From the NCBI GenBank assembly GCA_964479005.1, contig CAYZJA010000002.1, positions 128,001 to 192,000 of the forward strand: a stretch of 64,000 nt of DNA. The letters are read 5' to 3'. The notes under the pieces are model-generated. The model made no database searches. It saw nothing but the letters and a program-made list of their open reading frames with translations, and was not told the origin of the DNA. Positions 1 through 64,000 of the stretch are shown here, in pieces (positions within the stretch are counted from its first letter, which is position 1; every line of letters begins with the position of its first letter). Source of the DNA: an uncultured Candidatus Saccharibacteria bacterium (GTDB lineage Bacteria > Patescibacteriota > Minisyncoccia > UBA6257). The translations under genes were made by a program, and so were the position numbers.

Positions 1-717
1 CATTACTCAACTTTAGCTTTTGTTTTAAGGCAAGAACCAATTAAGGAGCATGATCGCCGCTATATCTTTTTTACCCAAGAATTTGGAAAATTAAGTTTAT
101 TAGCTCCAGGGGCAAGAAAAATTAATGCTAAACTTGCAGGACATTTGGAAACACCAACATTAGCGCAGATTCAATTTGCAATGTCGCATAATCCGCGCTT
201 GATTACCGCATTGGAAGAAATTCCTTATTTGGGGATAAAGAAAAAAAAGAAAGCCCTTACCATAGCTTTTTGGATTGCAGATTTAGTTAACGGGTTAGTT
301 ATAGAGAAACAATCTGATGCTGATATTTGGAAACTACTTCTTGATACCTTTTATTTTTTGGAAAAGAATTTAAATAAATTTCCTGAGATAGCTGATTTTA
401 CGTGGATATATTTTAATGCTCAATTTTTGAAAATTCTTGGTTTTTCACCATTCTTAGATGGATGTATTGAATGTGGCAGTAAAATTAATAATAAATTTTT
501 TAGTTTTGAGAGAAAAGGAATTATTTGCCAGTTGCACCATGACAAAAATGACTGGCCTATTAGCAGCCAACAAAGAAAATTTTTAAATTTTTTATTTAAT
601 TCCACTTTTCGGGATTTCTTACGAGTCATTCTTGTTAGAGAGATTCTCAAAGAAAAGGAATATCTTCAGAAGTTTCTTGATAAATTTACTTTAATAATAA
701 AATCAGATATAATGTAG
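1..717 (+). CDS. recO: DNA repair protein RecO (5'-partial; starts upstream of the window)
   Basis: Frame 1 from position 1 translates HYSTLAFVLRQEPIKEHDRRYIFFTQEFGKLSLLAPG..., the RecO N-terminal OB-fold region. A C-terminal CxxC zinc-finger-like motif (CIECGSK) follows. The listed ORF at 145..717 is the in-frame continuation. Confidence 0.75.
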   Translation, partial: HYSTLAFVLRQEPIKEHDRRYIFFTQEFGKLSLLAPGARKINAKLAGHLETPTLAQIQFAMSHNPRLITALEEIPYLGIKKKKKALTIAFWIADLVNGLVIEKQSDADIWKLLLDTFYFLEKNLNKFPEIADFTWIYFNAQFLKILGFSPFLDGCIECGSKINNKFFSFERKGIICQLHHDKNDWPISSQQRKFLNFLFNSTFRDFLRVILVREILKEKEYLQKFLDKFTLIIKSDIM

Positions 718-795
718 TAACATTGCTAAGGTAATATAGTAATATTGTTGCTGTAATGTAGTAACATTGCTAACGTAATACAGTAGTATTGTCGA
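712..795. repeat. 2 x ~45-bp tandem direct repeat (ATGTAGTAACATTGCTAA[G/C]GTAATA[T/C]AGTA[A/G]TATTGT) overlapping the recO stop
   Basis: Read directly from the sequence. Two near-identical units lie just upstream of the AT-rich promoter region of the next gene. Confidence 0.7.
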
Positions 796-835
796 TATAA
801 TATAAAGTAATTATTATAAATTAGAAACAAATATT

Positions 836-2575
836 ATGAAAATCAAAGATTTTTTAAAAACTTTTTGGGGTGGAGCATTGGTCACAATCCTTATCTTAGC
901 TGCAGGTTATTTTGTTTGGAGTTTTGTAAAAAGCGGAGGAATAACTTTTGCTTTTTTAGGGCCAGACGAAGCAAAGTCAGGCGAGATAAAAGAATTTCAT
1001 TTTGTTTTAAATAATAATTCCAGAGTAAGCCTTCAGGAAGTAGAAGCGGAAATTAATCTTCCAGAAGGAGTGATAGCTGTTGATAATCCAGACCAGAAAA
1101 CTATCTTATATAGTTTAGGCGAAATGCCTCCTCGCGGCTCAGAAGATAAAATAATAAAATTATTAATTACTGGTGAGCCTAAGACAGTTAAAAATATTGA
1201 GGCTATACTTCGCTATCGCCCTAAAACGCTCAGTTCTGTTTTCGAAAAAAAAGAAATAAAAACTGTTTTAATCTCTGGCTCTTCTTTCCAACTGGAATTA
1301 GTAACCCTTAATCAAGTTTTTTCTGAACAGATTTTTCCATTAGAAATAAATTGGGAAAATCTTTCCAGTTATACATTTGATAATGTTGAAATTAGGGCAG
1401 AATGGCCATCAGGATTTGTCTTCCAAGAATCTAATCCTGAGATTTCTTCTGAAAGCTCAGAATATAATAGGTGGACATTAGGAGAATTGAGTCCAGCCAG
1501 TCATGGAAAAATAATAGTGAAAGGATTTACTACTGGTCAGCCAGGCGAGACAAAAAGAACGATTTTGCACTTAGGCATGATTAAGGATAATGTTTTTCTT
1601 CCTTTGGCTAAAACCGAAGGCTATACGACTTTAATAAGAAATCCTTTATTAATTTCATCTTTAGTTAACAGTGAAATAATTCATAATGCCGATTTGGGTG
1701 AAACATTAAATTTTGTTATTGATTATCAGAATAATTATTCTGCCACTTTAAGAAACTTGGTGGTAAAAGTAGTTTTTAGCGGAGATGTTTTTGATTTTTC
1801 TACTCTAAGAGCGCCTAATGGTGCGTTTTCCTCACGCTTGAAAACCTTAACTTGGGAAGGAACAAAAGTACCCCAGCTTTACGCGCTTAATCCTGGCGAG
1901 CGTGGAAATCTTCCATTTTCCATAAAGCTTAAAAAGGATTGGCCGATGAGAAGCCAAGCTCAAAAAAATATAGTTTTGGAAACGCATATTACTATTGAGA
2001 GCTCTAATATTCCAGAGCAGTTAGAAGTTTCTGAGTTACCGCGCGCAGCTGCTTTAAATACGATTAAACTTAATTCAGATAGTAAAGTGGTAATTGGCAG
2101 TTATTTTCGAGATGCTTCTTCAGGAATTGCTAACACAGGAACCCTTCCCTTAAAAGCAGATGAATCAACTGATTTTACTATTCATTGGAAAATTATTAAT
2201 AATTTCAACGCTCTAAAAAATATAACCATAAGAACTACATTGCCTCTTTGGGTGGAATTTACTGGCCAAATTGCAGGGGATTATGGGCAAAATCCGCCAT
2301 ATTATGATTCTGCAATAAGGGAAGTTTCGTGGGCTATTCCTTCTGTTCCTGCCGGCTCAGGAGTTTTAACCAAAGCATCAGAAGCTATCTTTCAGATTAA
2401 AGTTACTCCTTCATCGTCCCAAGTAAATCAGGAGATTGACTTACTTGCTAATACAATTTTTACAGCCACAGATGCGTTCACAGGAAAAAATATTTCATTT
2501 AGTTATCCTGTTGTTAAATCTACGCAATTAACTGATAAGACTGTTTTTGCTGGAGATGGAATAGTAAGACCCTAG
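836..2575 (+). CDS. Hypothetical large membrane-anchored or secreted beta-rich protein (N-terminal TM helix)
   Basis: Long ORF with a hydrophobic N-terminus (GGALVTILILAAGYFVW). No recognisable catalytic motif. Confidence 0.5.
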   Translation: MKIKDFLKTFWGGALVTILILAAGYFVWSFVKSGGITFAFLGPDEAKSGEIKEFHFVLNNNSRVSLQEVEAEINLPEGVIAVDNPDQKTILYSLGEMPPRGSEDKIIKLLITGEPKTVKNIEAILRYRPKTLSSVFEKKEIKTVLISGSSFQLELVTLNQVFSEQIFPLEINWENLSSYTFDNVEIRAEWPSGFVFQESNPEISSESSEYNRWTLGELSPASHGKIIVKGFTTGQPGETKRTILHLGMIKDNVFLPLAKTEGYTTLIRNPLLISSLVNSEIIHNADLGETLNFVIDYQNNYSATLRNLVVKVVFSGDVFDFSTLRAPNGAFSSRLKTLTWEGTKVPQLYALNPGERGNLPFSIKLKKDWPMRSQAQKNIVLETHITIESSNIPEQLEVSELPRAAALNTIKLNSDSKVVIGSYFRDASSGIANTGTLPLKADESTDFTIHWKIINNFNALKNITIRTTLPLWVEFTGQIAGDYGQNPPYYDSAIREVSWAIPSVPAGSGVLTKASEAIFQIKVTPSSSQVNQEIDLLANTIFTATDAFTGKNISFSYPVVKSTQLTDKTVFAGDGIVRP

Positions 2576-2595
2576 TAAATAATTTTTAATTTGTT

Positions 2596-3963
2596 ATGGC
2601 AAATGATTTAATGGAAAAAATTATATCTTTGTGTAAAAGGCGTGGTTTTGTTTATCCCTCTTCTGAGATTTATGGAGGGTTTGCTAATATCTATGATTTT
2701 GGACCATTAGGTTCGCTTTTAGCTAAAAATATTCGGGATGTCTGGATTAAAAAGATGGTTCAAGAGCGAAACGATATGTATTTAATTGATGGCTCGATTT
2801 TAATGCATCCAAAGGCATGGGAAGCCAGTGGGCATACTGCTGCCTTTACCGATCCTTTAATACAATGCCCATCGTGTAAAAAAAGATTTCGAGCAGATAC
2901 ATTAGAAGGCTGGAAACTAGAAAAAGATAATCAAACAGGAAAATGGAATGTTTTGAATCAAGGGAGTTTAATTTGCCCAGATTGTAATGGGGATTTAATT
3001 CCAGATGTTAAAGAATTCAATCTTTTAATGACAACAAGCGTAGGTTCAATTGAAGGGGAAAAGACGGAAGTATATCTTAAGGGTGAATCGTGCCAGAATA
3101 TTTATCTTGATTTTTTGCCAATAAGGGATACGATGGGAGCAAAAATTCCATTTGGTGTTGCGCAAGTTGGTAAAGCTTTTCGTAATGAAATTACATTAGG
3201 TAAATTTCTCTTTAAGGTGAGAGAATTTGAGCAAATGGATATTGAATATTTTTGTTCGCCAGAAGAAGCTAAAAGATTATATGAGGAATGGAAAGATATT
3301 AGATTTAACTGGTATGTTGATACAATTGGCTTAAGTAAAAATAGGCTTCGTTGGAGGCAGCATTTTTCTGAAGAAAGAATTTTTTATGCCAGAGATGCAT
3401 GGGATATTGAGTACAAATTCTTTGATGAGTTTGAGGAATTAGAAGGAATTCATGATCGTTCTGATTATGATTTAAAACAACAAGGAAAGTTTTCTGGAAA
3501 AGCGCTTGATTATTTTGATCCAATAAGCAAAACAAGATTTACTCCAAACATTATTGAATGTTCTGGTGGCCTTCAAAGGACTTTTTTGGCTATTTTAGCA
3601 GAGAGCTATCAAGAAGAGAAAGTAAAAGATGAAAAAAGAGTGTTTTTGAAAATTAAACCGAGCCTTTCTCCATATAAGGTGGCTGTTTTTCCTTTAGTTG
3701 CAAATAAAGATAATTTAACTGAGAAAGCTAAAGATGTCTTTAATCTTTTAAAACCTGAATTTATGACAATGTGGGATAGCATTGGTAATATAGGAAAGAG
3801 ATATCGACGTCAGGATGAGATCGGAACACCTTGGTGTATAACAGTGGATTACCCAACATTAGAAGATAATACTGTTACAATTCGTGATAGGGACACAATG
3901 AAACAACAAAGAATTAAAATCGAAGAAATTATTGGATGGATAAAAGAACAATTAAATGTATAA
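2596..3963 (+). CDS. glyQS: Glycine--tRNA ligase (class II, GlyQS type)
   Basis: The N-terminus RRGFVYPSSEIYGGFANIYDFGPLG... and overall length are characteristic of dimeric GlyRS. Confidence 0.9.
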   Translation: MANDLMEKIISLCKRRGFVYPSSEIYGGFANIYDFGPLGSLLAKNIRDVWIKKMVQERNDMYLIDGSILMHPKAWEASGHTAAFTDPLIQCPSCKKRFRADTLEGWKLEKDNQTGKWNVLNQGSLICPDCNGDLIPDVKEFNLLMTTSVGSIEGEKTEVYLKGESCQNIYLDFLPIRDTMGAKIPFGVAQVGKAFRNEITLGKFLFKVREFEQMDIEYFCSPEEAKRLYEEWKDIRFNWYVDTIGLSKNRLRWRQHFSEERIFYARDAWDIEYKFFDEFEELEGIHDRSDYDLKQQGKFSGKALDYFDPISKTRFTPNIIECSGGLQRTFLAILAESYQEEKVKDEKRVFLKIKPSLSPYKVAVFPLVANKDNLTEKAKDVFNLLKPEFMTMWDSIGNIGKRYRRQDEIGTPWCITVDYPTLEDNTVTIRDRDTMKQQRIKIEEIIGWIKEQLNV

Positions 3964-5227
3964 ATTTAAACTTACAAAGCTAAATAACGGCTTAAGGATT
4001 CTTACTGTTCCTTCAAAAGAATCCTTTTCTTTTAAAGTGGCAGTTTTAGTTAATACTGGCGCTGATTTTGAAACTAAAAAAAACAATGGAATTTCTCATT
4101 TTTTAGAACACTTATGCTTTAAAGGGACTAAGAAACGTCCTTCTAATTTTGCAATTACCCAGGAATTAGATAACATTGGTGGATCTTATAGCGCTTTTAC
4201 AAGTGAAGAGTGTATGGGTTATTATGCTTTGGTATCTCAACAAAAAAAGGATTTGGCTTTAGATATTGTTTCTGATATTTATTTAAATTCCCAATTTCCA
4301 CAAAGAGAAATAAAAAAAGAAAAAGGGGTGATTATTGAAGAAGTTAATACGTACAAAGATAATCCTCAAAGTTATATTTGGGATCTTTGGGAAAGATTGT
4401 TATATGGCCATCAGGCAGTTGGGCGTTCTATCTTAGGAACAAAAACAAATATTAAAAACTTTAAAAGGGATGATTTGTTGAAATATTATGAATCTCAGTA
4501 TAAAGCAAAGTCTACTTTAGTAGTAGTAAGTGGAAACTTTAATGAGAAGGAGATTATTAGTAAAGTAAAAGATTGTTTTCGTGATATTAGATTGGGTAAA
4601 GGCAAGACTAAAGAATTAGTAAAAGAAAAACAAAATAAACCGCAAGTATTTATAAAAAACAAAAAAACAGATCAGACTCATTTAATTTTAGGATTTAGAG
4701 GCATAAATCTATTTGACAAAAGACGATATGCTTTGAACGTATTAAATGCTATTTTTGATGGAGGTATGTCCAGCATTCTTTTTCAGACTATTAGAGAAAA
4801 ATTAGGCGTAGCTTATGATATCAATAGCAACCTTTCTTATTCTACTGATCATGGTTTTTGGGCAGTGGCAACAGGCATAGACAATAACCGCCTAGAAGAA
4901 GTGATTATTTCTGTTTTAGAAGAATGGAAGAAGTTTAAAAGAAAACCGGTTGAGATTAAAGATATTAAAAAAGCTAAAAGCTATATTACTGGTAAACTTG
5001 CATTAGGCCTAGAAAATGTTCATAATGTAGCTAGTAGTTTTGCTCTTCTAGAATTATTAAAGCAAAAAATAGAAACGCCAGATCAATATTTAAAAAAGAT
5101 TAGACAAGTTACTGCGCGCGATATTCAGAAAGTGGCAGAAGATTTATTACAACCTCAGTCTCTAAATTTAACTTTAATTGGTCCTCACAAAAATAAACAG
5201 AAATTACAAAAATTGCTTCATGTTTAA
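3956..5227 (+). CDS. M16 family zinc peptidase (pitrilysin/insulinase-like)
   Basis: Inverted zinc-binding motif HFLEHLCFKGT (HxxEH) near the N-terminus. The start overlaps the glyQS stop. Confidence 0.8.
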   Translation: MYKFKLTKLNNGLRILTVPSKESFSFKVAVLVNTGADFETKKNNGISHFLEHLCFKGTKKRPSNFAITQELDNIGGSYSAFTSEECMGYYALVSQQKKDLALDIVSDIYLNSQFPQREIKKEKGVIIEEVNTYKDNPQSYIWDLWERLLYGHQAVGRSILGTKTNIKNFKRDDLLKYYESQYKAKSTLVVVSGNFNEKEIISKVKDCFRDIRLGKGKTKELVKEKQNKPQVFIKNKKTDQTHLILGFRGINLFDKRRYALNVLNAIFDGGMSSILFQTIREKLGVAYDINSNLSYSTDHGFWAVATGIDNNRLEEVIISVLEEWKKFKRKPVEIKDIKKAKSYITGKLALGLENVHNVASSFALLELLKQKIETPDQYLKKIRQVTARDIQKVAEDLLQPQSLNLTLIGPHKNKQKLQKLLHV

Positions 5228-6269
5228 AACAGCTCAAAATATAGATATTTCCTGGCAGAGCATTTTACGGCTTTATGTTATTTTATTGGTTTTTATCGCA
5301 GCTTGGTACTTTAGGCAGGCTATTTTTATTATTTTACTTGGTTTTATTGTAGCTTCGCTTTTGGATAGGCCAATAGATTATTTTGAAGAGAAGTGGAAAA
5401 ATCGTTGGCTGGCAACTTTTATCATTTATTTTATCTTTTTAAGTGTATTAGGATTGATTGCTTATTTATTTATTCCAGTTTTTAATAATTATATAGTTGG
5501 GTTTTTAGATTTTTTCCCATCATGGATGAATAAAGGAGCCTTTCTTCAACTATGGCAAGGATGGCAATCTGTAGAATTTCCAATGCAAAATTGGCTAAGT
5601 TTGTTAGGTATTTCCCAGGGACAATTATCAGAATTTTTGCTTCAGTCTGGTAATTTGCTCACCAAGATTTTGGGAGGAGCTTTTTCTGCTTTTTTTGTTC
5701 TTCTTTTGTCTTTTTTTATTAATACAGAAAAAAAAGGAATAGAAAAAGCAATTCGTTTGATTTTTCCAAGCGCTTATGAAGATTACGCGGTTTATCTTTG
5801 GGGAAAAACACGCCGTAAAGTTGGAAGTTGGTTTTTTAGCCAATTAATTCTTAGTTGTATAGTTGGGAGCTTGGTTTTTATTAGCCTAAAAATGTTAGGA
5901 GTTCCTCAAGCTGAATTTTTAGCAATATTAGCTGCTCTATTTGATTTTATTCCATATGTAGGCCCTTTAATTATTGGTTTTGTAGCATTCTTAGTTGGAA
6001 TAAGTCAAAGTTTATTCCTGGGAATTTCAATACTAATTATTTTTATTATCATTCAGGCCATTGAAGGTTTTATCGGCCCATTATTGCGGGCTAAAACAAT
6101 GAAATTAAATCCATTGGTAATTATTTTAGCTGTTTTAATTGGTGGAAAATTAGCTGGAGTTGCCGGGATTATTATTGCTTTACCATTAGCAGCAGCCGCA
6201 ATTGGGTTGATTAGGGATATCCAAACAGGTCGCATCACTGCTTATTTACCACAGAAACAGCTTTTATAA
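5220..6269 (+). CDS. AI-2E family transporter (PerM/UPF0118 membrane protein)
   Basis: Multi-TM protein with typical AI-2E topology. Start moved to the ATG at 5220 (ATGTTTAA overlap with the upstream stop). The 5178 ATG lies inside the upstream gene. Confidence 0.7.
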   Translation: MFKTAQNIDISWQSILRLYVILLVFIAAWYFRQAIFIILLGFIVASLLDRPIDYFEEKWKNRWLATFIIYFIFLSVLGLIAYLFIPVFNNYIVGFLDFFPSWMNKGAFLQLWQGWQSVEFPMQNWLSLLGISQGQLSEFLLQSGNLLTKILGGAFSAFFVLLLSFFINTEKKGIEKAIRLIFPSAYEDYAVYLWGKTRRKVGSWFFSQLILSCIVGSLVFISLKMLGVPQAEFLAILAALFDFIPYVGPLIIGFVAFLVGISQSLFLGISILIIFIIIQAIEGFIGPLLRAKTMKLNPLVIILAVLIGGKLAGVAGIIIALPLAAAAIGLIRDIQTGRITAYLPQKQLL

Positions 6270-6286
6270 AATAGCCCCATCTGAAT

Positions 6287-7279
6287 ATGGTGAACATTTT
6301 AATTTCCAAAATTGATTTAAAAAATCTATATTTAGATAAAAAATTAACTACTTATGATATAGCTAAATTTTATAATTGTTCTCAGGGAACAATATGGAAA
6401 AGATTAAAAAGATTTAATATAAAAACGAGATTTTCTTGGAATGAGGTCAACCTTTCTAAGAAAAAACTGAGGGATTTATATACTAAAGATAAATTATCTA
6501 CTTGGCAGATAGAAAAGATTTTGAAAATACCTAGGAGTACAATTTATAGAAAACTTATAGATTATAATATTCCTGTAAGAAATCTGGCGCAGTCTCATAT
6601 TATTTATCCACGAAAGAATTTTAATGGAAACAAAACAGAAAAGGCTTATCTTATGGGTTTTGCAATTGGGGATTTAAGAGTAAGAAAAATATATAAAAAT
6701 AGTGAAACAATTCACATTGATTGTGGCTCTACTAAGAAAGAACAGATAAAACTTATATCAGATTTATTTAAACCTTATGGAAGGGTTTGGATTAGTAAAC
6801 CCAATAGGATAAAAGCTGTTCAAATAGAGTGTTCTGTCAATAATTCTTTCGGTTTTTTGCTAGAAAAGAAGAAATTTTTAGATAACTGGATTTTAGCTAA
6901 CAAAAGATATTTCTTTTCTTTCTTAGCAGGTTTTACTGATGCTGAAGGATGTATTTCAGTAACGTCAAAAGGACAAGCTTTCTATTCTTTAGGAAATTAT
7001 AATGATACACTCTTAAAACAAATAAGGGATAGACTCATTCGATGGGGAATAGAGGTGCCGAAACTTACTAGAAGCCGGACACATTTAGGGTATATTACTA
7101 AAGAGGGCTATACGATTAATCATATTTATTGGATACTGCACATTAATAGAAAACAATTCCTTCTGTTATTATTTGATTTAATGGGCCCGCATCTTAAGCA
7201 TTTTGCAAAAATTCAGGGGTTATTAAAGGCTCAAAAAAATATAGAAGAAAGAAATAAAAAAATTTTTAATTTAAAATGA
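6287..7279 (+). CDS. Free-standing LAGLIDADG-family (double-motif) endonuclease-like protein with two N-terminal HTH repeats
   Basis: Two LAGLIDADG-like motifs (LMGFAIGDLRV and FLAGFTDAEGCIS). They are preceded by two ~35-aa HTH-like repeats (TTYDIAKFYNCSQGTIWKRLKRFNI and STWQIEKILKIPRSTIYRKLIDYNI). Confidence 0.65.
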   Translation: MVNILISKIDLKNLYLDKKLTTYDIAKFYNCSQGTIWKRLKRFNIKTRFSWNEVNLSKKKLRDLYTKDKLSTWQIEKILKIPRSTIYRKLIDYNIPVRNLAQSHIIYPRKNFNGNKTEKAYLMGFAIGDLRVRKIYKNSETIHIDCGSTKKEQIKLISDLFKPYGRVWISKPNRIKAVQIECSVNNSFGFLLEKKKFLDNWILANKRYFFSFLAGFTDAEGCISVTSKGQAFYSLGNYNDTLLKQIRDRLIRWGIEVPKLTRSRTHLGYITKEGYTINHIYWILHINRKQFLLLLFDLMGPHLKHFAKIQGLLKAQKNIEERNKKIFNLK

Positions 7280-7316
7280 AACATAAATAAATATAATTTT
7301 CAAAAATAAACTTTTT

Positions 7317-8801
7317 ATGTCTAAACATTGCATTTATATTTCTACTGCTATTGATTATCCTTCTAACAAGCCTCATCTTGGGCATGCTTTAGAAAAAATT
7401 CAAGCCGATGCTTTAGCGCGTTATTTTAGGTTCCAGGAGAAAGAAGTGTATTTTAGTACTGGGACTGATGAACACGGGCTTAAAATTCAAAAATGTGCAG
7501 AGAAAGCAGAAAAAACGCCTCAACAATTTGTTGATGAAATGGTTAGTTATTTTAAGAATCTTGATAAGGTTTTAGATATTTCTTACGATGATTTTATTAG
7601 AACGTCTGAGTCACGGCATATAAAAGTAGTAGAAGAGATAATTAAGAAAATCTATCAAAAAGGCGATATCTACAAAGGCAGATACAAAGGTTTGTATTGT
7701 ATGGAATGCGAAACTTATTATTTGCCAAAAGACATTCCAGAAGGGAAATGCCCTGTTCATCATTTGATGTTAGAGCAGGTTGAAGAAGAAACATATTTTT
7801 TCAAAATGGGCAAATATAAGGAGGAAATATTTAAACATATTCAAGAGAAATCTAATTTTATTATGCCTGAAAACAGAAAGAAGGAAATTCTGAATCGCCT
7901 TTCTGAACCTATTCAGGATTTAAGTATTTCTCGTAAAAATGTTAAATGGGGTATTCCTTTACCTTGGGACAAAGAGTTCACTTTGTTCGTTTGGGTAGAC
8001 GCTTTGATTAATTATTTATCTACTCTAGATTATTCGAAAGAAAGGTTTAAAAAATTTTGGTCGGATCAAAACGAAGTCTACCATATAATCGGGAAAGATA
8101 TTATTTGGCATCATAGTGTTATTTGGAGCAGTTTATTGCTTTCAGCTGGCTTACCTCTGCCTAAAACTATTTTTGTTCATGGTTTCATTACTGTTGAAGG
8201 AGAAAAAATGTCAAAATCATTGGGAAATATTATTAATCCTGTAGAGTTAGTTGAAAAATATGGCGCTGATGTAGTGCGTTATTTCCTTCTTCGAGAGTTT
8301 TCTCCTTTTGAAGATGGTGATTTTTCTGAACAAAGATTAAAGGAGCGTTATAATTCTGATTTGGCACAAGGCTTAGGTAATTTAGTTTCACGCGTCTTGG
8401 CTTTAGGAGAGCAATATGGGAAACAGATAATGGTTCAATGTTTGGATTCCGATTTGATTACTAAGTCTTGGAGCGATTATAAAAAGCAGATGGAAGCGTT
8501 TCGTTTTAATGATGCTTTAGCAACTACTTGGAATTTAATTTCTTATTGCGATAAATATATCAGTGATACGAAACCGTGGGAAAAAATTAGTGATGAAAAA
8601 GAATTTCAGAAAATCTTAGGCGCATTAGTATATATATTAGGTAATATTTCTTTAATGCTTTCTCCGGCAATGCCTAAAACATCTGAAAAGATACTCGAAT
8701 TTCTTAAATTACAAGGTAGATCAAAACAAGATTGGTTGTCACAAAAGGTTTTACTTGAAAAACAACCACCTTTGTTCCCAAAAAAGGAATCACGAAGTTA
8801 A
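7317..8801 (+). CDS. metG: Methionine--tRNA ligase (short form)
   Basis: Class I HIGH-type motif (PHLGHALE) and KMSKS motif (KMSKSLGN). At 494 aa it lacks the C-terminal tRNA-binding extension. Confidence 0.9.
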   Translation: MSKHCIYISTAIDYPSNKPHLGHALEKIQADALARYFRFQEKEVYFSTGTDEHGLKIQKCAEKAEKTPQQFVDEMVSYFKNLDKVLDISYDDFIRTSESRHIKVVEEIIKKIYQKGDIYKGRYKGLYCMECETYYLPKDIPEGKCPVHHLMLEQVEEETYFFKMGKYKEEIFKHIQEKSNFIMPENRKKEILNRLSEPIQDLSISRKNVKWGIPLPWDKEFTLFVWVDALINYLSTLDYSKERFKKFWSDQNEVYHIIGKDIIWHHSVIWSSLLLSAGLPLPKTIFVHGFITVEGEKMSKSLGNIINPVELVEKYGADVVRYFLLREFSPFEDGDFSEQRLKERYNSDLAQGLGNLVSRVLALGEQYGKQIMVQCLDSDLITKSWSDYKKQMEAFRFNDALATTWNLISYCDKYISDTKPWEKISDEKEFQKILGALVYILGNISLMLSPAMPKTSEKILEFLKLQGRSKQDWLSQKVLLEKQPPLFPKKESRS

Positions 8802-8803
8802 TT

Positions 8804-9655
8804 ATGTTTTTTGACTCTCATACACATTTAAATTTAGTTGCTTTTGACAAAGATAGAGAAGAAATAATAAGAAAAACCCTGGAACAGGGTATTTTTGTAA
8901 TTAATATAGGAACTTGCTATGAAACTTCTAAAAAAGCAATAGAAATTGCTCAACAATATGAAAATTGTTGGGCTACAGTAGGGTTACATCCTAGCCATAC
9001 AATACCAATGAAAATTGATAAAAGTGAATTAAAGATAAGTAGCAAGGAGGATGTATCAGAAGCAGAAGTTTTTAATGAAAAATTTGAATCACTTTTAAAA
9101 GAAGCCTTCAACTTTGCTCAGGGCAGGCCCAAAGTAGTAGCTATTGGTGAGTGCGGATTGGATTATAGTTATTTGAAAGATTTTTCTGGAAAGGATCAAA
9201 TAAAGTATGCAAAGATGGAAGAGGAAGAGTTTAGAAAACAAATTCAAGCTGCCAAAAAATATAATTTACCTTTGTCTCTACATATACGTGATTTATATGA
9301 AAAAGCCTTAATAATTTTGGAAGAAGAAAGATATAAGGGCGAGGCAGTATTCCATTTCTTTACTGGTAAAGTGAATCAGGCGCAAAAGATTTTAAAAAAA
9401 GGATTTTATTTAGGTTTTTCAGGTATCATTACATATTCAGAAATAATGAATGATGTTATTAAAAACGCACCGCTTGAGAAGATATTAATTGAAACAGACG
9501 CTCCTTACGTAGCACCAGTTCCTTATAGAAGCAATAGAAACGAGCCAATCTATGTAAAGGAAGTAGCTAAAAAAATTGCCCAGATAAAAAAACTTCCTCT
9601 AAAAAAGATAGAGGAAGCTACATTTAAAAACACTTTGCGACTTTTTGGAATATAA
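8804..9655 (+). CDS. tatD: TatD family metal-dependent hydrolase/DNase
   Basis: N-terminal FDSHTHL motif with ...GECGLDY and ...ETDAPY signature regions. Confidence 0.85.
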   Translation: MFFDSHTHLNLVAFDKDREEIIRKTLEQGIFVINIGTCYETSKKAIEIAQQYENCWATVGLHPSHTIPMKIDKSELKISSKEDVSEAEVFNEKFESLLKEAFNFAQGRPKVVAIGECGLDYSYLKDFSGKDQIKYAKMEEEEFRKQIQAAKKYNLPLSLHIRDLYEKALIILEEERYKGEAVFHFFTGKVNQAQKILKKGFYLGFSGIITYSEIMNDVIKNAPLEKILIETDAPYVAPVPYRSNRNEPIYVKEVAKKIAQIKKLPLKKIEEATFKNTLRLFGI

Positions 9656-9702
9656 TTTCAAAGGCCCGGAAATATTATTTCATTGTTTAACAATTAGCAA
9701 AT

Positions 9703-9781
9703 AGTAAGGCGAGAAGAGGTTGTTGAAAAAAACTATAGCGATTAGCGTGTTTTTGAAATAACCTCTTCTCGCCTTCTTACT
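9703..9781. terminator. Long inverted repeat between convergent tatD and rnj (candidate bidirectional terminator)
   Basis: Arm AGTAAGGCGAGAAGAGGTT at 9703-9721 is near-perfectly complementary to AACCTCTTCTCGCCTTCTTACT at 9760-9781. No clean T-run follows. Confidence 0.45.
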
Positions 9782-9786
9782 ATCAT

Positions 9787-11490
9787 CTAGACTTCAATGA
9801 CAACTGGCAATACCATTGGGCGGCGCTGTGTTTTTTTAAACAGGAATAAACCTATCTCATTTCTTAAATTATTGCGGATATAACCTTCATTGAATGTATC
9901 TCCTTTTGTTGAACGGCTTACAATTTCCCTCACTAATTTTTTCGTTTGATTTATCAATTCTTTTGATTCTTTCATATAAACAAATCCTTGAGAAATAATT
10001 TCGGGATTATTATAAAGTAGTCCTGTTTTTCTATCCACCAAAGCAATGATGATAAAAATTCCATCCTTGGAAAGGGTTTGTCTTGCTCGAAGAACCACTT
10101 CTTTAATATCCCCCACACCTAATCCGTCAACCATTATATAGTTTGTAGGAACAAATTTTTCTGTTGCTGTTATTTTATTTTTAGTTAATTCAATTATTTG
10201 GCCGTTTGCTCCTGTTACAATATTTTGTTTGCCGATACCCAAGGATTCTGCTATTTCACTATGGAGTTTTAACATAGAAAAATGGCCGTGAATAGGCATA
10301 AAGAAATGTGGCTTGGTGAGATTAATCATCATCTTTGAATCATCTTGATAGCCATGCCCAGAAGAATGAATATCAACCATTTTATAGTGGTAGATATTAG
10401 CGCCTTGTTTTGCCAGATTGTCTTTTAGGTTTTGAACAGCCAATTCGTTTCCCGGAACAACAGAGGAAGAGAAAATAACGGTATCTCCTTTTTGTATCCT
10501 TAAATATTTATGTTCTCTATTCACTATTCTCATTAAAGTGGCTTCACTTTCACCTTGCGCGCCAGTACATAGTATTGTTAGCTTTTGCGGGTCAAGCCGA
10601 CTTGCTTCTTTCCAGTTGATTATAGTTCCTTTTTTAACACTTATGTATTTTAGTTTTTCCGCAATAGCTAAATTAGTTTTCATAGCATAACCTTGAATAA
10701 CAATTTTGCGATTATATTTTTCTGATAGCCAAATAGCTTGCTGAAGCCTGTTGATTAATGAAGCAAATGTGGCTAGTATGATTCTTCCTTTTGTTTGCGC
10801 AAAAAGAGTGTCTAAATTATCCATTATTGTTTTTTCAGAAACAGAATGTCCTGGATTTTCTATTCCAGTTGAGTCGGACATTAGAAGTTGTACGCCTTGG
10901 GAAGCAAGTGTGGCAATCCGTGATAAATCTGCTGGTTTATCACCAATTGGTTGGAAATCAAATTTAAAATCGGTTGCATACATAATTAATCCATGCGGTG
11001 TATTAATGGCTAATCCCAAAGTATCAGGTATGTTGTGGTTTAAATGGAATGGGGAAATTTTAAAAGGGCCTAATGTTGTGGATTTATTTGGGTTTATATC
11101 TTCAATATTCAATTTTTTTAGGCTAGGAAAATCTTCCTGCCTTTTTAAAATTATTCCACGGGTTAAAGGCGGGGCATAAATAGTGGGATAATTTAATTTA
11201 TTAATTAGATAAGGTATGGCTCCAATGTGGTCATAGTGGGCATGAGTGATAAAAACCCCTAATATTTTTTTCTCTGGATGGCTTGTTAAGTATTCAATGT
11301 TAGGAATAATAAAATCAATGCCCGGCATATCTTCATCAGGAAACTGTAGCCCCATATCTACAATCAGGACCTGATTCTCGTATTCAAAAAGAGTCATATT
11401 GCGGCCAATTTCTTCCAATCCTCCCAAAGGAATAATTTTTAATGGGGTTGTGGACGTTTTTGTTTTTTTATAAAATTTTTTACGTTCCAT
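9787..11490 (-). CDS. rnj: Ribonuclease J (metallo-beta-lactamase/beta-CASP RNase)
   Basis: HAHYDHIG metallo-beta-lactamase motif and beta-CASP region. Start placed at MERKKFYKK. The upstream 19 codons of the listed ORF lie over a hairpin/leader. Confidence 0.85.
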   Translation of the reverse strand: MERKKFYKKTKTSTTPLKIIPLGGLEEIGRNMTLFEYENQVLIVDMGLQFPDEDMPGIDFIIPNIEYLTSHPEKKILGVFITHAHYDHIGAIPYLINKLNYPTIYAPPLTRGIILKRQEDFPSLKKLNIEDINPNKSTTLGPFKISPFHLNHNIPDTLGLAINTPHGLIMYATDFKFDFQPIGDKPADLSRIATLASQGVQLLMSDSTGIENPGHSVSEKTIMDNLDTLFAQTKGRIILATFASLINRLQQAIWLSEKYNRKIVIQGYAMKTNLAIAEKLKYISVKKGTIINWKEASRLDPQKLTILCTGAQGESEATLMRIVNREHKYLRIQKGDTVIFSSSVVPGNELAVQNLKDNLAKQGANIYHYKMVDIHSSGHGYQDDSKMMINLTKPHFFMPIHGHFSMLKLHSEIAESLGIGKQNIVTGANGQIIELTKNKITATEKFVPTNYIMVDGLGVGDIKEVVLRARQTLSKDGIFIIIALVDRKTGLLYNNPEIISQGFVYMKESKELINQTKKLVREIVSRSTKGDTFNEGYIRNNLRNEIGLFLFKKTQRRPMVLPVVIEV

Positions 11491-11503
11491 ATTTTTTATT
11501 TTA

Positions 11504-11572
11504 CCCCCACACCATAACGAGCACTGAGTGCTTCGCACCAAATACAAAGTATGTGCTCATTTGGTGTGGGGG
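11504..11572 (-). promoter_or_regulatory. Structured hairpin region between tRNA-Leu and the rnj start (leader or processing structure)
   Basis: CCCCCACACCA ... TGGTGTGGGGG inverted repeat enclosing smaller palindromes (AGCAC-TGA-GTGCT). Confidence 0.4.
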
Positions 11573-11577
11573 TTTAG

Positions 11578-11663
11578 TGCCGCGGGTGGGATTTGAACCC
11601 ACATCCCGAGATTTCGGGACACGGTTCTGAACCGTGCGCGTCTGCCAATTTCGCCACCGCGGC
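11578..11663 (-). tRNA. tRNA-Leu (anticodon CAG), type II with long variable arm
   Basis: Reverse complement gives GCCGCGG...CACGG-TTCAGAA-CCGTG...GTGGGTTCAAATCCCAC...CCGCGGC-A. Cloverleaf read by hand. No encoded CCA. Confidence 0.8.
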
Positions 11664-11667
11664 AAAT

Positions 11668-13350
11668 TTATTTATTTATTATTGTACGTTTAGTGTATAT
11701 ATACCAATTCTCAATATCAGCGAATTTTTCTGATGGCAGATTGGCATATTGAATATGATAACCTTTTATTTTTTGCGGAAGGATATAGAGATAAAAGGGA
11801 TTATAAAGAAAAAGGGCAGGTTTATCTTCAAAAAGTATACTTTGAATTGTTTTTAAGTCATTTGTTCGTTGTTCTTCATTAAAAGTTTGTCTCGTTTTTT
11901 CTAAAAGTTCGTCTAAGTCCTTATTTTGATAGGCAGAAAGGTTAAGACCTGGATCAGTTATTTGTGAAGAGTGCCAAAAAGAAAATAAATCAGGGTCTTG
12001 TCCTATAATTTCTCCAAAAAGCAGTGCGTCATAGGATCTAGTTTGAATAATTTCTTTTTCTAAAGTAGCCAATGGAAGAATTTGTAGTTCTACAGAAATT
12101 CCTATTTTTTCCCAGCAAGTTGCCAAATAATTAGCCACTCTGATTAATTCTAAATTATCAGGAAGTGAAAGAATAAAAGTTTTTTGGTCGGGCTCTAATT
12201 GTTCAATGATTTTTTTTGCGTTTTGTAGCGAATATTCTGGTGAGAAATTGAATTCTTCTTCTAAGAATCCGGGGGTAAAAGGACCTCCCAAAGGAAAAGC
12301 TTGTTCTTTTAATATTTCTGTCATTAATTCTTGTCGTGGTATTGCTAAATCTAGTGCCTGTCGAATTTCTTTTTGATCAAATAAAGAGTTTCTTAGATTT
12401 AAAAACACTGCATAATAACGGGGAAGGTACAAAGAAGCCATTTGGACGTTCTTTTTGCCTCCAAAGAAATCTACATCTTCGATTAAAACAGGAGAGAATC
12501 CGTCGATTTCTTTTTTTAATAATCCGCTCTTAGCTAAATCATAATTATCGTAAGAACGGAAGATTAATTTGGAAATATAAGGTTCTTTTTTAAAATAATT
12601 TTCATTAGCTACCAGAGAATAACTAATAATTTTTCCCAGTTTGTTTTTTTCTAAGCTGTCAAAAAGATATGGCCCTGTTCCAATTGGTTTAAGATTATAG
12701 TCCGCTGATAAAAAATTTCTTGATTCAATATTTTCCCAGATATGTTTTGGAATTATTTTTAAAGTAAGGTTTTGTAAGAATGGCTTATAAGGGTTTTTAA
12801 GATTAAAACGTATAACATGTGTCCCTAATTTTTCTACAATAACCCCTCCCCAATTTAATCTCAATGGGCTTCTTATGCTTGGATCTTGGATTGTCTCAAT
12901 TGTAAAAATTACATCATCTGCCGTGAAAGTCATTCCATCATGCCAAAAAACATTGTCCTTAAGGAATATGATATAGGTCTTGCCATCTTTACTAACTTCT
13001 GTTTTTTCTGCTAAATTAGTGATTAATTTTCCTTGTCCATCAATAGAATATAAGCCGTCATAAATTAATTCTATCAAGTCCTTATCATAGTCGTTGGATT
13101 GAGCTAAAACAGGGTTAATATAAGATGGGCGGCCAATGATGCCTAAATGTAAGACCCCTCCTTTTTCTGGTTCAAGTGTTGTAAATCTGCAAATAAAATT
13201 AAAAATTAGAAGAAAAATGCCGGCAAGCAGAAAGCATAAAAATAAAAAACCGAGAGTTTTCTTTTTTAATGGTAATTTTAACCACTTTTTAAATAAGGAG
13301 TACCTCGTTTCTCCCTTCGCTCGAAATAAAGAACTAAAAATGGTTTTCAT
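11668..13350 (-). CDS. ABC transporter substrate-binding protein, family 5 (peptide/nickel type), membrane-anchored
   Basis: Length and overall similarity to SBP_bac_5 oligopeptide-binding proteins. N-terminal TM/lipo-like segment. Confidence 0.7.
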   Translation of the reverse strand: MKTIFSSLFRAKGETRYSLFKKWLKLPLKKKTLGFLFLCFLLAGIFLLIFNFICRFTTLEPEKGGVLHLGIIGRPSYINPVLAQSNDYDKDLIELIYDGLYSIDGQGKLITNLAEKTEVSKDGKTYIIFLKDNVFWHDGMTFTADDVIFTIETIQDPSIRSPLRLNWGGVIVEKLGTHVIRFNLKNPYKPFLQNLTLKIIPKHIWENIESRNFLSADYNLKPIGTGPYLFDSLEKNKLGKIISYSLVANENYFKKEPYISKLIFRSYDNYDLAKSGLLKKEIDGFSPVLIEDVDFFGGKKNVQMASLYLPRYYAVFLNLRNSLFDQKEIRQALDLAIPRQELMTEILKEQAFPLGGPFTPGFLEEEFNFSPEYSLQNAKKIIEQLEPDQKTFILSLPDNLELIRVANYLATCWEKIGISVELQILPLATLEKEIIQTRSYDALLFGEIIGQDPDLFSFWHSSQITDPGLNLSAYQNKDLDELLEKTRQTFNEEQRTNDLKTIQSILFEDKPALFLYNPFYLYILPQKIKGYHIQYANLPSEKFADIENWYIYTKRTIINK

Positions 13351-13371
13351 TAGGATAAATAAGCAAAAAGA

Positions 13372-13590
13372 TTAAATCAGGAAACAGATAATTGATAGAG
13401 CGATAAATAAACCCCCTAATATAATAGTGAATACAAAAATTGTTTTTTCCAAACCCCTTCTCGTACCATAGAATTGAGAAGATATTCCTCCTAATACTCC
13501 CATTCCTCCTCCTCGCTGTTGCAAAAGCACAAGAATTATAAGAAGGATACCGATAACGATTTGAGCAATAGCTAAATCAAATTGATTCAT
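13372..13590 (-). CDS. secG: Preprotein translocase subunit SecG
   Basis: 72 aa, two TM segments, with the Gly-rich loop LLQQRGGGMGVLGG typical of SecG. Confidence 0.6.
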   Translation of the reverse strand: MNQFDLAIAQIVIGILLIILVLLQQRGGGMGVLGGISSQFYGTRRGLEKTIFVFTIILGGLFIALSIICFLI

Positions 13591-13689
13591 AATTAAAATA
13601 TTCTATTTTAATTTCAACGTCCTTGAGCGAAGACACGTTAAACGTGGCGAAGCGAAAGGTTGTTATAATTGTTTAATTTTTAATCATCA

Positions 13690-14052
13690 CTATTTAATCC
13701 GATGTAAAAAAGAATTAAAAATACTAATAATAATGGATGCAGCTAACCAAGTTATAGGATACTGAATTACCAACACGGGCATGAAAATAGTCGCAGCTTT
13801 TAGCAGGATAATATTGATAATAAAGATAAAAATACCAAGAGTTATCCAAATGAGCGGGAGAAAAAGAATTCGTAAAATTGGTTTTATTAGTAAATTAAGA
13901 AGTGAAAGAATCAAAGCGAGAAGAATCAGTTGTTCTAATGTGCCCTGAAAATAGAAATCATTAAATAAATAATTTAATAATCTCTGGCAGAGCAAAATCG
14001 CCGCAATATTAAGGATAACACCAAAAAGAAGTCTCTTTAAAAAACGCATCAT
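13690..14052 (-). CDS. Small 4-TM membrane protein (phage-holin-4_2/YvlD-like family, tentative)
   Basis: 120 aa, four hydrophobic helices. Resembles the PF04020-type small membrane proteins. The call is weak. Confidence 0.35.
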   Translation of the reverse strand: MMRFLKRLLFGVILNIAAILLCQRLLNYLFNDFYFQGTLEQLILLALILSLLNLLIKPILRILFLPLIWITLGIFIFIINIILLKAATIFMPVLVIQYPITWLAASIIISIFNSFLHRIK

Positions 14053-14174
14053 TTAATAGGGGTATTATACGTTAATAAGAACAAAAAGTCAAAAGTAAGA
14101 GATTATTTTGGGCAAAGCCACGTTTAACGTGGCAAAGCGAGAAAAAAGGTTCTGCGAGCAAAGTGAGCAGGCTC

Positions 14175-15791
14175 TTATTTTTTAATTCTAAGCAGTGGAA
14201 CTAAGCTTTGCCCCGTCATTTCTGAAGGGATTGGTAAACCAAATAATTCTAAAATTGTGGGTGTAACGTCGGCAAGCATTCCTCCAGCCCATTTTTCTAT
14301 TTCCAAAATTTCTTTTATTGAACGAGGAGAAGAAAATTTCCACCTTTTATCTATTAAATAAAAAGGAACAAGGCTGGTATCATGTTTGGTTTCTATTTCT
14401 CCAGTTAGAGGATTCATCATTCTCTCTAAATTGCCATGGTCAGCAGTAATAATAGTAGTATAATTCAATGCTTGGCTTTTTTGAATTATTTTTGCCACTT
14501 CCTGATCCATAATTTTCGCGCATTGAATACCCGCTTTCATATTGCCTGTATGGCCTATTAAATCAGGATTAGCGTAATTTACTAATATAAAATCATAAAT
14601 ATTTTCATCAAAAGATTGAAAAAGGCGCGTAGTAATTTCCGGAGCCCTTAATTCCGGATAATCTTCAAGATGCAAAGTTTTTATAGAAGGAATAATTACC
14701 CAATATTCACCCGGGAATGGTTTTTCTTTAAATCCGTCGAAAAAATATGTAACATGGGCGTATTTTTCCGTTTCTGCTAAATGAAGTTGTCGTTTTCCAG
14801 CCTTAGAAAGTATTTGAGATAAACAGGTAGAGATTTTTTGAGGGGGGAATGCTACTGGTAAAGCAAAATCTTTTTTATATTGAGTAAATGTAGTAATTTT
14901 CAATTCTTGGAATTTTTTAATAGGAAATTTGTCAAATTGAGGATTAATAAAAGGCTCTACCAATTGTCGCATTCTTTCTTCGCGAAAATTGAAGAATATA
15001 ATGCCATCTTGTTCTTTGATAATACTTGAAGGATCTTGTTCGTTTGGATCACCAATCAGTGCCGGAACAATAAATTCATCAGTAATGCCTTCTTTATAAG
15101 ATTTTTCTAAATAAGCGAGAGCATCATCTTCTGTTTTGCATTTACCAAAAACTAAAGCGTTATAACATTTAGCTATTCTGTTAAAATTATTATCTCTATC
15201 CATGGCATAAAAACGTCCTGACAAGCTGGCGATTTTGCTTTTCCCCCGTATTTTTATATCTTCTTGCAATTGAATTATTAATTCTTTTGCTTTTGTTGGA
15301 GAAGAATCTCGTCCATCAGTAAAAAGATGCAAATTTATTTTTTCTATCTTGAGAGAATTGGCTAAATCCAAAAGCGCCATAAGGTGCTCGTAAGAACTAT
15401 GGACAATATTATTACTAAATAAACCGGCTAAGTGTAATGTGCTATTATTCTTTTTAACATGGTTATAGGTTTTCAACAAAGCTGGGTTTTGGAAAAAAGA
15501 TCCATTTTGTATGCTTTGTGAAATACGGACAGAATATTGGTATAAAATTTGACCAGTGCCTAATGTTAAATGGCCTACCTCGCTGTTTCCGGCTTTGTTA
15601 AATGGCAATCCTACAGAAATACCTGATGCTTGTAAAGAAACCATAGGATAATATTTTTTAATTTCATCAATATTTGGAGTACCAGCTCTATGGATAGCAT
15701 TAGAAAAATCTTTTTTTCCTATTCCCCAACCATCTAAAATTATTAAACAAATTTTTGAACAAAGGCCAAACATATAACAATTAATTAACAA
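14175..15791 (-). CDS. gpmI: 2,3-bisphosphoglycerate-independent phosphoglycerate mutase
   Basis: ILDGWGIG N-terminal motif and the length of cofactor-independent PGM. The true start is probably the internal Met at 15773. Confidence 0.85.
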   Translation of the reverse strand: MLINCYMFGLCSKICLIILDGWGIGKKDFSNAIHRAGTPNIDEIKKYYPMVSLQASGISVGLPFNKAGNSEVGHLTLGTGQILYQYSVRISQSIQNGSFFQNPALLKTYNHVKKNNSTLHLAGLFSNNIVHSSYEHLMALLDLANSLKIEKINLHLFTDGRDSSPTKAKELIIQLQEDIKIRGKSKIASLSGRFYAMDRDNNFNRIAKCYNALVFGKCKTEDDALAYLEKSYKEGITDEFIVPALIGDPNEQDPSSIIKEQDGIIFFNFREERMRQLVEPFINPQFDKFPIKKFQELKITTFTQYKKDFALPVAFPPQKISTCLSQILSKAGKRQLHLAETEKYAHVTYFFDGFKEKPFPGEYWVIIPSIKTLHLEDYPELRAPEITTRLFQSFDENIYDFILVNYANPDLIGHTGNMKAGIQCAKIMDQEVAKIIQKSQALNYTTIITADHGNLERMMNPLTGEIETKHDTSLVPFYLIDKRWKFSSPRSIKEILEIEKWAGGMLADVTPTILELFGLPIPSEMTGQSLVPLLRIKK

Positions 15792-16154
15792 TTAACAAAT
15801 AACGATTTAACAATAGAACAATTCAGCAATTAAAAGTTGTTCATAGTATACCTTCTTTTTTTCTCTTTGACAAAGAATGTGTGTTTTTGCTATAATAAAA
15901 TTAAGTTTTAATATATCAAGTCTTTGGCTCGTTATATAAAAACATATTTATCTAGTTGAAGATAAATATATCTACTTTACTTAAACTTTAACTTAGGCAC
16001 TATTTATTCTCTCACGATTAACTTTTTAGGATGTTTTACCTGAAAGATTTCTATAGAATCATATTTTATTTATTAAAGTTAAATCAAAAACTCTTAAGGG
16101 TTTCTTGGGTTTAGTTTATAAATATAGAGGATAATAGGCCTTAAATTTAAAATT

Positions 16155-17681
16155 ATGGCTATATTAGATATATCAAGCATAATTCTGTCTATTGGGATAG
16201 GATTGTTTTTGGGGTATGTTATTCGTCAGAAAATTGCCCAAAAATATTCTGATTCTATCGAGACTAAATTAAAGTCCCGTATCGAGAAAGTTCGTGAAGA
16301 AGCAAAAAAAGTTGTTTTAGAAGCCAGAGAAAAGGCTACGAAAATCTTAGAAGAATCTGAAGAAGAAAACAAGAAGAGAAAGATTCAGGTTGATAAAATG
16401 GAAGAAAGATTATTTCAACGGGAAGAGTTGGTTGATAAGAAACAAAAAGAATTAACCGAGGAAGAGAAAGAGAATAAAAGAATCTTTGAGAAAATACAAA
16501 ACTTAAAAACAGAACTGGAAAAACTTCAAAAAAGCGAATTAGAATCCTTGGAAAAAGTAGCGGGGTTATCAGTAAAAGAGGCCAAAGACGAACTTCTTAA
16601 AAGAGCAGAAAAAGAATATAGTGAGGATATATTGAAATCATTAAAAAAATTAGAAACAACAAGGAAAGAAGAAATGGAGAATAAAGCGAAAGATATAATT
16701 GTAGGCGCAATTCAAAAATATAGCCGTTCCAATGTTAGTGAAATTACTACCACTATAATGAATTTGCCTTCAGAGGATATAAAGGGAAGGATAATAGGTC
16801 GTGAAGGAAGAAATATTCGCCATTTTGAGAGACTTTCAGGAGTGGAATTGATAATGGATGATTCACCAAACACAATTATCCTTTCAAGTTTTGATCCTGC
16901 AAGGCGCGAAGTTGCGAGGATAGCTTTAGATAAATTAATTCAAGATGGCCGTATTCAACCAGCTAGAATTGAAGAAAAAATTATAGAGGCTCAGGCAGAA
17001 ATTAGGGATACAATTAAAAAAGCAGGTGAAGATGCTGTATATGAAGTTGGCATATTAGATTTACCGCCAGAAATAATCTATTTATTGGGAAGATTAAATT
17101 TTAGGACAAGTTATGGGCAGAACGCTTTAATGCACTCAATGGAAGTTTCTTTATTGAGCGCGGCTTTAGCTTCAGAGCTTGGAGCTGATGTTGGAATCGC
17201 CAAAAAAGCAGGTTTGCTTCATGATATTGGAAAAGCGGTTGATCAAGAGATTGAAGGTACACATTTAGAATTAGGGAGAAAAATATTAAAGAAATATAAT
17301 CAACCAGAGGAAATAATCAAAGCCATGCAATCCCATCATGACACATATCCTGTGGAGACTTTGGAAGCGGCTATTGTAAATGCTGCTGACGCTATTTCCG
17401 CTGCCCGTCCCGGCGCAAGAAAAGATAATGTAGAAGCATATCTTAAGCGACTAGCTAATTTAGAAGAAATAGCTTATTCTTTTAAAGGAGTTGAGAAGGT
17501 TTATGCTGTTTCTGCCGGAAGGGAAATTAGAGTTTTTGTTCATCCTAATCAAATTGATGATCTTGGAGCAATGAAGATAGCGAAAGATCTAGCTAAGCGC
17601 ATAGAAGAAACATTGAAATATCCAGGTGAAGTTAAGGTCACGGTAATTCGCGAGACGAGAGTTATTGAAGTTGCCAGATAG
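16155..17681 (+). CDS. rny: Ribonuclease Y
   Basis: N-terminal TM helix, a coiled-coil region, a KH domain (GRIIGREGRNIRHFERLSGVELIMDD) and an HD domain (LLHDIGK). Confidence 0.9.
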   Translation: MAILDISSIILSIGIGLFLGYVIRQKIAQKYSDSIETKLKSRIEKVREEAKKVVLEAREKATKILEESEEENKKRKIQVDKMEERLFQREELVDKKQKELTEEEKENKRIFEKIQNLKTELEKLQKSELESLEKVAGLSVKEAKDELLKRAEKEYSEDILKSLKKLETTRKEEMENKAKDIIVGAIQKYSRSNVSEITTTIMNLPSEDIKGRIIGREGRNIRHFERLSGVELIMDDSPNTIILSSFDPARREVARIALDKLIQDGRIQPARIEEKIIEAQAEIRDTIKKAGEDAVYEVGILDLPPEIIYLLGRLNFRTSYGQNALMHSMEVSLLSAALASELGADVGIAKKAGLLHDIGKAVDQEIEGTHLELGRKILKKYNQPEEIIKAMQSHHDTYPVETLEAAIVNAADAISAARPGARKDNVEAYLKRLANLEEIAYSFKGVEKVYAVSAGREIRVFVHPNQIDDLGAMKIAKDLAKRIEETLKYPGEVKVTVIRETRVIEVAR

Positions 17682-17711
17682 CTTTTAAGATATTTGCTTT
17701 ATCTAAGCCAT

Positions 17712-17722
17712 TTTGGTATAAT
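17712..17722 (+). promoter_or_regulatory. Extended -10 promoter element (TGGTATAAT) upstream of hup
   Basis: TTTTGGTATAATT lies ~90 nt upstream of the hup ATG. Confidence 0.4.
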
Positions 17723-17809
17723 TAGACATCAATAAGCTAAAAGGTCGAACCCTCTTTAGGTAGTATCTATCAGCCTAAAAAGGTAAAAAATATTATAAAA
17801 ATTATTACA

Positions 17810-18082
17810 ATGACAAAACAAGGTTTAATTGAATCCATTGTTGCTAAGGTTAGTTGTTCTCAGGCAGACGCAGGAAGAGCATTAGATGCGATTCTTGAAA
17901 CAATTACCAAGAGTTTAACAGATGGAGATTCAGTAACAATAACAGGTTTTGGCACTTTTAGCGCTAGAGCAAGAGCTGCCAGGGCTGGAGTAAATCCTAA
18001 GACTGGTGAAAAGATTCAGATTCCCGCTATGACAGTTCCAAAATTTAAAGCAGGAAAAGGTCTTAAAGAAGCTGTAAGATAA
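17810..18082 (+). CDS. hup: HU family DNA-binding protein
   Basis: 90 aa. GFGTF...R.GRNP.TGE... signature of HU/IHF (ITGFGTFSARARAARAGVNPKTGEKIQIP). Confidence 0.85.
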   Translation: MTKQGLIESIVAKVSCSQADAGRALDAILETITKSLTDGDSVTITGFGTFSARARAARAGVNPKTGEKIQIPAMTVPKFKAGKGLKEAVR

Positions 18083-18101
18083 AAGAGATAGATTTCTTTT
18101 T

Positions 18102-18134
18102 AAAACCCCGACTAAATTAGTCGGGGTTTTAAAA
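18102..18134 (+). terminator. Rho-independent terminator after hup
   Basis: AAAACCCCGACT-aaatt-AGTCGGGGTTTT hairpin followed by a T-run. Confidence 0.8.
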
Positions 18135-18185
18135 ATTTGAGTTTTTTATCTTATTATCCTATTAAACTTCTTTTGGCTCCTTTTT

Positions 18186-18283
18186 TTATTATGAGCCGAA
18201 GGCGAATAACAAGGTTCTCGCGAGGCGGGGTTCTTATTATGAGCCGAAGGCGAATAACAAGGTTCTCGCGAGGCGGGGTTCTT
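18186..18283. repeat. 2 x 48-bp tandem direct repeat (TATTATGAGCCGAAGGCGAATAACAAGGTTCTCGCGAGGCGGGGTTCT)
   Basis: Perfect tandem duplication read from the sequence. It belongs to the AAGCGA..AAGGTTCT..GGTTCTTATTAT intergenic repeat family (see findings). Confidence 0.8.
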
Positions 18284-19082
18284 ATAAATCTTTAAAAGAT
18301 AATGAAATTTTGTCATCTTCTATGCTAATAATTTTTGCTTCTTTTATTTCTCCTTCTTTTAAAATATCATTAATCTTGGCAGCTGATTCATTAGGGATTT
18401 GCGATATATGAATAAGTCCATCAATTCCGCTATCCTCTAACTTTACAAAAGCGCCGAAATCTACAATTTTCGTAATTTTTACCTGTATCTTATCTCCAAT
18501 ATTATATTTATTTATAATATTTTTTATTTTATCTTTTTCTACTAATTTTTCAGAAAAGATTAATTTATTTGCAGCAGGGTCAAAGTCTAATATTTTAACT
18601 GGTATTTTTTCCCCGATTAAAAAATTTAGTTTTTCTAATATTTTATTCTTATTACCTTCACCTACTTTTGGATAATGCTCTGTTGATAATTGGGAAGCAG
18701 GGAGGAATCCTTTGATGTTTTCTACTTTTCCCATTAAGCCTCCGGCATTAGCTTCTGATATCAAGAGAGGAAACGTTGTTTCCTGTTTTTTCATTTCTTT
18801 TATTTTTTCCCATGCTTTTTCTTTTTCCAAATTTTGCAAAGCCATTTCTATTAATCCATCTTCATTATTCCAATCAAGAATTTTTACTAAAACCTTAGTA
18901 CCTATTTCCAATTTTTTGATATAATTTTTTGTTTCTATATAATTTATCCCTTGAATAATACCTGTGCCATAAGGGGATAGGTCTATAAATAAAGATCTTT
19001 CTTTTTTTTCTAAAATAAATCCCTCAACAAAAGATCCAATTGAGGGCATAGAGATTGAATTATCTTTTTTTAGGGAATACAT
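18282..19082 (-). CDS. S1 RNA-binding domain protein (truncated ribosomal protein S1-like, about three S1 repeats)
   Basis: Repeated S1/OB-fold-like segments (G..V.G.V..I..FGAFV type: GDKIQVKITKIVDFGAFVKL). Confidence 0.65.
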   Translation of the reverse strand: MYSLKKDNSISMPSIGSFVEGFILEKKERSLFIDLSPYGTGIIQGINYIETKNYIKKLEIGTKVLVKILDWNNEDGLIEMALQNLEKEKAWEKIKEMKKQETTFPLLISEANAGGLMGKVENIKGFLPASQLSTEHYPKVGEGNKNKILEKLNFLIGEKIPVKILDFDPAANKLIFSEKLVEKDKIKNIINKYNIGDKIQVKITKIVDFGAFVKLEDSGIDGLIHISQIPNESAAKINDILKEGEIKEAKIISIEDDKISLSFKDL

Positions 19083-19127
19083 TAATTGTTTTAATTTTTT
19101 AAAATTTATGTGCCGCCACGTTTAACG

Positions 19128-19202
19128 TGGTGCCTGGGCGGTGAATCGAACACCGGACGCTTTGCTCTTCAAGCAAACGCTCTACCACTGAGCTACCCAG
19201 GC
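19128..19202 (-). tRNA. tRNA-Phe (GAA), CCA encoded
   Basis: Reverse complement gives GCCTGGGTAGCTCAGTGGTAGAGC-G-TTTGC-TTGAAGA-GCAAA...GGTGTTCGATTCACC...CCCAGGC-A-CCA. Confidence 0.85.
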
Positions 19203-19274
19203 TTAAACTCAGATTACCAGTTTAGCATAATAGATTTTTAAAGTAAAGAAAAGCAATAAATCCAAATAAATTAG

Positions 19275-19348
19275 TGGGCAGTAGAGGACTCGAACCTCTG
19301 GCCTCATGGATGTAAACCAAGCGCTCTAACCAACTGAGCTAACTGCCC
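19275..19348 (-). tRNA. tRNA-Val (TAC), tentative; U-U mismatch in the anticodon stem
   Basis: Reverse complement gives GGGCAGTTAGCTCAGTTGGTTAGAGC-G-CTTGG-TTTACAT-CCATG...AGAGGTTCGAGTCCTCT-ACTGCCC-A. Confidence 0.6.
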
Positions 19349-19374
19349 TAATTTTTAGTGGACCACGTCTAATG

Positions 19375-19452
19375 TGGTGGACCCAGTGGGAGTCGAACCC
19401 ACGACCTTGCGCATGCCATGCGCACACTCTAAACCAACTGAGCTATGGGCCC
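19375..19452 (-). tRNA. tRNA-Ala (GGC), G3:U70, CCA encoded
   Basis: Reverse complement gives GGGCCCATAGCTCAGTTGG...TGCGC-ATGGCAT-GCGCA...GTGGGTTCGACTCCCAC-TGGGTCC-A-CCA. Confidence 0.85.
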
Positions 19453-19611
19453 ATACCACATGATGAATTCTATCAGTTTTTTTATTTTGAGTAAAGCGAG
19501 AAACAAGGTTCTCCTAAGTGAAGCGTAGGAGGTTCTTATTATTTTTCAAGAAAAATTTGAATTTCTTTATTTATTTTAATAAATAAACATGGTATTATTA
19601 AAGATATAATT

Positions 19612-20463
19612 ATGAAGCTTGCACTAAAGGAAATGGAAGATTTGGCGACCACTATCCGCCAAGAAATAATAGGAATGCTTTTAAAAGCAAAATCAGGCCA
19701 TTGCGCGGGTCCTTTAGGCGCGGTGGAATTATATATCGCTCTTTATTTTAGCGGAATTTTAAATTATGATTCTAAAAATCCAAATTGGGAGGAAAGAGAT
19801 AGGGTTGTCATTTCCAATGGGCATTATGCTCCTTTAATTTATACTATTTTAGCCCATGCTGGGTTTTTTCCTTTGGAGGAATTAAAAACCTCAAGAAAAT
19901 TAGGAAGTAGACTTCAAGGCCATCCTCATCGTTTATCTTTGCCGGGAATTGAAACTTCTTCTGGTCCAGTTGGAGAAGGTCTTTCTCAGGCAATTGGTAT
20001 GGCTTTAGGGGCAAAAATAGATAAAAAGAAGATTCAGGTTTATTGTTTAATGGGAGACGGAGAGCAAGATTGCGGTAATACTTGGGAAGCAGTAATGATG
20101 GCGGGAAAGCATCAATTAGATAATCTAACGGCTATTATTGACAGAAATAACATTCAGATTGACGGGTTTACTGAAAATGTGATGCCTTTAGAGCCATTAA
20201 AAGAAAAGTATGAATCTTTTGGTTGGAAAGTTTTGGAAGTAGATGGTCATAATATTCCAGAAGTTATTAAAGCTCTAAATACTTCTAAATCTGTTTTTGT
20301 TAAACCCGTGGTAATTATTGCTCACACTATTCCTGGAAAAGGAGTAGATTTTATGCAATGGGAATATCAATGGCATGGGAAGACGCCAAATTCAAAACAA
20401 GCTGAAGAAGCTTTGCGGCAGCTGAGGAGCATGAAAGGGCAAATTGAATCAGAATTAGATTAA
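19612..20463 (+). CDS. Transketolase, N-terminal (TPP-binding) subunit of a split transketolase
   Basis: GHCAGPLG ... GDGE ... NN motif pattern of the TPP-binding half. 283 aa. Confidence 0.85.
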   Translation: MKLALKEMEDLATTIRQEIIGMLLKAKSGHCAGPLGAVELYIALYFSGILNYDSKNPNWEERDRVVISNGHYAPLIYTILAHAGFFPLEELKTSRKLGSRLQGHPHRLSLPGIETSSGPVGEGLSQAIGMALGAKIDKKKIQVYCLMGDGEQDCGNTWEAVMMAGKHQLDNLTAIIDRNNIQIDGFTENVMPLEPLKEKYESFGWKVLEVDGHNIPEVIKALNTSKSVFVKPVVIIAHTIPGKGVDFMQWEYQWHGKTPNSKQAEEALRQLRSMKGQIESELD

Positions 20464-20520
20464 AAATTAAAGGTTGATTAAATTAATTAATAAAATAATA
20501 ATAAATAAAAAAATAAAAAT

Positions 20521-21972
20521 ATGTATAAATCTTTTATATTTTTAGCAGCTGCAATTTTATTTTTAGCAGCAGCTTTAATTTCTACACCCAAAAGTATAGT
20601 ATGGTGGGGTAGAAGCAAATTAGTAGAAAAAATTCCAGTAGGTCAAACCCAAGAAGTTGAACTGGTATTTACTAGTAGAAAGGATTTTAAAGAAGTGAAT
20701 TTGAGCGTTTCAGATGATCTAAGCAGATTTATGAGCAGTTTTGAGCCAACAACTCTAGAAGTAGTAAAAGATCAACCTAATAAGATAAATGCTTTTATAA
20801 ATGTACCCTCAGATGTTAGTCCTGATACTTATGGTGGAACTATCCATCTTCGAGCAGGGAAAAGAACTATTGGTAAGCCTTTGGCTGTTAATATTATTGT
20901 GATTCCTGCGCAAGAGCCTATTCCCCCTACAGTACCTTCATGGTCATTACCAGCAAATATTTCTAATTCAGTAATTACTTCATATAAACCAAAGGTTTTG
21001 CAGGATACATCAGGAAATGTTTATGCTTTATGGCTGGATTCTGATTTTACTTCGCAATACAAACTTTATTTTTCTAAATTAGAAGGTGAAGTTTGGAGTT
21101 CTCCTCAGCATATTATTTCTTCTGATAGATACAGTCCATTATACGATTTTGATTTTACTATTGATAGCCAAAATCAGATTCATTTGGTTTATACCCAAAC
21201 TGTTTCAGGCTCTGGCTATATGATACATTATACATTCTATAATGGAATTGAATGGTCGACTCCACAAAAAGTTTGTCAGGGATTTAGTCCTTCAATTGAA
21301 GTTGATTCTGCTGATAGGGTTCATATAGCTTATTCTTCTTTTTCAGATATTTTCTATTCAAATTTTAATGGAACTACCTGGTCTTCTTCTGTTAATGTTT
21401 CTGATGATGGACAGCTTTACGGAGATTATACTTCAGGAGCCAAAGCTATTAGAATTGATAAATCAGGAGATATTCATATTGCTTGGGCTAAGTATAATTT
21501 TGGAATAATGTACACAAAATTTGATAGTAAAACTTGGAATGTTCCTCAATTGGTTTCCAAATTAGCATTGTGGCCAGATAATACATATTGGCTCAGTCTT
21601 GGCGCTAATGGAGTTGTGGCAGTGGCTTATACTCAAGGCCCGAATGATTGTATAAATCAAGAAATTTATTTTTCCCTTAGTGAAGACGGAGGATTAAGTT
21701 GGTATAGTCCAACCCAGATTTCTGAGTCAGCTGGCATTGGTTCTCGTTGGCCATCTTTATCTATTGTTTCTGCAAATAATATTCAAGCTGTATGGGGAGA
21801 ATGCCAAACAGGAGTTCCTTTCCGTTTGTTTAACGGGACTAGTTGGTCTGATATTATTGATATTGGTAATGGAGCTCAAAAAGCGGATTTGCCAAATATC
21901 TCAGCTTATGGAAATAAGTCTTATGCAGTATGGGGCTTTAATAACGAGGTTTACTTTAGCCAGGGTCAATAA
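20521..21972 (+). CDS. Secreted BNR/Asp-box repeat (sialidase-like beta-propeller) protein with N-terminal Ig-like domain
   Basis: Signal/TM N-terminus, then repeated motifs such as SGNVYALWLDS, SQNQIHLVYTQ, SADRVHIAYSS, SGDIHIAWAK and SEDGGLSWYS (SxDxGxTW-like). Confidence 0.55.
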   Translation: MYKSFIFLAAAILFLAAALISTPKSIVWWGRSKLVEKIPVGQTQEVELVFTSRKDFKEVNLSVSDDLSRFMSSFEPTTLEVVKDQPNKINAFINVPSDVSPDTYGGTIHLRAGKRTIGKPLAVNIIVIPAQEPIPPTVPSWSLPANISNSVITSYKPKVLQDTSGNVYALWLDSDFTSQYKLYFSKLEGEVWSSPQHIISSDRYSPLYDFDFTIDSQNQIHLVYTQTVSGSGYMIHYTFYNGIEWSTPQKVCQGFSPSIEVDSADRVHIAYSSFSDIFYSNFNGTTWSSSVNVSDDGQLYGDYTSGAKAIRIDKSGDIHIAWAKYNFGIMYTKFDSKTWNVPQLVSKLALWPDNTYWLSLGANGVVAVAYTQGPNDCINQEIYFSLSEDGGLSWYSPTQISESAGIGSRWPSLSIVSANNIQAVWGECQTGVPFRLFNGTSWSDIIDIGNGAQKADLPNISAYGNKSYAVWGFNNEVYFSQGQ

Positions 21973-21986
21973 ATCCCTACACCATT

Positions 21987-22988
21987 ATGCTTAATCCCGA
22001 TATTAAATTAAATCCTAAAATTTTTACAGAAAAGATTAAACGAATTTCTCCACGCGATGGCTTTGGAGAAGGTTTGGTTTTAGCCGGAGAAATGAATGAA
22101 AGAATAGTGGCTTTGTGCGCTGATGTAACTGAGTCTTTGAGGATGCATTTATTTAGAGACCGTTTTCCAGAAAGATTTATTGAAGTAGGAATTGCTGAAC
22201 AAAATATGGCTGGTATTGCTTCGGGATTAGCAGCTTCGGGAAAAATTCCTGTAATGGGAACTTATGCTGTTTTTTCTCCTGGAAGAAATTGGGAACAAAT
22301 TAGAACAACAATTTGCTATAATCAGCAAAAAGTTATTCTTGTTGGTTCTCACGCAGGATTAAACGTAGGGCCTGATGGCGCTAGTCATCAGGCCTTGGAA
22401 GATATTGCCTTAATGAGAGTTTTACCTAATATGGCAGTGGTATGTCCTGCCGATGCTTTAGAAGCCCGTAAAGCCATTCTTTCAGCAATTGAATATCCGA
22501 ACTCTATATATATTCGTTTGCCTCGGGAGAAATCACCTGTTTTTACAACAGAAGAAACATCTTGGCAGATTGAAAAATCTCAGGTTCTTTGGCTTCCAAA
22601 ATCTGAGAAGAAACAATTCTCTGGAATTACTATTTTTGTTTGTGGGCATTTAGTATACAAAGCATTAGAAGCAGCTAAAGAATTAGAACAAGAAGGCATA
22701 TTAATAGCAGTTATAAATAATTCAGCTATTAAGCCGTTAGATAAAGAAACAATATTGAAATGGGCTAAAAAATCTAAAGCCATAATTACTTTGGAAGAAC
22801 ATCAAATAGCTGGTGGTATGGGATCAGCTATAGCAGAGTTTTTAAGCGAGAATCATCCTCTGCCCATTAAATTTATGGGAATAAAAGATGAATTTGGACA
22901 GAGTGGTCAGGCAGAGGAATTATTAGCAAAATATAATCTTGATAAGGAAGCGATAAAAGAAACCGTAAAAGAAATGATACAAGATTAA
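21987..22988 (+). CDS. Transketolase, C-terminal (pyrimidine-binding plus C-terminal domain) subunit
   Basis: Similar to the transketolase central and C-terminal domains (EVGIAEQNMAGIASGLA..., GSHAGLNVGPDGASHQALEDIALMR). Confidence 0.85.
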   Translation: MLNPDIKLNPKIFTEKIKRISPRDGFGEGLVLAGEMNERIVALCADVTESLRMHLFRDRFPERFIEVGIAEQNMAGIASGLAASGKIPVMGTYAVFSPGRNWEQIRTTICYNQQKVILVGSHAGLNVGPDGASHQALEDIALMRVLPNMAVVCPADALEARKAILSAIEYPNSIYIRLPREKSPVFTTEETSWQIEKSQVLWLPKSEKKQFSGITIFVCGHLVYKALEAAKELEQEGILIAVINNSAIKPLDKETILKWAKKSKAIITLEEHQIAGGMGSAIAEFLSENHPLPIKFMGIKDEFGQSGQAEELLAKYNLDKEAIKETVKEMIQD

Positions 22989-22995
22989 ATATCTT

Positions 22996-23997
22996 ATGGA
23001 ATTTGACGTAATTACAATTGGTTCTGCCACACGTGATGGATTTTTTGAAGGGGTTGATTTTTTATCTGTTGAAGGAAAGTGTTTTGTAGCCAATAAGGGT
23101 ATTTGTCTTCCTTTAGGAGCTAAAATAAGGGTTCCAAAAGTTCATTTTCTTACAGGAGGGAGTGCTACGAATACTGCAGTTAGTTTTGCGAGACAAAAAT
23201 TAAAAACCGCTGTTATTTGCCGCGTTGGTAATGATATTTCAGGAAAAACCATTATTAAAGAACAGGAAGAAGAAGGTATTGACACTCAATTTATTCAAAA
23301 AGATTATATTGTCCCTACTGCTTATTCAGTTATTTTTTTAACCTCTTCTGGAGAAAGAACGATTCTTTCCTATAAAGGTTGCGCTGAAAATTTGACTATT
23401 CAGGAAATCCCATGGAAAAAAATAAAAACACAGTGGTTATGCATTGGGTCTTTGGGAAAGGAAAAGAATATTTTAAAAGAAATAATTGAATTTGCTGTTT
23501 CTAAGAAGATTAAATTAGCTATTAATCCTGGGTGGCACGAATTAAATTGGTTTAAAAAACATCCTAAATGGCTAGATAAATTTGAAATATTTATATGCAA
23601 TCAAGAAGAAGCAGTTTATTTAACAGATATTCCTTATATTAAAGAAAAGAAAATTTTTAAGAAGCTGGATGATTTTGTAAAAGGAATTGTTGTAATGACA
23701 AAAGGTAAAAATGGTGTTAGTGTTTCTAATGGAAAAACTTTATGGAAAGCAGGTGTTTTTAAGAAAAAAAAGATAATAGATACTACTGGTGCTGGTGATG
23801 CTTTTGCTTCTAGTTTTATATCAGTATTTGTTAGACAAGATAAAATAAATGAGAAAGTAATTGAAGAGGCTATTCGTATAGGAAGTGCTAATGCTTGTTC
23901 AGTAGTAGAATATATTGGTACAAAACCTGGTATTCTTTATAAAAAAGATATTAAACAGCCCAGATTTAAAAAATTAAAAATTCAAAAATATGAATAA
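22996..23997 (+). CDS. PfkB family carbohydrate/nucleoside kinase (ribokinase-like)
   Basis: C-terminal DTTGAGDAF anion-hole motif and N-terminal GG-containing region. Confidence 0.8.
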   Translation: MEFDVITIGSATRDGFFEGVDFLSVEGKCFVANKGICLPLGAKIRVPKVHFLTGGSATNTAVSFARQKLKTAVICRVGNDISGKTIIKEQEEEGIDTQFIQKDYIVPTAYSVIFLTSSGERTILSYKGCAENLTIQEIPWKKIKTQWLCIGSLGKEKNILKEIIEFAVSKKIKLAINPGWHELNWFKKHPKWLDKFEIFICNQEEAVYLTDIPYIKEKKIFKKLDDFVKGIVVMTKGKNGVSVSNGKTLWKAGVFKKKKIIDTTGAGDAFASSFISVFVRQDKINEKVIEEAIRIGSANACSVVEYIGTKPGILYKKDIKQPRFKKLKIQKYE

Positions 23998-24751
23998 TAA
24001 CTTCCTTCAGCCATTTTTATATAAAGAGAAAGCCTTATTTTTGGCTTATGATCATGGTTTTGAACATGGTCCTAAAGATTTAATAGGAAAAAGCATAGAC
24101 CCGGAATATATTTTAGATTTAGCAGTAAAAGGAGAATATACAGGAATTATTTTACAAAAAGGAATTGCGGAAAAGTATTATACAGGCACTAAATACCAGA
24201 AAAAAATTCCTCTCATTTTGAAAGTTAATGGCAAAACTAATATTCCCAAAATTGCTGATCCTTATTCTTCAATTAATTGTTCAGTAGATTGTGCGAAAAG
24301 ATTGGGAGCTAAAGCTGTGGGTTATACTATTTATTTAGGCAGTAAACAAGAAGAAAAAATGCTTGCTGATTTTGGAAAAATCCAGGAACAAGCTCATCAA
24401 TTAAAGATGGCGGCAATTGCTTGGATATATCCAAGAGGATCTGCAGTAGAAGATGAAACTTCTCCTGAAATAACAGCTTACGCTGCCAGAATTGGATTAG
24501 AATTAGGCGCTGATATGATAAAAATAAAATATTTTGGTTCTGAACAAACATTTAGAAAAATAATACAAGCGGCTGGAAAAACAAAAGTTATTTTATCTGG
24601 AGGGCCAAAAATAGAAGGCAAGGAGATTTTAAAAATAATTGAATCAGTTATAAAAGCCGGAGCAGCAGGAGTAGCTGTAGGACGTAATGTCTTTCAGCAT
24701 CAAGATCCTTTGGCAATGACTGAGAAAATTAAAAAAATTGTATTTAATTAG
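23990..24751 (+). CDS. Class I fructose-bisphosphate aldolase, DhnA/archaeal type
   Basis: ~253-aa TIM-barrel protein similar to DhnA-type class I FBA and ADH-synthase family members (LAYDHGFEHGP...). Confidence 0.7.
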   Translation: MNNNFLQPFLYKEKALFLAYDHGFEHGPKDLIGKSIDPEYILDLAVKGEYTGIILQKGIAEKYYTGTKYQKKIPLILKVNGKTNIPKIADPYSSINCSVDCAKRLGAKAVGYTIYLGSKQEEKMLADFGKIQEQAHQLKMAAIAWIYPRGSAVEDETSPEITAYAARIGLELGADMIKIKYFGSEQTFRKIIQAAGKTKVILSGGPKIEGKEILKIIESVIKAGAAGVAVGRNVFQHQDPLAMTEKIKKIVFN

Positions 24752-24763
24752 AAAATTTTACCC

Positions 24764-24854
24764 GGAGGAGTGGCTGAGTGGTTTAAAGCGCGGCTCTCGA
24801 AAAGCTGTTTCCTGCTTAGCGGGATCGTGGGTTCGAATCCCACCTCCTCCGCCA
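24764..24854 (+). tRNA. tRNA-Ser (CGA), type II, CCA encoded
   Basis: GGAGGAG-TG-GCT-GAGTGGTTTAA-AGC-G-CGGCT-CTCGAAA-AGCTG-long variable arm-GTGGGTTCGAATCCCAC-CTCCTCC-G-CCA. Confidence 0.85.
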
Positions 24855-24859
24855 AGTAT

Positions 24860-25624
24860 TTATCCTCTTGCTAGAACTAAACCAATTACCTTTTTCGCAC
24901 CATTCTTTTTTAAGATTTTTGCCGCTTCCTGCATTGTTGCTCCAGAAGTATAAACATCGTCAATTAAAATTATCCATTTATTTTTAATTAGATTTAGATT
25001 AGAAATAGAAATTTGAAAAACATCTTTGGTATTTTTTTCTCTTTCAATAAAATTATTGATTTTTGCCTGTGGTGGATTATTTTTAATTCTGAGAAGAATT
25101 TTAGGATGAAAATTCAGAGAAAAATGAGAAGCAACAACTTTTGCCAATAATTCTGATTGATTAAATCCTCTTTGCCTTCTTTTCCTTGTATGTAATGGGA
25201 TAGGAATTAGTAATATATTCTTTTTATTCATTTCAGAAAAAAAGTTGGTTTCTTTTAAAAATCTTATCATTAAATCAGCCAGAGGTTTTTGCAATGAAAT
25301 AATTGGCTGATATTTAAAAAGATGAATAGTTTTTCTGATGATTGAATTTTTATAAAAAGAAACTACGCCCAAAGCGAATAAATGGGTTTTACAAAAACAA
25401 GAGCGTTTAGAAAAATTAGTTATTCTTTTCTTACAGATGGGGCAAATGAAAGAATAGTTAATTGGGATATTCTTTTGGCATTTTTTACAAAGCGGGTAAG
25501 AAAAATGGACTTCTTTTTTACAAGAAACACATTGCCAAGGGAAAAAAGTATCTAAAAGTAATTTTAAAAAACGGTGTCCCCGTTTAACGGGGCTATCACC
25601 GCGTTTGACGTGGTGGGGCATCAA
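24860..25624 (-). CDS. comFC: ComF family protein (ComFC-like phosphoribosyltransferase-domain competence protein)
   Basis: N-terminal double CxxC zinc finger (CVSCKK...CPICKK) and C-terminal PRTase motif IILIDDVYTSGATM. The exact start is uncertain; the first codons overlie a palindromic element. Confidence 0.75.
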   Translation of the reverse strand: MMPHHVKRGDSPVKRGHRFLKLLLDTFFPWQCVSCKKEVHFSYPLCKKCQKNIPINYSFICPICKKRITNFSKRSCFCKTHLFALGVVSFYKNSIIRKTIHLFKYQPIISLQKPLADLMIRFLKETNFFSEMNKKNILLIPIPLHTRKRRQRGFNQSELLAKVVASHFSLNFHPKILLRIKNNPPQAKINNFIEREKNTKDVFQISISNLNLIKNKWIILIDDVYTSGATMQEAAKILKKNGAKKVIGLVLARG

Positions 25625-25758
25625 AGATATAAATTGTTAAATTGTTCTATTGTTTATTGCTATTTGTTGGCATATCAAATATTATAGTATATAATATTAG
25701 TGTATCATATTTTGTATTTTTAAGCTTTAATCTTTGACTTTTGATTTTTATTTAATAT

Positions 25759-26817
25759 ATGGTTTTCAATTTTTTTAAACAGAATATTTTTTTAGGCATA
25801 GACATTGGAACCACTTCAATTAAATTAGTGGAATTGCGAAAAACCAGACAAAAGATAGAATTGACCAATTATGGAATTTTGGAAAAGTATGGACATTTGG
25901 AAAGGATCAATGACGCTATTCAAACTAATAGTTTTAAATTATTAGAAGAAAGCACTGCTTTGCTTTTGAAGCAATTGATAGAGAAATCAAAAACGAAGAA
26001 TCGGAAAACCTATATGGCTTTACCAAGTTTTTCTGGGTTTGTTTCAATTATGGAACTTCCAGAAATGCCAGATAAAGAACTTACCAAAGCAGTAAACTTT
26101 CAAGCAGGACAGTATATCCCCATGCCATTACAGGAAACAACTTTAGATTGGCAAATTATAGAAAGAACAAGTGGTAAAATTTTTGTTCTTTTAATGGCTG
26201 TACCAACCGATATTGTTAAAAGATATATCCAAAGTGCAGAACTGGCTAAAATTAATTTAAAAGGTTTGGAATTAGAAACCGTGGCCATTGCTCGCTTATT
26301 AGGCAAAAAAGAAAAGGGCGTAGTGGCTTTAGTGGATATTGGAGGAAGAAGTACGTCTATTAATATAATGGACAAGGGGGCATTGAGAACAAGCCATAAT
26401 GTAGATACTGCTGGCGGAGATTTTACCCAAGTTATTAGTAGTGGGTTGGGGATTAATCCTTTCAGAGCCGAGGAATTAAAAAGGGCATATGGTTTGAATA
26501 TTCAGGCGCGCGGGGAAGTTAAAATTACAAATCTTTTAATGCCATTATTAGATGTTATAAAAAGAGAAACAGAAAAAGCTATTAATAATTACTTTTTAAG
26601 AACTAAGAAGAAAGCGGAGAAAGTAATTTTAACTGGTGGAGGCGCGAATCTTCAGGGATTGGAAGATTATTATTCTAAACAATTGGCTTTGCCTGTTATT
26701 AAAGGTGATCCTTTTTCTTGGGGATTGATTTCTTATAATCCAAATCTTTCTCCAGTTATGAAGGATATTGGCCCAAGTTTAACCAGTGCTTGCGCTGTAG
26801 TATTTAAAGATATTTAA
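25759..26817 (+). CDS. pilM: Type IV pilus assembly protein PilM
   Basis: Actin-like ATPase fold. N-terminus LGIDIGTTSIKLVEL is typical of PilM. Confidence 0.85.
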   Translation: MVFNFFKQNIFLGIDIGTTSIKLVELRKTRQKIELTNYGILEKYGHLERINDAIQTNSFKLLEESTALLLKQLIEKSKTKNRKTYMALPSFSGFVSIMELPEMPDKELTKAVNFQAGQYIPMPLQETTLDWQIIERTSGKIFVLLMAVPTDIVKRYIQSAELAKINLKGLELETVAIARLLGKKEKGVVALVDIGGRSTSINIMDKGALRTSHNVDTAGGDFTQVISSGLGINPFRAEELKRAYGLNIQARGEVKITNLLMPLLDVIKRETEKAINNYFLRTKKKAEKVILTGGGANLQGLEDYYSKQLALPVIKGDPFSWGLISYNPNLSPVMKDIGPSLTSACAVVFKDI

Positions 26818-26860
26818 ATCACTTGCTTGATTTTTTAAAAAAAGGTAAAATATATAAAAC

Positions 26861-27421
26861 ATGCGGAATCTTGATTTAGGATCTCTAAAACCAAAAGAAC
26901 TTCCTCCCACTTGGCCAAAGGGGCTTTTGATATTTGTTTTAGTAGTTTTTCTTATTGCTGCGGGGGTTTATTTTGGATTAGATTATTGGAATAAAAATAA
27001 AGATGCGCAATTGGCCGTTCTGGAGGAAGAATTTCAAAATTTAAGATCTAATTTTCCTTTGGAAAAAGAGCAAGAAGCTATTCTTTTTGAAAAAAAATTA
27101 AATAGCTTAAGCAAACTGCTAACTAACCATACATATTTTTCTAAAGTACTGCTAGTCTTAGAAGAATTAACTCACCCTCAAATTTATTATACTAATCTGG
27201 ATTTTTCAACAGATACAAATATGTTGACTTTAGAAGGTGTGGCTAAAAATCAAGAGGTATTTAGTGAAGCTGTAAGCGGATTAGTAAATACTCCAGACAA
27301 AATTAAAGCAGTGGCAGTAAAGGATATGAAAATTGATAAGAATAAAAATATTGCTTTTTCTTTGTATGTTTTTATTCAACCAAGTTTATTAAAATATCAA
27401 CAAGATGACGGAGACTACTAA
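26861..27421 (+). CDS. PilN-like type IV pilus assembly protein (single N-terminal TM)
   Basis: Position immediately after pilM, with bitopic topology and a coiled-coil region. Confidence 0.45.
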   Translation: MRNLDLGSLKPKELPPTWPKGLLIFVLVVFLIAAGVYFGLDYWNKNKDAQLAVLEEEFQNLRSNFPLEKEQEAILFEKKLNSLSKLLTNHTYFSKVLLVLEELTHPQIYYTNLDFSTDTNMLTLEGVAKNQEVFSEAVSGLVNTPDKIKAVAVKDMKIDKNKNIAFSLYVFIQPSLLKYQQDDGDY

Positions 27422-27959
27422 ACAAAATCTTTCCATTTTATCAATTACTTTATTAATAGCGGCAACTATTTTTTTACTTGCTCGCTTTATTAAACCATCC
27501 TTTGACAAGACAAAAGAATTAACGTTGGAGATAAAAGAAACAGAAGAAAACATAAAACTTTTACAGGAACATAAAACCAAGTCAGAGTCTTTAATCCAAA
27601 GTTATTTGAATTTAGGAGATCAGGTAGAAAGTATTAACTTGGCCTTACCTGACAATCCGCAAACAGCTCAGGTGTTAGCTGTTCTGGATATGATTTCTAA
27701 AAAAACTGGTATTTCTTTGAATAGTTTAAGTTTTCGTGAGGTCACTAAAGATAGCCAAAATCATTTAGAAATTAAAACAAGATTTTCTGCAACCTATGAG
27801 AGTGCTAAAGAATGGATTGAAGAAGTTGAAAAAGAACTGCGTATTATTGACATTACTGAGTCTGATATTAAATCAAGTATTTCCTCAAAAGGTAAAGTAT
27901 CAGATATTTTAGAATATAATATTACTTTAGTAACATACTTTTTATCTTATGGCGATTGA
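27405..27959 (+). CDS. PilO-like type IV pilus assembly protein
   Basis: Bitopic membrane protein with a coiled coil, in the pilMNO position. Confidence 0.4.
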   Translation: MTETTKQNLSILSITLLIAATIFLLARFIKPSFDKTKELTLEIKETEENIKLLQEHKTKSESLIQSYLNLGDQVESINLALPDNPQTAQVLAVLDMISKKTGISLNSLSFREVTKDSQNHLEIKTRFSATYESAKEWIEEVEKELRIIDITESDIKSSISSKGKVSDILEYNITLVTYFLSYGD

Positions 27960-28242
27960 AATTAAAAAACAAAAAAAGAATAATATTTTATTATATCTCT
28001 TAATAATTTTAGTTTTATTTTTAATTGGCTGGATAGGTTGGGGTTTTTTTAAGCCTGGAGAAATCTTTCAAAAACCAGATATTGAAGATTTACTTCCTCC
28101 TTCTTCGCAAGAATTAATTGAAGCCAAATTGGATATTGGAATAATTTCAAATCATCCTGTTTTTCAAACATTAAGCCCGCATATTACTTGGCCATTGGAT
28201 ATTCCCGATTTAGGCCGTGCCAATCCTTTTAAATCCTTCTAA
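27949..28242 (+). CDS. Small bitopic membrane protein of the pilus operon (PilP-like?)
   Basis: 97 aa with one TM helix, translationally coupled to the preceding gene. Confidence 0.3.
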   Translation: MAIEIKKQKKNNILLYLLIILVLFLIGWIGWGFFKPGEIFQKPDIEDLLPPSSQELIEAKLDIGIISNHPVFQTLSPHITWPLDIPDLGRANPFKSF

Positions 28243-28245
28243 CAT

Positions 28246-28320
28246 ATCGATGCTAATATACGAATTAATGCTAATGATACGAATAGAAATTAATTAGTAT
28301 AATTCGTATGCATTAGTATA
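28246..28320. promoter_or_regulatory. Candidate operator upstream of pilB: three copies (two direct, one inverted) of ATGCTAAT-(G)ATACGAAT
   Basis: Read directly: ATGCTAATATACGAAT, ATGCTAATGATACGAAT, and the inverted ATTCGTATGCATTAGTAT. Confidence 0.4.
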
Positions 28321-28340
28321 TTGGTATCGCATTTATTACT

Positions 28341-30095
28341 ATGATTCAAGAAGAACTTTTTCTTTCTGCTCTTATTCAAAAAGGGCTGATAAAACAAACA
28401 GATGCTTACACGCTTTTACAGGAAGCAAAAAGCCTGGAGAAAAGAGTTGAGGACATAATTTATGAGAAAAATTTAGTTGATGAGAAAAAACTCTCGCAGA
28501 TTAAAAGCGAGCTTTTTAAATTACCAGTAAAAATATTTTCTAAAACTGAAATTATTCCTCAAAATGTTTTAAATTTGATTTCCGAAGATACTGCCCGGCA
28601 TTATGGATTTATTGCTTTTAATAAGGAGAAAGATGTTTTAGATGTTGGAATGGTTTATCCTGATGATACAAAGGCGCAAAAGGCTGTAAAGTTTATAGTT
28701 GAGCGCTTAGGTTTAAAAATAAGGGTTTCAATCATTATTCCTTCTGATTTTAAAAATATTCTAAAGCAATACCAAACATTTGTTAAAGAATTTGATAAGC
28801 TTTTGCAGGATTTTCAAAAAAGATTTAGTGGTGTGAAAAAAAAGAAATCCCCTTTTATGTTAGTGGATTTAGAATCTACTGTTGGGGCTATTGCTGAAGA
28901 AGCGCCAATTATTAAACTTTTTGCCTCAATATTAAAATATGCTGTTCGTTCACGGGCTTCTGATATACATATTGAACCTGAACGTAGTAAATTAAGGGTG
29001 CGTTTTCGTGTTGATGGCAATCTTTCCAACACATTAAGTTTGCCCTTGGCAGTTCACCAGGCCATTATCACTCGTGTGAAAATAATGACTAATTTAAAGA
29101 TAGATGAAACACGCTTGCCGCAAGATGGGCGTTTTTTCACTGTCATAGATGATAAAGAAATAGATTTTAGAGTATCTACTTTTCCAACTGCCTTAGGAGA
29201 AAAAATAGCAATTAGAATTTTGGATCCGACTTCTGGATTAAAAAGCATTCATGAATTAGGTTTAGAAGGAAGAAATTTGGAGATTCTTCAAAATGAAATG
29301 TTTAAACCATATGGAATGATTTTAATTACAGGACCTACAGGTTCAGGAAAAACAACTACTTTATACGCGATTATGCAAATATTGAATCAAGATAAAGTAA
29401 ACATTGTTAGTTTGGAAGATCCTGTTGAATATACAATGGAAGGAATTAATCAGTCCCAGGTTCTTCCTGAAATTGGATATACTTTTGCGCGCGGGTTGCG
29501 CCATATGGTCAGGCAAGACCCAGATATTATAATGGTTGGAGAAATTCGAGATAATGAAACAGCAGAATTAGCTACTCATTCTGCTTTAACAGGCCATTTG
29601 GTTTTATCAACTTTGCATACAAATAATGCTATTGGCGTTATTCCGCGCTTGATGGATTTAGGCATAGATTCATTTTTAATTCCTCCTTCTTTAAATTTAA
29701 TGATTGCCCAGCGATTAGCAAGAAGGTTATGTCCCGATTGCAAAGAAAGAGTAGTGGCTTCGGAAAAAGAGCAGCAGATTATTGAAGAAGTTCTTGTCTC
29801 TTTGTCAAAAGAAGAAAGAGAAAAATTGTCTTTTCACAGGCCTTATTCTATTTATAAATCCAAGGGATGCGATACTTGCAATAAAAAAGGTTATTTGGGA
29901 AGAATTGGGATTTTTGAAATAATGAAGATGACTTTTGAGCTGGAGCAAATCATTTTATCCCAACCATCGCAAGAAAAATTATTAGCCGAAGCGAAAAGGC
30001 AGGGGATGATTACTTTACAGCAGGACGGCATAATGAAGGTTTTAGAAGGAGCAGTTAGCTTAGAAGAAATTCTTTCCATAACAACAAAATATTAA
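28341..30095 (+). CDS. pilB: Type IV pilus assembly ATPase PilB / GspE family
   Basis: Walker A GPTGSGKTTT, Asp/His boxes, and a C-terminal tetracysteine (CPDC...CDTC). N-terminal GSPII_E_N-like domain. Confidence 0.9.
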   Translation: MIQEELFLSALIQKGLIKQTDAYTLLQEAKSLEKRVEDIIYEKNLVDEKKLSQIKSELFKLPVKIFSKTEIIPQNVLNLISEDTARHYGFIAFNKEKDVLDVGMVYPDDTKAQKAVKFIVERLGLKIRVSIIIPSDFKNILKQYQTFVKEFDKLLQDFQKRFSGVKKKKSPFMLVDLESTVGAIAEEAPIIKLFASILKYAVRSRASDIHIEPERSKLRVRFRVDGNLSNTLSLPLAVHQAIITRVKIMTNLKIDETRLPQDGRFFTVIDDKEIDFRVSTFPTALGEKIAIRILDPTSGLKSIHELGLEGRNLEILQNEMFKPYGMILITGPTGSGKTTTLYAIMQILNQDKVNIVSLEDPVEYTMEGINQSQVLPEIGYTFARGLRHMVRQDPDIIMVGEIRDNETAELATHSALTGHLVLSTLHTNNAIGVIPRLMDLGIDSFLIPPSLNLMIAQRLARRLCPDCKERVVASEKEQQIIEEVLVSLSKEEREKLSFHRPYSIYKSKGCDTCNKKGYLGRIGIFEIMKMTFELEQIILSQPSQEKLLAEAKRQGMITLQQDGIMKVLEGAVSLEEILSITTKY

Positions 30096-30123
30096 TTTTC
30101 TGCATATCACGAATATCTATACT

Positions 30124-30152
30124 TGACAAGAATAGGAAGGGGGTGTATAATA
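30124..30152 (+). promoter_or_regulatory. Consensus sigma70-type promoter (TTGACA-17 nt-TATAAT) for the 30218 gene
   Basis: TTGACAagaataggaagggggtgTATAAT, then an AAAGGAG RBS before the ATG at 30218. Confidence 0.6.
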
Positions 30153-30217
30153 TGGGTAGTTTTGGAGAAGATTGAGTTGCACCTTTAAAAATAAAAAAAA
30201 GAAAGGAGTGAATTAGG

Positions 30218-30949
30218 ATGAAAAGATTAATATTGATTTTGTTGATATTAGTTGTATGTGTGAGTATTGTTGCTACTGATGTTGTTTTAGCAAAGGCAGC
30301 ATTTGGATCTTGGAAGAAATGGGACGAATCGTTACCGCCGTGGGATAATGAAGATTGGGTTTATAGTGAAGAAAGTTTTAAAATTATAAGTACCCCGCCA
30401 GTTAGTGGAACGCGATTTTGGTTTTGGGCAGAAGAACAAGAACGATGGCGTACTATTACTATTAAAGTAAAAAACCAACCGGCAGCCACGAATGTATTGT
30501 TTCTGTTAACTCGTTTAGCTTTTAAGAAGAATGATAAAGAAAGGGCATCGATTATCCTTTTTTCTCCAGCGCCAATAAGTAATAAGGTTAAGGGGATTGA
30601 AGACGCCCTTGCTACAGCTGAAATTGCCATAGCGGTTTTTCCTCTAGAGAAAGGAAAAAAAGTAGTCATTAGATCTTACGGAAAAAAAGATGGATTACTT
30701 CAATTTTTCAAAAAATGGACAGTTGCTTTGAAAAACAAAAAAGCCATATTTACGAAGTATAAAGATTGGTTTGTAGATCAATCTAATCGACTAACGAAAG
30801 AAAATATAGAGATTTTGCCGCAATTAGTAGTAACTGAAAGTGACAAAAAGAAAAATTTTTTTATTGGTGTAGCTTTACCGCTGTTTAAGGAATTTCTAAT
30901 AAAGGAAAAACTTCCATGGATTGAAGAAGAAACGACAGTTGTTTTTTAA
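30218..30949 (+). CDS. Hypothetical secreted protein (signal peptide)
   Basis: N-terminal MKRLILILLILVVCVSIVA signal-like segment. No recognisable domain. Confidence 0.45.
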   Translation: MKRLILILLILVVCVSIVATDVVLAKAAFGSWKKWDESLPPWDNEDWVYSEESFKIISTPPVSGTRFWFWAEEQERWRTITIKVKNQPAATNVLFLLTRLAFKKNDKERASIILFSPAPISNKVKGIEDALATAEIAIAVFPLEKGKKVVIRSYGKKDGLLQFFKKWTVALKNKKAIFTKYKDWFVDQSNRLTKENIEILPQLVVTESDKKKNFFIGVALPLFKEFLIKEKLPWIEEETTVVF

Positions 30950-31002
30950 CGAAGAAAAGACTAAAATACTTATTTTATAGAAATTAACCCGTTAATGGGC
31001 AA

Positions 31003-31032
31003 GGGGAGGATATTATTTCCTCCCTTTTTGTT
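31003..31032 (+). terminator. Rho-independent terminator
   Basis: GGGGAGGA-tattattt-CCTCCC followed by TTTTTGTTTT. Confidence 0.7.
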
Positions 31033-31101
31033 TTACTTGACATTCCTTATATAAGAGTTATTATTAATATATAAAGCATATAAAGTAATTAATTCAAACA
31101 T

Positions 31102-31899
31102 ATGAATAATAGAAAATATATTATTATTTTTGGAACATTAATTCTTTCATTCGTAGTTATTATAGGAGCAATCACTTATTATAAGGAAAAGGCAGAACAA
31201 GATGCTTTTAGTCTCTCTCAAAATTATCCTGCGATCCTTAATCAATCCTTAGATTCTCTTATTCCTGATGCGAAACAAGATGCTTTTAGTCTCTCTCAAG
31301 ATTTTCCTGCGAGCTTTAATGAACTCTCAGATTTTATTAGTTTCTGTAAAAATGGAGTATTTTCAGATATAGAAGAATTAAAAAATAAGAAGATAAAAGA
31401 GGTTGTTTGTACAATAGGACGAGAATTGAGGAAGTTAGTATTAAAGGATAATACACTGTTAGTTAGTAACTATATTCCTTCAATTTTACCTCTAGACTCA
31501 ATTACCTCTTTCAAACCCGATTGCTACATAGGTATCTCAGTTGATTTCAAAGATGTGGTTAGAGAGTATAATCCTACCCTTTTAGAAGAAGAGGAATTAT
31601 ATTTTTGCAGTATTTCTGAACCTTCTTTGGTAGATCCTCTTATTTTGCAATTAGAATCAAAGTATGATTTGTTTTTTGACGAAGGAAATGTTTCCTGTTC
31701 AGGAATTGAGATGGATAAAACTCCTGCTATGATTTTTCTTGGTTTTGTTCCTTATAAAAAATCTTTAAGTATTAAAGAATATCTTGTTGATGAGCAGACA
31801 GTATCTGAAGTTTTAAATAAACAATCATTTTCTGAAATGAAAGATATATTAAATGATTACCCTATTATCTGGCAAATGGAAAAACTAATTATTCCTTAA
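31102..31899 (+). CDS. Hypothetical membrane-anchored protein with an internal tandem peptide repeat
   Basis: N-terminal TM helix. Repeat QDAFSLSQNYPA / QDAFSLSQDFPA. Confidence 0.45.
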   Translation: MNNRKYIIIFGTLILSFVVIIGAITYYKEKAEQDAFSLSQNYPAILNQSLDSLIPDAKQDAFSLSQDFPASFNELSDFISFCKNGVFSDIEELKNKKIKEVVCTIGRELRKLVLKDNTLLVSNYIPSILPLDSITSFKPDCYIGISVDFKDVVREYNPTLLEEEELYFCSISEPSLVDPLILQLESKYDLFFDEGNVSCSGIEMDKTPAMIFLGFVPYKKSLSIKEYLVDEQTVSEVLNKQSFSEMKDILNDYPIIWQMEKLIIP

Positions 31900-31933
31900 A
31901 AATATATATTAATAATATTAATTATTAAAATCT

Positions 31934-33151
31934 ATGAATAAAACAAATAATATTGTATTAACCATTCTATTATGTTTTTCTATAGTTTTTGTTGTTTATC
32001 CAATAAAAACTAATGCTCAGTTATCTGAATGGGCTCAAAGCGTAATAGATGATTATAAAGAGGAATATGAAGAACCACCAGCTGAAGAGACTCCTCCTGA
32101 TGAAGAGGAGGCTCCTCCTGTTGCTTCGGGCGAAGGATTACCTGTAGAGGACCCCGTAGAAGGACCACTTGAGGAGGGCAACTACGAATATTATATAGGA
32201 TATGTCCCACCTGCACCCCCTGATCCTGACATTACAAATCCACCACCAGGAGGATGGATAGTGACACATATAGAACCAATAAATGAGGAAGAACCCACCC
32301 CTACCCCAATTAAACCAGATCCAATTAAACCAGATGATGAGGACGAAGATGAAATTCCACCTCCTCCACCTCCTTCTAATGATATTGACTGGACACCTTC
32401 ACTACCTCCTATTCAACCTCCTGTTCAACCCCAACAGGTCTGTCGTTGTGTACTAAGATATTCGCATACTCCTTGCGCTAATACATGCGGAGGTAGTAGC
32501 GATACTGGCGGAGGAACACCATCTAGCGGGGGAACACCTTCACCTCCTCCTCCACCACCTAAATATTCTTGTAATCGGTCTTCATGGACATGTTATCAAA
32601 ATTCTAGTGGACCATATTCTTCTTTAAGTAGTTGTCAAAGTGCTTGTGTAGAACCACCTTGTATGATTAATTACTTTGAATTTCCAAAAAGAGCATGGGT
32701 TGGTTATTCAATAACAGGAAAATGGTCAGCAAGTGATTGGTGTGTGGATTGTGATGTGACATGTAGCCCTTATCCAGAATGTGTTTGGAAAGAAAATAAC
32801 ATTGGTATTGGATCTGATGAACATAAATTCACACTTGAACAATCAGGGGCCTATACCTATACTCTTACATGTTATAAACAAGGAGGTAGAGATCAAAAAC
32901 AAGTAACTGTTAATCTTGAAGCTCTCAATCTCCCATGGTGGAGAGAAATCATTCCTGTGTTACGCGGATCATTATTTTCATTTGTAGATGCTGCTTGTGA
33001 ACCTACTCCACCTCCTCCACCTCCTCCACCTCCACCATCATTTAAACCTAAACCTCCTTCTGTGCCAGGCACACCTAAACCTCCTTCTTCACCATCATAT
33101 GAACCTCCTCCTACACCACAATATAGATGTTGGCAATGGGCGTGTCGGTAG
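31934..33151 (+). CDS. Secreted proline-rich, cysteine-rich protein (signal peptide; acidic Pro-rich N-terminus, ~20-Cys core, poly-Pro C-terminus)
   Basis: Signal peptide ...PIKTNAQ. Runs of PPPPPPPPPPP. Cys-rich blocks (CRCVLRYSHTPCANTCGG, CQSACVEPPC, DWCVDCDVTCSPYPECVW, RCWQWACR). Confidence 0.5.
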   Translation: MNKTNNIVLTILLCFSIVFVVYPIKTNAQLSEWAQSVIDDYKEEYEEPPAEETPPDEEEAPPVASGEGLPVEDPVEGPLEEGNYEYYIGYVPPAPPDPDITNPPPGGWIVTHIEPINEEEPTPTPIKPDPIKPDDEDEDEIPPPPPPSNDIDWTPSLPPIQPPVQPQQVCRCVLRYSHTPCANTCGGSSDTGGGTPSSGGTPSPPPPPPKYSCNRSSWTCYQNSSGPYSSLSSCQSACVEPPCMINYFEFPKRAWVGYSITGKWSASDWCVDCDVTCSPYPECVWKENNIGIGSDEHKFTLEQSGAYTYTLTCYKQGGRDQKQVTVNLEALNLPWWREIIPVLRGSLFSFVDAACEPTPPPPPPPPPPSFKPKPPSVPGTPKPPSSPSYEPPPTPQYRCWQWACR

Positions 33152-33284
33152 TATACGGACACTTCTTTGAAGTTCTCAATCTTCCATGGTGGAGAGAAAT
33201 CATTCCTATCTTGCCAGGATTCTTAAGGGGAATCTGGAGATAGAAATACATTGAAACTCATAGAATTCGTTGATATATTAAAAA

Positions 33285-33312
33285 ATACGGAGGTTAGACC
33301 TCCGTATTTTTT
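33285..33312 (+). terminator. Rho-independent terminator
   Basis: ATACGGAGGT-taga-CCTCCGTAT followed by TTTTTT. Confidence 0.8.
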
Positions 33313-33332
33313 AATTATGTTATACTATTTTT

Positions 33333-33935
33333 ATGAAAAGTATTGATGTTTTTGCTTTTATATTTATTTTTGTTATTTCTTGGTTTATTTTTGGTAGGCT
33401 TAGTTTATTTTCTAATATTTTTATTCAATGGGGCATCGGAGCAATCCCTTTATTGTGCTTGATCTTTTATCCAATTTTTATTACCTTAAAAAAGAAAAAA
33501 AATCTTTCAGAAATAGGATTTACTCTAAAGAATTGGCCATTAGCAATTGGTTGGGGAATAGGTATTGGTTTAATAATAGTAATTTTAGATCTATGGTTTT
33601 TTCGAGATAAACCATTGGCTGTTTTTAATAGCTTGGTTTTTGGGATGGCATATTGGGCCTTTTTAGCGTTTTCTCAAGAGATTTTTTTTAGAGGATATCT
33701 TCAGAAGAATTTAGAAAAAGTATATGGTAATTTTTTAGGGTTAATCCTTGCTTCTTTTCTTTTTTCTTTATGGCATATTACTGTTCGTTTTTATCCGGGA
33801 TGGGTGACACCCATTTCATTGTTAAAGGTATTTTCGGTTGGTTTACTTTGGGGTTTATCTTTTCAGAAAACAAGAAGCCTGATTGCTCCTTGTTTATCTC
33901 ATTTTTTGGTTGGAATCTTTCTTAGTAGTTATTAA
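33333..33935 (+). CDS. CPBP family intramembrane glutamic endopeptidase (CAAX protease/Abi-like)
   Basis: EExxxR motif (SQEIFFRGYL) and FxxxH motif (FSLWH) in a multi-TM protein. Confidence 0.7.
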   Translation: MKSIDVFAFIFIFVISWFIFGRLSLFSNIFIQWGIGAIPLLCLIFYPIFITLKKKKNLSEIGFTLKNWPLAIGWGIGIGLIIVILDLWFFRDKPLAVFNSLVFGMAYWAFLAFSQEIFFRGYLQKNLEKVYGNFLGLILASFLFSLWHITVRFYPGWVTPISLLKVFSVGLLWGLSFQKTRSLIAPCLSHFLVGIFLSSY

Positions 33936-34704
33936 CAAACTTTCTTCTGGAATTAATTTTGGAGAGAATTAAAAGGCTTATAGTAATAATGATTAAAGCG
34001 GTTAATTGAGCATGAGTAAATGTGAAATACCATATTTTTTCTTGATAAATAAAATCTCTATGATAACGAAAATACTCTGTTATAAATCTGGCGAGAGAAT
34101 GAAAAATGGTTCCTATAAAAAACAAGGAACCATTTTTTAATTTTATTTTTTTGGAGTAGAAATATAATAATAAAAAAATTAAAAAATACGAGAAAGCTTC
34201 ATAAAGCTGAGTTGGATGTCGCAATAAATTATCTCCTAAACTTGGAAATTTTATTGCCCAAGGAACATTTGTGGTAATGCCATAGCAACATCCATTCAAA
34301 AAACAGCCGATTCGTCCAATAGAATGCCCTATAAGAATTCCCAAAATATAAGAATCACACCACTTTCCCAAATTTTTTTTATTATTTTTTAATACTAAGA
34401 AGAAAGTTATTAAAAAAGCTACGATGAATCCTCCTTGCCAGCTGAATCCATCTTTCCAGAATTGAAATATTTTCAATAAATCTTTTTGGTAAGAATTGAA
34501 ATTTAAGAGAACATAACCAAGCCGAGAACCAATAAACGCGCTAATAATTGTAATAAGGATTAGATTTCTGGCTTTATGCGGATTTAAATTTTTACTCCTT
34601 GTTTCTAAATAAACAATAATTCCGCCTATAATAAATCCTAAAATCATAAAAACCCAGTACGATTCTATTGAAAAATTACCGACTCTAAATAAAATAGGAT
34701 ACAT
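33922..34704 (-). CDS. lgt: Prolipoprotein diacylglyceryl transferase
   Basis: Lgt signature GRIGCFLNGCCYG and a conserved N-terminal region. Confidence 0.9.
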   Translation of the reverse strand: MYPILFRVGNFSIESYWVFMILGFIIGGIIVYLETRSKNLNPHKARNLILITIISAFIGSRLGYVLLNFNSYQKDLLKIFQFWKDGFSWQGGFIVAFLITFFLVLKNNKKNLGKWCDSYILGILIGHSIGRIGCFLNGCCYGITTNVPWAIKFPSLGDNLLRHPTQLYEAFSYFLIFLLLYFYSKKIKLKNGSLFFIGTIFHSLARFITEYFRYHRDFIYQEKIWYFTFTHAQLTALIIITISLLILSKINSRRKFVNNY

Positions 34705-34726
34705 AATTATTTAATTATTTGATATG

Positions 34727-34810
34727 TGCCTGGGGTGGGACTCGAACCCACATGACCCAAAGGCCACAGCATTTTGAGTACTGCGCGTAAACCAATTCCG
34801 CCACCCAGGC
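34727..34810 (-). tRNA. tRNA-Leu (CAA), type II
   Basis: Reverse complement gives GCCTGGG-TG-GCG-GAATTGGTTTA-CGC-G-CAGTA-CTCAAAA-TGCTG-long variable arm-GTGGGTTCGAGTCCCAC-CCCAGGC-A. Confidence 0.8.
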
Positions 34811-34893
34811 ATAAAATCAGTATACATTATTTGATGCATAAAATTCAAGGGCAGAAGTTTATTAAATACCTCAACTTTGATATAATAATACTA

Positions 34894-35664
34894 ATGGCAG
34901 AAATTATTGCGATTTGTAATCAAAAAGGGGGAGTAGGAAAAACTACCACAGCCATGAATTTGGGCGCTTATCTGTCCGCTCTTGGAAAAAAGACATTGGT
35001 GGTTGATTTTGATGCTCAAGCCAATGCTACTTCTGGTTTAGGTTTTGATTATAAAAAATTACAAAAAACAGTTTATAACAATTTGATTTCTGATTATTCT
35101 CCAAAAGAAACAATTTATAAGACATCAATTTTTGGTTTGAATATTCTTCCTGCTTCGCCAGATCTGATTGGCGCTCAAGTGGAATTAAATCGTTTTACAA
35201 ACAAGGAATTCAGATTATATCAAATTCTTTCTTCAATAAAGGAATATTACGATTATATTTTAATAGACTTACCTCCCTCATTAGGCGTGCTGACAATTAA
35301 TGGTTTAGTAGCTGCTGATCAAGTTTTAATTCCATTACAAACAGAATATTATGCTTTGGAAGGATTATCTCAGCTTATCACAACAATTGATTTGATAAGG
35401 AGAAACTTAGAAAAAGATTTAAAAATATTAGGCGCAGTTTTGACTTTATATGATAGAAGGAATAAATTAGATAGAATGGTTCTTAAACATATTAGAAGAA
35501 ATTTTCCAGGATATGTTTTTGATACAATAATTCCAAGGAATGTTAGTTTGGCTGAAGCTCCAAGCTTTGGACAATCTATTCTTCAATATAATCCTAATTC
35601 TGAAGGAGCCAGAGCTTATAAGCAATTAGCCCAAGAACTAATTAAAAAACTTGAACATTTTTAA
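34894..35664 (+). CDS. parA: Chromosome partitioning ATPase ParA/Soj
   Basis: Deviant Walker A KGGVGKTT at the N-terminus. Start placed at MAEIIAICNQKGG; the upstream part of the listed ORF overlaps the tRNA. Confidence 0.9.
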   Translation: MAEIIAICNQKGGVGKTTTAMNLGAYLSALGKKTLVVDFDAQANATSGLGFDYKKLQKTVYNNLISDYSPKETIYKTSIFGLNILPASPDLIGAQVELNRFTNKEFRLYQILSSIKEYYDYILIDLPPSLGVLTINGLVAADQVLIPLQTEYYALEGLSQLITTIDLIRRNLEKDLKILGAVLTLYDRRNKLDRMVLKHIRRNFPGYVFDTIIPRNVSLAEAPSFGQSILQYNPNSEGARAYKQLAQELIKKLEHF

Positions 35665-35670
35665 TAAACT

Positions 35671-36795
35671 ATGGATGAACAAAACTCTTTAGGGCAAGGC
35701 ATTAACGCTTTAATTCCTCCTAAAAATAACCAGCCGCAATATCCATTGACTGATAATATTGATATTGTGGAGCCAAGCGAGGGCGCTTTGGAAGAAAAGA
35801 TTAGCGAGAAGATAAAAAAAGACTTTCAAGAGGATTTTCAACAAACGCATACAAAAGAAGATACAATACCAGACAATAGATTAGGTTTGCAGGAAACAAT
35901 ACCTGAGATAGTTCAAGACAAGCCTATTCTTGAAGATAAACCTGTTTTGTCTTCTTATCTTTTGGAAGATAAAGTTTTCTATATTGAAGTGGATAAAATT
36001 AAGCCTAATCCCCAACAACCACGAAAGGTTTTCCCTGATGAAACAATAAAAGAATTAGCTGATTCTATTCGGGAGCATGGTATTTTAGAGCCTTTAATAG
36101 TTATCAGAGAAGAAAAAGAGACAGAACATGGCGCAGATGTTGAGTATCAATTAATTTCAGGAGAGAGAAGATTATTAGCTTCAAAAATGTTGGGATTACC
36201 AACAGTTCCGGTAATTATTAGGAAACCGATGGAAGAACGAAAAAAACTGGAATTATCTTTAATAGAAAATATTCAGCGTGAAGATTTAACTCCAATATCT
36301 AAAGCTAAAGCATTTGCGCGGTTAATCAAAGAATTTGGTCTTACTCAACAGGATTTGGCAGGAAGGATTGGAAAGAGTAGAGAAGTAATTGCGAATACTT
36401 TGCGTTTACTACAATTATCCTATGAAGCTCAAAATGCGTTAGAGCAGGGGAAAATTAATGAAGGTCATGCCCGAGCGATTCTTCTTTTTAGTAATCCTGA
36501 AAAGAGAAGGTTATTTTTACAGGAGATTTTGTCAAAGAGTCTTTCTGGGAGGGAATCTTTAGAATTAGCACAGCACTATTTACAAAATAATCTTAGTAAT
36601 AATAAAAAAGAAACATTGTCTAGAAGGCGAAATGTTTCTTTGGATCCAGAGGACCTGGAAGTAAAAGAAAAATTGGAAGATTTTTTACAAACCCCAGTTT
36701 TAATCAAGAAAAAAGGCGGACAAGGCGCGATTGAAATCAAGTTTTTCTCACAAGAAGATTTAAGTAAAATTTTAAATAGAATCTTTCCCCTTTAG
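35671..36795 (+). CDS. parB: Chromosome partitioning protein ParB/Spo0J (with ~90-aa N-terminal insertion)
   Basis: ParB box (GERR...), HTH (LTQQDLAGRIGKSREVIANTLRLL), and N-terminal LGQGINALIP motif. Confidence 0.85.
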   Translation: MDEQNSLGQGINALIPPKNNQPQYPLTDNIDIVEPSEGALEEKISEKIKKDFQEDFQQTHTKEDTIPDNRLGLQETIPEIVQDKPILEDKPVLSSYLLEDKVFYIEVDKIKPNPQQPRKVFPDETIKELADSIREHGILEPLIVIREEKETEHGADVEYQLISGERRLLASKMLGLPTVPVIIRKPMEERKKLELSLIENIQREDLTPISKAKAFARLIKEFGLTQQDLAGRIGKSREVIANTLRLLQLSYEAQNALEQGKINEGHARAILLFSNPEKRRLFLQEILSKSLSGRESLELAQHYLQNNLSNNKKETLSRRRNVSLDPEDLEVKEKLEDFLQTPVLIKKKGGQGAIEIKFFSQEDLSKILNRIFPL

Positions 36796-38238
36796 CGCGT
36801 CTTGAATTTTCTTTCGGGTTTCACTCATTTTAACAAATTCTAACCATGAGGAAGATGGTAACTTTCTTTTTTTAGTTATTATTTCTATTACTTCTCCTGA
36901 TTGTAATTTATAATCTAATGACACCAATTTGTCGTTAACCTTAGCTCCAGCAGCTTGATTGCCCACATCTGTATGGATTTGATAGGCAAAATCAATAGTG
37001 GTAGCTCCATCAGGAAGATCAATAATATCTCCTTTAGGCGTTAAGACAAAGATTCTGTCTTTGAAAAAATCAACTTTTAAAGAATTTAGAAATTCTTCGG
37101 AACTATAAAATTTCTTTTGCCACTCTCTCAACTGATTTATCCAATAGAAGTTTTTAGGAGGATTGAATTTTTTCCTTTTTTTATATTTTTTATCATCTTT
37201 CTGAGATCCATAAATCCAATGTGCAGCAATACCCCACTCTGCTTCTTCATCCATTTGCGGCGTTCTAATTTGGATTTCTACTATTTTTCCGTTTTTTGCA
37301 AAAACAGTAGTGTGAAGGCTTTGGTATCCATTAGGCTTTGGAAGAGCAATATAATCTTTAAAACGGCCTGGAACAGGTTTCCACATTTGATGAATAATCC
37401 CTAAAGCGCCATAGCATCCTTCTAAATTAGGCATAATAATTCTCATTGCCACCAAATCATAGATTCTTTTAATGTCCATATCTTCTTTTTGCAGTTTGCG
37501 CCAGATACTATATAGGTGCTTAGTTCGGAATTGTATTTTTTCAGGATTTAAATTATTTTCTTTTAGTTCTTTTTGCACCAAGGGAACTAATTCTTGAAGA
37601 TAATTTTTTAATTCCTCACTTCTTTTTCCTATTATTTTTTTGGTTAACTTATATTCTTCTTCATATACATATGGAAAAGCCAAATCTTCTAATTGAGCCC
37701 CAATATCTGACATTCCCAAACGGTAAGCTAATGGGGCAAGAATTTCCAAAGTTTCTAATGATTTTTTTCTTCTCTTTTTTGGTTCCAGTGGCCACAAAGT
37801 TTTCATATTATCCAATCTGTCAGCTAATTTAATAAGAATAATCCTTAAATCTTTTGCCATGGCCAAAATCATATTCCTAAAATTTTCTTTTTCTGTGTCG
37901 TCGTCTTCTTTGTATTTAATTTTATTAACCTTTGTTAATCCGTTAACTAAAAAGAATACTTCGTCATTAAACTGGGATTTAATTTCAGAGAGAGGGATTT
38001 CACAATCCTCAACAACATCATGAAGCACACTGGCAATCACAGCGTTGATACCTAATTTCATCTGGCTAATGGTTAGAGCTACTCGCAAAGGATGATTTAC
38101 AAATGGTTCTCCTGATTTTCTTTTCTGTTCAGAATGTGATTTTTCAGCAAATTCAAAGGCTTTTTCTAATAAATCTATTTCTCTTTCATTTGTAGAATTC
38201 TCAAGATTTTGAATTATTTTCTGCTTTAGGGACTTCAT
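36772..38238 (-). CDS. Short RelA/SpoT homologue ((p)ppGpp hydrolase HD domain plus synthetase domain; C-terminal regulatory domains reduced)
   Basis: HD motif region (HDVVEDC) and a RelA_SpoT synthetase region. At 488 aa it is much shorter than ~730-aa long RSH proteins. Confidence 0.75.
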   Translation of the reverse strand: MKSLKQKIIQNLENSTNEREIDLLEKAFEFAEKSHSEQKRKSGEPFVNHPLRVALTISQMKLGINAVIASVLHDVVEDCEIPLSEIKSQFNDEVFFLVNGLTKVNKIKYKEDDDTEKENFRNMILAMAKDLRIILIKLADRLDNMKTLWPLEPKKRRKKSLETLEILAPLAYRLGMSDIGAQLEDLAFPYVYEEEYKLTKKIIGKRSEELKNYLQELVPLVQKELKENNLNPEKIQFRTKHLYSIWRKLQKEDMDIKRIYDLVAMRIIMPNLEGCYGALGIIHQMWKPVPGRFKDYIALPKPNGYQSLHTTVFAKNGKIVEIQIRTPQMDEEAEWGIAAHWIYGSQKDDKKYKKRKKFNPPKNFYWINQLREWQKKFYSSEEFLNSLKVDFFKDRIFVLTPKGDIIDLPDGATTIDFAYQIHTDVGNQAAGAKVNDKLVSLDYKLQSGEVIEIITKKRKLPSSSWLEFVKMSETRKKIQDALKGKDSI

Positions 38239-40300
38239 AATTGCAATTACGATTAGAGCATTTTATTTTAGTTTTTGTTTCCACAAGAGGTTTACTGCAT
38301 TTAGGACAATTTTTCCCTGTAGGTTTATAAGAAGAAGCAAAATCACATTCAGGCCAATGCGAGCATGCATAAAACATTTGTCTTCTTTTATTTCTTTTCA
38401 TTATTATATTTCCAGTTTTACACTGTGGACATTTCATAGAGAATTCATTATTGATAGATTTAGTAAAGGAGCACTTAGGCCAATCAGAGCAGGCAAGAAA
38501 TTTGCCAAATCTTCCCAATTTTAAAACTAGATTATTTCCACACTTTGGGCATTTTTCTTTTGTTTCAACAACTGGCGATAGGTCTTCTTTAGAGACTTCT
38601 ACATATTTTCTTTCTAAGTTATCCTTAAATGGTTTATAAAACTCGCCAACCATATTTACCCAGTCTAATTTTCCTTCGGCAATATCATCTAATTTTTCCT
38701 CAATTTGAGAAGTGAACTTATAATCCACAATATCTGGAAAGTGTTTTACTAAAACATTATTTACCAGAACTCCAATTTCTGTAGGTATAAAAGATTTGCT
38801 TTTGTCTCTCATAACATAACCCCTATATTCTAATACAGATATGATGGGCGTGTAAGTTGAAGGCCGTCCAATGCCAAAACTTTCCAATATTTTTACTAAA
38901 GAAGCGTCATTGTAGCGTGGAGGTGGTTGTGTTAGATGTTCTTTTGGAGTGATTTTTTTAACTTTTAGTTTTTCCTGAGGATTTAAATGCGGTTTTTTTT
39001 GCAGATCTGATGGTTTAGAATAAGGATAAATACGGAAAAATCCATCAAAATCTAAATTGTAAAGATTATTTTTAAACAAATATTTATCTTGTTTGCCTTG
39101 GCATTCAACAGAAATTGAAGTTTTTTCTAAAATCGCAGAAGGCATTTGGCCTGCTAAGAATCTTGCCCAAATAAGAGTGTATAAAGACAATTCGTCTTTT
39201 GTTAAATATTCTTTTATTTTTTCTGGCGTATAAAACGGATCTGTGCAACGAATGGCTTCATGAGCTTCTTGGGCTAAACGGGAACGTTTTTTAAAGATTT
39301 GCGCTTGGGGTAAGGTATATTCTTTTCCTAAGTTTATTTCTAAAAAGTCATGGGCGGCTTTGAGCGCTATTGGAGAAAGATTTGTAGAATCGGTTCTCAT
39401 ATAGGTAATTAACCCCACAGGCCCTTTTCCTAAATTTTTTCCTTCATAAAGCGATTGCGCTAAATACATTGTTTTTTTAGCGGAAAAGTGAAGTAATTGC
39501 CACGAGGATTGTTGTAAAGTGCTTGTAGTAAATGGAGCGGCAGAATGGCGTTTTACTTTTTTTGTTTCTATGTCCAAAACATAAGCATCTCTTTTTTCTA
39601 AATCTTTTTTAATTTTGCGTACTTCTTTTTCTGATTTAATGCCTGGCTTAGGAAGAGGTTTATTGTTAATTTTATGTAAATCAAATTCAAATTCATTATT
39701 GTTTTCTTGTTTTTCTAATATTGCGGAAATACTATAATATTTTTCTTCTTTAAAAGATTCTCTTTCTTTTTCCCTTTCAACAATTAATCTCAAAGCAGGT
39801 GATTGCACTCTGCCGGCAGATAATCCCCTAAATATTTTTTTCCATAAAAACGGTGATAATTCATATCCTACCAAACGGTCTAATATTCTCCTTGTTTGTT
39901 GAGCGTTTACTAAGTCTAAATTAATATTGCGCGGATTTTTAATAGCGTTTTCTATAGCTGGTTTGGTAATTTCATGAAAAGCAATCCTTTCAAATTTTTT
40001 TCCTTCAATCTCAAGGGCTTTGGTTAAGTGAAACGCAATAGCTTCTCCTTCTCTATCTTCATCCGGCGCTAATATTATTTGATCGCTTTTTTTAGCGAGT
40101 TTCTTGAGCTCATTTACTTTTTTTCTTGCTCTTACCGGAATAATATAATGCGGAGCAAAATTATTTTCTATATCAATTCCTAATTTAGATTTAGGAAGAT
40201 CACGAATATGCCCATAACAAGCAACAACTTTATAACCCTTTCCCAAGAAATGGGAAATATTTTTTGCTTTTGTGGGTGATTCAACAATAACCAGTTTCAT
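38201..40300 (-). CDS. topA: DNA topoisomerase I
   Basis: Toprim N-terminus (MKLVIVESPTKAK), the catalytic core, and three C-terminal Cys4 zinc ribbons. Start placed at the MKLVIV Met. Confidence 0.9.
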   Translation of the reverse strand: MKLVIVESPTKAKNISHFLGKGYKVVACYGHIRDLPKSKLGIDIENNFAPHYIIPVRARKKVNELKKLAKKSDQIILAPDEDREGEAIAFHLTKALEIEGKKFERIAFHEITKPAIENAIKNPRNINLDLVNAQQTRRILDRLVGYELSPFLWKKIFRGLSAGRVQSPALRLIVEREKERESFKEEKYYSISAILEKQENNNEFEFDLHKINNKPLPKPGIKSEKEVRKIKKDLEKRDAYVLDIETKKVKRHSAAPFTTSTLQQSSWQLLHFSAKKTMYLAQSLYEGKNLGKGPVGLITYMRTDSTNLSPIALKAAHDFLEINLGKEYTLPQAQIFKKRSRLAQEAHEAIRCTDPFYTPEKIKEYLTKDELSLYTLIWARFLAGQMPSAILEKTSISVECQGKQDKYLFKNNLYNLDFDGFFRIYPYSKPSDLQKKPHLNPQEKLKVKKITPKEHLTQPPPRYNDASLVKILESFGIGRPSTYTPIISVLEYRGYVMRDKSKSFIPTEIGVLVNNVLVKHFPDIVDYKFTSQIEEKLDDIAEGKLDWVNMVGEFYKPFKDNLERKYVEVSKEDLSPVVETKEKCPKCGNNLVLKLGRFGKFLACSDWPKCSFTKSINNEFSMKCPQCKTGNIIMKRNKRRQMFYACSHWPECDFASSYKPTGKNCPKCSKPLVETKTKIKCSNRNCNYEVPKAENNSKS

Positions 40301-40301
40301 A

Positions 40302-41351
40302 TTATTTGTTTTTAATGTAGTTTCCTCCATCTGTATTTTTAATAAACTCTTTTAATTCTAAAGTAGTGAGAATAACAAGAGTCTCTTTAGGGGAAAGATT
40401 AGAGATTTCTATAATTTTGTCAATAGCAAGAGAATTTTCCTTAGGCAGAAGTTGGTAAATTTTTTCTTCTTGTTTATTGTCAAATTTTAAGCTTGGAGAG
40501 TCTTTTATTATTGGTAAAGTATATTGAATATTTAATTCTTCAAAAATATCTTCAATTTGGGAAACTAACTTTGCCCCTTGCTTAATCAAATTATTGGTTC
40601 CAATAGAGTTCTTATTGAATATTGAGCCGGGAATAGCAAAAACCTCTCTGTTTTGTTCTAATGCAAATTGCGCAGTGATTAAAGCACCGCTTTTCTCCGG
40701 AGCCTCTATTACCACAGTAGCCAAAGAAAGACCGCTGATTATTCTATTGCGCCAAGGAAAGTAACGCCTTAAAGCAGGAGCTTCTAAAGGATATTCAGTA
40801 ATTATCGCGCCATGTTTGGCTATTTCTTTGGATAATCTTTTATTGCTATAAGGATAGATATTGTTTAATCCTGATCCTAAAACAGCGATTGTTTTTCCTT
40901 GGTTTTCTAAAGCAGATTTATGGGCTATAGTATCAACGCCATAAGCTAGACCGCTTACGATAATAAAATTATGACGCGTTAATTCTTGTACTAATTTTTC
41001 TGTAACCAATTTTCCGTACGCGCTTATTTTTCTTGTTCCAACAATGGCTATACGCGGCGCTTCTTCAGGAATTTCTCCTTTAATATAAAAAGATGAAGGA
41101 GAATAAGATATTTCTTTTAATAAGTCCGGATATTTATTATCCGAAGAAATAATAAAACCAATCTTTTGTTCTTCTATTTCTTGCCATTCTTTATAAGGAT
41201 CAATATCTTCTTTTTGGCTAACGCTTAATTTTTCCCAAGCGCTTTTAAAAGTTTGGCTGGAAGATAAAAGAGGAAATAACTTAAGGAAGTTATTTTTAAA
41301 AGCTACGTTAAGGGCATTCAAATAAATCTTTTCTTCATGGTGGGGCATCAT
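40302..41351 (-). CDS. dprA: DNA processing protein DprA/Smf
   Basis: Rossmann-like DprA core (GLAYGVDTIAHKSALENQGKTIAVLGSGL) and a C-terminal winged-helix-like tail. Confidence 0.85.
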   Translation of the reverse strand: MMPHHEEKIYLNALNVAFKNNFLKLFPLLSSSQTFKSAWEKLSVSQKEDIDPYKEWQEIEEQKIGFIISSDNKYPDLLKEISYSPSSFYIKGEIPEEAPRIAIVGTRKISAYGKLVTEKLVQELTRHNFIIVSGLAYGVDTIAHKSALENQGKTIAVLGSGLNNIYPYSNKRLSKEIAKHGAIITEYPLEAPALRRYFPWRNRIISGLSLATVVIEAPEKSGALITAQFALEQNREVFAIPGSIFNKNSIGTNNLIKQGAKLVSQIEDIFEELNIQYTLPIIKDSPSLKFDNKQEEKIYQLLPKENSLAIDKIIEISNLSPKETLVILTTLELKEFIKNTDGGNYIKNK

Positions 41352-41427
41352 ATATAAATTATATCACAGCATTATTATTCTGTCATTTTTATTGTTTTTT
41401 CCTTAATGTTGAGATATACTAAATCTA

Positions 41428-41961
41428 ATGGGAGATTTCAAAAAGAGATTAATTTTAATTCTAAGCATTTCCCTATCTATCATTTTAGTCCTTGGTGGAT
41501 TATTTTATTATTTTTACGATGATGTTTCGAAAAGAGTAGTAAAGATTAATTCCTACAGGCAGGAACTTGCTTCCCGAGCGTCAATTCTAAACAGGATTTA
41601 TGTATTAGAACAAGAACATACAAAATCCTTGCCGTATTTTGGAAAATTGACAGAAGCTTTGCCAACTGAAACAGAAATGGTTAACCTAGAAGAAGTTTTG
41701 AAAAATTTAGCCAGTCAAAATGATCTAAATTTAAGCTTTCGATTCGGACTGTTAAACGAAGCAACTGAACAAGAGCCAAAGAGTTATAGTTTCAATTTAA
41801 TTCTTACAGGAGAGAAAAACAATGTTTTAAAATGGATGGATGGTTTGCAGAAATTAAATTATACAATTCGCGTGGACCAAATAGAATTAAGCCAAACCAG
41901 TTCTGGCGGAGGCAAATTTTATTATAGTGTAAAAATTTTAGGAAGAGTTTATCTTCGTTGA
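41428..41961 (+). CDS. Hypothetical bitopic membrane protein (PilO/GspM-like fold possible)
   Basis: N-terminal TM helix; no motif. Confidence 0.4.
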   Translation: MGDFKKRLILILSISLSIILVLGGLFYYFYDDVSKRVVKINSYRQELASRASILNRIYVLEQEHTKSLPYFGKLTEALPTETEMVNLEEVLKNLASQNDLNLSFRFGLLNEATEQEPKSYSFNLILTGEKNNVLKWMDGLQKLNYTIRVDQIELSQTSSGGGKFYYSVKILGRVYLR

Positions 41962-41971
41962 GAATCTAAAT

Positions 41972-42187
41972 ATGTTTAAAAAGATTTACCAAAACTTAAA
42001 AAAGAAAAATTTATTTTTTTTGGCTGGAGGGTTAGTAATTATTATTGCTTGCGGTTTTCTGATAGTTTTTAGTTTGACTTTTTTAATAAAAAATATTAAT
42101 TTTGTATTAAAGCCAATTGCTCCGGAAAACTCTTCAATACATTTTGATATTTCTGAAGCAGAAAGGTTGTTTTTGCAAGATAAATAG
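41972..42187 (+). CDS. Small hypothetical membrane protein
   Basis: 71 aa with one TM helix. Confidence 0.3.
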   Translation: MFKKIYQNLKKKNLFFLAGGLVIIIACGFLIVFSLTFLIKNINFVLKPIAPENSSIHFDISEAERLFLQDK

Positions 42188-42194
42188 TTTTTAC

Positions 42195-42266
42195 GGGCGA
42201 CTAGCTCAGTGGTAGAGCGCGTCTCTGATAAAGACGAGGTCACAAGTTCGATCCTTGTGTCGCCCA
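42195..42266 (+). tRNA. tRNA-Ile (GAT)
   Basis: GGGCGAC-TA-GCTC-AGTGGTA-GAGC-G-CGTCT-CTGATAA-AGACG-AGGTC-ACAAGTTCGATCCTTGT-GTCGCCC-A. Confidence 0.85.
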
Positions 42267-42281
42267 CAATTTTCCTCCATC

Positions 42282-42357
42282 GGGCCCGTAGCTTAATTGG
42301 TAGAGCGCCTGTGTTGCATACAGGAGGTTGTCGGTTCGAGTCCGATCGGGTCCACCA
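42282..42357 (+). tRNA. tRNA-Ala (TGC), G3:U70, CCA encoded
   Basis: GGGCCCG-TA-GCTT-AATTGGTA-GAGC-G-CCTGT-GTTGCAT-ACAGG-AGGTT-GTCGGTTCGAGTCCGAT-CGGGTCC-A-CCA. Confidence 0.85.
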
Positions 42358-42488
42358 CGTTAGACGTGGTCCACCACGTTAAACGTGGTGGACTTCAAAA
42401 TTTCTCCTTGCTTGACTAAGCTATATCTTATATAATAGAAGTATAAAAATTAAAGGTCGATAAAACTAAAATTTAAAATATAAAAAAT

Positions 42489-43172
42489 ATGTTTAATACT
42501 ATAGCTCAAGCTAGTTCCACTGCTTTGTTTGATTTATGGAATGGATTCATTTTGTTTTTACCTACTTTAATAGGAGGGTTTATAGTTTTTATTGTAGGTG
42601 TAATAATTGGTAATGGTATTGCCCAATTAGTAGAGAAATTGATTGATCTCTTAAAAATTGATCCAATTTTGGAAAAGGTTGGATTTAAACAAGTTACTGA
42701 TAAAGCTGGCATTCGTTTAGACGTAGGATTTTTTGTAGGTCAGATTGTCAAGTGGTTAATTATCCTGTCGTTCTTAGTGGCTGCTTGCAATATCTGGAAT
42801 TTGTCAGCTGTTGGTGATTTTATCAGAAGCATAGTTAATTATCTTCCAAATGTTTTAGTCGCGATCTTGATTCTTTTAGCGGCTATTGTTTTGGGAGAAT
42901 ATTTTGCTAAGTTTGTCCGCGCTTCTGTCGCAGGAGCTGGATTAAAATATCAGCACTTTCTAAGCGGTGTATCCCGTTGGGTATTTGTTATATTTGGACT
43001 CATAGCAGCTTTATCTCAATTACAAGTTGCTCCTTATATTATCAATACCTTCTTTACGGGAATTGTGGCTATGATGGCAATAGCCGGAGGTTTGTCATTC
43101 GGTTTAGGAGGAAAAGATTTAGCACGTGAATTATTGGCAAAGTTGAAAGGAGATTTAGAAGGAGGAGAGTAA
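42489..43172 (+). CDS. Membrane protein with two conserved-TM-helix repeats (MscS-like TM_helix type, tentative)
   Basis: Two similar halves, each with paired TM helices. No cytoplasmic MscS domain. Confidence 0.45.
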   Translation: MFNTIAQASSTALFDLWNGFILFLPTLIGGFIVFIVGVIIGNGIAQLVEKLIDLLKIDPILEKVGFKQVTDKAGIRLDVGFFVGQIVKWLIILSFLVAACNIWNLSAVGDFIRSIVNYLPNVLVAILILLAAIVLGEYFAKFVRASVAGAGLKYQHFLSGVSRWVFVIFGLIAALSQLQVAPYIINTFFTGIVAMMAIAGGLSFGLGGKDLARELLAKLKGDLEGGE

Positions 43173-43175
43173 GAC

Positions 43176-43203
43176 TTGACAAATTATTTTTCTTTGCTAT
43201 AAT
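43176..43203 (+). promoter_or_regulatory. Sigma70-type promoter P1 (TTGACA-16 nt-TATAAT) upstream of 23S
   Basis: Consensus hexamers read directly from the sequence. Confidence 0.6.
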
Positions 43204-43287
43204 GGAAGTGCTGTTGTCTTGAGGTATATAGCTTGCTATATATTAAAGGGCAGCAGCATTTTTTTATACACAAAACTCAATAAGGGG

Positions 43288-43315
43288 TTGACTTTTAAAA
43301 AATATTTACTATAAT
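43288..43315 (+). promoter_or_regulatory. Sigma70-type promoter P2 (TTGACT-16 nt-TATAAT) upstream of 23S
   Basis: Near-consensus hexamers read directly. Confidence 0.55.
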
Positions 43316-44129
43316 TAAAATACTTCTATTTTAATTGCAACGTTCTTGATTTATAATCAGAAAGTTGCAATAATAAGAAGGCTGAATAAAATATGAAAAT
43401 CTTTAAAGAAAACTCTCAGAAACAAAGAAGTTGGTAGGTGTATTACACACGTATTTTAACGCCACCACTTCATGGTGGCTTTTTTAATCCAAGATTTTCT
43501 GACAGAGAGTTCACAAGAGATGACTGAACTTTGAAAACGACTGTCTTTAGTTTGTCTTTTCACTAAAGATGGGAAAGTTGTATTAAGGGCAGATGGTGGA
43601 TGCCTTGACACAGTAAGGCGATGAAGGACGCGGCGTAGCTGCGATAAGCCTCGGGAAGGTGCGTAGTAACCTTTGATCCGGGGATTTCCGAATGGGGCAA
43701 CCCATTCCGATTAATATCGGAATATCCTGATTTTAATAATTAGGAGGCGTACCTGGGGAAGTGAAACATCTCAGTACCCAGAGGAAAAGAAAACAATAAA
43801 ATACATTTTACTACTGTTGTTTAGTACTGAATAGTAGCTAAATGTATTTGTGATTCCTTGAGTAGCGGCGAGTGAAAGAGGAGAAGCCTAAACCAAGCAT
43901 TCAATTTATTGAGTATTTGGGGTTATAAGGTGGATGCGCGGAAGCTTCGGCTTTCAAAATTTAAATCATAATTAATTAAATTATCTGGAAAGATAAACCA
44001 CAGAGGGTGAAAGTCCCGTAGATGAAAATTATTATTGAATTTAGTATCTTTTCTTAATTACCTCGGGGACAGATAACCTTGAGGGAAGGATCCGGAACTA
44101 TACCGGAAAGGCTAAATACTTACTGTGAT

Positions 44130-44175
<46 letters not shown>

Positions 44176-45733
44176 GAGGGGAGTGAAATAGAACCTGAAA
44201 CCATTTTGCCTACAAGCAATCGAAGTCGAGCACTCAGTTTTCTGAGTGCTGGATAACGGTGTGCCTATTGAAGAATGAGCCGACGAGTTTATATCTACTG
44301 CTTAGATTAATTTCGTAAATCGAAAGTAGTCATAGGGAAACCGAGTGTTAATAGCGCGTCATTAATTCTTCTTTTTATCTCGGTTTTCGGGATAAAAAGA
44401 TTAATTAAAATGTAGTGGATATGAGACCCGAAGCCAGGCGAGCTTGCCATGACCAGGATGAACCCCATAGAAATATGGGTGGAGGTCCGAACCCGTGAGC
44501 CGTTCAATACTCTGGGATGAGTTGTGGTAAGGAGTGAAAAGCTAATCGAGCCTGGGAATAGCTGGTTCTCCCCGAAATAGCTTTAGGGCTAGCGGGCTAT
44601 TTATCCTTATGGGGGTAGAGCACTGGATGGTGTGTATAGGGCGAAAGCTCAGCTCACCAATCAAACTCCGAATACCATTAAGGTTATGATAGCCTAGTTA
44701 GACTATGGGGGCGAAGCTCCATGGTCAAAAGGCAACGAATCCAGATCGCAGTTTAAGGTCCCTAAATTTTGGTTAAGTGCTGTCAAAGGTAGTAATTTAC
44801 CATAGACAATTAGTAGGTTGGCTTAGAGGTAGCCATCCTTTAAAGAGTGTGTAACAACTCACTATTCGATCTTGATCTTCGGATCAAGGTGGTAAATTGC
44901 GCCGAAAATGTATCGGGGCTAAAACCAAATACCGAAAACGCGAATTTATCCCAACTAAGGTTGGGGTGAGTGGTAGGGGAGCGTTTCTTAAGCATTGAAG
45001 TTCATAACGTGAGTTTGGATGGAGCTTAAGGAAGTGAGAATGTCGGCATGAGTAACCACAATCCTGATGAGAATTCAGGACTCCGTAAACCTAAGGTTTC
45101 TTTGGCAATGACAATCAGCCAAAGGTTAGGCGGTCCTAAGGCAATGGCGAAAGCTGCAGCCGATGGACAGCCGGTTAATATTCCGGCCCTTCCATTTTTT
45201 TCGATGGGATGACGGAGTGTAGTAGATCGAGCATCTTAGTGGTCTGATGTCTTCGACCGAGAGTGTGTGTCAGGCAAATCCGGCGCATGGTCCCGATTTA
45301 TCGGGACAACTTTCAGGGTAGAAGCGAATTAAGGTTTTTCCTTAATAAGTTGATCGAGCGCACTTCCAAGAAAAATCTCTAAGAATAGGAAAATGGAATC
45401 CGTACCGTAAACCAACACAGGTAGGTGAGGCGAGTAGCCTCAGGAGAACGAGTGATTCCTCGTTAAGGAACTCGGCAAAAAAGCGGGCGTAACTTCGGGA
45501 TAAGCCCTTCCTACCTAAATTTTGCTTGCAAAGTTTAGGCAGGGCGCAGCGAAAGTTTCCCTGGCGACTGTTTACCAAAAACACAGGTCCCTGCGAAACC
45601 GTAAGGTGATGTATAGGGGCTGATGCCTGTCCGATGCCAGAAGGTTAAGAGCGTCGGTCATTTCGATTTATCGGAATGGCTAAGTGCTTGAAGCCCTGGT
45701 CAATGACAGCGATAACTATAATCGTTCTAAGGT

Positions 45734-46449
45734 GGGATACTGCCTTAGTAAAATTCGGCTATATGCTGGAACATCTGGTGTATCCAAGACTACTATGGTA
45801 TAATATGACCATAAAAATATGAGTTATAATATACCAAGTAACAATGTTTTTGGCGCAGACAATCAGCAGGAAAGACTCAGAATTGCTTATTGGATTTTAG
45901 GCTTTACTGATGGTGAAGGATGTTTTTCAATTGCTGTGATAGAGAACAAAACTACTAAATTTGGGAAACAGATTTTTCCTGAATTTGTAATTACACAAGG
46001 AGAAAAAAGTTTAACTGCATTAAAGAAAATTAAAAAATTCTTTGGTTGCGGAAACATTTTTATCAACAAACGATATGATAATCATAATGAGAACTTATAT
46101 CGTTATTGTGTACGTTCTTTACATGACTTAGATAAGAAAATAATTCCGTTTTTTGAAAAATATCAACTCCAAACGTATAAGCAAAATGATTTTTTAATTT
46201 TTAAAAAAGTCATAAAATTCATGATAAAGAAAGAACATTTAACTGAAAAAGGCAGAAAGAAAATTCTTGTCCTCCTCAGTAAAATGAACCATAGAAAAAA
46301 GCGATTTTGAGAATCCTCAGAGACTATATGCCGAACTCCAATATTATATTGGAGAAGATATAGTCCGAACTGCATAGCGATATGCAGAAATAAGCAGAAA
46401 TGTTTATTCGACCTTTAGATTGATTTTCTAGAGGTTAGTAACAAAATTG
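45734..46449 (+). mobile_element. Group I intron in 23S at the I-CeuI-type site (E. coli ~L1923; ...CTAAGGT^AGCGAAATTCC...)
   Basis: Exon sequence resumes exactly with AGCGTAATTCCTTGTCGGGTAA. The intron follows an exon U and ends with G. Confidence 0.75.
45819..46310 (+). CDS. Intron-encoded single-motif LAGLIDADG homing endonuclease
   Basis: LGFTDGEGCF motif. 163 aa, entirely inside 23S intron 1. Confidence 0.8.
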   Translation: MSYNIPSNNVFGADNQQERLRIAYWILGFTDGEGCFSIAVIENKTTKFGKQIFPEFVITQGEKSLTALKKIKKFFGCGNIFINKRYDNHNENLYRYCVRSLHDLDKKIIPFFEKYQLQTYKQNDFLIFKKVIKFMIKKEHLTEKGRKKILVLLSKMNHRKKRF

Positions 46450-47110
46450 AGCGTAATTCCTTGTCGGGTAATTTCCGACGTGCATGAAAGGTATAACGAC
46501 TGGGGAACTGTCTCAACGAGGAGCTCGGTGAAAATGCGTGTCCAGCGAAGACGCTGGGTACCCGCAGCAAGACGAAAAGACCCTAGAAGCTTTACTACAG
46601 CTTGGTATTGAATTTAGTTTTAATCTGCGTAGCGTAGCGGGGAGACTTTGAAGTTTCGCTTTCGGGCGAGATGGAGTCGCCAATGAAACACCCGTCTTTT
46701 TGAAGCTATGTTCTAATCCCGACGGCAAAAACGTCGTGAGACAGTGCCTGGTGGGTAGTTTTCGTGGGGCGCGATCCTCCTAAAGAGTAACGGAGGAGCC
46801 TACTAAGGTTGGCTATCTGCCAATGGAAACGGCAGAGGTAGTGTAAAGGCAAAAGCCAGCTTTATAGTGAGGGAGACATCCCAAACTATTGCGAAAGCAG
46901 AGCTTAGTGACCCGATACGTCATTGTAGAATGCGTAGAGACGTCGGATAAAAGCTACTCTAGGGATAACAGGCTGGTGGAGCCCGAAAGTTCATATCGAC
47001 GGCTCCGCTCGGCACCTCGATGTCGGCTCATCTTATCCTGGGGCTGAAGAAGGTCCCAAGGGTTTGGCTGTTCGCCAATTAAAAAGATACGCGAGCTGGG
47101 TTCAGACCGT

Positions 47111-47838
47111 CGATTTGGCGGCCTAGAAGAGTAATCTTCTATGGAAAAAGTTGACTCATATAGATGAAACCCTATTACATAAATTGTATTTTAACCTGTC
47201 GTGTGGTAGGATAATATCTAGGGAAGTTTAACTTTTTTAAACGTGAAACATCTTTCAAAGACTCAATGTGCTTATATCGCTGGGTTTTTAGATGGTGACG
47301 GAAGTCTTTATATTAGGATTAAACCTAATAAGGATTATCGGTTTAACTATCAAATAGCCCCCAATATAGTATTTTATCAATCCCAAAAAGGATGGTTATT
47401 TCTTCAGAAAATTAAAAAAATGATTAGCGCTGGTTATATGAGAAAAAGAAATGACGGGATTGCAGAATATATTATTGGTGATGTAGCAACAATGTCTTCT
47501 TTGTTGAAGCAAATATCTTCATTTCTGATATTTAAAAAGAAACAAGCACAATTGTTTCTAAGAATTCTTCAAAAGAAAACAAAGGTAAAAACAAAAGAAG
47601 ATTTTATAGCTTTAGCTATAATGATTGATAAATTGGAAAAATTAAATTATTCCAAAAAAAGGCGCATTACTTCGCAAGTTGTTATCAACACGTTAAAAAA
47701 GTTGTAACCCCTTAGAGACTTGTTCTGGTTTTTACCAGAACGGAATAGAGATTTTTAATCTCTATTAATACGTCAACCTCCTAATAAAATATTAGGATGA
47801 TGGTATAGTCCATACATAAAGTAATTTATGATTATATG
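47111..47838 (+). mobile_element. Group I intron in 23S at the I-CreI-type site (E. coli ~L2593; ...ACCGU^CGUGAGACAG...)
   Basis: Exon sequence resumes with CGTGAGACAGGTCGG. The boundary has a 2-nt ambiguity (CG duplicated). Confidence 0.75.
47243..47707 (+). CDS. Intron-encoded single-motif LAGLIDADG homing endonuclease
   Basis: IAGFLDGDGSL motif. 154 aa, inside 23S intron 2. Confidence 0.8.
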   Translation: MKHLSKTQCAYIAGFLDGDGSLYIRIKPNKDYRFNYQIAPNIVFYQSQKGWLFLQKIKKMISAGYMRKRNDGIAEYIIGDVATMSSLLKQISSFLIFKKKQAQLFLRILQKKTKVKTKEDFIALAIMIDKLEKLNYSKKRRITSQVVINTLKKL

Positions 47839-47980
47839 CGTGAGACAGGTCGGCCTCTATCTGCTGTGGGCGTTCGATACTTGAGGAGAGCTGATCGCAG
47901 TACGAGAGGACCCGATTGGACGAACCTCTGGTCTACCGGTTGTCCTGCCAAGGGCATCGCCGGGTAGCTATGTTCGGAAG

Positions 47981-48013
<33 letters not shown>

Positions 48014-48175
48014 CACTCCAAGATTAGGTATCGTTTCCCATTTATGGGAGTGAGATTCCTGGAAGATGACCAGGTTGATAGGCTCTAGGTGGAAGTCCAG
48101 TAATGGATTAAGCCGAGGAGTACTAATTATCAAAGCAACTTTCCTATCTTTAGTGAAAAGAAATATTTTAAAATT

Positions 48176-48284
48176 CCGCTGGTGTTTTACTTAATTATGG
48201 TCCACCTCTTCCCATTCCGAACAGAGAAGTGAAAGTAATTAAGCCCGATGATACTCTTTTGGGGAAAGTAGGGTATGCCAGCGG
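48176..48284 (+). rRNA. rrf: 5S rRNA
   Basis: CCGCTGGTG...CCCATTCCGAACAGAGAAGTGAAAG...GCCAGCGG with helix I closing, followed by a T-run. Confidence 0.8.
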
Positions 48285-48522
48285 TTTTTTATTTTTAAAT
48301 AAGTATTTCCCCCTTCTCTCCTGCATTCCAGCAGAGACAAACAATATTCACTCGCTCTGGAAGCCTTCCGGAATTTGTTTGTATCTCTGCTTCCATTAAT
48401 GTCGTTCAGGAGCAAATACTTATTTATCTTAATATGTTATTGGTTTAAAAATTAAAAATTGGAAATTTAAAATTATACCAGCGGTTTTTTTATTTGTATT
48501 TCTTATGATATAATAGCTAACA

Positions 48523-49875
48523 ATGGACAAACGATTAAGAAAACAAATTGTTATTGCTTTGGTATTTTTAGGCATTTTTTCGCTTATTGGCGGGGGAATT
48601 TATTTAACTCATCGTTCAGCTCCAACTTGTTTTGATAATAAGCGCAATCAAGGAGAAGAAGACGTAGATTGCGGAGGTCCTTGTATCTTGTGTGAATTAA
48701 AATACAATCCTCCACTTTCTTTAGCTGACTCTCCTGTTTTATTAGTTAATCAAGAAAATAAAGTTGACATCCTTTTTAAAATTACTAATTTAAGCCAGGA
48801 ATGGGGAGCTCAAGAATTTTTTTACAAAGTGATTCTTATAGGATCTAACCAAGAGAAACAAGAATTTATTAAATCTGGATTTATTTTTCCTCACGAGATT
48901 AGATATTTTATAGTTCCTAACATTGCGGTAGCATTTGAACCTTCAGAAGCTGATATAGAAATTTTGACAGAAACAATTGTATGGAATAAGCCATTATCAG
49001 GCATAGATCTTAATTTAGGAGATCCTTTTATTGTTACAAATACTAAAATAATAAAACCCCAGCCTATTCCCGGGGTTGATTATAATGTTTATACTTTTAC
49101 AAAAACTCTTGTATTGGGAATGAAAGATGCAGAAGTTTTTAACCTTCAGAAGGTTCTTCGCCTGGACCCCGCTATTTATCCTGAAGGTGAAGTAACTGGA
49201 TATTTTGGAAAATTAACAGAAGCTGCGGTAAAAAGATTTCAGAAAAAATATGGTATCAGGACTACTGGTCAAGTTGGTCCTCAGACAAGAGCAAAACTTC
49301 ATGAACTCTATGGACCTAGTGATATGGGGCCATTTAGCTATATTTTTACTTTAACTTTAAAAAAAGGGAATCGAGGTAATGAAGTGCTTAACTTACAAAG
49401 GGCGTTAATGTTGGATTCAACAGTTAGTCCTTTAGGCTCTATTACAGGTTATTTTGGGGAAATTACTGAAAAAGCAGTAAAAGATTTTCAGAGAAAATAT
49501 GGTATTAGAATTACTGGTCAAGTTGGTCCATTAACAAGGGATAAATTAAATGAACTTTTTAGTGAACCTCCTGAGACGATAACTGGTTTACCAGGAGAAC
49601 AATTAGAACCTTTTGAAGCCACTTTGGAAGTTAAAGGTGATGTTTATAATAGCACTTCATATAATTGGCGAAATGGAAATATAGCTATAATTCTTTGTGA
49701 TGATAAAAGAAAACCTGTTTCTGTAGGGACGACAGTTTTAGAAGATATTTATTCTGGCAAATCTTCTCAATTTGTTATTCAATGGCACCAGAAATTACCT
49801 GATGATATTACTATTTGTGAGAAAATTACAAATATTAATATTTTAGATGCGGAAAATGTTTTCTTAACTCCTTAG
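48523..49875 (+). CDS. Membrane-anchored protein with two peptidoglycan-binding (PG_binding_1-like) domains
   Basis: Two repeats of ...VxxLQxxL...GxxTGYFGxxTxxAVKxFQxKYGIRxTGQVGPxTRxKL. Confidence 0.6.
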   Translation: MDKRLRKQIVIALVFLGIFSLIGGGIYLTHRSAPTCFDNKRNQGEEDVDCGGPCILCELKYNPPLSLADSPVLLVNQENKVDILFKITNLSQEWGAQEFFYKVILIGSNQEKQEFIKSGFIFPHEIRYFIVPNIAVAFEPSEADIEILTETIVWNKPLSGIDLNLGDPFIVTNTKIIKPQPIPGVDYNVYTFTKTLVLGMKDAEVFNLQKVLRLDPAIYPEGEVTGYFGKLTEAAVKRFQKKYGIRTTGQVGPQTRAKLHELYGPSDMGPFSYIFTLTLKKGNRGNEVLNLQRALMLDSTVSPLGSITGYFGEITEKAVKDFQRKYGIRITGQVGPLTRDKLNELFSEPPETITGLPGEQLEPFEATLEVKGDVYNSTSYNWRNGNIAIILCDDKRKPVSVGTTVLEDIYSGKSSQFVIQWHQKLPDDITICEKITNINILDAENVFLTP

Positions 49876-49891
49876 CTTGCGCAAATAAATT

Positions 49892-50968
49892 ATGTTTAAG
49901 ACTGACTCTCTTTTGTTTTTCTCTCTCTTTATTTTGATTGCCCTAGGTTTATTAGTGTTATGGAGCATATCTTCTCAAGATGCTGCTCCTTTTTTTTCTT
50001 TTAAAAAACAACTGGTTCTTTTAGCAATAAGCATTTGCGCGTTTTTTGTTTTTTCCTTTTTGGATTGGCGAATTTTTAATTCTTCCCAATTAATTCTGAT
50101 TTTATATCTTTCATCCTTAGTTTTATTAGTTGTTGTATTGTTTTTTGGAGACAAGAGCAGTGGGGTGGCTGGTTGGTTTAATTTTGGATCATTTAGTTTT
50201 CAGCCAATAGAAATAGCAAAACTTTCTTTAATTATAATATTAGCTAAATATTTATCATCTCGGCATTTGGAAATTTGGCGGTTCCGTCATCTATTAACCT
50301 CTGGGTTTTTTACTTTTACTCCAATGGCTTTAATTGCCGCCCAGCCTGATTTAGGCGGCGCAATGATATTTGGAGCAATTTGGCTTGGTTTGGTATTTAT
50401 AAGTGGAATCAGATTTAAACAAATCATTCTTTTAATTATTATTTTTGGCTTAGTAGCGGGTTTGTCCTGGAGTTTTCTTTTAAAACCTTATCAGCAATCC
50501 CGAATTCTTAGCTTTATATATCCGCAAGAGGATCCTTTAGGGGTTGGATATCATAGAGAACAGGCATTGATTGCCATTGGCTCTGGCAGAATCTTTGGCA
50601 GAGATTTGGGTTGGGGCTCTCAAACAAATTTGCGTTTTTTACCATTAGCCAAGACTGATTTTATTTTTGCCTCTTTAGCTGAATCATTGGGTCTGTTTGG
50701 CGTTTCTGTGTTATTAGTCTGTTTTTTATTTATTTTTTATCGGTTGGTTATTTGGGCTAATACATTTTCTTATAATTTTTGCAAACTTTTTACTATTGGA
50801 TTTACCATTAAATTGTTAATTGGGGTTTTTGTTAATATTGGAATGAATTTGGGACTGCTTCCTATTGTGGGAATAGCCCTACCTTTTATTTCCGCAGGAG
50901 GTTCTCATCTTTTAATAGATTTTATTGGCCTGGGGATAATAAACAGTATGATAATCCACCGTGCCTAA
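49892..50968 (+). CDS. SEDS family peptidoglycan glycosyltransferase (FtsW/RodA)
   Basis: 10-TM protein with a PDLGGAMIF-type conserved loop and a C-terminal GGSHLL region. Confidence 0.8.
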   Translation: MFKTDSLLFFSLFILIALGLLVLWSISSQDAAPFFSFKKQLVLLAISICAFFVFSFLDWRIFNSSQLILILYLSSLVLLVVVLFFGDKSSGVAGWFNFGSFSFQPIEIAKLSLIIILAKYLSSRHLEIWRFRHLLTSGFFTFTPMALIAAQPDLGGAMIFGAIWLGLVFISGIRFKQIILLIIIFGLVAGLSWSFLLKPYQQSRILSFIYPQEDPLGVGYHREQALIAIGSGRIFGRDLGWGSQTNLRFLPLAKTDFIFASLAESLGLFGVSVLLVCFLFIFYRLVIWANTFSYNFCKLFTIGFTIKLLIGVFVNIGMNLGLLPIVGIALPFISAGGSHLLIDFIGLGIINSMIIHRA

Positions 50969-51007
50969 CTTTAAACTCTTAAACTTTTACACATTAAACG
51001 TTATATA

Positions 51008-52018
51008 ATGAAACAAGTGCAATTTATCAAAATCTCATTATTCATCATTGTTTGCGTATTAGTGCTATTTTTTTATATATTAGTTAATTTTTCATTAACT
51101 TGTCAGGGAGAGTGTAATTTTTCAATAGAGAAAGGAGAAAACTTAAAAAGTATTGCCGATCGTTTAAGAAATCAAAAATTTGTTTCTTCATCTATGTTGT
51201 TTCAATTTTACGTAAAAATAAAAGGTCAGGAAAAAAACATCAAAGCAGGAGATTATTCATTTATTTCACCTTTAACGATTACTAACATAACCGAGATTAT
51301 TACTAATGGAAAATTAACTAATAATAGTTTCCTCATAGCAGAAGGGGAGACAATGTTAGAGATAGAGGAAAATCTAAGAGAAAAAGGTCTAATTGATGCA
51401 TTTTCATCATTAAAAGAATGGAAAACAGGGGATTTTCTTGAAAAAAAATATTTTGATATTTTTTCTGAAATTCCTACCGATGTTTCATTAGAAGGGTATT
51501 TATTTCCTGATTCTTATCATTTACCCCAGGGATTAGAAGAAGAAGAAATTCTTTCAATGTTTATAGATAATTTTGTCGCAAAAACTGAAAATGATTTATT
51601 TTTTGAGATAAAAGAGCAAAAAAGAAGTTTTTATGAAATTTTAACAATGGCTTCTTTGTTGGAAAAAGAAGTTCGCGAAGAAACAGACAAAAGAATGGTA
51701 GCAGATATTCTTTGGAGGAGATTGGATACGAATTTTCTTCTTCAAGTTGACGCAACAATTTGTTATGCTGAATTTCAATCATTTAAAAAATGTTCTCTTA
51801 CCCGTGAATTATTTAAATTAGATTCTCCTTATAACACTTATCTTTATAAAGGATTACCGCCTACACCTATTAATAATCCTGGAATAGAATCAATACAAGC
51901 AGCTTTAAATCCATTAGTAAATGATTATTGGTATTATATGACTGACAGAGAAACAGGAAAAACTATTTTTTCTGAAACATTTGATGAACACTTAGAATCC
52001 CGCGGGAAATATCTATAG
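51008..52018 (+). CDS. mltG: Endolytic murein transglycosylase MltG (YceG family)
   Basis: N-terminal TM; YceG-like domain with LQVDATICYA...SPYNTYLYKGLPPTPINNPG. Confidence 0.8.
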   Translation: MKQVQFIKISLFIIVCVLVLFFYILVNFSLTCQGECNFSIEKGENLKSIADRLRNQKFVSSSMLFQFYVKIKGQEKNIKAGDYSFISPLTITNITEIITNGKLTNNSFLIAEGETMLEIEENLREKGLIDAFSSLKEWKTGDFLEKKYFDIFSEIPTDVSLEGYLFPDSYHLPQGLEEEEILSMFIDNFVAKTENDLFFEIKEQKRSFYEILTMASLLEKEVREETDKRMVADILWRRLDTNFLLQVDATICYAEFQSFKKCSLTRELFKLDSPYNTYLYKGLPPTPINNPGIESIQAALNPLVNDYWYYMTDRETGKTIFSETFDEHLESRGKYL

Positions 52019-52108
52019 GAATTTTTATTTGATTTAAATAGTTTGCTATGATATATTTCAGTTGAGGGACAATATCGTCCCCTAACTGAAATAACTATTT
52101 AATTAAAA

Positions 52109-52306
52109 ATGGCTAAAAAAACAGAAAAGTTAAATATTACTAAGATCCAAGAAAAGATTACTCGGGCTAATTTGAAATTATTTACTTCTTTGGATTATCA
52201 AAGAATACTTAATTTAGATTATCAGGCGGCAAAGAGAAGCATTACTCGCTACATTCACGCAGGGTTTTTAGTAAAAGCCAGAAAAGCTTATCCCATTGAT
52301 TATTAA
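52109..52306 (+). pseudogene. Short ORF; possible N-terminal fragment of an AbiEi-like winged-HTH protein (very tentative)
   Basis: LFTSLDYQRILNL...ITRYIHAGFLVKARKAY resembles AbiEi_4 N-terminal domains. It is truncated at the rfbB' fragment. Confidence 0.25.
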
Positions 52307-52760
52307 AAATATCTTGGAAGGGAAAAGTTTGCCAGTGTATGGAGATGGAAAGAATGTTAGAGATTGGATTTATGTTGAAGATCATTGCAAGGCAATAGAT
52401 TTGGTTTTGGATAAAGGTAAATTAAGTGAAGTATATAATATAGGTGGATGTGATGAAAAACAAAATATAGAAATAGTTAAAATTCTTATAGACACAATCA
52501 AAGATTTGATAAAGAAAAATTCGGAATATCAGTTTATTTTAAAAACTGATTTATCTAATATTAATTATAATTTAATAGAATATGTAAAAGACAGAAAGGG
52601 TCATGATAAAAGATATGCTATAGATTCTACAAAAATAAAAAATGAACTCGGGTGGTTTCCCGAAACAAAATTTGGAGATGGTATAGTTAAAACAATTAAA
52701 TGGTATTTTGAAAATCAAGATTGGGTAGAAAACAAGCACGAGCTCTTCAAAAATATATAA
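52296..52760 (+). pseudogene. C-terminal fragment of dTDP-glucose 4,6-dehydratase (rfbB/rmlB paralogue remnant; N-terminal Rossmann half missing)
   Basis: LPVYGDGKNVRDWIYVEDHC...YNIGG...DKRYAIDSTKIKNELGW are RmlB C-terminal motifs. There is no NAD-binding GxxGxxG half. Confidence 0.7.
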
Positions 52761-52872
52761 ATAATAAAGATACAGTGGCTGACCTTAGTTGTGGTATTGG
52801 AAGAGCACTAACTTTTCTTAAAGTTAAAAAAATTGTCGATTATTATAAAAATTTTAAGGAGGCAAAGAATTT

Positions 52873-54021
52873 ATGAAAATAGGAATATTAACATTTAATT
52901 GGGCACTTAATTATGGAGCTGTATTACAAATGTATACATTATATAAGTATTTGAGTAAAAACAATGAGGTTTTTGTTATAAATTATGTTCCAGATTACTT
53001 AGCTAATCTATATAGTACAAAGATTTTTGATAAACCCTTGAGAATTAAATCAGTAATGGAAAAAATGCTGCAAAAACTAATAAAACATAAACAATATAAA
53101 AAATTCAAGGAATTTATTGATAAAGATATTACTTTAACAGAAAAGGCTAAAAATAGTGCTGAGTTATTAAAAATAATAAACAAACTTGATTTAGTTGCAG
53201 TAGGAAGTGACCAAGTTTGGAATTATGATATAACAAAAGACCATTTAAAGGATTATCTTTTAAGTAATATAAATTGTAACAAGATAAGTTATGCTGCTAG
53301 TCTTGGTAAAAATGAAATTAAAAGTGAAGTTGTAGGTTTATTTAAAAAATCTCTAAAAAATTTTGATTTTGTTTCTTTAAGGGAAGAAGCATCAATAAGT
53401 TATCTTAATAAAATTTGTAAAAGAAAAAATTACAAATTGTGTATTGATCCTGTTTTCTTGTTTAAAAAGGAGGAATGGGAAATCATTGCCGAAAAAAGTT
53501 ATTGTAAATTGCCGAATAAAGAATATATACTTGTATATATGTTAGAATATAATGCTAATTTAATCAAAGTGGCTAAATATTTATCTAAAATATATAATAT
53601 ATCTGTGGTTAGTATAGAAATTCCTTTTTTAACACTTGAAAGAATAACAAAAATGAAAAAAATTAAAAAACTACATGATGTAGGGCCAATAGACTTTGTT
53701 AAATTATTTTCAAATGCAAAATATATTTTAACAAATTCTTTTCATGGGACAGCTTTTTCATTAATTTTTAATAAGCAGTTTATTTCGTTTGCTCATTCAA
53801 CTGTAAATTTAAGGATGGAAAATCTTTTGAAGCTGTATGGTTTAGAAAATAATCAAATAGCTAATTCGTTTAAGGATATTGAAGTTGTTAAAAAAATTTT
53901 AGAAAAGAGTAAACAAGCATATAATAACCAAAATAAAGAAATAGATAATGTTATTGAAGTTTCAAAAAAATATTTAGATGATGTTGTAAAAGAAATTACA
54001 AATAAGAAGGGAAAATTATGA
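52873..54021 (+). CDS. Polysaccharide pyruvyl transferase family protein (CsaB/WcaK-like)
   Basis: N-terminal MKIGILTFNWALNYGAVLQ and overall PS_pyruv_trans-like organisation. Confidence 0.6.
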   Translation: MKIGILTFNWALNYGAVLQMYTLYKYLSKNNEVFVINYVPDYLANLYSTKIFDKPLRIKSVMEKMLQKLIKHKQYKKFKEFIDKDITLTEKAKNSAELLKIINKLDLVAVGSDQVWNYDITKDHLKDYLLSNINCNKISYAASLGKNEIKSEVVGLFKKSLKNFDFVSLREEASISYLNKICKRKNYKLCIDPVFLFKKEEWEIIAEKSYCKLPNKEYILVYMLEYNANLIKVAKYLSKIYNISVVSIEIPFLTLERITKMKKIKKLHDVGPIDFVKLFSNAKYILTNSFHGTAFSLIFNKQFISFAHSTVNLRMENLLKLYGLENNQIANSFKDIEVVKKILEKSKQAYNNQNKEIDNVIEVSKKYLDDVVKEITNKKGKL

Positions 54022-54105
54022 AAAATAATGTTTTTAAAAAAATTAAGCTAAGTTATTTTATATATTACAATTATTTTTGTCGTAATACTACATGGGGGAA
54101 GAATT

Positions 54106-54369
54106 ATGTTATACTGTTATAATAATACAATTTGCGATATAAGTTCTACTGCTAAAATTATATTAAATGGAAATTTAATTCTCAATTCCTATAAGCTAAA
54201 AAAATCAAAGGCTGAAATGTTACTTAGAATGAAAGAAAATACAAAATTAGTTGTAAATGGAAATTTTTCTTTTTACTACAATTGTGATATTAATATTTTT
54301 GACGGTGGAAGATTAACAATAGGTTCAGGATATGCTAATTGTGGTACACATTGCCTCTTACCCCATTGA
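54106..54369 (+). pseudogene. Truncated left-handed beta-helix (hexapeptide) acetyltransferase fragment
   Basis: ...VVNGNFSFYYNCDINIFDGGRLTIGSGYANCGTHC is hexapeptide-repeat like. The ORF stops after 87 aa where the beta-helix should continue. Confidence 0.45.
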
Positions 54370-54538
54370 GGAAAAAGGTCTTGCAGAAAACAAGCATTGG
54401 AATTTGATGAAGTAGAATACACTCTCAGCTAGCTGGTTAAACCAGACGGAGTAATTGAATATGTGAAAAATACGTTATAGTACTCTTTGTTAATTTGGTA
54501 AATGAAATAAAATATAATTATGTAATGGTGGTGATATT

Positions 54539-55603
54539 ATGAAAATAATACTTTTAGGTGGTACAGGTGCTATAGGAAGTCATTTGACAAACCTTTTATC
54601 TGATAGAAAAGATAAGGTTGTAGTAACTTCTCGAAGCCGTAATGAATCGAAAGAATTAGTTGAATATCGACAAGGAAATGCTAAAAACATAGATTTTTTG
54701 AGTGATGTTTTACGGGAACAATGGGATGCAATCGTTGATTTTATGGTCTATTCTGAAGATGAATTTCGTGAACGGGTAGATTTATTGCTGAGTTCTACAT
54801 CTCAATATGTTTTCTTAAGTTCAGCTAGAGTTTATAATGAAAGTCAAGAGGCTATAACAGAGGAATCTGCAAGACTATTAGATTCTTCTTCTGATTATGA
54901 TTTTTTAGCTACAAGCGAATATTCTCTTTCAAAAGCTCGACAAGAAAATATGTTACGTTCATCAAATAAGAAAAACTGGACTATTGTACGTCCGTATATT
55001 ACGTACAGCGAAAAGCGTTTGCAACTTGGAACTCTAGAAAAAGAAAATTGGCTTTATAGAGCATTACAAGGAAGATCCATAGTATTTTCTGAAGATATTA
55101 GGAACCACTTAACTACTCTAACCTATGGTTTAGATGTGGCAACTGGAATTGCAAGTCTTATCAATAATCCAAAATCTTTTGGGGAAACATATCATATTAC
55201 AAACGAATGTGCATGCAAATGGAGCGATATTTTAAACATATATTTAGATGTATTAGAGAATAAATTAGGAAATCGACCTAAAGTAATCTACCAAAATTTA
55301 CCTGATTTTCTAGTGTGGAATCCAGGAAAATACCCAATTATTTATGATCGGCTTTTTGATAGAAAATTTGATAATACAAAAATCAATAAATTAATAAACG
55401 CAAAAGAATTTGTACAAGTTCAGAATGGATTGAGAAAGAGTTTAAATACGTTTTTAATAAGCCCAGAATTTAGTAGTATAAGCTGGAAAAATGAAGCGAT
55501 AAAAGACAGATACGCTAAAGAAAGAACTCCATTAAAAGAAATCAGTGGCTTTAAGCAAAAAGTTAAATATTTGGCTTTTAGATATTTCATTAAAATTAAA
55601 TAG
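54539..55603 (+). CDS. NAD-dependent epimerase/dehydratase family (SDR) protein
   Basis: N-terminal GGTGAIGSHL Rossmann motif. Confidence 0.7.
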   Translation: MKIILLGGTGAIGSHLTNLLSDRKDKVVVTSRSRNESKELVEYRQGNAKNIDFLSDVLREQWDAIVDFMVYSEDEFRERVDLLLSSTSQYVFLSSARVYNESQEAITEESARLLDSSSDYDFLATSEYSLSKARQENMLRSSNKKNWTIVRPYITYSEKRLQLGTLEKENWLYRALQGRSIVFSEDIRNHLTTLTYGLDVATGIASLINNPKSFGETYHITNECACKWSDILNIYLDVLENKLGNRPKVIYQNLPDFLVWNPGKYPIIYDRLFDRKFDNTKINKLINAKEFVQVQNGLRKSLNTFLISPEFSSISWKNEAIKDRYAKERTPLKEISGFKQKVKYLAFRYFIKIK

Positions 55604-55633
55604 TACAAAATATAAATTTAGAGAGGTAATAAA

Positions 55634-57376
55634 ATGAAAACATATTATACAGACGAAAAAAATATACAGATTTTGATTGCATTACTTAAAGGACATGGAA
55701 TTAGAAAAGTAGTCGCATCTCCTGGAACAGCAAATATGACTTTTGTTAGAAGCCTGCAAAATGATTCTTTTTTTGAAATATACTCATCTATTGACGAGCA
55801 TTCAGCAGCTTATATGGCTTGCGGATTGGCAGCTGAATCAGGAGAACCTGTAGTTTTAAGTTGTACTGGTGCAACTGCATCAAGAAACTATATGCCGGGA
55901 TTGACAGAAGCTTACTATCGTAAATTACCAATACTTTCTGTTACAGCTACTCAAGAAATTGCAAAAGTTGGTCATCACATTCCTCAGGTTTTAGATCGTA
56001 GCTCTATGCCTAATGATGTTGTAAAACACAGTGTTCAACTGCCATTAGTTAAAGATGATACTGATTGGTGGAGTTGTGAGGTTAAGGTAAATAATGCCCT
56101 ATTAGAATTAAGTCGGCATGGAGGCGGACCTGTGCACATTAATTTAAGTATGGATTGTAGATTTTCGTTCAAAACTGTAGAATTACCAAAAGTTCGTGTA
56201 ATTAAGCGCATTAAAACACAATCAAGTGAGTATCCTTCTATGCCTGAAGGTAAAGTTGCGGTATTTGTTGGATCGCATGCAGAAATGACTAAAGATCAAA
56301 TAAGTGCACTTGAACATTTTTGTGAATCCAATAATGCAGTAGTGTTCTGTGACCACACAAGTGGATACAAAGGGAAATATTGTGTTGTTCATTCGCTTAG
56401 TTCTTCTCAAAGACTATCGGACTTTGATGGATTACGCCCTGATTTGTTAATTCATATTGGAGAAATTACCGGAGACTATTCTGTTAGTAGTATAGTTGGA
56501 AAACAGATTTGGAGAGTTAGCGAAGATGGCGAGTTACGAGATACTTATCGTAAACTTCAGTATGTTTTTGAAATGCCCGAACAAGTTTTTTTTAAACATT
56601 ATACTAAAAACGATATAAATAGTGGACTTTATTTACAAGTATGTCGTGATTATCTTGAACAATTGCTCAATAAAATACCAGAACTTCCATTCTCTAATCT
56701 TTGGATAGCAAAAAAAATACATAAGCTAATTCCAGAAAATTCTACTATTCATTTCGCAATTTTAAATAGTCTTCGTTCATGGAATTTTTTTGAATTACCA
56801 AAAACAGTTGAATCTAATTCCAATGTTGGAGGATTCGGAATCGATGGTTGTCTTTCTTCTTTAGTAGGAGCTTCGTTGGCAAAAAAAGATAGATTATATT
56901 TCGGTATCATCGGTGACTTAGCATTCTTTTATGATATAAATTCTATAGGTAATCGTCATGTAGGAAATAATTTACGAATTCTTCTAGTCAATAACGGAAA
57001 AGGCACAGAATTTAGAAATTTCAATCAGCCAGCGGCACAATTTGGAGAATCAGCAGATGAATTTATAGCAGCCGGAGGCCATTTTGGAAACAAGTCACAA
57101 ACCCTAGTAAAAAATTATAGCGAGAGTCTTGGTTTTGAATATTTATCTGCATCAAATAAAGCAGAGTTTGAGCAAGTCTATGAAAGATTTCTAACTGACC
57201 AGATGCTCGATAAACCTATATTATTAGAGGTATTTACAAATAGTGTAGATGAAAGTAAGGCTTTGGAAATGATAACATCAATTAGTACAACAGTTAAAAT
57301 GAAAACGAAAGATGTTATAAGAAATGTTGTAGGTAAGAATAATATTAGAAAAATCAAAAAATTTATTAAAGGTTAA
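55634..57376 (+). CDS. Thiamine-diphosphate-dependent enzyme (acetolactate synthase-like; possible sugar-branching YerE-type)
   Basis: Pyr-domain N-terminus, and a C-terminal TPP motif GDLAFFYD...NN(GKG). Confidence 0.6.
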   Translation: MKTYYTDEKNIQILIALLKGHGIRKVVASPGTANMTFVRSLQNDSFFEIYSSIDEHSAAYMACGLAAESGEPVVLSCTGATASRNYMPGLTEAYYRKLPILSVTATQEIAKVGHHIPQVLDRSSMPNDVVKHSVQLPLVKDDTDWWSCEVKVNNALLELSRHGGGPVHINLSMDCRFSFKTVELPKVRVIKRIKTQSSEYPSMPEGKVAVFVGSHAEMTKDQISALEHFCESNNAVVFCDHTSGYKGKYCVVHSLSSSQRLSDFDGLRPDLLIHIGEITGDYSVSSIVGKQIWRVSEDGELRDTYRKLQYVFEMPEQVFFKHYTKNDINSGLYLQVCRDYLEQLLNKIPELPFSNLWIAKKIHKLIPENSTIHFAILNSLRSWNFFELPKTVESNSNVGGFGIDGCLSSLVGASLAKKDRLYFGIIGDLAFFYDINSIGNRHVGNNLRILLVNNGKGTEFRNFNQPAAQFGESADEFIAAGGHFGNKSQTLVKNYSESLGFEYLSASNKAEFEQVYERFLTDQMLDKPILLEVFTNSVDESKALEMITSISTTVKMKTKDVIRNVVGKNNIRKIKKFIKG

Positions 57377-57390
57377 TATAAAATTAAAAT

Positions 57391-57708
57391 ATGAAAATAC
57401 TTACCAAAATTAAATCTATAGGAAAGCACTTGCCTAAACCAATTAAGCATATTATTAGACCTTTCTACATTAAAGTAAAAGGGAAAGAAAGAATAATAGT
57501 ATACAAAGAATTACTACAAGATACAGCTGAATTTCACAATAGAATTGATGATTCTAGAATTAATTATCAAGAGCTCGATAAAATTGATAGAATACTTAAA
57601 CAATTAAATCCTTTAGATGTGAGAAATTATATGTATTTAATAGTTTCTCTTTTTGGTTCGAAATGTTATTATAGATTAAGTAAGTTGAAACATAGTCTAA
57701 ATAATTAA
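57391..57708 (+). CDS. Hypothetical small basic protein
   Basis: ORF only. Confidence 0.3.
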   Translation: MKILTKIKSIGKHLPKPIKHIIRPFYIKVKGKERIIVYKELLQDTAEFHNRIDDSRINYQELDKIDRILKQLNPLDVRNYMYLIVSLFGSKCYYRLSKLKHSLNN

Positions 57709-57803
57709 TTCACTTTATCCCTATGTTTTAAATAAGGTGAGAGAAGCTTTTTGTAATTATTGTATTCTTATTGTTTCTCTTAAACTAATGTTGATAAAAA
57801 ACT

Positions 57804-58007
57804 ATGAATCCACAGCAATTGTACCATAAACAGTATGCCGAGCATGCCTTAATAATTAATCATGAATCTTTTTTCAAGAAAACCTTTCATAAGTTTAATG
57901 TCCATAGAAGAAATGTAGCAATTTCTTTACTAGAGAGAGGAAATAATTTACTTGATATTGGTTGTGGAGAAGGGTCACTTTTATTAAAGGCAAGAAATAA
58001 ATATTAA
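57804..58007 (+). pseudogene. N-terminal fragment of a class I SAM-dependent methyltransferase
   Basis: Motif I LLDIGCGEGSL is present. The ORF ends 15 aa later, at the junction with the duplicated mltG segment. Confidence 0.55.
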
Positions 58008-58809
58008 AGCGGGGGATTATCGATTTATTTCGCCGCTAACAATTGCCAAAATAACCGAGGCTATTACTAATGGAAAATTAAGCAATAATCATAGTTTTCT
58101 CATAACAGAAGGGGAAACAATGCTGGAGATAGAGGAAAATTTAAAAGAGAAAGGTTTAATTGACAAATCTGCCTCATTAAAAGAATGGAAAATAGGAGAT
58201 TTTCTTGAGAAAAAACATTTTGATATTTTTTCTCAAATTCCTTCAGATGCTTCATTAGAGGGCTTTTTATTTCCTGATTCTTATCATTTACCCCAAGGAT
58301 TGGAAGAAAAAGAAATTCTTTCAATACTTATTGATAATTTTGTCGCAAAAGCCCGTGGTGAGTTTAGTCAAACCACTAAAAATGATTTATTTTTTGATAT
58401 TAAGGAGCAAAAAAGAAGTTTTTATGAAATTTTAATAATAGCTTCTTTGTTGGAAAAAGAAGTTCGTGTAGAGACAGATAAAAGAATGGTGGCAGATATT
58501 CTTTGGAGGAGATTGGATACAAATTTTCCTCTTCAGGTAGATGCAACAATATGCTATGCAAAATATGAATCATTTAAAAATTGTTCTCTTACCCGTGAAT
58601 TATTTAAATTAGATTCTCCGTACAATACTTATATTTATAAAGGATTGCCTCCTACGCCTATTAATAATCCCGGAATAGAATCAATACAAGCGGCTTTAAA
58701 TCCATTGGCAAATGATCATTGGTATTATATGACTGACAGAAAAACAGGAAGAACAGTCTTTTCTGAAACATTTGACGAGCATTTAGAATTTCGCGGAAAA
58801 TATCTATAA
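58003..58809 (+). pseudogene. Truncated duplicate of mltG (C-terminal ~260 codons; lacks TM/N-terminus)
   Basis: Strong nucleotide and protein similarity to 51241..52018 (e.g. LEIEENL[K/R]EKGLID, LQVDATICYA, SPYNTY[I/L]YKGLPPTPINNPGIESIQAALNP). Confidence 0.7.
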
Positions 58810-58830
58810 AAACCAAAAACAGAGAATATT

Positions 58831-59916
58831 ATGAAAATTTTTATAATTTTAGGTACTCGTCCAGAGATTATTAAAATGTCTCCTGTTATAAGGGAATGTA
58901 TTAAAAAAAGGCTGAATTTTTCGATTTTGCATACAAATCAGCATTACTCGGAAAATTTGGATAAGGTATTTTTTAAAGAATTAAATTTACCTCGACCAAA
59001 ATATAATCTGAATGTTGGTTCTGGAACTCATGCTGAGCAAACAGCGAAAATTCTTGTTGGAGTGGAAAAGATTTTACTAAAAGAAAGGCCAGATATTGTT
59101 TTAGTTGAGGGCGATACTAATACAGTATTAGCAGGCGCTTTAGCAGCTGCTAAACTTCATATTAAAGTAGGGCATATTGAAGCGGGATTGAGGTCTTATT
59201 ATAGGGAAATGCCAGAAGAAATTAATAGAATTTTAGTTGATCATTGTTCTGATTTGCTTTTTACTCCAACAAAAGAAACGAAAGACATACTCTTAAATGA
59301 AGGGATTCCTCGTAATAAAATATTTGTTACAGGCAATACTATAATTGACGCTGTTTTTCAGAATCTTAAATTAGCTGAGAAAAAATCAAAAATATTGGAA
59401 AAACTTAATTTATCAAAAAGAGGATATTTTTTAATGACTGCCCATCGCGCAGAGAATGTTGATAATGAAAGTAGGCTAAGAGGTATTTTAAAAGGTGTTG
59501 AGATGACTTCTGAAAAATTTTCTTTGCCTGTAATTTATCCCATTCATCCGAGAACAAGAAAGATGATGAAAAAATTTAAACTTAAGGTTTCAAATAAGGT
59601 TAGATTACTCGAACCAATAGGCTATTTGGATTTTTTAAAACTTGAAAATAGTGCTAAACTAATACTTACTGATTCAGGGGGAATACAAGAAGAAGCTTGC
59701 GCAATGCGAGTTCCTTGCGTAACTTTGAGAGATAATACTGAAAGGCCAGAAACAATAGATGTAGGTAGTAATCTGTTGTCAGGTGCTAATCCTTTAAGAA
59801 TCTTAAAATCTGTTTCAAAAATGATGAATAAAAACAGAAAATGGAAAAATCCATTTGGTTCTGGCAAAACAGCGGAAAAAATAATCAAAATTATCCAGAA
59901 AAATGAAAAAGCATAA
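58831..59916 (+). CDS. wecB: UDP-N-acetylglucosamine 2-epimerase (non-hydrolysing)
   Basis: MKIFIILGTRPEIIKMSPV N-terminus and ...HIEAGLRS...DSGGIQEEA motifs. Confidence 0.85.
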   Translation: MKIFIILGTRPEIIKMSPVIRECIKKRLNFSILHTNQHYSENLDKVFFKELNLPRPKYNLNVGSGTHAEQTAKILVGVEKILLKERPDIVLVEGDTNTVLAGALAAAKLHIKVGHIEAGLRSYYREMPEEINRILVDHCSDLLFTPTKETKDILLNEGIPRNKIFVTGNTIIDAVFQNLKLAEKKSKILEKLNLSKRGYFLMTAHRAENVDNESRLRGILKGVEMTSEKFSLPVIYPIHPRTRKMMKKFKLKVSNKVRLLEPIGYLDFLKLENSAKLILTDSGGIQEEACAMRVPCVTLRDNTERPETIDVGSNLLSGANPLRILKSVSKMMNKNRKWKNPFGSGKTAEKIIKIIQKNEKA

Positions 59917-60067
59917 GGCAATATGTGTAATAGGCCTTGGTTATATTGGTTTGCCAACTGGCTGTTGTTTAGCTAAAGCTGGTTATGAAGTAATCGGCTT
60001 TTATTTAAATGAAGAGAAAATTAAGACTCTAAAATCGAAATTAAAAATTAACCAAGATGGATCTTAA
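59903..60067 (+). pseudogene. 54-codon N-terminal stub of UDP-N-acetyl-D-mannosamine/UDP-glucose dehydrogenase (wecC-like)
   Basis: MKKHKAICVIGLGYIGLPTGCCLAKAGYEVIGF is the NAD-binding N-terminus. It terminates inside the start of wzx and was not in the supplied ORF track. Confidence 0.6.
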
Positions 60068-61538
60068 AGATACAATCAAAAATATTGTTTTAAACCCAAG
60101 CGCTTTTTTTCTTAAAAACTCAGGAACTAAGCAGACTATTGCTAAAAACACTTTTTGGTTGGCAATAGCGGAAGGTATATCCAAGTTTTTAAAATTAATT
60201 TTAATTATTTATATTGCCCGAATTTTAGGGGCTACTGAATACGGAAAATTCACTTTTGCTTTAGCTTTTGTTTCTTTATTTGCCATTTTTTCTGATTTTG
60301 GTGTTTCTTCAATCACTACTCGCGAACTTGCCCGGGAAAAAGAGAAAGAAAAAGAATTTCCCAATATTCTTTCTTTAAAACTCGTTTTGGGTATAGGAGC
60401 TTTATTTTTAATTTGTCTTGGTTCTTTTTTTATTACCACTGACCCCTTGATTCGCGCGATAATCTGGATTTTAGGAATTTATATTATAGTAAGCAGTTTC
60501 TCGGGGATTATTTATGCTTTTCTAAGGGCTTGTCAGCAAATGGAATACGAGGCCTGGACTAAAATTCTACAAGCGATGGTTGTAACCGGGGCTGGTTTTT
60601 TTGTTCTTTTTAATTTTCCCTCGGTTCAAAGTTTAAGTTTAGCTTATTTGTTTGCCGTCTCAATTGCTTTGATTGCTATATTGACTTTTTTTCACTTCAA
60701 GATTTATCAACTGAAATTAAGTTTTAATAAAAATATATGGCGAAATGTTTTATTAATGTCTTGGCCTCTGGCTTTAGCAGGGATATTCGGAACGATTTAT
60801 AGCCAAACTGATTCGATAATGATGGGTTATTTTGGCCAAATTACCCAAGTTGGTTGGTATAATGCCGCTTATAAAATTATCGGAGCAACTTTGATTCCAG
60901 TAGGTCTTATCTCCATAAGTTTTTTTCCACTATTTAGTAAATTATTCAAAGAATCAAAAGAAAAACTTCAGAAATCTTGGGATTATTATATGCAGTTGAT
61001 GATTTTTTTATCCGTGCCTTTAATAGTAGGAGGTATAGTTTTAGCCCCAAAAATTATTGATTTTGTTTACAATTCAAGTTATTTTCCATCAATTTTAGCC
61101 TTTCAAATTTTACTAATAATGGCAGCACTTTCTTATATTTGCAATCCTTTTGGCCAGGCATTAATTGTTTCAAATCAGCAAAAAAGACTTTTTTGGATAA
61201 CTTTATCAGGAGCAATCGTCAATGTTGGGCTAAACTTAATTCTAATTCCAAAATACAGCCTTTATGGAGCAGCTTTCACCACAGTTGTTACTTTGTTTTT
61301 AATTCTCTTTTTGCTTTACAAATTCACGTCAAAATTTACTCCAATCAAACCATTTAATTTAAAATTTCTTTTTAGTTTTCTTGGCGCTACTTTTTCTAGT
61401 ATTCTAATGTATCTTGTAATTTCTCAACCGAATGTTTATAATTTAAATATCTTTCTTTCCATCCTTATAGGAAGTTTAATCTACTTTTTGTGTTTTTTTC
61501 TTCTTAGAAAAATCACAAATTTGCTTAAATTTTTATAA
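60057..61538 (+). CDS. wzx: Wzx-type oligosaccharide flippase (MOP superfamily polysaccharide biosynthesis protein)
   Basis: ~12-14 TM helices and an N-terminal ...AKNTFWLAIAEGISK region typical of Wzx/RfbX. Confidence 0.7.
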   Translation: MDLKDTIKNIVLNPSAFFLKNSGTKQTIAKNTFWLAIAEGISKFLKLILIIYIARILGATEYGKFTFALAFVSLFAIFSDFGVSSITTRELAREKEKEKEFPNILSLKLVLGIGALFLICLGSFFITTDPLIRAIIWILGIYIIVSSFSGIIYAFLRACQQMEYEAWTKILQAMVVTGAGFFVLFNFPSVQSLSLAYLFAVSIALIAILTFFHFKIYQLKLSFNKNIWRNVLLMSWPLALAGIFGTIYSQTDSIMMGYFGQITQVGWYNAAYKIIGATLIPVGLISISFFPLFSKLFKESKEKLQKSWDYYMQLMIFLSVPLIVGGIVLAPKIIDFVYNSSYFPSILAFQILLIMAALSYICNPFGQALIVSNQQKRLFWITLSGAIVNVGLNLILIPKYSLYGAAFTTVVTLFLILFLLYKFTSKFTPIKPFNLKFLFSFLGATFSSILMYLVISQPNVYNLNIFLSILIGSLIYFLCFFLLRKITNLLKFL

Positions 61539-61603
61539 CATATGAAAAATTTTATATTCAATCAATTTATGGGATACCATATAATTATTAATAAAAAAGT
61601 AAA

Positions 61604-62341
61604 ATGAAAGGCATAGTTTTAGCAGGTGGCACGGGTTCAAGGTTAAAACCTTTAACAAATGTTACAAACAAGCATCTTTTACCTGTTGGTAAGTACCCAA
61701 TGATTTTTTATCCGATTTATCAATTGAAACAATCAGGTATTACGGAAATTCTTATTGTAACTAGTAGAGGACATATGGGAGACGTTATTGAACTTCTTGG
61801 AAGTGGGTATGAATTTGGTGTTCAGTTTACTTTTAAAGTTCAAGATCAAGCAGGAGGAATTGCTCAGGCGCTAGGTTTAGCAGAGCATTTTGTTGACGGG
61901 GATCGTTGCGTTGTTATTCTTGGAGATAATATTTTTGAAAATGATATTACTCCTTTTGTTGAATCATTTGAAAAACAAGAAAAAGGAGCAAAAATACTTC
62001 TAAAAGAAGTTTCAGATCCCCAGAGATTTGGTGTAGCTGAGCTTAGAGATAGAAAAATTATTTTGATTGAAGAAAAACCAAAACGACCAAAAAGCAATTT
62101 TGCCGTTACTGGTATTTATATGTATGACTCTAAAGTATTTGATATTATTAAAACAATAAAACCTTCGGAAAGAGAGGAACTTGAAATAACGGATGTAAAT
62201 AATAATTATATTCAACAAGGCACGTTAACTTATGATATTTTAAAAGGTTGGTGGACTGATGCAGGGACTTCCGAATCTTTATTTCGAGCAAATGAATTTT
62301 GTAAAGATATAATCTTGAATTTTAAAAATGGAAAAGTTTAA
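61604..62341 (+). CDS. rmlA: Glucose-1-phosphate thymidylyltransferase (short form)
   Basis: GIVLAGGTGSRLKPLT nucleotidyltransferase motif. Sits upstream of rmlC-rmlD-rmlB. Confidence 0.8.
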   Translation: MKGIVLAGGTGSRLKPLTNVTNKHLLPVGKYPMIFYPIYQLKQSGITEILIVTSRGHMGDVIELLGSGYEFGVQFTFKVQDQAGGIAQALGLAEHFVDGDRCVVILGDNIFENDITPFVESFEKQEKGAKILLKEVSDPQRFGVAELRDRKIILIEEKPKRPKSNFAVTGIYMYDSKVFDIIKTIKPSEREELEITDVNNNYIQQGTLTYDILKGWWTDAGTSESLFRANEFCKDIILNFKNGKV

Positions 62342-62900
62342 AGTAATTAAAACTCCAATTAAAGATCTTGTAATAATAGAAACGAAAATATTCAAAGATG
62401 ATAGGGGATTTTTTATAGAAAGTTATAATTCAAAAGATTTTACTGATATTGGAGTTAATGGTCACTTTGTGCAAGATAATCATTCGATGTCAAAAAAAGG
62501 AGTTTTGAGAGGGTTACATTTTCAGTTTAAACATTCTCAAGGGAAGCTTGTTCGGGTAATTTCAGGAAAGGTATTTGATGTTGCAGTTGATTTAAGGTTA
62601 AACTCGTCAACTTTTGGGAAATGGTATGGAGTGGAACTTTCTGGTAATAATGGACTTCAATTTTATATACCTTCTGACTTTGCTCACGGTTTTCTTACCC
62701 TTCAAGAAAATACACATTTCTTTTATAAATGTACTGATTTTTACTGTCCTGATGATGAATTGGGAATTATATGGGATGATAAAGATATAGGTATCCAGTG
62801 GCCTTTATCTCAAGTTGAGAAGATTATAATTTCCAAGAAAGACAGTCAGTTACCCCCTTTTAGTGAAGTGAGGAGGATATTAGAAAAAGAAAATTCTTGA
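62328..62900 (+). CDS. rmlC: dTDP-4-dehydrorhamnose 3,5-epimerase
   Basis: RGLHFQ motif and cupin fold. Confidence 0.85.
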   Translation: MEKFKVIKTPIKDLVIIETKIFKDDRGFFIESYNSKDFTDIGVNGHFVQDNHSMSKKGVLRGLHFQFKHSQGKLVRVISGKVFDVAVDLRLNSSTFGKWYGVELSGNNGLQFYIPSDFAHGFLTLQENTHFFYKCTDFYCPDDELGIIWDDKDIGIQWPLSQVEKIIISKKDSQLPPFSEVRRILEKENS

Positions 62901-63766
62901 AGAAAATTATGAAAGTTTTAATACTTGGTGCAAATGGTCAATTGGGGAGTGAATTTAAGACTTTTTTGAAAGATAAAGCAGAAGTTTTTGCTTTTAATCA
63001 TAATGAGCTTGATATCCTTGATTTTAAAGGACTTATCAATAAATTCTTTGAATTATCTCCCGATGTTATCATAAATTGTGCAGCTTATACTAAAGTTGAC
63101 CAAGCAGAGGAAGAAGAAAATCTTGCTTATCAAGTAAATGCTGTAGGGGCAAAAAATATTTCCTTTGCTTCTTTTAAAATCAAGGCAAAAGTTGTTTATT
63201 TTAGCACTGATTATGTTTTTGATGGCACTCAAAATTCACCCTATAATGAATTTGACAAGCCCAACCCATTATCTATTTATGGTAGGTCAAAACTTTTTGG
63301 AGAAGAGTTTACAAAACAGTTTAATCCGAACCACTTAATTTTAAGAATTTCCTGGCTTTATGGAATAAATGGTTCAAACTTTGTAAAGAGTATTATAAGA
63401 CTTGCAAAAGAAAAAGGTGAATTAAAAGTTGTGAATGATCAATTTGGGACACCTACCTATACGCTTGATGTAGCAAAGCAAACTTGGAAACTTATTCAAG
63501 ATGATAATGTTGGTTTGTATCATTCTTCAAATACTGAGCAAACGACTTGGTTTGAATTTGCAAAAAAGATTGTTGAGCAACTTAACCTTGATGCAAAAGT
63601 CTTTCCGATAAAGACTGATAAGTTTCCAGTATTAGCAAAAAGACCAAGCTTTTCTGTACTGGAGGACTATTTACTTAAAATTGAAAATAAAAATATAATG
63701 CGTTCTTGGGAAGAAGCGTTTAACGATTTCGTAAACAAATATAAAAAGAAACTTATAAATGAATAA
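62897..63766 (+). CDS. rmlD: dTDP-4-dehydrorhamnose reductase
   Basis: MKVLILGANGQLG with STDYVFDG and YG..K motifs. Confidence 0.85.
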   Translation: MKKIMKVLILGANGQLGSEFKTFLKDKAEVFAFNHNELDILDFKGLINKFFELSPDVIINCAAYTKVDQAEEEENLAYQVNAVGAKNISFASFKIKAKVVYFSTDYVFDGTQNSPYNEFDKPNPLSIYGRSKLFGEEFTKQFNPNHLILRISWLYGINGSNFVKSIIRLAKEKGELKVVNDQFGTPTYTLDVAKQTWKLIQDDNVGLYHSSNTEQTTWFEFAKKIVEQLNLDAKVFPIKTDKFPVLAKRPSFSVLEDYLLKIENKNIMRSWEEAFNDFVNKYKKKLINE

Positions 63767-64000
63767 AACAATTTTAATAACAGGTGGAGCAGGTTTTATT
63801 GGCTCAAACTTCATCCATTATTTTGTAAAAGAATATCCTGATTACAGAATCGTAAACCTTGATAAGTTGACTTATGCAGGAAACCTTGAAAATCTAAAAG
63901 AAGTTGATGATAATCCGAATTACCATTTTGTAAAAGGGGATATTGTAAACAGGGAACTTGTTGAGTATATATTTGAAAAGTTTAATCCTTGTTATGTAGT
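63759..64000 (+). CDS. rmlB: dTDP-glucose 4,6-dehydratase (3'-partial; continues past the window end)
   Basis: MNKTILITGGAGFIGSNF N-terminus. The start overlaps the rmlD stop. Confidence 0.85.
   Translation, partial: MNKTILITGGAGFIGSNFIHYFVKEYPDYRIVNLDKLTYAGNLENLKEVDDNPNYHFVKGDIVNRELVEYIFEKFNPCYV

Follow-up and report, generated by a model that had tools for sequence, protein, structure and literature searches.

Much is known about free-standing homing endonucleases of phages and organelles. In T-even phages, intronless homing by such enzymes, with co-conversion of flanking sequence, is established (PMC2988022), and the Seg (GIY-YIG) and Mob (HNH) genes of these phages, such as SegF/gene 56, SegG/gene 32 and MobE/nrdB, lie outside introns and inteins. 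The 330-aa ORF described here, from a 64,000-nucleotide stretch of DNA of an uncultured Candidatus Saccharibacteria bacterium (hereafter the window), likewise lies outside introns and inteins and shares with the phage genes an insertion beside the presumed target, a conserved essential gene, presence or absence in syntenic genomes, co-conversion of flanking target sequence that leaves mosaic genes, and the fusion of a nuclease domain to modular helix-turn-helix (HTH)-type DNA-binding modules (PMC2988022). Unlike in Seg and Mob, the nuclease is of the LAGLIDADG type rather than GIY-YIG or HNH, the DNA-binding modules are one to four N-terminal tandem repeats, and the family is inserted at, or in frame with, the start of the target gene. 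In addition, one family is here tied to a single target gene, metG, across two domains of life and at least 31 contexts, and it resides in CPR and DPANN chromosomes, with no copy found on the viral contigs scanned. As such, the ORF works like the phage Seg and Mob families yet is no member of them.

A second point of comparison comes from the same host group, as the LAGLIDADG endonucleases of CPR rRNA insertions (PMC11270868) belong to the same nuclease superfamily and also home to conserved housekeeping sequences. Those enzymes sit inside rRNA insertions or introns, whereas the metG-linked family is free-standing, and the main text of that report makes no mention of free-standing genes, of metG or methionyl, or of helix-turn-helix. 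Taking the evidence below together, we put at roughly three chances in four the reading of the ORF as an active, free-standing homing endonuclease gene of the LAGLIDADG type, which would cleave and home at the 5' end of metG. The features of the locus are the following.

5178..6269: AI-2E transporter gene (Pfam AI-2E_transport, 5e-51)
6270..6286, + strand: spacer of 17 nt that follows the AI-2E stop codon and forms the left edge of the mobile tract (junction sequences)
6287..7279, + strand: HTH-HTH-LAGLIDADG gene (330 aa), putative free-standing homing endonuclease gene (ORF call with ATG start, Pfam, structure model)
6302..6430, + strand: HTH repeat 1, aa 6-48, helices 8-17, 22-29 and 33-42 (Pfam HTH_23, model, repeat alignment)
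6452..6580, + strand: HTH repeat 2, aa 56-98, helices 58-67, 72-79 and 83-92 (model, repeat alignment)
6599..7276, + strand: double LAGLIDADG nuclease core, aa 105-330 (half-domains of the model, Foldseek matches)
6647..6685, + strand: LAGLIDADG motif 1, YLMGFAIGDLRVR, aa 121-133, with putative catalytic D129 (residue conservation)
6920..6958, + strand: LAGLIDADG motif 2, FLAGFTDAEGCIS, aa 212-224, with D218 and putative catalytic E220 (residue conservation)
7280..7316, + strand: spacer of 37 nt between endonuclease stop and metG start (junction sequences)
7317..8801, + strand: metG, methionyl-tRNA synthetase (MetRS), 494 aa, presumed target gene (Pfam tRNA-synt_1g, 4e-106)

A sequence-only reading of this DNA had placed a 330-aa ORF between the AI-2E transporter gene and metG, outside any intron or intein, and coordinates and Pfam agree with it: the ORF has its own start and stop codons, metG is intact, Pfam finds no intein or Hint domain, and no Rfam intron is found at 6000-7400. 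Its phrase 'between housekeeping genes' holds for the position but falls short as a description, the gene being specifically attached to the 5' end of metG. The two N-terminal HTH repeats that it had proposed are real, with 37% identity between aa 6-48 and aa 56-98 (E=1e-8) and an HTH_23 match at aa 14-44 (29.4 bits, gathering cutoff 24.6), and so are its two LAGLIDADG motifs, the second of which falls in a LAGLIDADG_3 match at aa 211-262 (27.5 bits, gathering cutoff 22.5). In the AlphaFold model (pLDDT 88.6, pTM 0.73), two three-helix bundles at aa 8-42 and 58-92 are followed, at aa 116-329, by two half-domains of alpha-beta-beta-alpha-beta-beta-alpha topology, with the motifs located in helices 116-129 and 206-220. 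The double LAGLIDADG core is complete and retains D129 and E220. A sequence search of the PDB gave weak matches at motif 2 only, and a fold search was thus needed; the top 50 Foldseek matches against the PDB were all LAGLIDADG enzymes or maturases at probability 1.00, among them PI-PfuI (4.5e-9), I-WcaI, I-DmoI, I-OnuI, I-AniI and the bI3 maturase. Across 120 homologs, G124, F125, G128, D129, L130 and R133 of motif 1 and G215, D218, A219 and G221 of motif 2 are invariant, and position 220 is E in 117 and D in 3.

The acidic residues of both motifs terminate the two LAGLIDADG helices, as they do in the endonuclease domains of I-DmoI, I-AniI, I-OnuI and PI-PfuI, which have the same double fold. 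However, sequence identity to these monomeric intron and intein enzymes is only 13-20%, motif 1 reads GDLRVR instead of ending in G as theirs does, and the ORF has no host intron or intein and carries about 100 additional N-terminal residues of HTH repeats. The protein also resembles WhiA, likewise the product of a free-standing chromosomal gene and likewise built from a double LAGLIDADG scaffold plus an HTH DNA-binding domain. WhiA has lost its catalytic residues, bears its HTH at the C-terminus and is conserved vertically in fixed synteny; in contrast, the family described here has invariant catalytic residues, N-terminal HTHs and a patchy, mobile distribution, and the 330-aa protein matches no WhiA Pfam family.

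LAGLIDADG proteins can serve as maturases, and the sequence-only reading had also suggested a splicing factor acting in trans on the 23S rRNA gene insertion or insertions of the same genome. The presence of the bI3 maturase and I-AniI among the fold matches and a 23S gene in the window that is about 640 nt longer than the model would suit such a role. However, the LAGLIDADG ORFs associated with the 23S gene of the window (45819-46310 and 47243-47707) are single-motif proteins unrelated to the 330-aa protein, the family tracks metG and never rRNA in all of the 80-plus loci, and catalytic residues together with DNA-binding HTH modules argue for DNA, and against RNA, as the substrate, which leaves the maturase suggestion with almost no probability. 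A separate search of the window for paralogs of the 330-aa protein yielded only unrelated single-motif LAGLIDADG ORFs.

The family is large (358 homologs at E<=1e-3; 533 clusters at 50% identity at E<=1e-30). Among 76 testable metagenome loci, whose proteins are 39-88% identical to that of the window, metG lies directly downstream on the same strand in every one, its start within about 150 nt of the gene; the same arrangement was found in six distinct loci from six protein look-ups (among L001-L009) and in one locus from a genome scan (L084), and over all homologs tested the range of identities is 39-100%. The gap between the two genes runs from about -121 to +55 nt among relatives, most values being overlaps set by the start choice of the ORF caller and hence estimates, and at three loci (L137 and L141/L167) endonuclease and MetRS form one in-frame ORF. 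The linkage is kept even at L152, beside a MetRS subtype only 27% identical to that of the window. Upstream neighbours vary: 66 loci fall into 31 unrelated upstream-neighbour clusters, and the hosts span both domains: archaeal hosts are marked by MCM, exosome subunits, prefoldin, Pcc1 and L37ae in L006-L009 and by ribosomal protein L15e in L130, and CPR bacteria are hosts as well. L008 also has a LAGLIDADG_2 gene 3' of metG. The family is a large set of free-standing LAGLIDADG genes that, in ultra-small CPR bacteria and DPANN archaea, always border metG on its 5' side, and it appears to spread horizontally with the first two-thirds of metG travelling along. From one window alone, the invariant metG linkage in bacteria and archaea is not visible. 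At the junction with the AI-2E gene, the sequence common to relatives in the spacer 6270..6286 is TAAAATAGCC. A promoter and terminator scan of the operon returned promoter-like sites at chance level only, and we do not regard a 10/12 match at 7270-7297, upstream of metG, as evidence.

Linkage to metG is invariant, yet the gene itself is patchy and mobile among relatives. Only one of the best 80 metG loci from species-representative genomes carries it, and no remnant of the gene was detectable at the 79 empty sites at E<=1. Syntenic genomes differ by its presence or absence at the same position: in L010, L036 and L037 the AI-2E gene is followed directly by metG, L011 is the empty counterpart of L004, and the archaeal L078 that of L008.

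Recent transfer is recorded in the metG genes themselves. Over about 1,950 bp, L094 and L092 differ at just 16 positions (~99% identity), between flanks that are 55-75% identical. The left edge of this tract lies at the AI-2E stop codon, some 20 nt ahead of the endonuclease ATG, and its right edge 25-100 nt past the KMSKS-coding segment, so that metG nucleotides 1 to ~940 are covered; at the protein level, the two are 98.5% identical in the endonuclease and 99.7% in MetRS aa 1-305, but only 53.5% from aa 320 to the end. In the window, the corresponding features are:

6790..8100, + strand: replacement (conversion) tract of the window lineage, covering the endonuclease 3' half, the junction and metG nt 1 to ~800
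8205..8219, + strand: metG codons 297-301 (KMSKS-coding segment), in whose region the conversion tracts terminate

Compared with L091, the closest relative, the window copy has flanks that are 85-90% identical and a segment, 6790..8100, that is only 55-70% identical, with identity recovering about 75-100 nt before the KMSKS-coding segment, and the pairs L100/L101 and L098/L101 show the same pattern, spanning the endonuclease-metG junction. By this comparison, the window copy shows a second replacement tract, independent of the one in L094 and L092. Similar mosaics could in principle arise from ordinary homologous recombination or from chimeric assembly of a conserved gene, with the ORF uninvolved, as the conserved HIGH and KMSKS regions of metG offer points of recombination or mis-assembly. 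However, the left edge in L094/L092 is the element boundary, where the mere 12 or so nt in common would not be enough to cause k-mer chimerism; each form of the tract occurs in two separate assemblies (L092/L093 and L094/L002); and several independent tracts all span the endonuclease-metG junction. We thus hold an uninvolved ORF to be highly improbable.

The two parts of MetRS, aa 1-305 and aa 320 to the end, have largely uncoupled histories. Correlation with MetRS aa 1-305 is r=0.6 for endonuclease aa 206-325, 0.38 for aa 105-205 and 0.29 for the HTH region, and the C-terminal part of MetRS correlates at ~0.4 with all parts of the endonuclease; on these values, linkage between the two proteins weakens with distance from the junction. 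Between unrelated genomes, a stretch made up of the endonuclease and about two-thirds of metG stands out as an island of 60-80% DNA identity, and the MetRS genes of these lineages are mosaics. The endonuclease also moves independently, as related metG genes can carry divergent copies: L114 and L141 are 75% identical in metG and only 48% in the endonuclease. Parallel endonuclease and MetRS identities across genome pairs, which we first read as a co-inherited cross-domain cassette, were set aside as not diagnostic, since MetRS of the short type are 40-60% identical across many phyla and those of filled loci are no closer to the window MetRS (47-55% for L004, L006 and L008) than those of empty loci (60% for L010, 56% for the archaeal L078).

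This linkage block, formed by the C-terminal half-domain of the nuclease and MetRS aa 1-305, could also be expected of a two-gene cleave-and-rescue cassette, in which the endonuclease would destroy the resident metG and a linked, cleavage-resistant metG segment would rescue the cell, selection driving the pair and the metG 5' segment determining immunity in co-evolution with the specificity of the nuclease. The divergent islands of endonuclease 3' half and metG 5' part in otherwise close relatives, as well as the shared islands in unrelated genomes, would suit this model. Yet it is largely a special case of homing with marker exclusion and co-conversion, the comparison of filled and empty alleles yields no signature of resistant and sensitive sequences, and MetRS proteins from loci with the endonuclease do not cluster apart from those without it; as an explanation in its own right, we regard it as unlikely.

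The homing reading must also be weighed against the selection acting on the gene. In informative, non-saturated pairs, dN/dS is 0.10-0.20 for the endonuclease and 0.09-0.23 for metG, and only two of about 90 copies are possibly defective (L159, truncated beside a transposase, and L163, frameshifted). By this measure, the endonuclease is under strong purifying selection, as low in dN/dS as an essential gene, and it could also have a host-level function. The classical homing cycle of invasion, decay and loss predicts many decayed copies, and near-universal intactness together with strong purifying selection does not fit it. Values for L137/L141 were set aside as an artefact, the identical dN/dS of both genes arising because the two are a genuine in-frame endonuclease-MetRS fusion ORF.

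Both observations would be natural for a domesticated WhiA-like LAGLIDADG-HTH protein that regulates transcription of the metG operon or partners MetRS, the linkage then being functional, and so would the invariant same-strand adjacency with often overlapping stop and start codons, the in-frame fusions, the tandem HTH domains typical of regulators, and the persistence of linkage beside a different MetRS subtype. On the other hand, both catalytic acids, lost in WhiA, are invariant in the family, the gene is missing from most close relatives with the same synteny, and sister lineages could not do without a regulator on which metG depends. Nor does such a role account for a near-identical copy inside flanks of 55-75% identity, with a tract edge at the gene boundary, or for divergent copies beside related metG genes. 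A domesticated protein or DNA-binding regulator, which the sequence-only reading had entertained alongside a free-standing homing endonuclease, is thus an improbable main explanation for a gene that is patchily distributed and moves independently of the host genome; fold, conserved acids, presence/absence polymorphism and recent co-conversion tracts side strongly with the endonuclease. I-TevI represses its own promoter, and a secondary regulatory role alongside homing may be compatible with these data.

Under the homing reading, the protein would bind a long DNA site, with about 20 bp recognised by the double LAGLIDADG core and further contacts to the flanks made by the tandem HTH modules, and would cut both strands of metG alleles without the element or with a variant of different specificity. 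The break would fall either where the element inserts, near metG codon 4-5, or somewhere in the initial ~800 nt of metG; that element-lacking metG is the substrate we infer from the overlap of the tracts, which runs from the endonuclease 3' half to metG nt ~800. Repair from an element-bearing donor would then copy the endonuclease gene and the adjacent 5' two-thirds of metG, with resolution usually in the highly conserved KMSKS-coding region on the right and at the left edge of the element or inside the conserved HTH-coding half on the left. As the element would be in frame with or tightly abut the metG start and be co-transcribed with it, the essential metG would stay functional. Unrelated upstream flanks and spread across domains imply that two-sided homology would not suffice, and one-sided invasion, end-joining or cassette capture would be needed. 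Conversion tracts alone do not prove that the breaks came from the ORF protein; DNA cleavage, the position of the cut, the initiation of the tracts by the element's own breaks and the route between cells and domains are what we infer. Between 61 filled and 69 empty alleles, DNA logos covering positions -45 to +75 about the conserved STAIDY codons were alike, with no discriminating positions that would mark a target signature.

In the literature covered, we found neither a metG-linked free-standing LAGLIDADG gene nor a free LAGLIDADG family in prokaryotic chromosomes that has one essential target across Bacteria and Archaea and rewrites it by co-conversion; subscription journals lay mostly outside this search, and novelty is thus unproven. 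The family would provide a concrete route, defined by sequence, along which genes have recently passed among, and possibly between, CPR and DPANN organisms, and would explain mosaic aminoacyl-tRNA synthetase genes in these lineages, in which metG is a poor phylogenetic marker. More tentatively, and with the odds rather against it, we speculate on a natural cross-domain gene drive, in which competing specificity variants, each paired with a matching immune metG 5' segment in a cleave-and-rescue manner, would time and again overwrite the catalytic two-thirds of MetRS, the protein possibly also autoregulating the metG operon. If so, metG mosaicism and bacterial-archaeal gene flow in these episymbiont communities would be due chiefly to a selfish endonuclease.

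The family may also be exploited as a source of tools, as it could offer hundreds of natural monomeric meganuclease scaffolds with one to four add-on HTH modules, and a presumed target gene that no cell lacks makes them of interest for engineering and for the design of gene drives. HTH repeat number among relatives is 1, 2 or 4, with four in P0069, for example; over its N-terminal ~118 aa, the 330-aa protein matches phage families whose annotation is HNH endonuclease or endonuclease, and the same HTH repeat unit is paired with an HNH nuclease motif in P0167.

The endonuclease ORF lies between the gene for an AI-2E family transporter and metG, which encodes methionyl-tRNA synthetase (MetRS), in a run of genes on the same strand, with an RNase J gene nearby on the opposite strand.

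2596-3963 (+), GlyRS gene (ORF call and Pfam)
3956-5227 (+), M16 peptidase gene
5178-6269 (+), AI-2E family transporter gene
6287..7279 (+), endonuclease ORF, 330 aa, ATG start (ORF call)
7317-8801 (+), metG
8804-9655 (+), TatD gene

The sequence-only reading had described this ORF as a double-motif LAGLIDADG protein behind two HTH repeats, and it was right in all particulars, since Pfam, repeat alignment, AlphaFold and Foldseek agree with it. Matches to HTH_23 (aa 14-44) and LAGLIDADG_3 (aa 211-262) both exceeded the gathering score, a second HTH-like match was found at aa 63-102, and the two HTH units (aa 6-48 and 56-98) aligned with 37% identity (E=1e-8). Based on a 32-sequence family alignment, AlphaFold confidently modelled the protein (pLDDT 88.6, pTM 0.73) as two three-helix bundles and, C-terminal to them, two alpha-beta-beta-alpha-beta-beta-alpha half-domains. 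A Foldseek search of the PDB with this model returned LAGLIDADG enzymes and maturases only, at 13-20% identity, of which PI-PfuI was the top match (4.5e-9), followed by I-WcaI, I-DmoI, I-OnuI, I-AniI and the bI3 maturase.

At E<=1e-3, a word-indexed search retrieved 358 homologs, and the top 120 are 47-100% identical across most or all of the query. With a cutoff of E<=1e-30, an exhaustive profile search gave 533 representatives of clusters formed at 50% identity. Most members have two N-terminal HTH repeats, and others have one or four. NCBI lists one member as 'LAGLIDADG family homing endonuclease' and a second as 'hypothetical protein'. In LAGLIDADG enzymes, the catalytic acidic residues sit at the ends of the LAGLIDADG helices, which in our model terminate at D129 and E220. 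In an alignment of 120 members, G124, F125, G128, D129, L130 and R133 of motif 1 and G215, D218, A219 and G221 of motif 2 are invariant, and residue 220 is E in 117 members and D in 3; the acidic residues to which the sequence-only reading had pointed are thus retained and are predicted to be catalytic. In this respect the family differs from WhiA, a domesticated LAGLIDADG-HTH protein that is generally known to have lost them.

All six homologs that were looked up on contigs have metG immediately downstream on the same strand. Among our numbered comparison loci (other genomes and metagenome contigs), metG-adjoining family genes occur in CPR bacteria (L001-L005) and on clearly archaeal contigs (L006-L009) carrying MCM, exosome Rrp41/42/4, prefoldin, Pcc1 and ribosomal protein L37ae. 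When metagenomes were scanned with the family alignment, 80 further loci were obtained, of which 4 are on contigs that stop inside the gene; in all 76 testable loci, spanning 39% to 88% identity to the window protein, metG starts within ~150 nt of the endonuclease gene end. The gap ranges from a 55-nt spacing to an overlap of up to ~121 nt, the overlaps being estimates taken from the ORF caller's start codon. Genes immediately upstream fall into 31 unrelated clusters among 66 loci and include archaeal ribosomal protein L15e, MCM, TruD, a TrmB-type regulator, RmuC, Ham1, TP-methylase and AI-2E. As such, the gene context, whose conservation had been raised as a question, is fixed on the metG side in all testable loci and variable upstream. 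One member (L152, 305-1276) precedes another MetRS subtype, of the Zn-knuckle type (1277-2698; 27% identical to the window MetRS), so the gene is linked to metG itself and not to a particular MetRS lineage.

In L137 and in L141/L167, endonuclease and metG are joined in frame into a single continuous ORF that reaches 823 aa, reads '...NKRNKRK-MEGKNFQISTAIDYP' at the junction and has an internal Met at the MetRS start.

L137, 63-2432, fused ORF
L141, 3920-6391, fused ORF
L167, 2-2272, fused ORF, cut by the contig end

Such ORFs could give rise to both an endonuclease-MetRS fusion protein and an internally initiated MetRS. In many members the C-terminus has a conserved ...(F/Y)GNINM, with 0-10 variable residues between it and the stop (family alignment A2, columns 495-511), and the conserved Met may be a relic of an earlier metG start codon; the codon following this Met matches the second codon of the adjoining metG in L006 and L002.

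In a scan of one genome per GTDB species, with a MetRS alignment as the query, only one of the best 80 metG loci contained the endonuclease gene (L084, a Nanoarchaeota MAG), and the window's closest MetRS relatives among those 80 were without it (L010, Paceibacterota, 60%; L011, 56%; L078, an archaeon, 56%). The gene is absent from the syntenic order M16, AI-2E, metG in L010, L036 and L037; L011 (AI-2E, TP-methylase, metG) is the empty counterpart of L004, and L078 (YdjM, HAD, metG) that of L008, with the next downstream gene on the opposite strand, like SepF in L008. The 79 empty sites showed no degenerate remnants of the gene, and a scan of viral contigs gave no relatives. Compared with L078, the alignment of L008 restarts exactly at the conserved coding sequence 'CAAAAA(C/A)TTTTT(C/T)ATAACAAC', at about metG codon 5, and the in-frame 'AGGTGATAAAGTT' just upstream of the L008 endonuclease ATG, a short match to 'AGGTGGTCAAATT' in L078, is likely a remnant of the original metG start. 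This putative old start suggests, within the limits of a short match, that the element inserted into the first metG codons and that its 3' end provided a new metG start. The short (~490 aa) MetRS type of L010-L089 is 40-60% identical to that of the window across CPR bacteria, DPANN archaea and other phyla (Omnitrophota, Nitrospirota and Elusimicrobia, among others), which is unusually high for bacteria versus archaea and suggests that metG has been widely exchanged by horizontal transfer, also outside the element-bearing loci.

Among 59 loci whose genes are complete, endonuclease identity correlates with MetRS identity (r=0.71), with strong outliers. The endonucleases of the syntenic loci L094 and L092 are 98.5% identical and their MetRS 83%, with flanking DNA only 55-75% identical, and the DNA identity profile revealed a shared tract of ~1,950 bp at 97-100% identity with 16 mismatches only. 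This tract begins at the AI-2E stop codon, ~20 nt ahead of the endonuclease ATG, and ends 25-100 nt beyond the KMSKS-coding segment of metG (codons 297-301 in the window), such that MetRS aa 1-305 are 99.7% identical, versus 53.5% from aa 320 to the end. Assembly chimerism is unlikely, since each form is present in two separate assemblies (L092 and L093; L094 and L002) and only ~12 nt are common at the left edge. The window and its closest relative, L091, are 85-90% identical in glyS, M16, AI-2E, the 3' third of metG and tatD, 77-96% in the endonuclease 5' half and only 55-70% from ~6790 (mid-endonuclease) to ~8100 (metG nucleotide ~800), and judging by these identities that interval is a second tract in the window's own copy, independent of the one above. 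A divergent island also separates L100 and L101 (endonuclease 5' half ~99% identical, MetRS aa 1-305 only ~48%), and L098/L101 show one of the same kind. In many pairs whose flanks cannot be aligned, DNA identity reaches 60-80% over an island made up of the endonuclease gene and about two-thirds of metG; in L114 versus L141, the metG genes are 75% identical and the endonucleases 48%.

All mapped tracts overlap between the endonuclease 3' half and metG nucleotide ~800. MetRS aa 1-305 covary with endonuclease aa 206-325 (r=0.6) and less with aa 105-205 (0.38) and the HTH region (0.29), and the MetRS C-terminal part is loosely coupled to everything (~0.4); the linkage block therefore has its centre at the junction of the two genes and in the metG 5' part. 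This block is also compatible with a cleave-and-rescue arrangement, in which nuclease specificity and an immune metG segment would travel paired; no allele-distinguishing positions were found in conserved metG 5' coding DNA among 61 filled and 69 empty alleles.

Among informative, non-saturated pairs, endonuclease dN/dS (0.10-0.20) was indistinguishable from that of metG (0.09-0.23). Only two of ~90 copies look defective, namely L159 (3995-4639), a 214-aa copy that lacks HTH repeats and directly follows a DDE transposase gene, and L163 (3719-5124), a 4-HTH copy split by a frameshift that may reflect either a pseudogene or an error in sequencing. The low dN/dS and the tight operon coupling with metG would suit a purely domesticated regulator or MetRS partner, the regulator having been among the earlier proposals, but the empty sites, the retained catalytic residues and the recent transfer tracts do not fit it. 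A host-level secondary role, such as metG operon autoregulation, may exist. The further suggestion of a 23S maturase acting in trans found no support, as the rRNA-associated LAGLIDADG ORFs of the window are single-motif proteins unrelated to the 330-aa protein.

43573-47141, 23S rRNA gene, ~640 nt longer than the Rfam model
45819-46310 (+), single-motif LAGLIDADG ORF, 163 aa, inside the ~640-nt 23S insertion, motif ILGFTDGEGCF
47243-47707 (+), LAGLIDADG_1 ORF, 154 aa, Pfam 2e-10, motif IAGFLDGDGS

The last of these falls after the annotated 23S 3' end (47141) and before the 5S rRNA (48177-48284). It may represent a second endonuclease gene of the rRNA operon, either standing alone in the spacer or belonging to an undetected 23S 3' insertion.

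Given the intact predicted active site, the fixed insertion site at a highly conserved gene, presence and absence in synteny, host-independent transfer, and conversion tracts from the element boundary into the neighbouring gene, our results represent the comparative-genomic signature of a homing endonuclease gene, in line with the free-standing homing endonuclease proposed from the sequence alone. We infer that the protein cleaves DNA, and the cut would fall either where the element is inserted or within the first ~800 nt of metG. In T-even phages, intronless homing is carried out by free-standing GIY-YIG (seg) and HNH (mob) endonucleases, whose genes lie between conserved genes, which cut a neighbouring gene in genomes without them, and which are inherited together with co-converted flanking sequence (PMC2988022). 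By analogy, we consider this the closest mechanistic precedent and propose that the metG-linked family works in the same way without belonging to those families, from which it differs in its LAGLIDADG nuclease, its N-terminal tandem HTH repeats as DNA-binding modules and its residence in cellular chromosomes. Free-standing homing with co-conversion is thus known, and the new aspects are the combined nuclease and DNA-binding architecture, the cellular host range spanning two domains, and a single essential, presumed target gene, metG, whose evolution is visibly shaped by the element. A literature search of incomplete coverage, and hence not proof, which included CPR-focused papers, found no metG-linked or free-standing LAGLIDADG element described in CPR or DPANN.

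The N-terminal ~118 aa of the window protein also match phage families with the annotation 'HNH endonuclease' or 'endonuclease'. An 821-aa protein (P0167) contains ~14 copies of the same HTH repeat (~55 aa) ahead of a C-terminal HNH nuclease motif, a 701-aa protein (P0150) contains it ~12 times alone with no recognisable nuclease, and a 556-aa protein (P0133) has it on either side of a LAGLIDADG core. The repeat unit thus appears, from these architectures, to be a portable, nuclease-associated DNA-binding module shared by different nuclease families. In the archaeal lineage of L008 and L009, metG has two different homing-endonuclease-like genes, one on each side, as an unrelated LAGLIDADG_2 gene (PF03161, 3.5e-33; L008 8454-9425 (-), L009 5386-6357 (-)) lies directly downstream on the opposite strand from metG and is lacking in the syntenic empty L078 and all other loci. 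The L006 genome is host to several kinds of homing elements, with an archaeal MCM gene near the element (1622-5740 (-)) that contains two inteins (Intein_splicing and LAGLIDADG_3 matches).

Follow-up and report, generated by a model that had tools for sequence, protein, structure and literature searches.

The closest analogues of the repeat described here are the mobile palindromes of fungal mitochondria, namely the Neurospora PstI palindromes, MUSE1 and the yeast GC clusters; the definitions of REP sequences and MITEs are not fitted. PstI palindromes are built on an 18-nt double-PstI core that differs in sequence from the present one. In Neurospora crassa mitochondria they are GC-rich and flank tRNA genes (Yin, Heckman & RajBhandary 1981; Nargang et al. 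1983; cited in PMC4478555, PMC7218506), and they resemble our repeat in being short, near-perfect and relatively GC-rich palindromes, scattered through an AT-rich genome, that directly flank tRNAs and were first read as possible processing signals, but differ in being mitochondrial and in lying on both sides of most tRNA and rRNA genes. The present element, in contrast, adjoins some tRNA 3′ ends only, has clear target duplications and includes demonstrably recent copies. MUSE1 of Podospora mitochondria (Koll et al. 1996; summarised in PMC7218506, PMC2670323) is an 11-bp unit in more than 100 copies and, according to those summaries, shares with our repeat a mobile unit of about 11–13 bp that is optional among close relatives and too small to encode anything; however, it is mitochondrial and is proposed to move through reverse transcription by an intron-encoded reverse transcriptase and endonuclease, whereas no reverse transcriptase was seen in the window (the whole 64-kb stretch of DNA analysed here). 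Yeast mitochondrial GC clusters such as GC42 are likewise palindromic, non-autonomous mobile DNA, with loop substitutions that keep the stems, tandem or composite units and a sporadic distribution, but they are organellar, more complex and 30–50 nt in size (Wu & Hao 2015, PMC4478555), as opposed to a 13-bp minimal hairpin in a bacterium. Like these systems, our repeat is a short GC-rich palindrome in an AT-rich genome (32% GC) and is optional at six of six loci; it is unrelated to them in sequence and resides not in an organelle but in a Patescibacteria/Paceibacterota bacterium, the gene content of the window being that of a bacterial chromosome.

Among bacterial repeats, REPs are defined as imperfect palindromes of 20–40 bp that bear a conserved terminal tetranucleotide, GTAG or CGTC (PMC3733652), and are thought to move in single-stranded form without target duplication, linked to a RAYT gene (PMC3733652, PMC3116915). 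REPs and REPINs resemble the present repeat as extragenic hairpins that occur as singletons and dimers, at gene 3′ ends, within other palindromes and sometimes in frame in ORFs (PMC3733652, PMC3116915). Our 13-bp core (15 bp with flanks), however, has neither GTAG nor CGTC at either end and is flanked by direct repeats of 4–7 bp that are single in empty sites, and no RAYT (Y1/HUH) domain was found among the window ORFs (about 79 kb of the source genome was read). MITEs such as Correia/NEMIS and RUP share inverted termini with target-site duplication, non-autonomy, positions near genes and nesting in repeats, but they span about 50–500 bp and have internal sequence, a matching IS and a fixed duplication length (PMC3184786). 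Here the terminal inverted repeats, CACGTT and AACGTG at 6 bp each, are the whole element, a 13-bp unit or 33-bp dimer; the duplication measures 4–7 bp, its exact length varying with boundary placement, and a search of the window plus 1.46 Mb of related loci turned up no parent IS. The Rickettsia palindromic elements, of about 100–150 bp, add 30–50 residues; one of our copies similarly sits in frame in a protein-coding gene, comFC, that is left open, but it consists of two mini-units and adds 13 residues.

A recurrent 13-bp palindrome

A search allowing up to two mismatches located CCACGTTWRACGTGG-like palindromes at 13633–13647, 14118–14132, 19116–19130, 19363–19377, 25578–25592, 25599–25613, 42355–42369 and 42374–42388, that is, eight copies (16 strand matches) at six loci in the 64 kb. 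Shuffled sequences gave 0.06 expected copies and none of them reached eight, so the recurring palindrome pointed out by an earlier, sequence-only reading is real. The hexamers CCACGT and ACGTGG are nearly confined to these eight sites; a ninth CGTTTAACG, at 63717, is intragenic, lacks the outer arms and was set aside as a chance match. The copies cluster between 13.6 and 42.4 kb, at an overall density of about 1 per 8 kb, and the flanks of the window (10 kb upstream and 4.6 kb downstream, 14.6 kb together) hold no additional ones. We rejected an assembly or adapter artefact, as copies vary, recur in independent assemblies and projects (JGI and Logan assemblies, made independently, yielded identical palindrome-bearing sequence) and have decayed counterparts at orthologous sites. 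Rfam, at gathering as well as permissive thresholds, gave no family match either to the palindrome or to the repeats that host it, and our literature search returned no relevant match to the exact core sequence and no paper on palindromic repeats in Patescibacteria.

The unit is a 13-bp core, CACGTT-N-AACGTG, in which two 6-bp inverted arms enclose one unpaired base to give a near-perfect dyad (15 bp counting flanks); a CCCGTT..AACGGG subfamily is also present. Cores are found singly or as a dimer of about 33 bp (core, 6–8 nt spacer, core). The DNA added at each site consists of the core unit and a direct repeat of 4–7 bp of target, with a net gain per event of 19–20 bp, or 37–39 bp for tandem doubles. 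Monomers duplicate 6 or 7 bp and dimers 4–7 bp, varying with boundary placement; targets that end in C or CAC and resume with G extend the palindrome, which makes the boundary ambiguous by 1–3 bp. For the single copies, the flanking direct repeats match at 6/6, 6/6, 7/7, 6/7 and 6/7 positions. As a chance control, we scanned viral contigs for the same 15-mer, and none of its 50 occurrences, all single and without flanking repeats, had a comparable flanking-repeat score. Sequence variation is focused on the central, unpaired bases (TAA, TAG, TCA, TTG), and where the arms change they do so symmetrically (CAC/GTG to CCC/GGG). Read on the tRNA-sense strand, all eight tRNA-linked cores (relatives included) have A or C as their unpaired centre base, and this holds even for two homologous dimers that lie in opposite orientations. 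Spacers inside two of the dimers (F; L152/L195, see below) are not target copies, and the flanks of F are only weakly repeat-like; in one case, the second core of insertion C (C2), the flank is inverted.

Insertions and empty sites

We compared the window with about 1.7 Mb of DNA from related Paceibacterota (lineages labelled L plus a number). At all six loci, the orthologous site of each copy was empty in at least one relative, which, together with the target duplications, bears out the earlier suggestion of a mobile palindromic repeat.

Four of the eight copies abut the 3′ ends of three tRNAs. The ends given by ARAGORN and Rfam adjoin the palindromes (Phe 19128/19130, minus strand; Ala-GGC 19375/19377, minus strand; Ala-TGC 42355/42357, plus strand), confirming the adjacency claimed from the sequence, and three of the six loci lie exactly at one of eight tRNA ends (p ~4e-8, against a background of about 6.2 kb of unannotated positions). 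With the orthologues taken into account, the true gene end of tRNA-Phe-GAA (19130–19202, minus strand) is N73-C74 at 19130, and tRNA-Ala-GGC (19377–19452, minus strand) and tRNA-Ala-TGC (42282–42355, plus strand) likewise end at C74.

Behind tRNA-Phe, the 20-bp insertion A (19110–19129, minus strand) comprises a core at 19117–19129, CACGTTAAACGTG in tRNA sense, and a distal repeat GCGGCAC at 19110–19116, the proximal repeat being the tRNA-Phe end itself (19130–19136). The site is empty (...GGCAC followed by ataaac) in L015, L012, L180, L182, L189 and L200. L195 carries a decayed version (TACGTTAAACATA GCAGCAC), indicating no constraint on this copy in that lineage, and the CGGCAC of the distal repeat matches the tRNA-Phe allele of L195 and L015. 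Insertion B (19358–19376, minus strand; 19 bp) lies 3′ of tRNA-Ala-GGC, between this gene and a co-oriented tRNA-Val, and has its core at 19364–19376 (CACATTAGACGTG in tRNA sense), its distal repeat GTCCAC at 19358–19363 and a flanking repeat of 6/6. L015, L189, L193 and L180 read GGGTCCAC directly followed by taaaaattagggcag, and the window reads GGGTCCAC, CACATTAGACGTG, GTCCAC and taaaaattagggcag in succession. The 38-bp double insertion C (42356–42393, plus strand), 3′ of tRNA-Ala-TGC, is made up of core 1 (42356–42368), GTCCAC (42369–42374), core 2 (42375–42387) and GTGGAC (42388–42393). This GTGGAC repeats the flank in inverted form and completes, with core 2, a perfect palindrome at 42369–42393, GTCCACCACGTTAAACGTGGTGGAC, which is 25 nt long and not, as first described, 24 nt (42369–42392). 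Site C is empty in L150 (GGGTCCAC followed by ttcaaaatttc) and in L136–L148.

The encoded CCA of these tRNAs had been proposed to form part of the hairpin stem. Folding does predict pairing of CCA with a downstream UGG in the Phe and Ala-GGC precursors, alongside an intact cloverleaf, but only C74 belongs to the gene. In this clade, C74 is encoded by 100 of 102 tRNA genes and CCA by 19 of 102, and the orthologous Phe, Ala-GGC and Ala-TGC genes continue from N73-C into A or T. By this comparison, the apparent encoded CCA is the gene's C74 plus the core's own CA, not an ancestral gene-encoded CCA. For insertion C, the minimum free energy fold pairs the distal GUGGAC with the acceptor 3′ strand.

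The other three loci lie away from tRNAs, so that the repeat is dispersed, as had been proposed. Besides the tRNA-linked copies, there are copies in the GCRAAGC heptamer of a terminator-like repeat. Copy D (13627–13653) has its core at 13634–13646 between GCGAAGA (13627–13633) and GCGAAGC (13647–13653), a 6/7 repeat, within a repeat unit of about 85 bp (13586–13670) between secG and a holin-like gene. It is filled in L008 too, the entire 85-bp unit is missing from L015 and L010, and L142 holds a copy of the unit with CCTCGTTAAACGGGG where that of the window (at about 41965) is empty. Copy E (14112–14138), with GCAAAGC at 14112–14118, the core at 14119–14131 and GCAAAGC again at 14132–14138 (7/7), is a 20-bp insertion in a terminator-like repeat module downstream of iPGM; the L008 module has no insert (TTTTGAGCAAAGCGAGAAAC). 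Copies D and E both lie about 43 nt downstream of minus-strand genes. The 39-bp double insertion F (25577–25615, minus strand) has cores at 25579–25591 (CCCGTTTAACGGG) and 25600–25612 (CGCGTTTGACGTG) and lies within a comFC-like gene (24860–25621, minus strand), in frame and directly behind codon 2, where its two mini-units add 13 residues, HHVKRGDSPVKRG, with the comFC frame kept. L007 and L008 have no insert here (AAAAAAC joined to GG(T/C)GG(G/A)GCAT), and L195 has the same double insert.

Relatives also contain insertions of their own. In L195, an independent 37-bp dimer lies behind tRNA-Leu-CAG, where the CAC of the tRNA serves also as the CAC of the core; L189, L202 and the window have no insert at that site. 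In L152/L153, a 38-bp dimer follows a tRNA-Ile 3′ fragment, and a monomer lies between GCGAAG and CAAAGCGAG. The L152 and L195 dimers have a common spacer, GTAYRGG, so the dimer moves as a unit. Since insertions differ among closely related lineages, the family must have been active recently. Presence and absence are discordant with HU-protein identity, L180 having an identical HU yet no insertion A and L195 a 93% identical HU yet insertion A, so recombination also takes place, or else precise loss by way of the flanking repeats. The motif was not found in most relatives compared, and at least 15 related lineages lack the tRNA-linked hairpins at the corresponding tRNAs. A match in L138 was discarded as a native 23S helix with compensatory changes.

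Target choice, mobilisation and competing explanations

These sites argue for an ultra-short palindromic mobile element that generates target duplications and favours GC-rich heptamers ending in C, a reading to which we assign a probability of roughly three in four. Its favoured targets would be rare GC-rich heptamers, G-S-Y-Y-Y-R-C, followed by AT-rich DNA; here, such heptamers would mainly be supplied by the 7 nt that close tRNA genes (the acceptor 3′ strand with N73 and C74) and by the GCRAAGC of the terminator-like repeat. The junction falls in unannotated DNA for only 17 GSYYYRC heptamers, and 7 of the 17 are the element-flanking copies themselves, a figure to be read with the sample of about nine independent loci in mind and with a target consensus drawn from the very sites it explains. 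Since the proximal repeat keeps the tRNA whole, insertions just past a tRNA would be tolerated, and this tolerance combined with the heptamer preference would account for the tRNA association. The element behaves as neutral or selfish DNA and not as a conserved tRNA processing signal, although copies may have acquired function after insertion.

Our tentative candidate for the mobiliser, at clearly less than even odds, is a nuclease or transposase-like enzyme that acts in trans from a gene outside the window. Such an enzyme would recognise the symmetric core and insert it at a staggered break, whose overhangs, once filled in, would give the duplication. Duplications of variable length, element ends that share microhomology with their targets and the inverted flank at C2 hint at hairpin or template-switch steps more than at a classical, fixed-stagger DDE reaction; for DDE enzymes, a 4–7 bp range of duplications would be unusually variable, and a 13-bp element is, to our knowledge, below the size of any known transposase substrate. 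Pfam searches of 40 window ORFs, together with precomputed hits for genes at about 9.6–26 kb, identified no transposase, integrase, RAYT or reverse transcriptase. Three LAGLIDADG ORFs are present in the window, but were rejected as mobilisers since their 4-nt cuts would not yield 6–7 bp duplications. Remnants of att sites left by a tRNA-targeting integrase were likewise rejected, the duplication being merely 4–7 bp and the same core unit occurring at non-tRNA sites. On a still more doubtful footing, the repeat might be smaller than any target-duplicating mobile element so far described in a bacterium, a 13-bp hairpin unit with a 33-bp dimer, moved by a new enzyme or by a hairpin/template-switch route and homing strand-specifically to GC-rich heptamers such as tRNA 3′ ends, thereby turning CCA-less tRNA genes into CCA-encoding ones.

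The insertions might alternatively have arisen without any enzyme, by template switching in the course of replication or repair: a nascent strand with a GC-rich heptamer (...CAC or ...GC) at its end would jump by microhomology to an existing copy, copy the self-complementary core, snap back and realign a few bases upstream, so that 4–7 nt are copied again. Such a process would accommodate the 4–7 bp variation in duplication length, the CAC or C and G termini common to element and targets (with the CAC shared between tRNA-Leu and core in L195), the symmetric arm variants and a window without transposase, and snap-back synthesis would be expected to give the inverted distal flank GTCCAC..GTGGAC at C2. 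We nevertheless consider it unlikely, as core boundaries and length are highly constant, the insertions are clean, with no other templated sequence, and the process would have to recur at unrelated sites yet in few lineages. We also know of no precedent for 13-bp units spreading by template switching in bacteria.

P-element- and Tc1-type transposons leave footprints composed of a target duplication, a short end, an inverted end and the second target duplication. The cores could in principle be such excision footprints of a larger cut-and-paste transposon with CACGTT... termini, which would make a 6–7 bp duplication and leave its terminal 6 nt on each side; the order of duplication, 6-nt end, 1 nt, 6-nt inverted end and duplication resembles these footprints, and the sites are polymorphic. 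This origin is highly improbable: a search of the window and the 1.46 Mb of related loci for CACGTT...AACGTG elements of 30–4000 bp with target duplication found no full-length parent, its only matches being the dimers themselves and one in L066 that belongs to an unrelated palindrome pair. The cores are uniform, unlike footprints, which normally vary; conserved-spacer dimers at two different tRNAs and the copy nested in the 85-bp repeat indicate instead that the small unit itself moves, and eight visits and excisions within 30 kb would be required.

That the hairpin terminates tRNA and mRNA transcripts, or marks their 3′ ends for processing or protection, and is kept since its CCA–UGG stem controls tRNA maturation, has very little left to recommend it; in sequence comparison, this functional reading is largely refuted. 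The predicted fold beside an intact cloverleaf in the Phe and Ala-GGC precursors, the location of D and E about 43 nt behind minus-strand genes and the existence of G–U-compatible variants would suit it, but orthologous tRNAs lack the hairpin (the same lineages, at least 15, as above) and five of the eight window tRNAs are without it. An intrinsic-terminator scan flagged none of the copies, whose trailers (cggcacataaa, taaaaatt, ttcaaaat) have no T-tract, and hence no U-tract in the transcript, while canonical terminators do occur in the genome, one at 18097–18135. Moreover, B lies between co-transcribed tRNAs and has an A–C mismatch in tRNA sense, the two copies of F are inside a CDS, the L195 copy is decaying and folding predicts competition between the double copy and the acceptor stem. 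A hairpin does form in the transcript, yet not one that is conserved as a terminator or processing signal, and the sequence-only reading's proposal to that effect falls.

DNA uptake sequences typically occur about once per kb, inside and outside genes, and are common to related species. The idea that the palindrome is such a sequence, or that a dimeric DNA-binding protein uses it as an operator or parS-like site, can be dismissed as least credible of all: it has in its favour a perfect 15-bp dyad and the presence of parA/parB, dprA, comFC and pilus genes in the window, but the parS consensus TGTTNCACGTGAAACA gave no match above chance, the sites arose via insertion with target duplication and not by drift of promoter DNA, their positions (tRNA 3′ ends, gene 3′ ends and codon 3 of a CDS) are unfit for regulation, the motif is absent from close relatives expected to share a regulator or uptake specificity, and its clustered copies (eight in 64 kb, none in the 14.6 kb of flanks) are far below uptake-sequence density.

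Implications for mobile DNA and tRNA genes

The preferred reading, a target-duplicating mobile palindrome, extends ultra-short mobile palindromes, known in fungal and algal organelles, to a free bacterial chromosome of the Candidate Phyla Radiation. Its pairs of filled and empty sites are unusually clean, a 13-bp target-duplicating unit challenges the assumed minimum size of mobile DNA, and the element offers a tractable substrate for identifying the responsible enzyme or repair pathway. For annotation, it gives rise to false calls of an encoded CCA, is open to confusion with terminators or RNA motifs and also enters genes in frame. The tRNA-linked copies also amount to natural experiments on tRNA 3′-end maturation in Patescibacteria, whose genes nearly always encode C74 without CCA. 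If the more specific reading of strand-specific homing were true, CCA-less tRNA genes would become CCA-encoding as a side effect.

Palindrome copies and their empty orthologous sites

Allowing two mismatches, CCACGTTWRACGTGG occurs at eight sites in the window (13633, 14118, 19116, 19363, 25578, 25599, 42355 and 42374), against an average of 0.06 in shuffled sequences, none of which came near the observed count, and the hexamers CCACGT and ACGTGG are almost absent elsewhere. Placement of the eight tRNA genes with ARAGORN and Rfam confirmed that the palindrome adjoins the 3' ends of tRNA-Phe (insertion A, 19110..19129, minus strand), tRNA-Ala-GGC (B, 19358..19376, minus) and tRNA-Ala-TGC (C, 42356..42393, plus), in tandem at the last, where the long perfect palindrome measures 25 nt (42369-42393) and not 24 nt as first read. 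Other copies lie at 13627..13653 (D), at 14112..14138 (E) and, as a double insertion, in a comFC-like gene (F, 25577..25615, minus). Three of the six loci sit exactly at one of the eight tRNA ends (chance p ~4e-8 over ~6.2 kb of unannotated positions). All copies cluster at 13.6-42.4 kb of the window, with none in the 14.6 kb beyond it (~79 kb of the source genome covered in all), and the palindrome is identical in sequence across several independent assemblies, indicating that it is not an assembly artefact.

The window (32% GC) comes from a Patescibacteria (Paceibacterota) population whose nearest species representatives show 88-93% identity in the transketolase N-half. For comparison, ~1.7 Mb of related loci (L-numbers below) were gathered by scanning a genome collection with the transketolase N-half protein, by scanning metagenomes with the small membrane protein adjoining tRNA-Ala-TGC, and by following identical or near-identical HU proteins to tRNA-rich neighbourhoods from other strains. 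Every window copy was missing from the orthologous site of at least one relative. At B, relatives read GGGTCCAC followed directly by taaaaattagggcag, versus GGGTCCAC, CACATTAGACGTG, GTCCAC and taaaaattagggcag in the window; at A, relatives pass from ..GGCAC to ataaac, and the window has 20 additional bp (CACGTTAAACGTG GCGGCAC); at C, L150 runs from GGGTCCAC into ttcaaaatttc, and the window has 38 additional bp. The repeat module surrounding E is intact in L008 (TTTTGAGCAAAGCGAGAAAC) and reads GCAAAGC, CACGTTTAACGTG, GCAAAGC in the window. D is common to the window and L008, the entire local unit being missing from L015 and L010, and F (sites 25578 and 25599) is a single 39-bp insert relative to L007 and L008.

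Presence follows HU identity imperfectly: L180, with an HU identical to that of the window, lacks A and B, yet L195, with 93% identity, has A and F, indicating that between-strain recombination, or precise loss via the flanking repeats, also contributes. The distal repeat of A (CGGCAC) is a perfect match to tRNA-Phe as it reads in L195 and L015 (..TCGGCA) and not to the window's own allele (..CAGGCA; window 19110-19136 compared with L195 11200-11230 and L180 6800-6830). The window's allele is shared with L180 and L200, both without A, a pattern that points to interstrain recombination, the breakpoint falling at the tRNA end.

The inserted unit and its targets

A single insertion adds 19 or 20 bp, made up of an invariant 13-bp core (CACGTT-N-AACGTG) and a 6-7 bp direct repeat of the target. 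The repeats match at 6/6 positions for B and for C1, the first core of C, at 7/7 for E and at 6/7 for D and the L152 and L142 copies; where this 15-mer turned up by chance in viral contigs (50 occurrences), nothing comparable flanked it. Core and repeat can be divided as 13+6/7, 15+4/5 or 12+7/8. Because the final base of a target is C (the last three are often CAC) and the repeat resumes with G, the core becomes the 15-17 bp palindrome originally noticed. Copies differ mostly in the unpaired centre (TAA, TAG, TCA, TTG), and a second subfamily carries symmetric arm changes (CCCGTT..AACGGG; L152, L142 and F1, a core of F).

Tandem doubles occur four times. In C, the spacer is a copy of the target and the distal flank GTGGAC is an inverted, not a direct, copy, which creates the 25-nt palindrome. 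F, present in the window and L195, has an internal structure that cannot be cleanly reconstructed. The other two lie behind a tRNA-Ile 3' fragment in L152/L153 and behind tRNA-Leu-CAG in L195, the latter a site without insert in L189, in L202 and in the window. These two dimers were inserted in opposite orientations and have the spacer GTAYRGG in common, which indicates that the 33-bp dimer, too, is mobile as a whole.

Across all lineages there are ~9 independent loci: five lie at the 3' end of a tRNA or tRNA fragment, all in one register, three fall in the GCRAAGC heptamer of short repeat modules, and one is at GCCCCAC, at codon 2-3 of the comFC-like gene, where two units add 39 bp in frame (MP-HHVKRGDSPVKRG-HRFLK versus MPRRFLK in relatives). 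When all are read in one orientation, the targets conform to G-S-Y-Y-Y-R-C with AT-rich DNA after it. In the window, just 17 heptamers of this form have their junction in unannotated DNA, seven of them the element-flanking copies themselves, a count that serves only as a consistency check since the consensus derives from the same sites. GC-rich heptamers are scarce in the AT-rich non-coding DNA here, tRNA gene ends being among the few, and insertion just past C74 does the tRNA no damage, its end being retained as the proximal repeat; together, these two properties would suffice to explain the tRNA association.

The GCRAAGC-bearing module, whose heptamer is a palindrome hot spot, occurs in the window at 14105-14190, 18183-18278 (two tandem 48-nt units) and 19480-19545, and elsewhere in L008 (3540-3610, 5400-5480), L015 (5670-5740), L152 (9245-9385) and L172 (~1100). 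It reads TTATTTyGAGCrAAGCGAGAAAC-AAGGTTCT, a GC-rich hairpin whose sequence varies but whose pairing is always kept, with a GAAG/GTGA-type loop, and (A)GGTTCTTAT, then T-rich DNA. It has no Rfam match, and the copies appear to form a family of (bidirectional) terminator-like elements or structured RNAs. D is carried by an ~85-bp unit (13586-13670), itself repeated: the L142 copy (610-695) is inserted at a site empty in the window (~41965), and sequence similar to the unit's left half lies upstream of the 23S gene (43296-43349). In L152, 8730-9250 holds several tRNA 3'-half fragments (Ile-like, Ala-like) around tRNA-Ile/tRNA-Ala and a possible interrupted tRNA-Ala, suggesting that these tRNAs were more than once the site of integration or rearrangement in this lineage.

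Several other features were also recorded. The rRNA region (42195-48284) is atypical, with no 16S before tRNA-Ile/tRNA-Ala, a gene for a 227-aa membrane protein with an MscS-type TM helix (42489-43172) between tRNA-Ala and 23S, a 23S that spans 3569 nt versus 2925 nt in the model and contains a LAGLIDADG ORF (45819-46310), and then a second LAGLIDADG ORF (47243-47707), a sub-threshold group I intron match (47717-47831) and 5S. An AI-2E transporter gene and metG flank a free-standing ORF (6287-7279) with HTH_23 and LAGLIDADG_3 domains. An ~660-bp duplication (51222-51883 and 57986-58674, 80-90% identity) takes in parts of two YceG-like genes (51008-52018, 58120-58809) flanking a polysaccharide-synthesis cluster, and a 22-nt tandem repeat (TAATGTAGTAACATTGCTAAGG-like, ~4 copies; 710-797) separates recO from a DUF11 surface-protein gene. 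The transketolase gene (19612-22988) is split into N and C halves with, between them, an ORF of 483 aa whose only match, to BNR_4, is faint, and relatives conserve this arrangement. L180 (12172-13480) has, between transketolase-C and pfkB, an RVT_1 reverse transcriptase and a bAvd-like gene, the signature of a diversity-generating retroelement, which is absent from the window.

The CCA end and the hairpin

Among 102 distinct tRNA genes (window and L006-L209; in the window, for example, 11577, 19274, 34726 and 42267), 100 have an encoded C74, the next position is usually A or T, and only 19 encode a full CCA, three of these being the insert-bearing window genes, whose orthologues are CCA-less. 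The CCA running into the palindrome, taken at first for the tRNA's own, is therefore composed of C74 and the two bases with which the inserted core begins. Near-universal C74 without C75-A76 is unusual and suggests that these Patescibacteria mature tRNA 3' ends, or repair CCA, by a particular route.

The predicted CCA-UGG stem survives in part: RNA folds show the hairpin beside an intact cloverleaf for tRNA-Phe and tRNA-Ala-GGC, but a conserved function is argued against, and a role as terminator or processing signal was not borne out. The sites are lineage-specific, two copies are translated, and five of the eight window tRNAs lack the hairpin. No copy is followed by a T-run or called in a terminator scan, which did find a textbook terminator at 18097-18135 in the same genome, and no Rfam family matches the palindrome. 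B separates tRNA-Ala from tRNA-Val, two same-strand genes with 26 nt between them, and its hairpin, read in the tRNA sense, contains an A-C mismatch; the L195 copy behind tRNA-Phe has decayed to TACGTTAAACATA GCAGCAC via four transitions. In the minimum-energy fold of tRNA-Ala-TGC, the acceptor 3' strand pairs with the distal GUGGAC, and such pairing would compete with the tRNA fold.

Mobilisation and relation to known elements

The alternative also raised in the sequence-only reading, a mobile palindromic repeat, is upheld: a constant unit is inserted with a short target duplication, the sites differ between lineages, and insertion can be nested within other repeats. Pfam hits for 40 window ORFs and for the genes at about 9.6-26 kb include no transposase, integrase, HUH enzyme or reverse transcriptase, and no longer element with the same ends was found in 1.46 Mb of related DNA. 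We favour mobilisation by an enzyme acting in trans, which would recognise the dyad and join it into a staggered break, fill-in of which would produce the flanking repeat. A hairpin or template-switch component is plausible, because repeat length varies over 4-7 bp, element ends share bases with their targets (in L195, the tRNA's CAC doubles as the core's), C2, the second core of C, has an inverted flank, and arm variants are symmetric. The main rival is an origin by replicative template switching alone. That the palindromes are footprints of excision is less likely: the units are uniform, movement extends to dimers with a conserved spacer, and the same 1.46 Mb showed no parent element. One hint of strand specificity is the unpaired centre base, which on the tRNA-sense strand is A or C in all eight tRNA-linked cores and never T, even for the two homologous dimers in opposite orientation, although six A against zero T (two-sided binomial p ~0.03) is too small a sample to build on.

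REP/REPIN sequences are defined by size, a GTAG/CGTC tag and absence of target-site duplication (PMC3733652), none of which fits the palindrome. It departs from MITEs in size and in the absence of a parent IS from the 1.46 Mb searched; where MITEs have a duplication of fixed length, that of the palindrome measures 6 or 7 bp in monomers and 4-7 bp in dimers, depending on where the boundary is placed. Its only likeness to Rickettsia RPEs is tolerated in-frame insertion. By analogy, its closest functional counterparts are organellar: GC-rich palindromes flanking tRNA genes in Neurospora mitochondria (PMC4478555, PMC7218506), the 11-bp MUSE1 element of Podospora (PMC7218506, PMC2670323), and yeast mitochondrial GC clusters, which have conserved stems, variable loops and units that merge (PMC4478555). 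In the literature searched, no account of such elements in Patescibacteria was found, nor any relevant paper with the core sequence. We therefore rate the palindrome as an ultra-short mobile palindrome, occurring in a bacterial chromosome and leaving clear target duplications. A different palindrome, TTTCGTAACGGGATGAATCCCGTTACGAAA, occurs twice, ~85 bp apart, in the Niyogibacteria relative L066 (7515-7630), and from this pair short palindromic repeats may be common in the phylum.

Follow-up and report, generated by a model that had tools for sequence, protein, structure and literature searches.

A conserved nucleotide box close to the dprA and comFC start codons as a putative cis-regulatory signal for competence in a Patescibacteria lineage

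Known competence regulons make use of short DNA elements, such as the cin-box of streptococci (TACGAATA, the promoter of sigmaX/ComX), the CRP-S/Sxy sites of Pasteurellaceae and Vibrionaceae and the ComK boxes of Bacillus. The cin-box is located at about -10 upstream of late competence genes, and CRP-S is a 22-bp palindrome with a TGCGA-N6-TCGCA core. DNA uptake sequences (DUS/USS) are found in hundreds to thousands of copies genome-wide. In the competence pathway, DprA and ComFC handle ssDNA in the cytoplasm. CPR/Patescibacteria conserve both of them along with type IV pili and with ComEC, which is encoded by the third of the core com genes in CPR bacteria, and Saccharibacteria have been shown to undergo natural transformation (PMC10633639); a literature search retrieved no description of competence regulation in the lineage considered here, nor of the box reported below.

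The window, i.e. the whole stretch of 64,000 nucleotides that was analysed, is AT-rich (about 32% GC) and belongs to a Paceibacteria/Minisyncoccia bacterium (CPR, Patescibacteria) that has not been cultured. The closest homologues of its DprA and ComFC are labelled Candidatus Pacebacteria, Paceibacterota or Minisyncoccia in the source records, identical copies of the two genes are carried by JGI metagenome contigs, and no 16S rRNA gene is present within the window. The comFC gene is divergent from pilM-pilN-pilO-pilB, with pilM at 25759; dprA precedes topA and diverges from a PilO-like gene at 41428. The 15.7 kb separating the boxes of the two genes contain core genes (topA, a relA/spoT-family gene, parAB and pilMNO/B) and do not represent an island. 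In nearly all relatives with called neighbours, comFC and dprA are likewise found head to head with pilus-assembly genes, with a comFC-pilM spacing of about 55 to 138 nt; the exception is the dprA of L119/L120, which has parA upstream. None of comEA, comEC, recA and ssb was recognised in the annotated parts of the window and of the related loci. The coordinates of the features discussed here are collected in the Table; all promoters and terminators are consensus or folding predictions.

Table. Features of the comFC and dprA loci, with positions given along the window.
Feature	Position	Strand	Remarks
comFC CDS	24860..25621	-	253 aa from ATG at 25621; Pfam Pribosyltran and DZR_2; homologues named ComF family protein
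dprA CDS	40302..41348	-	348 aa from ATG at 41348; Pfam DNA_processg_A and WHD_DprA
comFC start box ATGCCCCACC (start codon and C-rich box)	25612..25621	-	18 unique relatives have ATGCCCCRYCG there
dprA start box ATGCCCCACC	41339..41348	-	Next base is A, giving CCCCACCA, versus CCCCRCCG in most relatives
AATTTATAT copies	25627..25635 (comFC); 41352..41360 (dprA)	-	Judged to lie outside the element
Predicted dprA promoter ATGACA-17-TG-n-TATAAT	41358..41386	-	Consensus scan, 11/12 matches, extended -10
36-nt in-frame insertion in comFC, encoding HVKRGDSPVKRG	25577..25612	-	Flanked by CACC direct repeat; boundaries may slide by up to 4 nt
Predicted hairpin 1, CACCACG-TCAAA-CGCGGTG	25597..25615	-	3' half of the box serves as its 5' arm; antiterminator-like
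Predicted terminator-like hairpin, GCGGTG-ATAG-CCCCGTTAAACGGGG-A-CACCGT, then T run (U6)	25566..25602	-	Mutually exclusive with hairpin 1

The original prediction was that comFC and dprA share an element of about 25 nt across their start codons. The shared sequence is indeed present in both genes as located, reading aatttatatCTTTGATGCCCCACCACG at 25635..25609 in comFC and aatttatatATGATGCCCCACCATG at 41360..41336 in dprA, and it is not a chance occurrence. When up to two mismatches are allowed, the 16-mer is found in the window only at these two sites, with an expectation of 0 (100 shuffles). The identity of the 16-mer is not complete, however, since comFC has TTG-ATG and not ATG-ATG, which corresponds to one mismatch. 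The extent of the element, AATTTATAT...ATGATGCCCCACCAYG, had instead to be redrawn at both ends. Its upstream word, AATTTATAT, is an ordinary AT-rich word, with six copies in the window versus 5.7 expected, and it is absent upstream of comFC or dprA in the relatives; in dprA it shares bases with the predicted -10 hexamer and with the spacer leading to the start site, and in comFC it belongs to the 5' UTR, downstream of the predicted promoters. At the 3' end, the CACG of comFC is not homologous to the CATG of dprA, because CACG is part of an insertion that is missing in close relatives. Only one ATG is present there in the relatives, which identifies the ATGs at 25621 and 41348 as the real starts, and the homologous core common to both genes is ATGCCCCACC. 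In many relatives another word, TTGCCAAAT, is found upstream of comFC and dprA alike; it was excluded from the element, because RCCAAAT is common in coding DNA and the word is absent from the genes of the window. At the dprA of the relatives, TTGCCAAAT corresponds to the -35 hexamer of a predicted promoter (TTGCCA-17-TAAAAT).

Conservation in relatives, proposed as a check on the element, was found for this core, which is kept at the starts of both genes across a clade of Paceibacteria. The conserved core is ATG(N0-2)CCCCRCCG, of which the window dprA has a weaker form, CCCCACCA, with A as the last base. Among comFC genes, 18 unique 5' ends read T-ATG-CCC-CRY-CGT-TTT-TT, with a single T substitution in L101, and the start ATGCCCCRYCGTTTTTT persists where protein identity has dropped to about 50-57%. 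For dprA, 8 unique 5' ends were compared, plus two more; relatives, those at about 50-57% identity included, have ATGCCCCACC followed by A, C, T or G, and one lineage has ATGCCTCACCAA. This lineage, together with the A in place of G at the end of the window dprA box, indicates that the box tolerates changes. In one distant genome, whose DprA and ComFC are 56% and 57% identical to those of the window, the same 12-mer, ATGCCCCACCGT, starts both genes, which lie on one 128-kb contig. The lineage sample is modest, with about ten independent dprA and fewer than 20 comFC, and the sequences are related by descent.

Within the roughly 0.5 Mb sampled, the box is also specific for these two genes, and the alternative that it represents a generic repeat, spread over unrelated gene starts, did not hold there. 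On both strands of 516 kb of (redundant) sequence, CCCC[AG]CCG occurs only at the starts of dprA and comFC and at two other sites, and one or two chance matches are what we estimate from base composition; since the 8-mer is not dispersed, it cannot be identified with a DUS/USS. Moreover, among ORFs of at least 50 aa in the window and in 283 kb of related loci, only comFC and dprA start with ATGCCCC. Among the matches listed, the box is absent from every dprA in 1.2 Mb of other phyla and other CPR lineages, a negative control obtained by scanning contigs with a DprA alignment and very general peptide patterns and composed mostly of distant phyla, L003 and L004 being the useful ones. The pilus genes of the window (pilM, the pilO-like gene and pilB) do not carry the box. 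The occurrence of ATGCCCCGCC at 11177 on the minus strand is an out-of-frame coincidence within an RNase J-like gene.

The box is translated, and its conservation might reflect an N-terminal peptide, MPH(R/Q), common to DprA and ComFC and acting, for example, as a docking or degradation signal. Among the 120 best homologues of each protein, a M(M)P[HR] start is found in 81 for DprA and in 44 for ComFC, at identities as low as about 50%, and in ComFC it is nearly always MP[HR]RF; furthermore, the two proteins reportedly cooperate on incoming ssDNA (PMC9005727). The same start regions, however, provide several arguments against a protein-level motif. A dprA sub-clade (L126, L128 and L129) encodes MDPTEEK, MNPAEEK and MTPTEEK from ATGGACCCCACCGAA, ATGAACCCCGCCGAA and ATGACCCCCACCGAA, respectively: the three genes begin with ATG-GAC-CCC-ACC-GAA, ATG-AAC-CCC-GCC-GAA and ATG-ACC-CCC-ACC-GAA, and CCCCRCCG is intact in all of them, shifted by 2 nt. 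Since the peptide differs (M-D/N/T-P-T/A-E) though CCCCRCCG is kept in another frame, the box survives as nucleotides. In addition, residue 4 of DprA, following MPH, is occupied by chemically unrelated amino acids (Q34/R23/H12/L6/P5/C1), which have in common only a C at the first codon position, 80 out of 81 being encodable by CNN codons; the codons found there in the sequenced loci are CAT, CCA, CTA, CGT and CAA. Finally, synonymous sites are fixed for codons that are rare in the genome: the box is built from CCC, CAC and CGT, which represent 8.5% of Pro, 18.5% of His and 16.5% of Arg codons, respectively, and 16 of 16 sequences have CCC as the second, Pro codon of comFC, whereas other invariant Pro, His and Arg columns of dprA and comFC mostly have CCT, CAT and AGA. 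The protein-level reading is already disfavoured, indeed largely refuted, and we regard it as very improbable; a shared MPH peptide can arise as a by-product of selection on nucleotides. At the level of sequence comparison, the box of dprA and comFC is shown to be conserved as nucleotides and not as peptide, and it is very probably functional as a nucleotide element, one that is particular to this pair of genes.

As the cin-box, CRP-S and the ComK box do, this short sequence marks dprA and comF genes as one set for DNA uptake and processing. Differently from those elements, which lie upstream at a fixed distance to the transcription start, it is placed 0-2 nt after the start codon and its sequence is unrelated. 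Indeed, the cin-box TACGAATA was not found, even at one mismatch, in the 140 nt upstream of comFC and the 90 nt upstream of dprA, and neither a full CRP-S site nor a TGCGA/TCGCA half-site is present upstream of the two genes. The coordination of known competence regulons through DNA elements, together with the head-to-head position of both genes relative to pilus-assembly genes in almost all relatives with called neighbours, would agree with a DNA-level operator, or an initial-transcribed-sequence signal, controlling dprA, comFC and perhaps the divergent pilus genes. The promoters predicted for dprA in the window and in L126, L128 and L129 also place the box at about +4 to +13, where an effect at the DNA level fits equally well. 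In the window, the -10 hexamer is predicted to end 7 nt ahead of the first ATG, with a start site at about 41351 that would generate a leaderless AUGAUGCCCC mRNA; leaderless dprA transcripts are predicted in L126, L128 and L129 too (TTGCCA-17-AATAAT-6-ATG), and in L123 the predicted promoter is more than 100 nt upstream. Across these loci the offset of the box from the AUG is constant, at 0-2 nt, with predicted promoters located from 0 to more than 100 nt upstream; the position of the box follows the ATG, not the predicted promoters or the divergent gene. The box is moreover 8 nt long, asymmetric and devoid of a second half-site, and it lies inside the coding sequence, all features that fit poorly with an operator, which we consider unlikely. 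Of the common regulatory element initially proposed, then, a conserved, gene-specific box that fits cis-acting control is retained, but nothing shows an operator or a shared leader.

The position next to the AUG also raises the question of an intrinsic translation signal working without a trans factor, either a C/A-rich downstream enhancer or a slippery CCC-C codon dependent on m1G37-tRNAPro and EF-P. CA-rich sequence immediately downstream of the start codon is described to enhance translation in E. coli, for leadered and leaderless mRNAs alike (Martin-Farmer and Janssen 1999, as cited in PMC9031893); however, a generic unstructured enhancer needs no exact 8-mer ending in CCG. Most genes of the genome lack a Shine-Dalgarno sequence (a Shine-Dalgarno-like sequence is found in only 7 of 45 window genes) and some dprA promoters predict leaderless mRNAs, two points in favour of such a signal, but it would be used by only two of the 45 Shine-Dalgarno-poor genes of the window. 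As for slippage, PMC6335274 indicates AUG-CCC-C as the arrangement most prone to +1 frameshifting and strongly m1G37-dependent, and most of the sequences compared here have the same AUG-CCC-C arrangement as the m1G37 (TrmD)/EF-P-dependent CCC-C second codon (Gamper et al. 2015, cited therein). For slippage a CCC-C at codon 2 would suffice, but ACCG shows equal conservation, and the quadruplet alone cannot explain the conservation of the four further bases, RCCG; the C run of L126, L128 and L129 occupies codon 3, in the other frame, so that, unlike a slippery codon, the box has survived a change of reading frame. An intrinsic signal of either type appears quite unlikely. Indeed, survival of the exact 8-mer through the frame change makes the operator, the intrinsic enhancer and slippage all fit less well.

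The most likely of the readings, to which we give even odds, is that the box acts at the RNA level, in the translation-initiation region of the dprA and comFC mRNAs. Action on RNA is suggested by the fact that the box is tied to the AUG and not to the promoter, and that it is short, asymmetric, C-rich, without conserved structure and an outlier in an AU-rich initiation region. It stands out because second codons are normally A-rich and initiation regions AU-rich. No conserved secondary structure was predicted around it in 12 comFC and 8 dprA sequences, and in the insertion-free alleles it is found in an unstructured, AU-rich context without a Shine-Dalgarno sequence. The box might represent a shared recognition site for a trans-acting factor, which would set the synthesis of DprA and ComFC jointly; candidates would be a small RNA with a G-rich seed, GGYGGGG, or a protein binding C-rich RNA. 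To our knowledge, the box has no complementarity to the 16S 3' tail or to the 530 loop. It resembles small-RNA target sites in being short, GC-rich, single-stranded, located at codons 2-4 and common to functionally related mRNAs. [quoted passage not shown] 2008, as cited in PMC7769764), and the box, predicted to be accessible and at +4 to +13, falls within it, in the position expected for a small-RNA target (from about -20 to +15 relative to the start codon). Differently from known target sites, no complementary GGYGGGG small RNA was found in the sampled loci, and no conserved intergenic GGYGGGG was detected in them (about 20-64 kb per genome, small parts of each genome). Two candidate sequences, CCCCACCG, which lies beside L100 tRNA genes, and GGTGGGGG, which precedes an L118 gene, look like chance or Shine-Dalgarno-like occurrences. 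A comparison with Rfam yielded only tRNA and rRNA at the gathering threshold in the window; in the comFC and dprA regions the best match had E = 0.12 and all matches were far below gathering scores.

The original prediction had also pointed out an overlap, in comFC, between the shared sequence and a group of palindromes. The CACC of the box belongs to one arm of a predicted hairpin, but the palindromes themselves constitute a separate, lineage-specific insertion of 36 nt. The N-terminus of the window ComFC is (M)MPH-HVKRGDSPVKRG-HRFLKL, and the insertion is missing from ComFC relatives at 88-91% identity, which start with MP[HR]RFLKL. L118, whose ComFC is 58% identical, has an insertion at the same site with an identical 32-nt core, and there the arms of hairpin 1 are perfectly paired (CACCGCG/CGCGGTG); between L118 and the window, comFC identity is 90% over the first 90 nt, versus 66% for the whole CDS. 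A search of about 1.8 Mb of retrieved sequence that tolerated up to 7 substitutions located the 32-nt core only in the comFC of the window lineage and of L118. As it is confined there to comFC 5' ends, the insertion does not behave as a dispersed repeat.

Two conformations, nearly isoenergetic, are predicted for this region: one with hairpin 1 and a small second hairpin, at -18.1 kcal/mol (ViennaRNA), and an extended terminator-like one, at -17.4 kcal/mol. The terminator-like hairpin is the minimum-free-energy structure of a 121-nt region (z = -3.0), and it was missed by a simple terminator consensus scan, probably owing to its internal loop. In these folding models, the insertion displays the features of an intrinsic terminator or attenuator, i.e. 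a GC-rich hairpin, a U run and a competing upstream hairpin. It is similar to 5'-leader attenuators in that its two hairpins exclude each other and a U run comes after the downstream one; differently from them, the insertion is located within the CDS (codons 3-19), is translated, is only 36 nt long and is present in some lineages only, its fold being a predicted one. In the window comFC, as in L118, the insertion would add a second layer of control: the 3' half of the box, CACC, would pair with GGUG to form hairpin 1, which would compete with the terminator hairpin and its U run, and occupancy of the box would favour termination. The complete scheme, a CPR-specific post-transcriptional signal in which an AUG-adjacent box is read by a small RNA or a protein and is associated, in some lineages, with a translated terminator/antiterminator switch, is put forward as a tentative proposal.

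The hairpins of the insertion have loops of the CG-TTAAA-CG type, and the same loops are found after tRNA genes and between genes in this lineage; such hairpins come directly after the CCA that is encoded in the tRNA-Phe and tRNA-Ala genes, and a relative has one in an intergenic gap. The palindromes had been described as tRNA-end-like, an impression that can be explained by same-loop hairpins following tRNA-encoded CCA. The insertion recalls REP/BIME and MITE repeats, as it provides GC-rich hairpins in an AT-rich genome, with kin hairpins after tRNAs and between genes, and as other repeat families are inserted at the same comFC site in relatives; unlike REP/MITE, its exact 32-nt core is never dispersed. 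In particular, L084 and L102 carry a different, MITE-like in-frame insertion with CCCCCACACC/GGTGTGGGGG ends after the T run, and L130 an in-frame insertion of a AAGGTTCTGC...-type repeat, also after the T run. Since different lineages carry different structured in-frame insertions after the T run, the comFC 5' end is an insertion hotspot.

These three kinds of small structured insertions, and the occurrence of CG-TTAAA-CG hairpins after tRNA genes, could suggest that the box itself is due to chance, is the scar of a mobile palindrome or is the remnant of a tRNA 3' end, similar to an att site; the window copies, in fact, read GCCCCACCA, resembling an acceptor end plus CCA. This likeness to a tRNA end did not extend beyond the window: the relatives have CCCCRCCG, CCCCACCC or CCCCACCT, with CCG, CCC or CCT in place of CCA. 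Moreover, no T-arm or other tRNA sequence is present upstream, ARAGORN recognised no tRNA, and the genes of the 15.7-kb interval are core genes, so that a tRNA 3' end serving as the att site of a 15.7-kb island was rejected. Above all, the box is present in insertion-free alleles, in many lineages and in both genes. Its conservation in insertion-free relatives contradicts an origin by chance, scar or tRNA remnant, which, as far as the alleles compared can tell, is already refuted and to which we assign a negligible probability.

On these comparative grounds, the most suitable interpretation of the conserved, gene-specific box is that of a new cis-regulatory signal, serving the DNA-processing arm of competence in a CPR lineage. 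From it, joint control of DprA and ComFC at or near translation initiation is predicted, and its sequence can be used both as bait to capture the regulator and as a pattern to search for other members of the regulon. If the switch in comFC is true, it would represent an unusual attenuator inside an open reading frame; if the post-transcriptional reading is true, the box would be the first element described to regulate natural competence in Patescibacteria.

Several families of short repeated sequences are present in the window, and some of them also occur at the competence genes dprA and comFC of relatives. The MITE-like family with terminal inverted repeats CCCCCACACC/GGTGTGGGGG is found as an in-frame insertion at the 5' end of comFC in two of the loci fetched for comparison (L084 and L102) and also upstream of dprA in a third, L003. 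A second, small family, carrying AAGGTTCTCGCGAGGCGGGG / AAGGTTCTGCCGAGCAAAGCGAGGCAGG, is located between convergent genes; related sequences occur near 14070-14110 and as an inserted copy at the 5' end of comFC in L130. The holin-like ORF is bracketed by ~35-nt direct repeats whose core is CACGTTAAACGTGG, and a 54-nt promoter-like segment 5' of it has 72% identity to a segment upstream of the 23S rRNA (43296-43349).

Hairpins of the type NNNCG-TTAAA-CGNNN are found at tRNA genes: the encoded CCA of tRNA-Phe contains the start of one, and 3' of tRNA-Ala they form a tandem pair, with two copies of TCCACCACGTTARACGTGG. Words resembling CGTTAAACG are over-represented, with 19 occurrences where 7.3 would be expected; the hairpins may be tRNA trailers or terminators typical of the lineage.

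Features of the window
Feature	Position	Details
MITE-like element, ~70 nt	11504-11572	adjoins tRNA-Leu (11577-11663)
NNNCG-TTAAA-CGNNN hairpins	19116-19130 (-), 42355-42392 (+), 14118-14132, 13636-13644	
Holin-like ORF, 120 aa	within 13573-14140	Pfam Phage_holin_4_2
48-nt repeat in tandem	18183-18278	AAGGTTCTCGCGAGGCGGGG / AAGGTTCTGCCGAGCAAAGCGAGGCAGG family; further copy 19477-19524
tRNA-Ile and tRNA-Ala, 23S rRNA downstream	42195-48284	
LAGLIDADG endonuclease ORFs	45819-46310, 47243-47707	in the 23S region
Duplicated segment, ~660 nt	51222-51883, 57986-58674	80-90% identity

No 16S gene is found in the 64-kb window; the 23S match extends over 3.57 kb, the model being 2.9 kb long. Unlinked rRNA genes with introns are common in CPR bacteria, and the layout of the region, with its LAGLIDADG ORFs, is consistent with this arrangement.

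The motif TT(G/A)CCAAAT is recurrent 5' of both competence genes in many relatives (dprA loci L003, L004, L123, L126, L128 and L129; comFC loci L083-L103) and absent from the window's own copies. In dprA of relatives it is compatible with a -35 hexamer (TTGCCA-17-TAAAAT); in comFC it lies 21-23 nt 5' of the ATG, without a matching -10.

The duplicated copies, spaced 6.8 kb apart, lie within a region of glycosyltransferase and sugar-nucleotide genes. Among all 45 gene starts in the window, a Shine-Dalgarno-like sequence is found at only seven, five of them in the sugar-metabolism region at 52-59 kb. Since in several genes a TATAAT box is placed 10-20 nt or less from the ATG, the sequence suggests that initiation without a Shine-Dalgarno sequence, or without a leader, is widespread.
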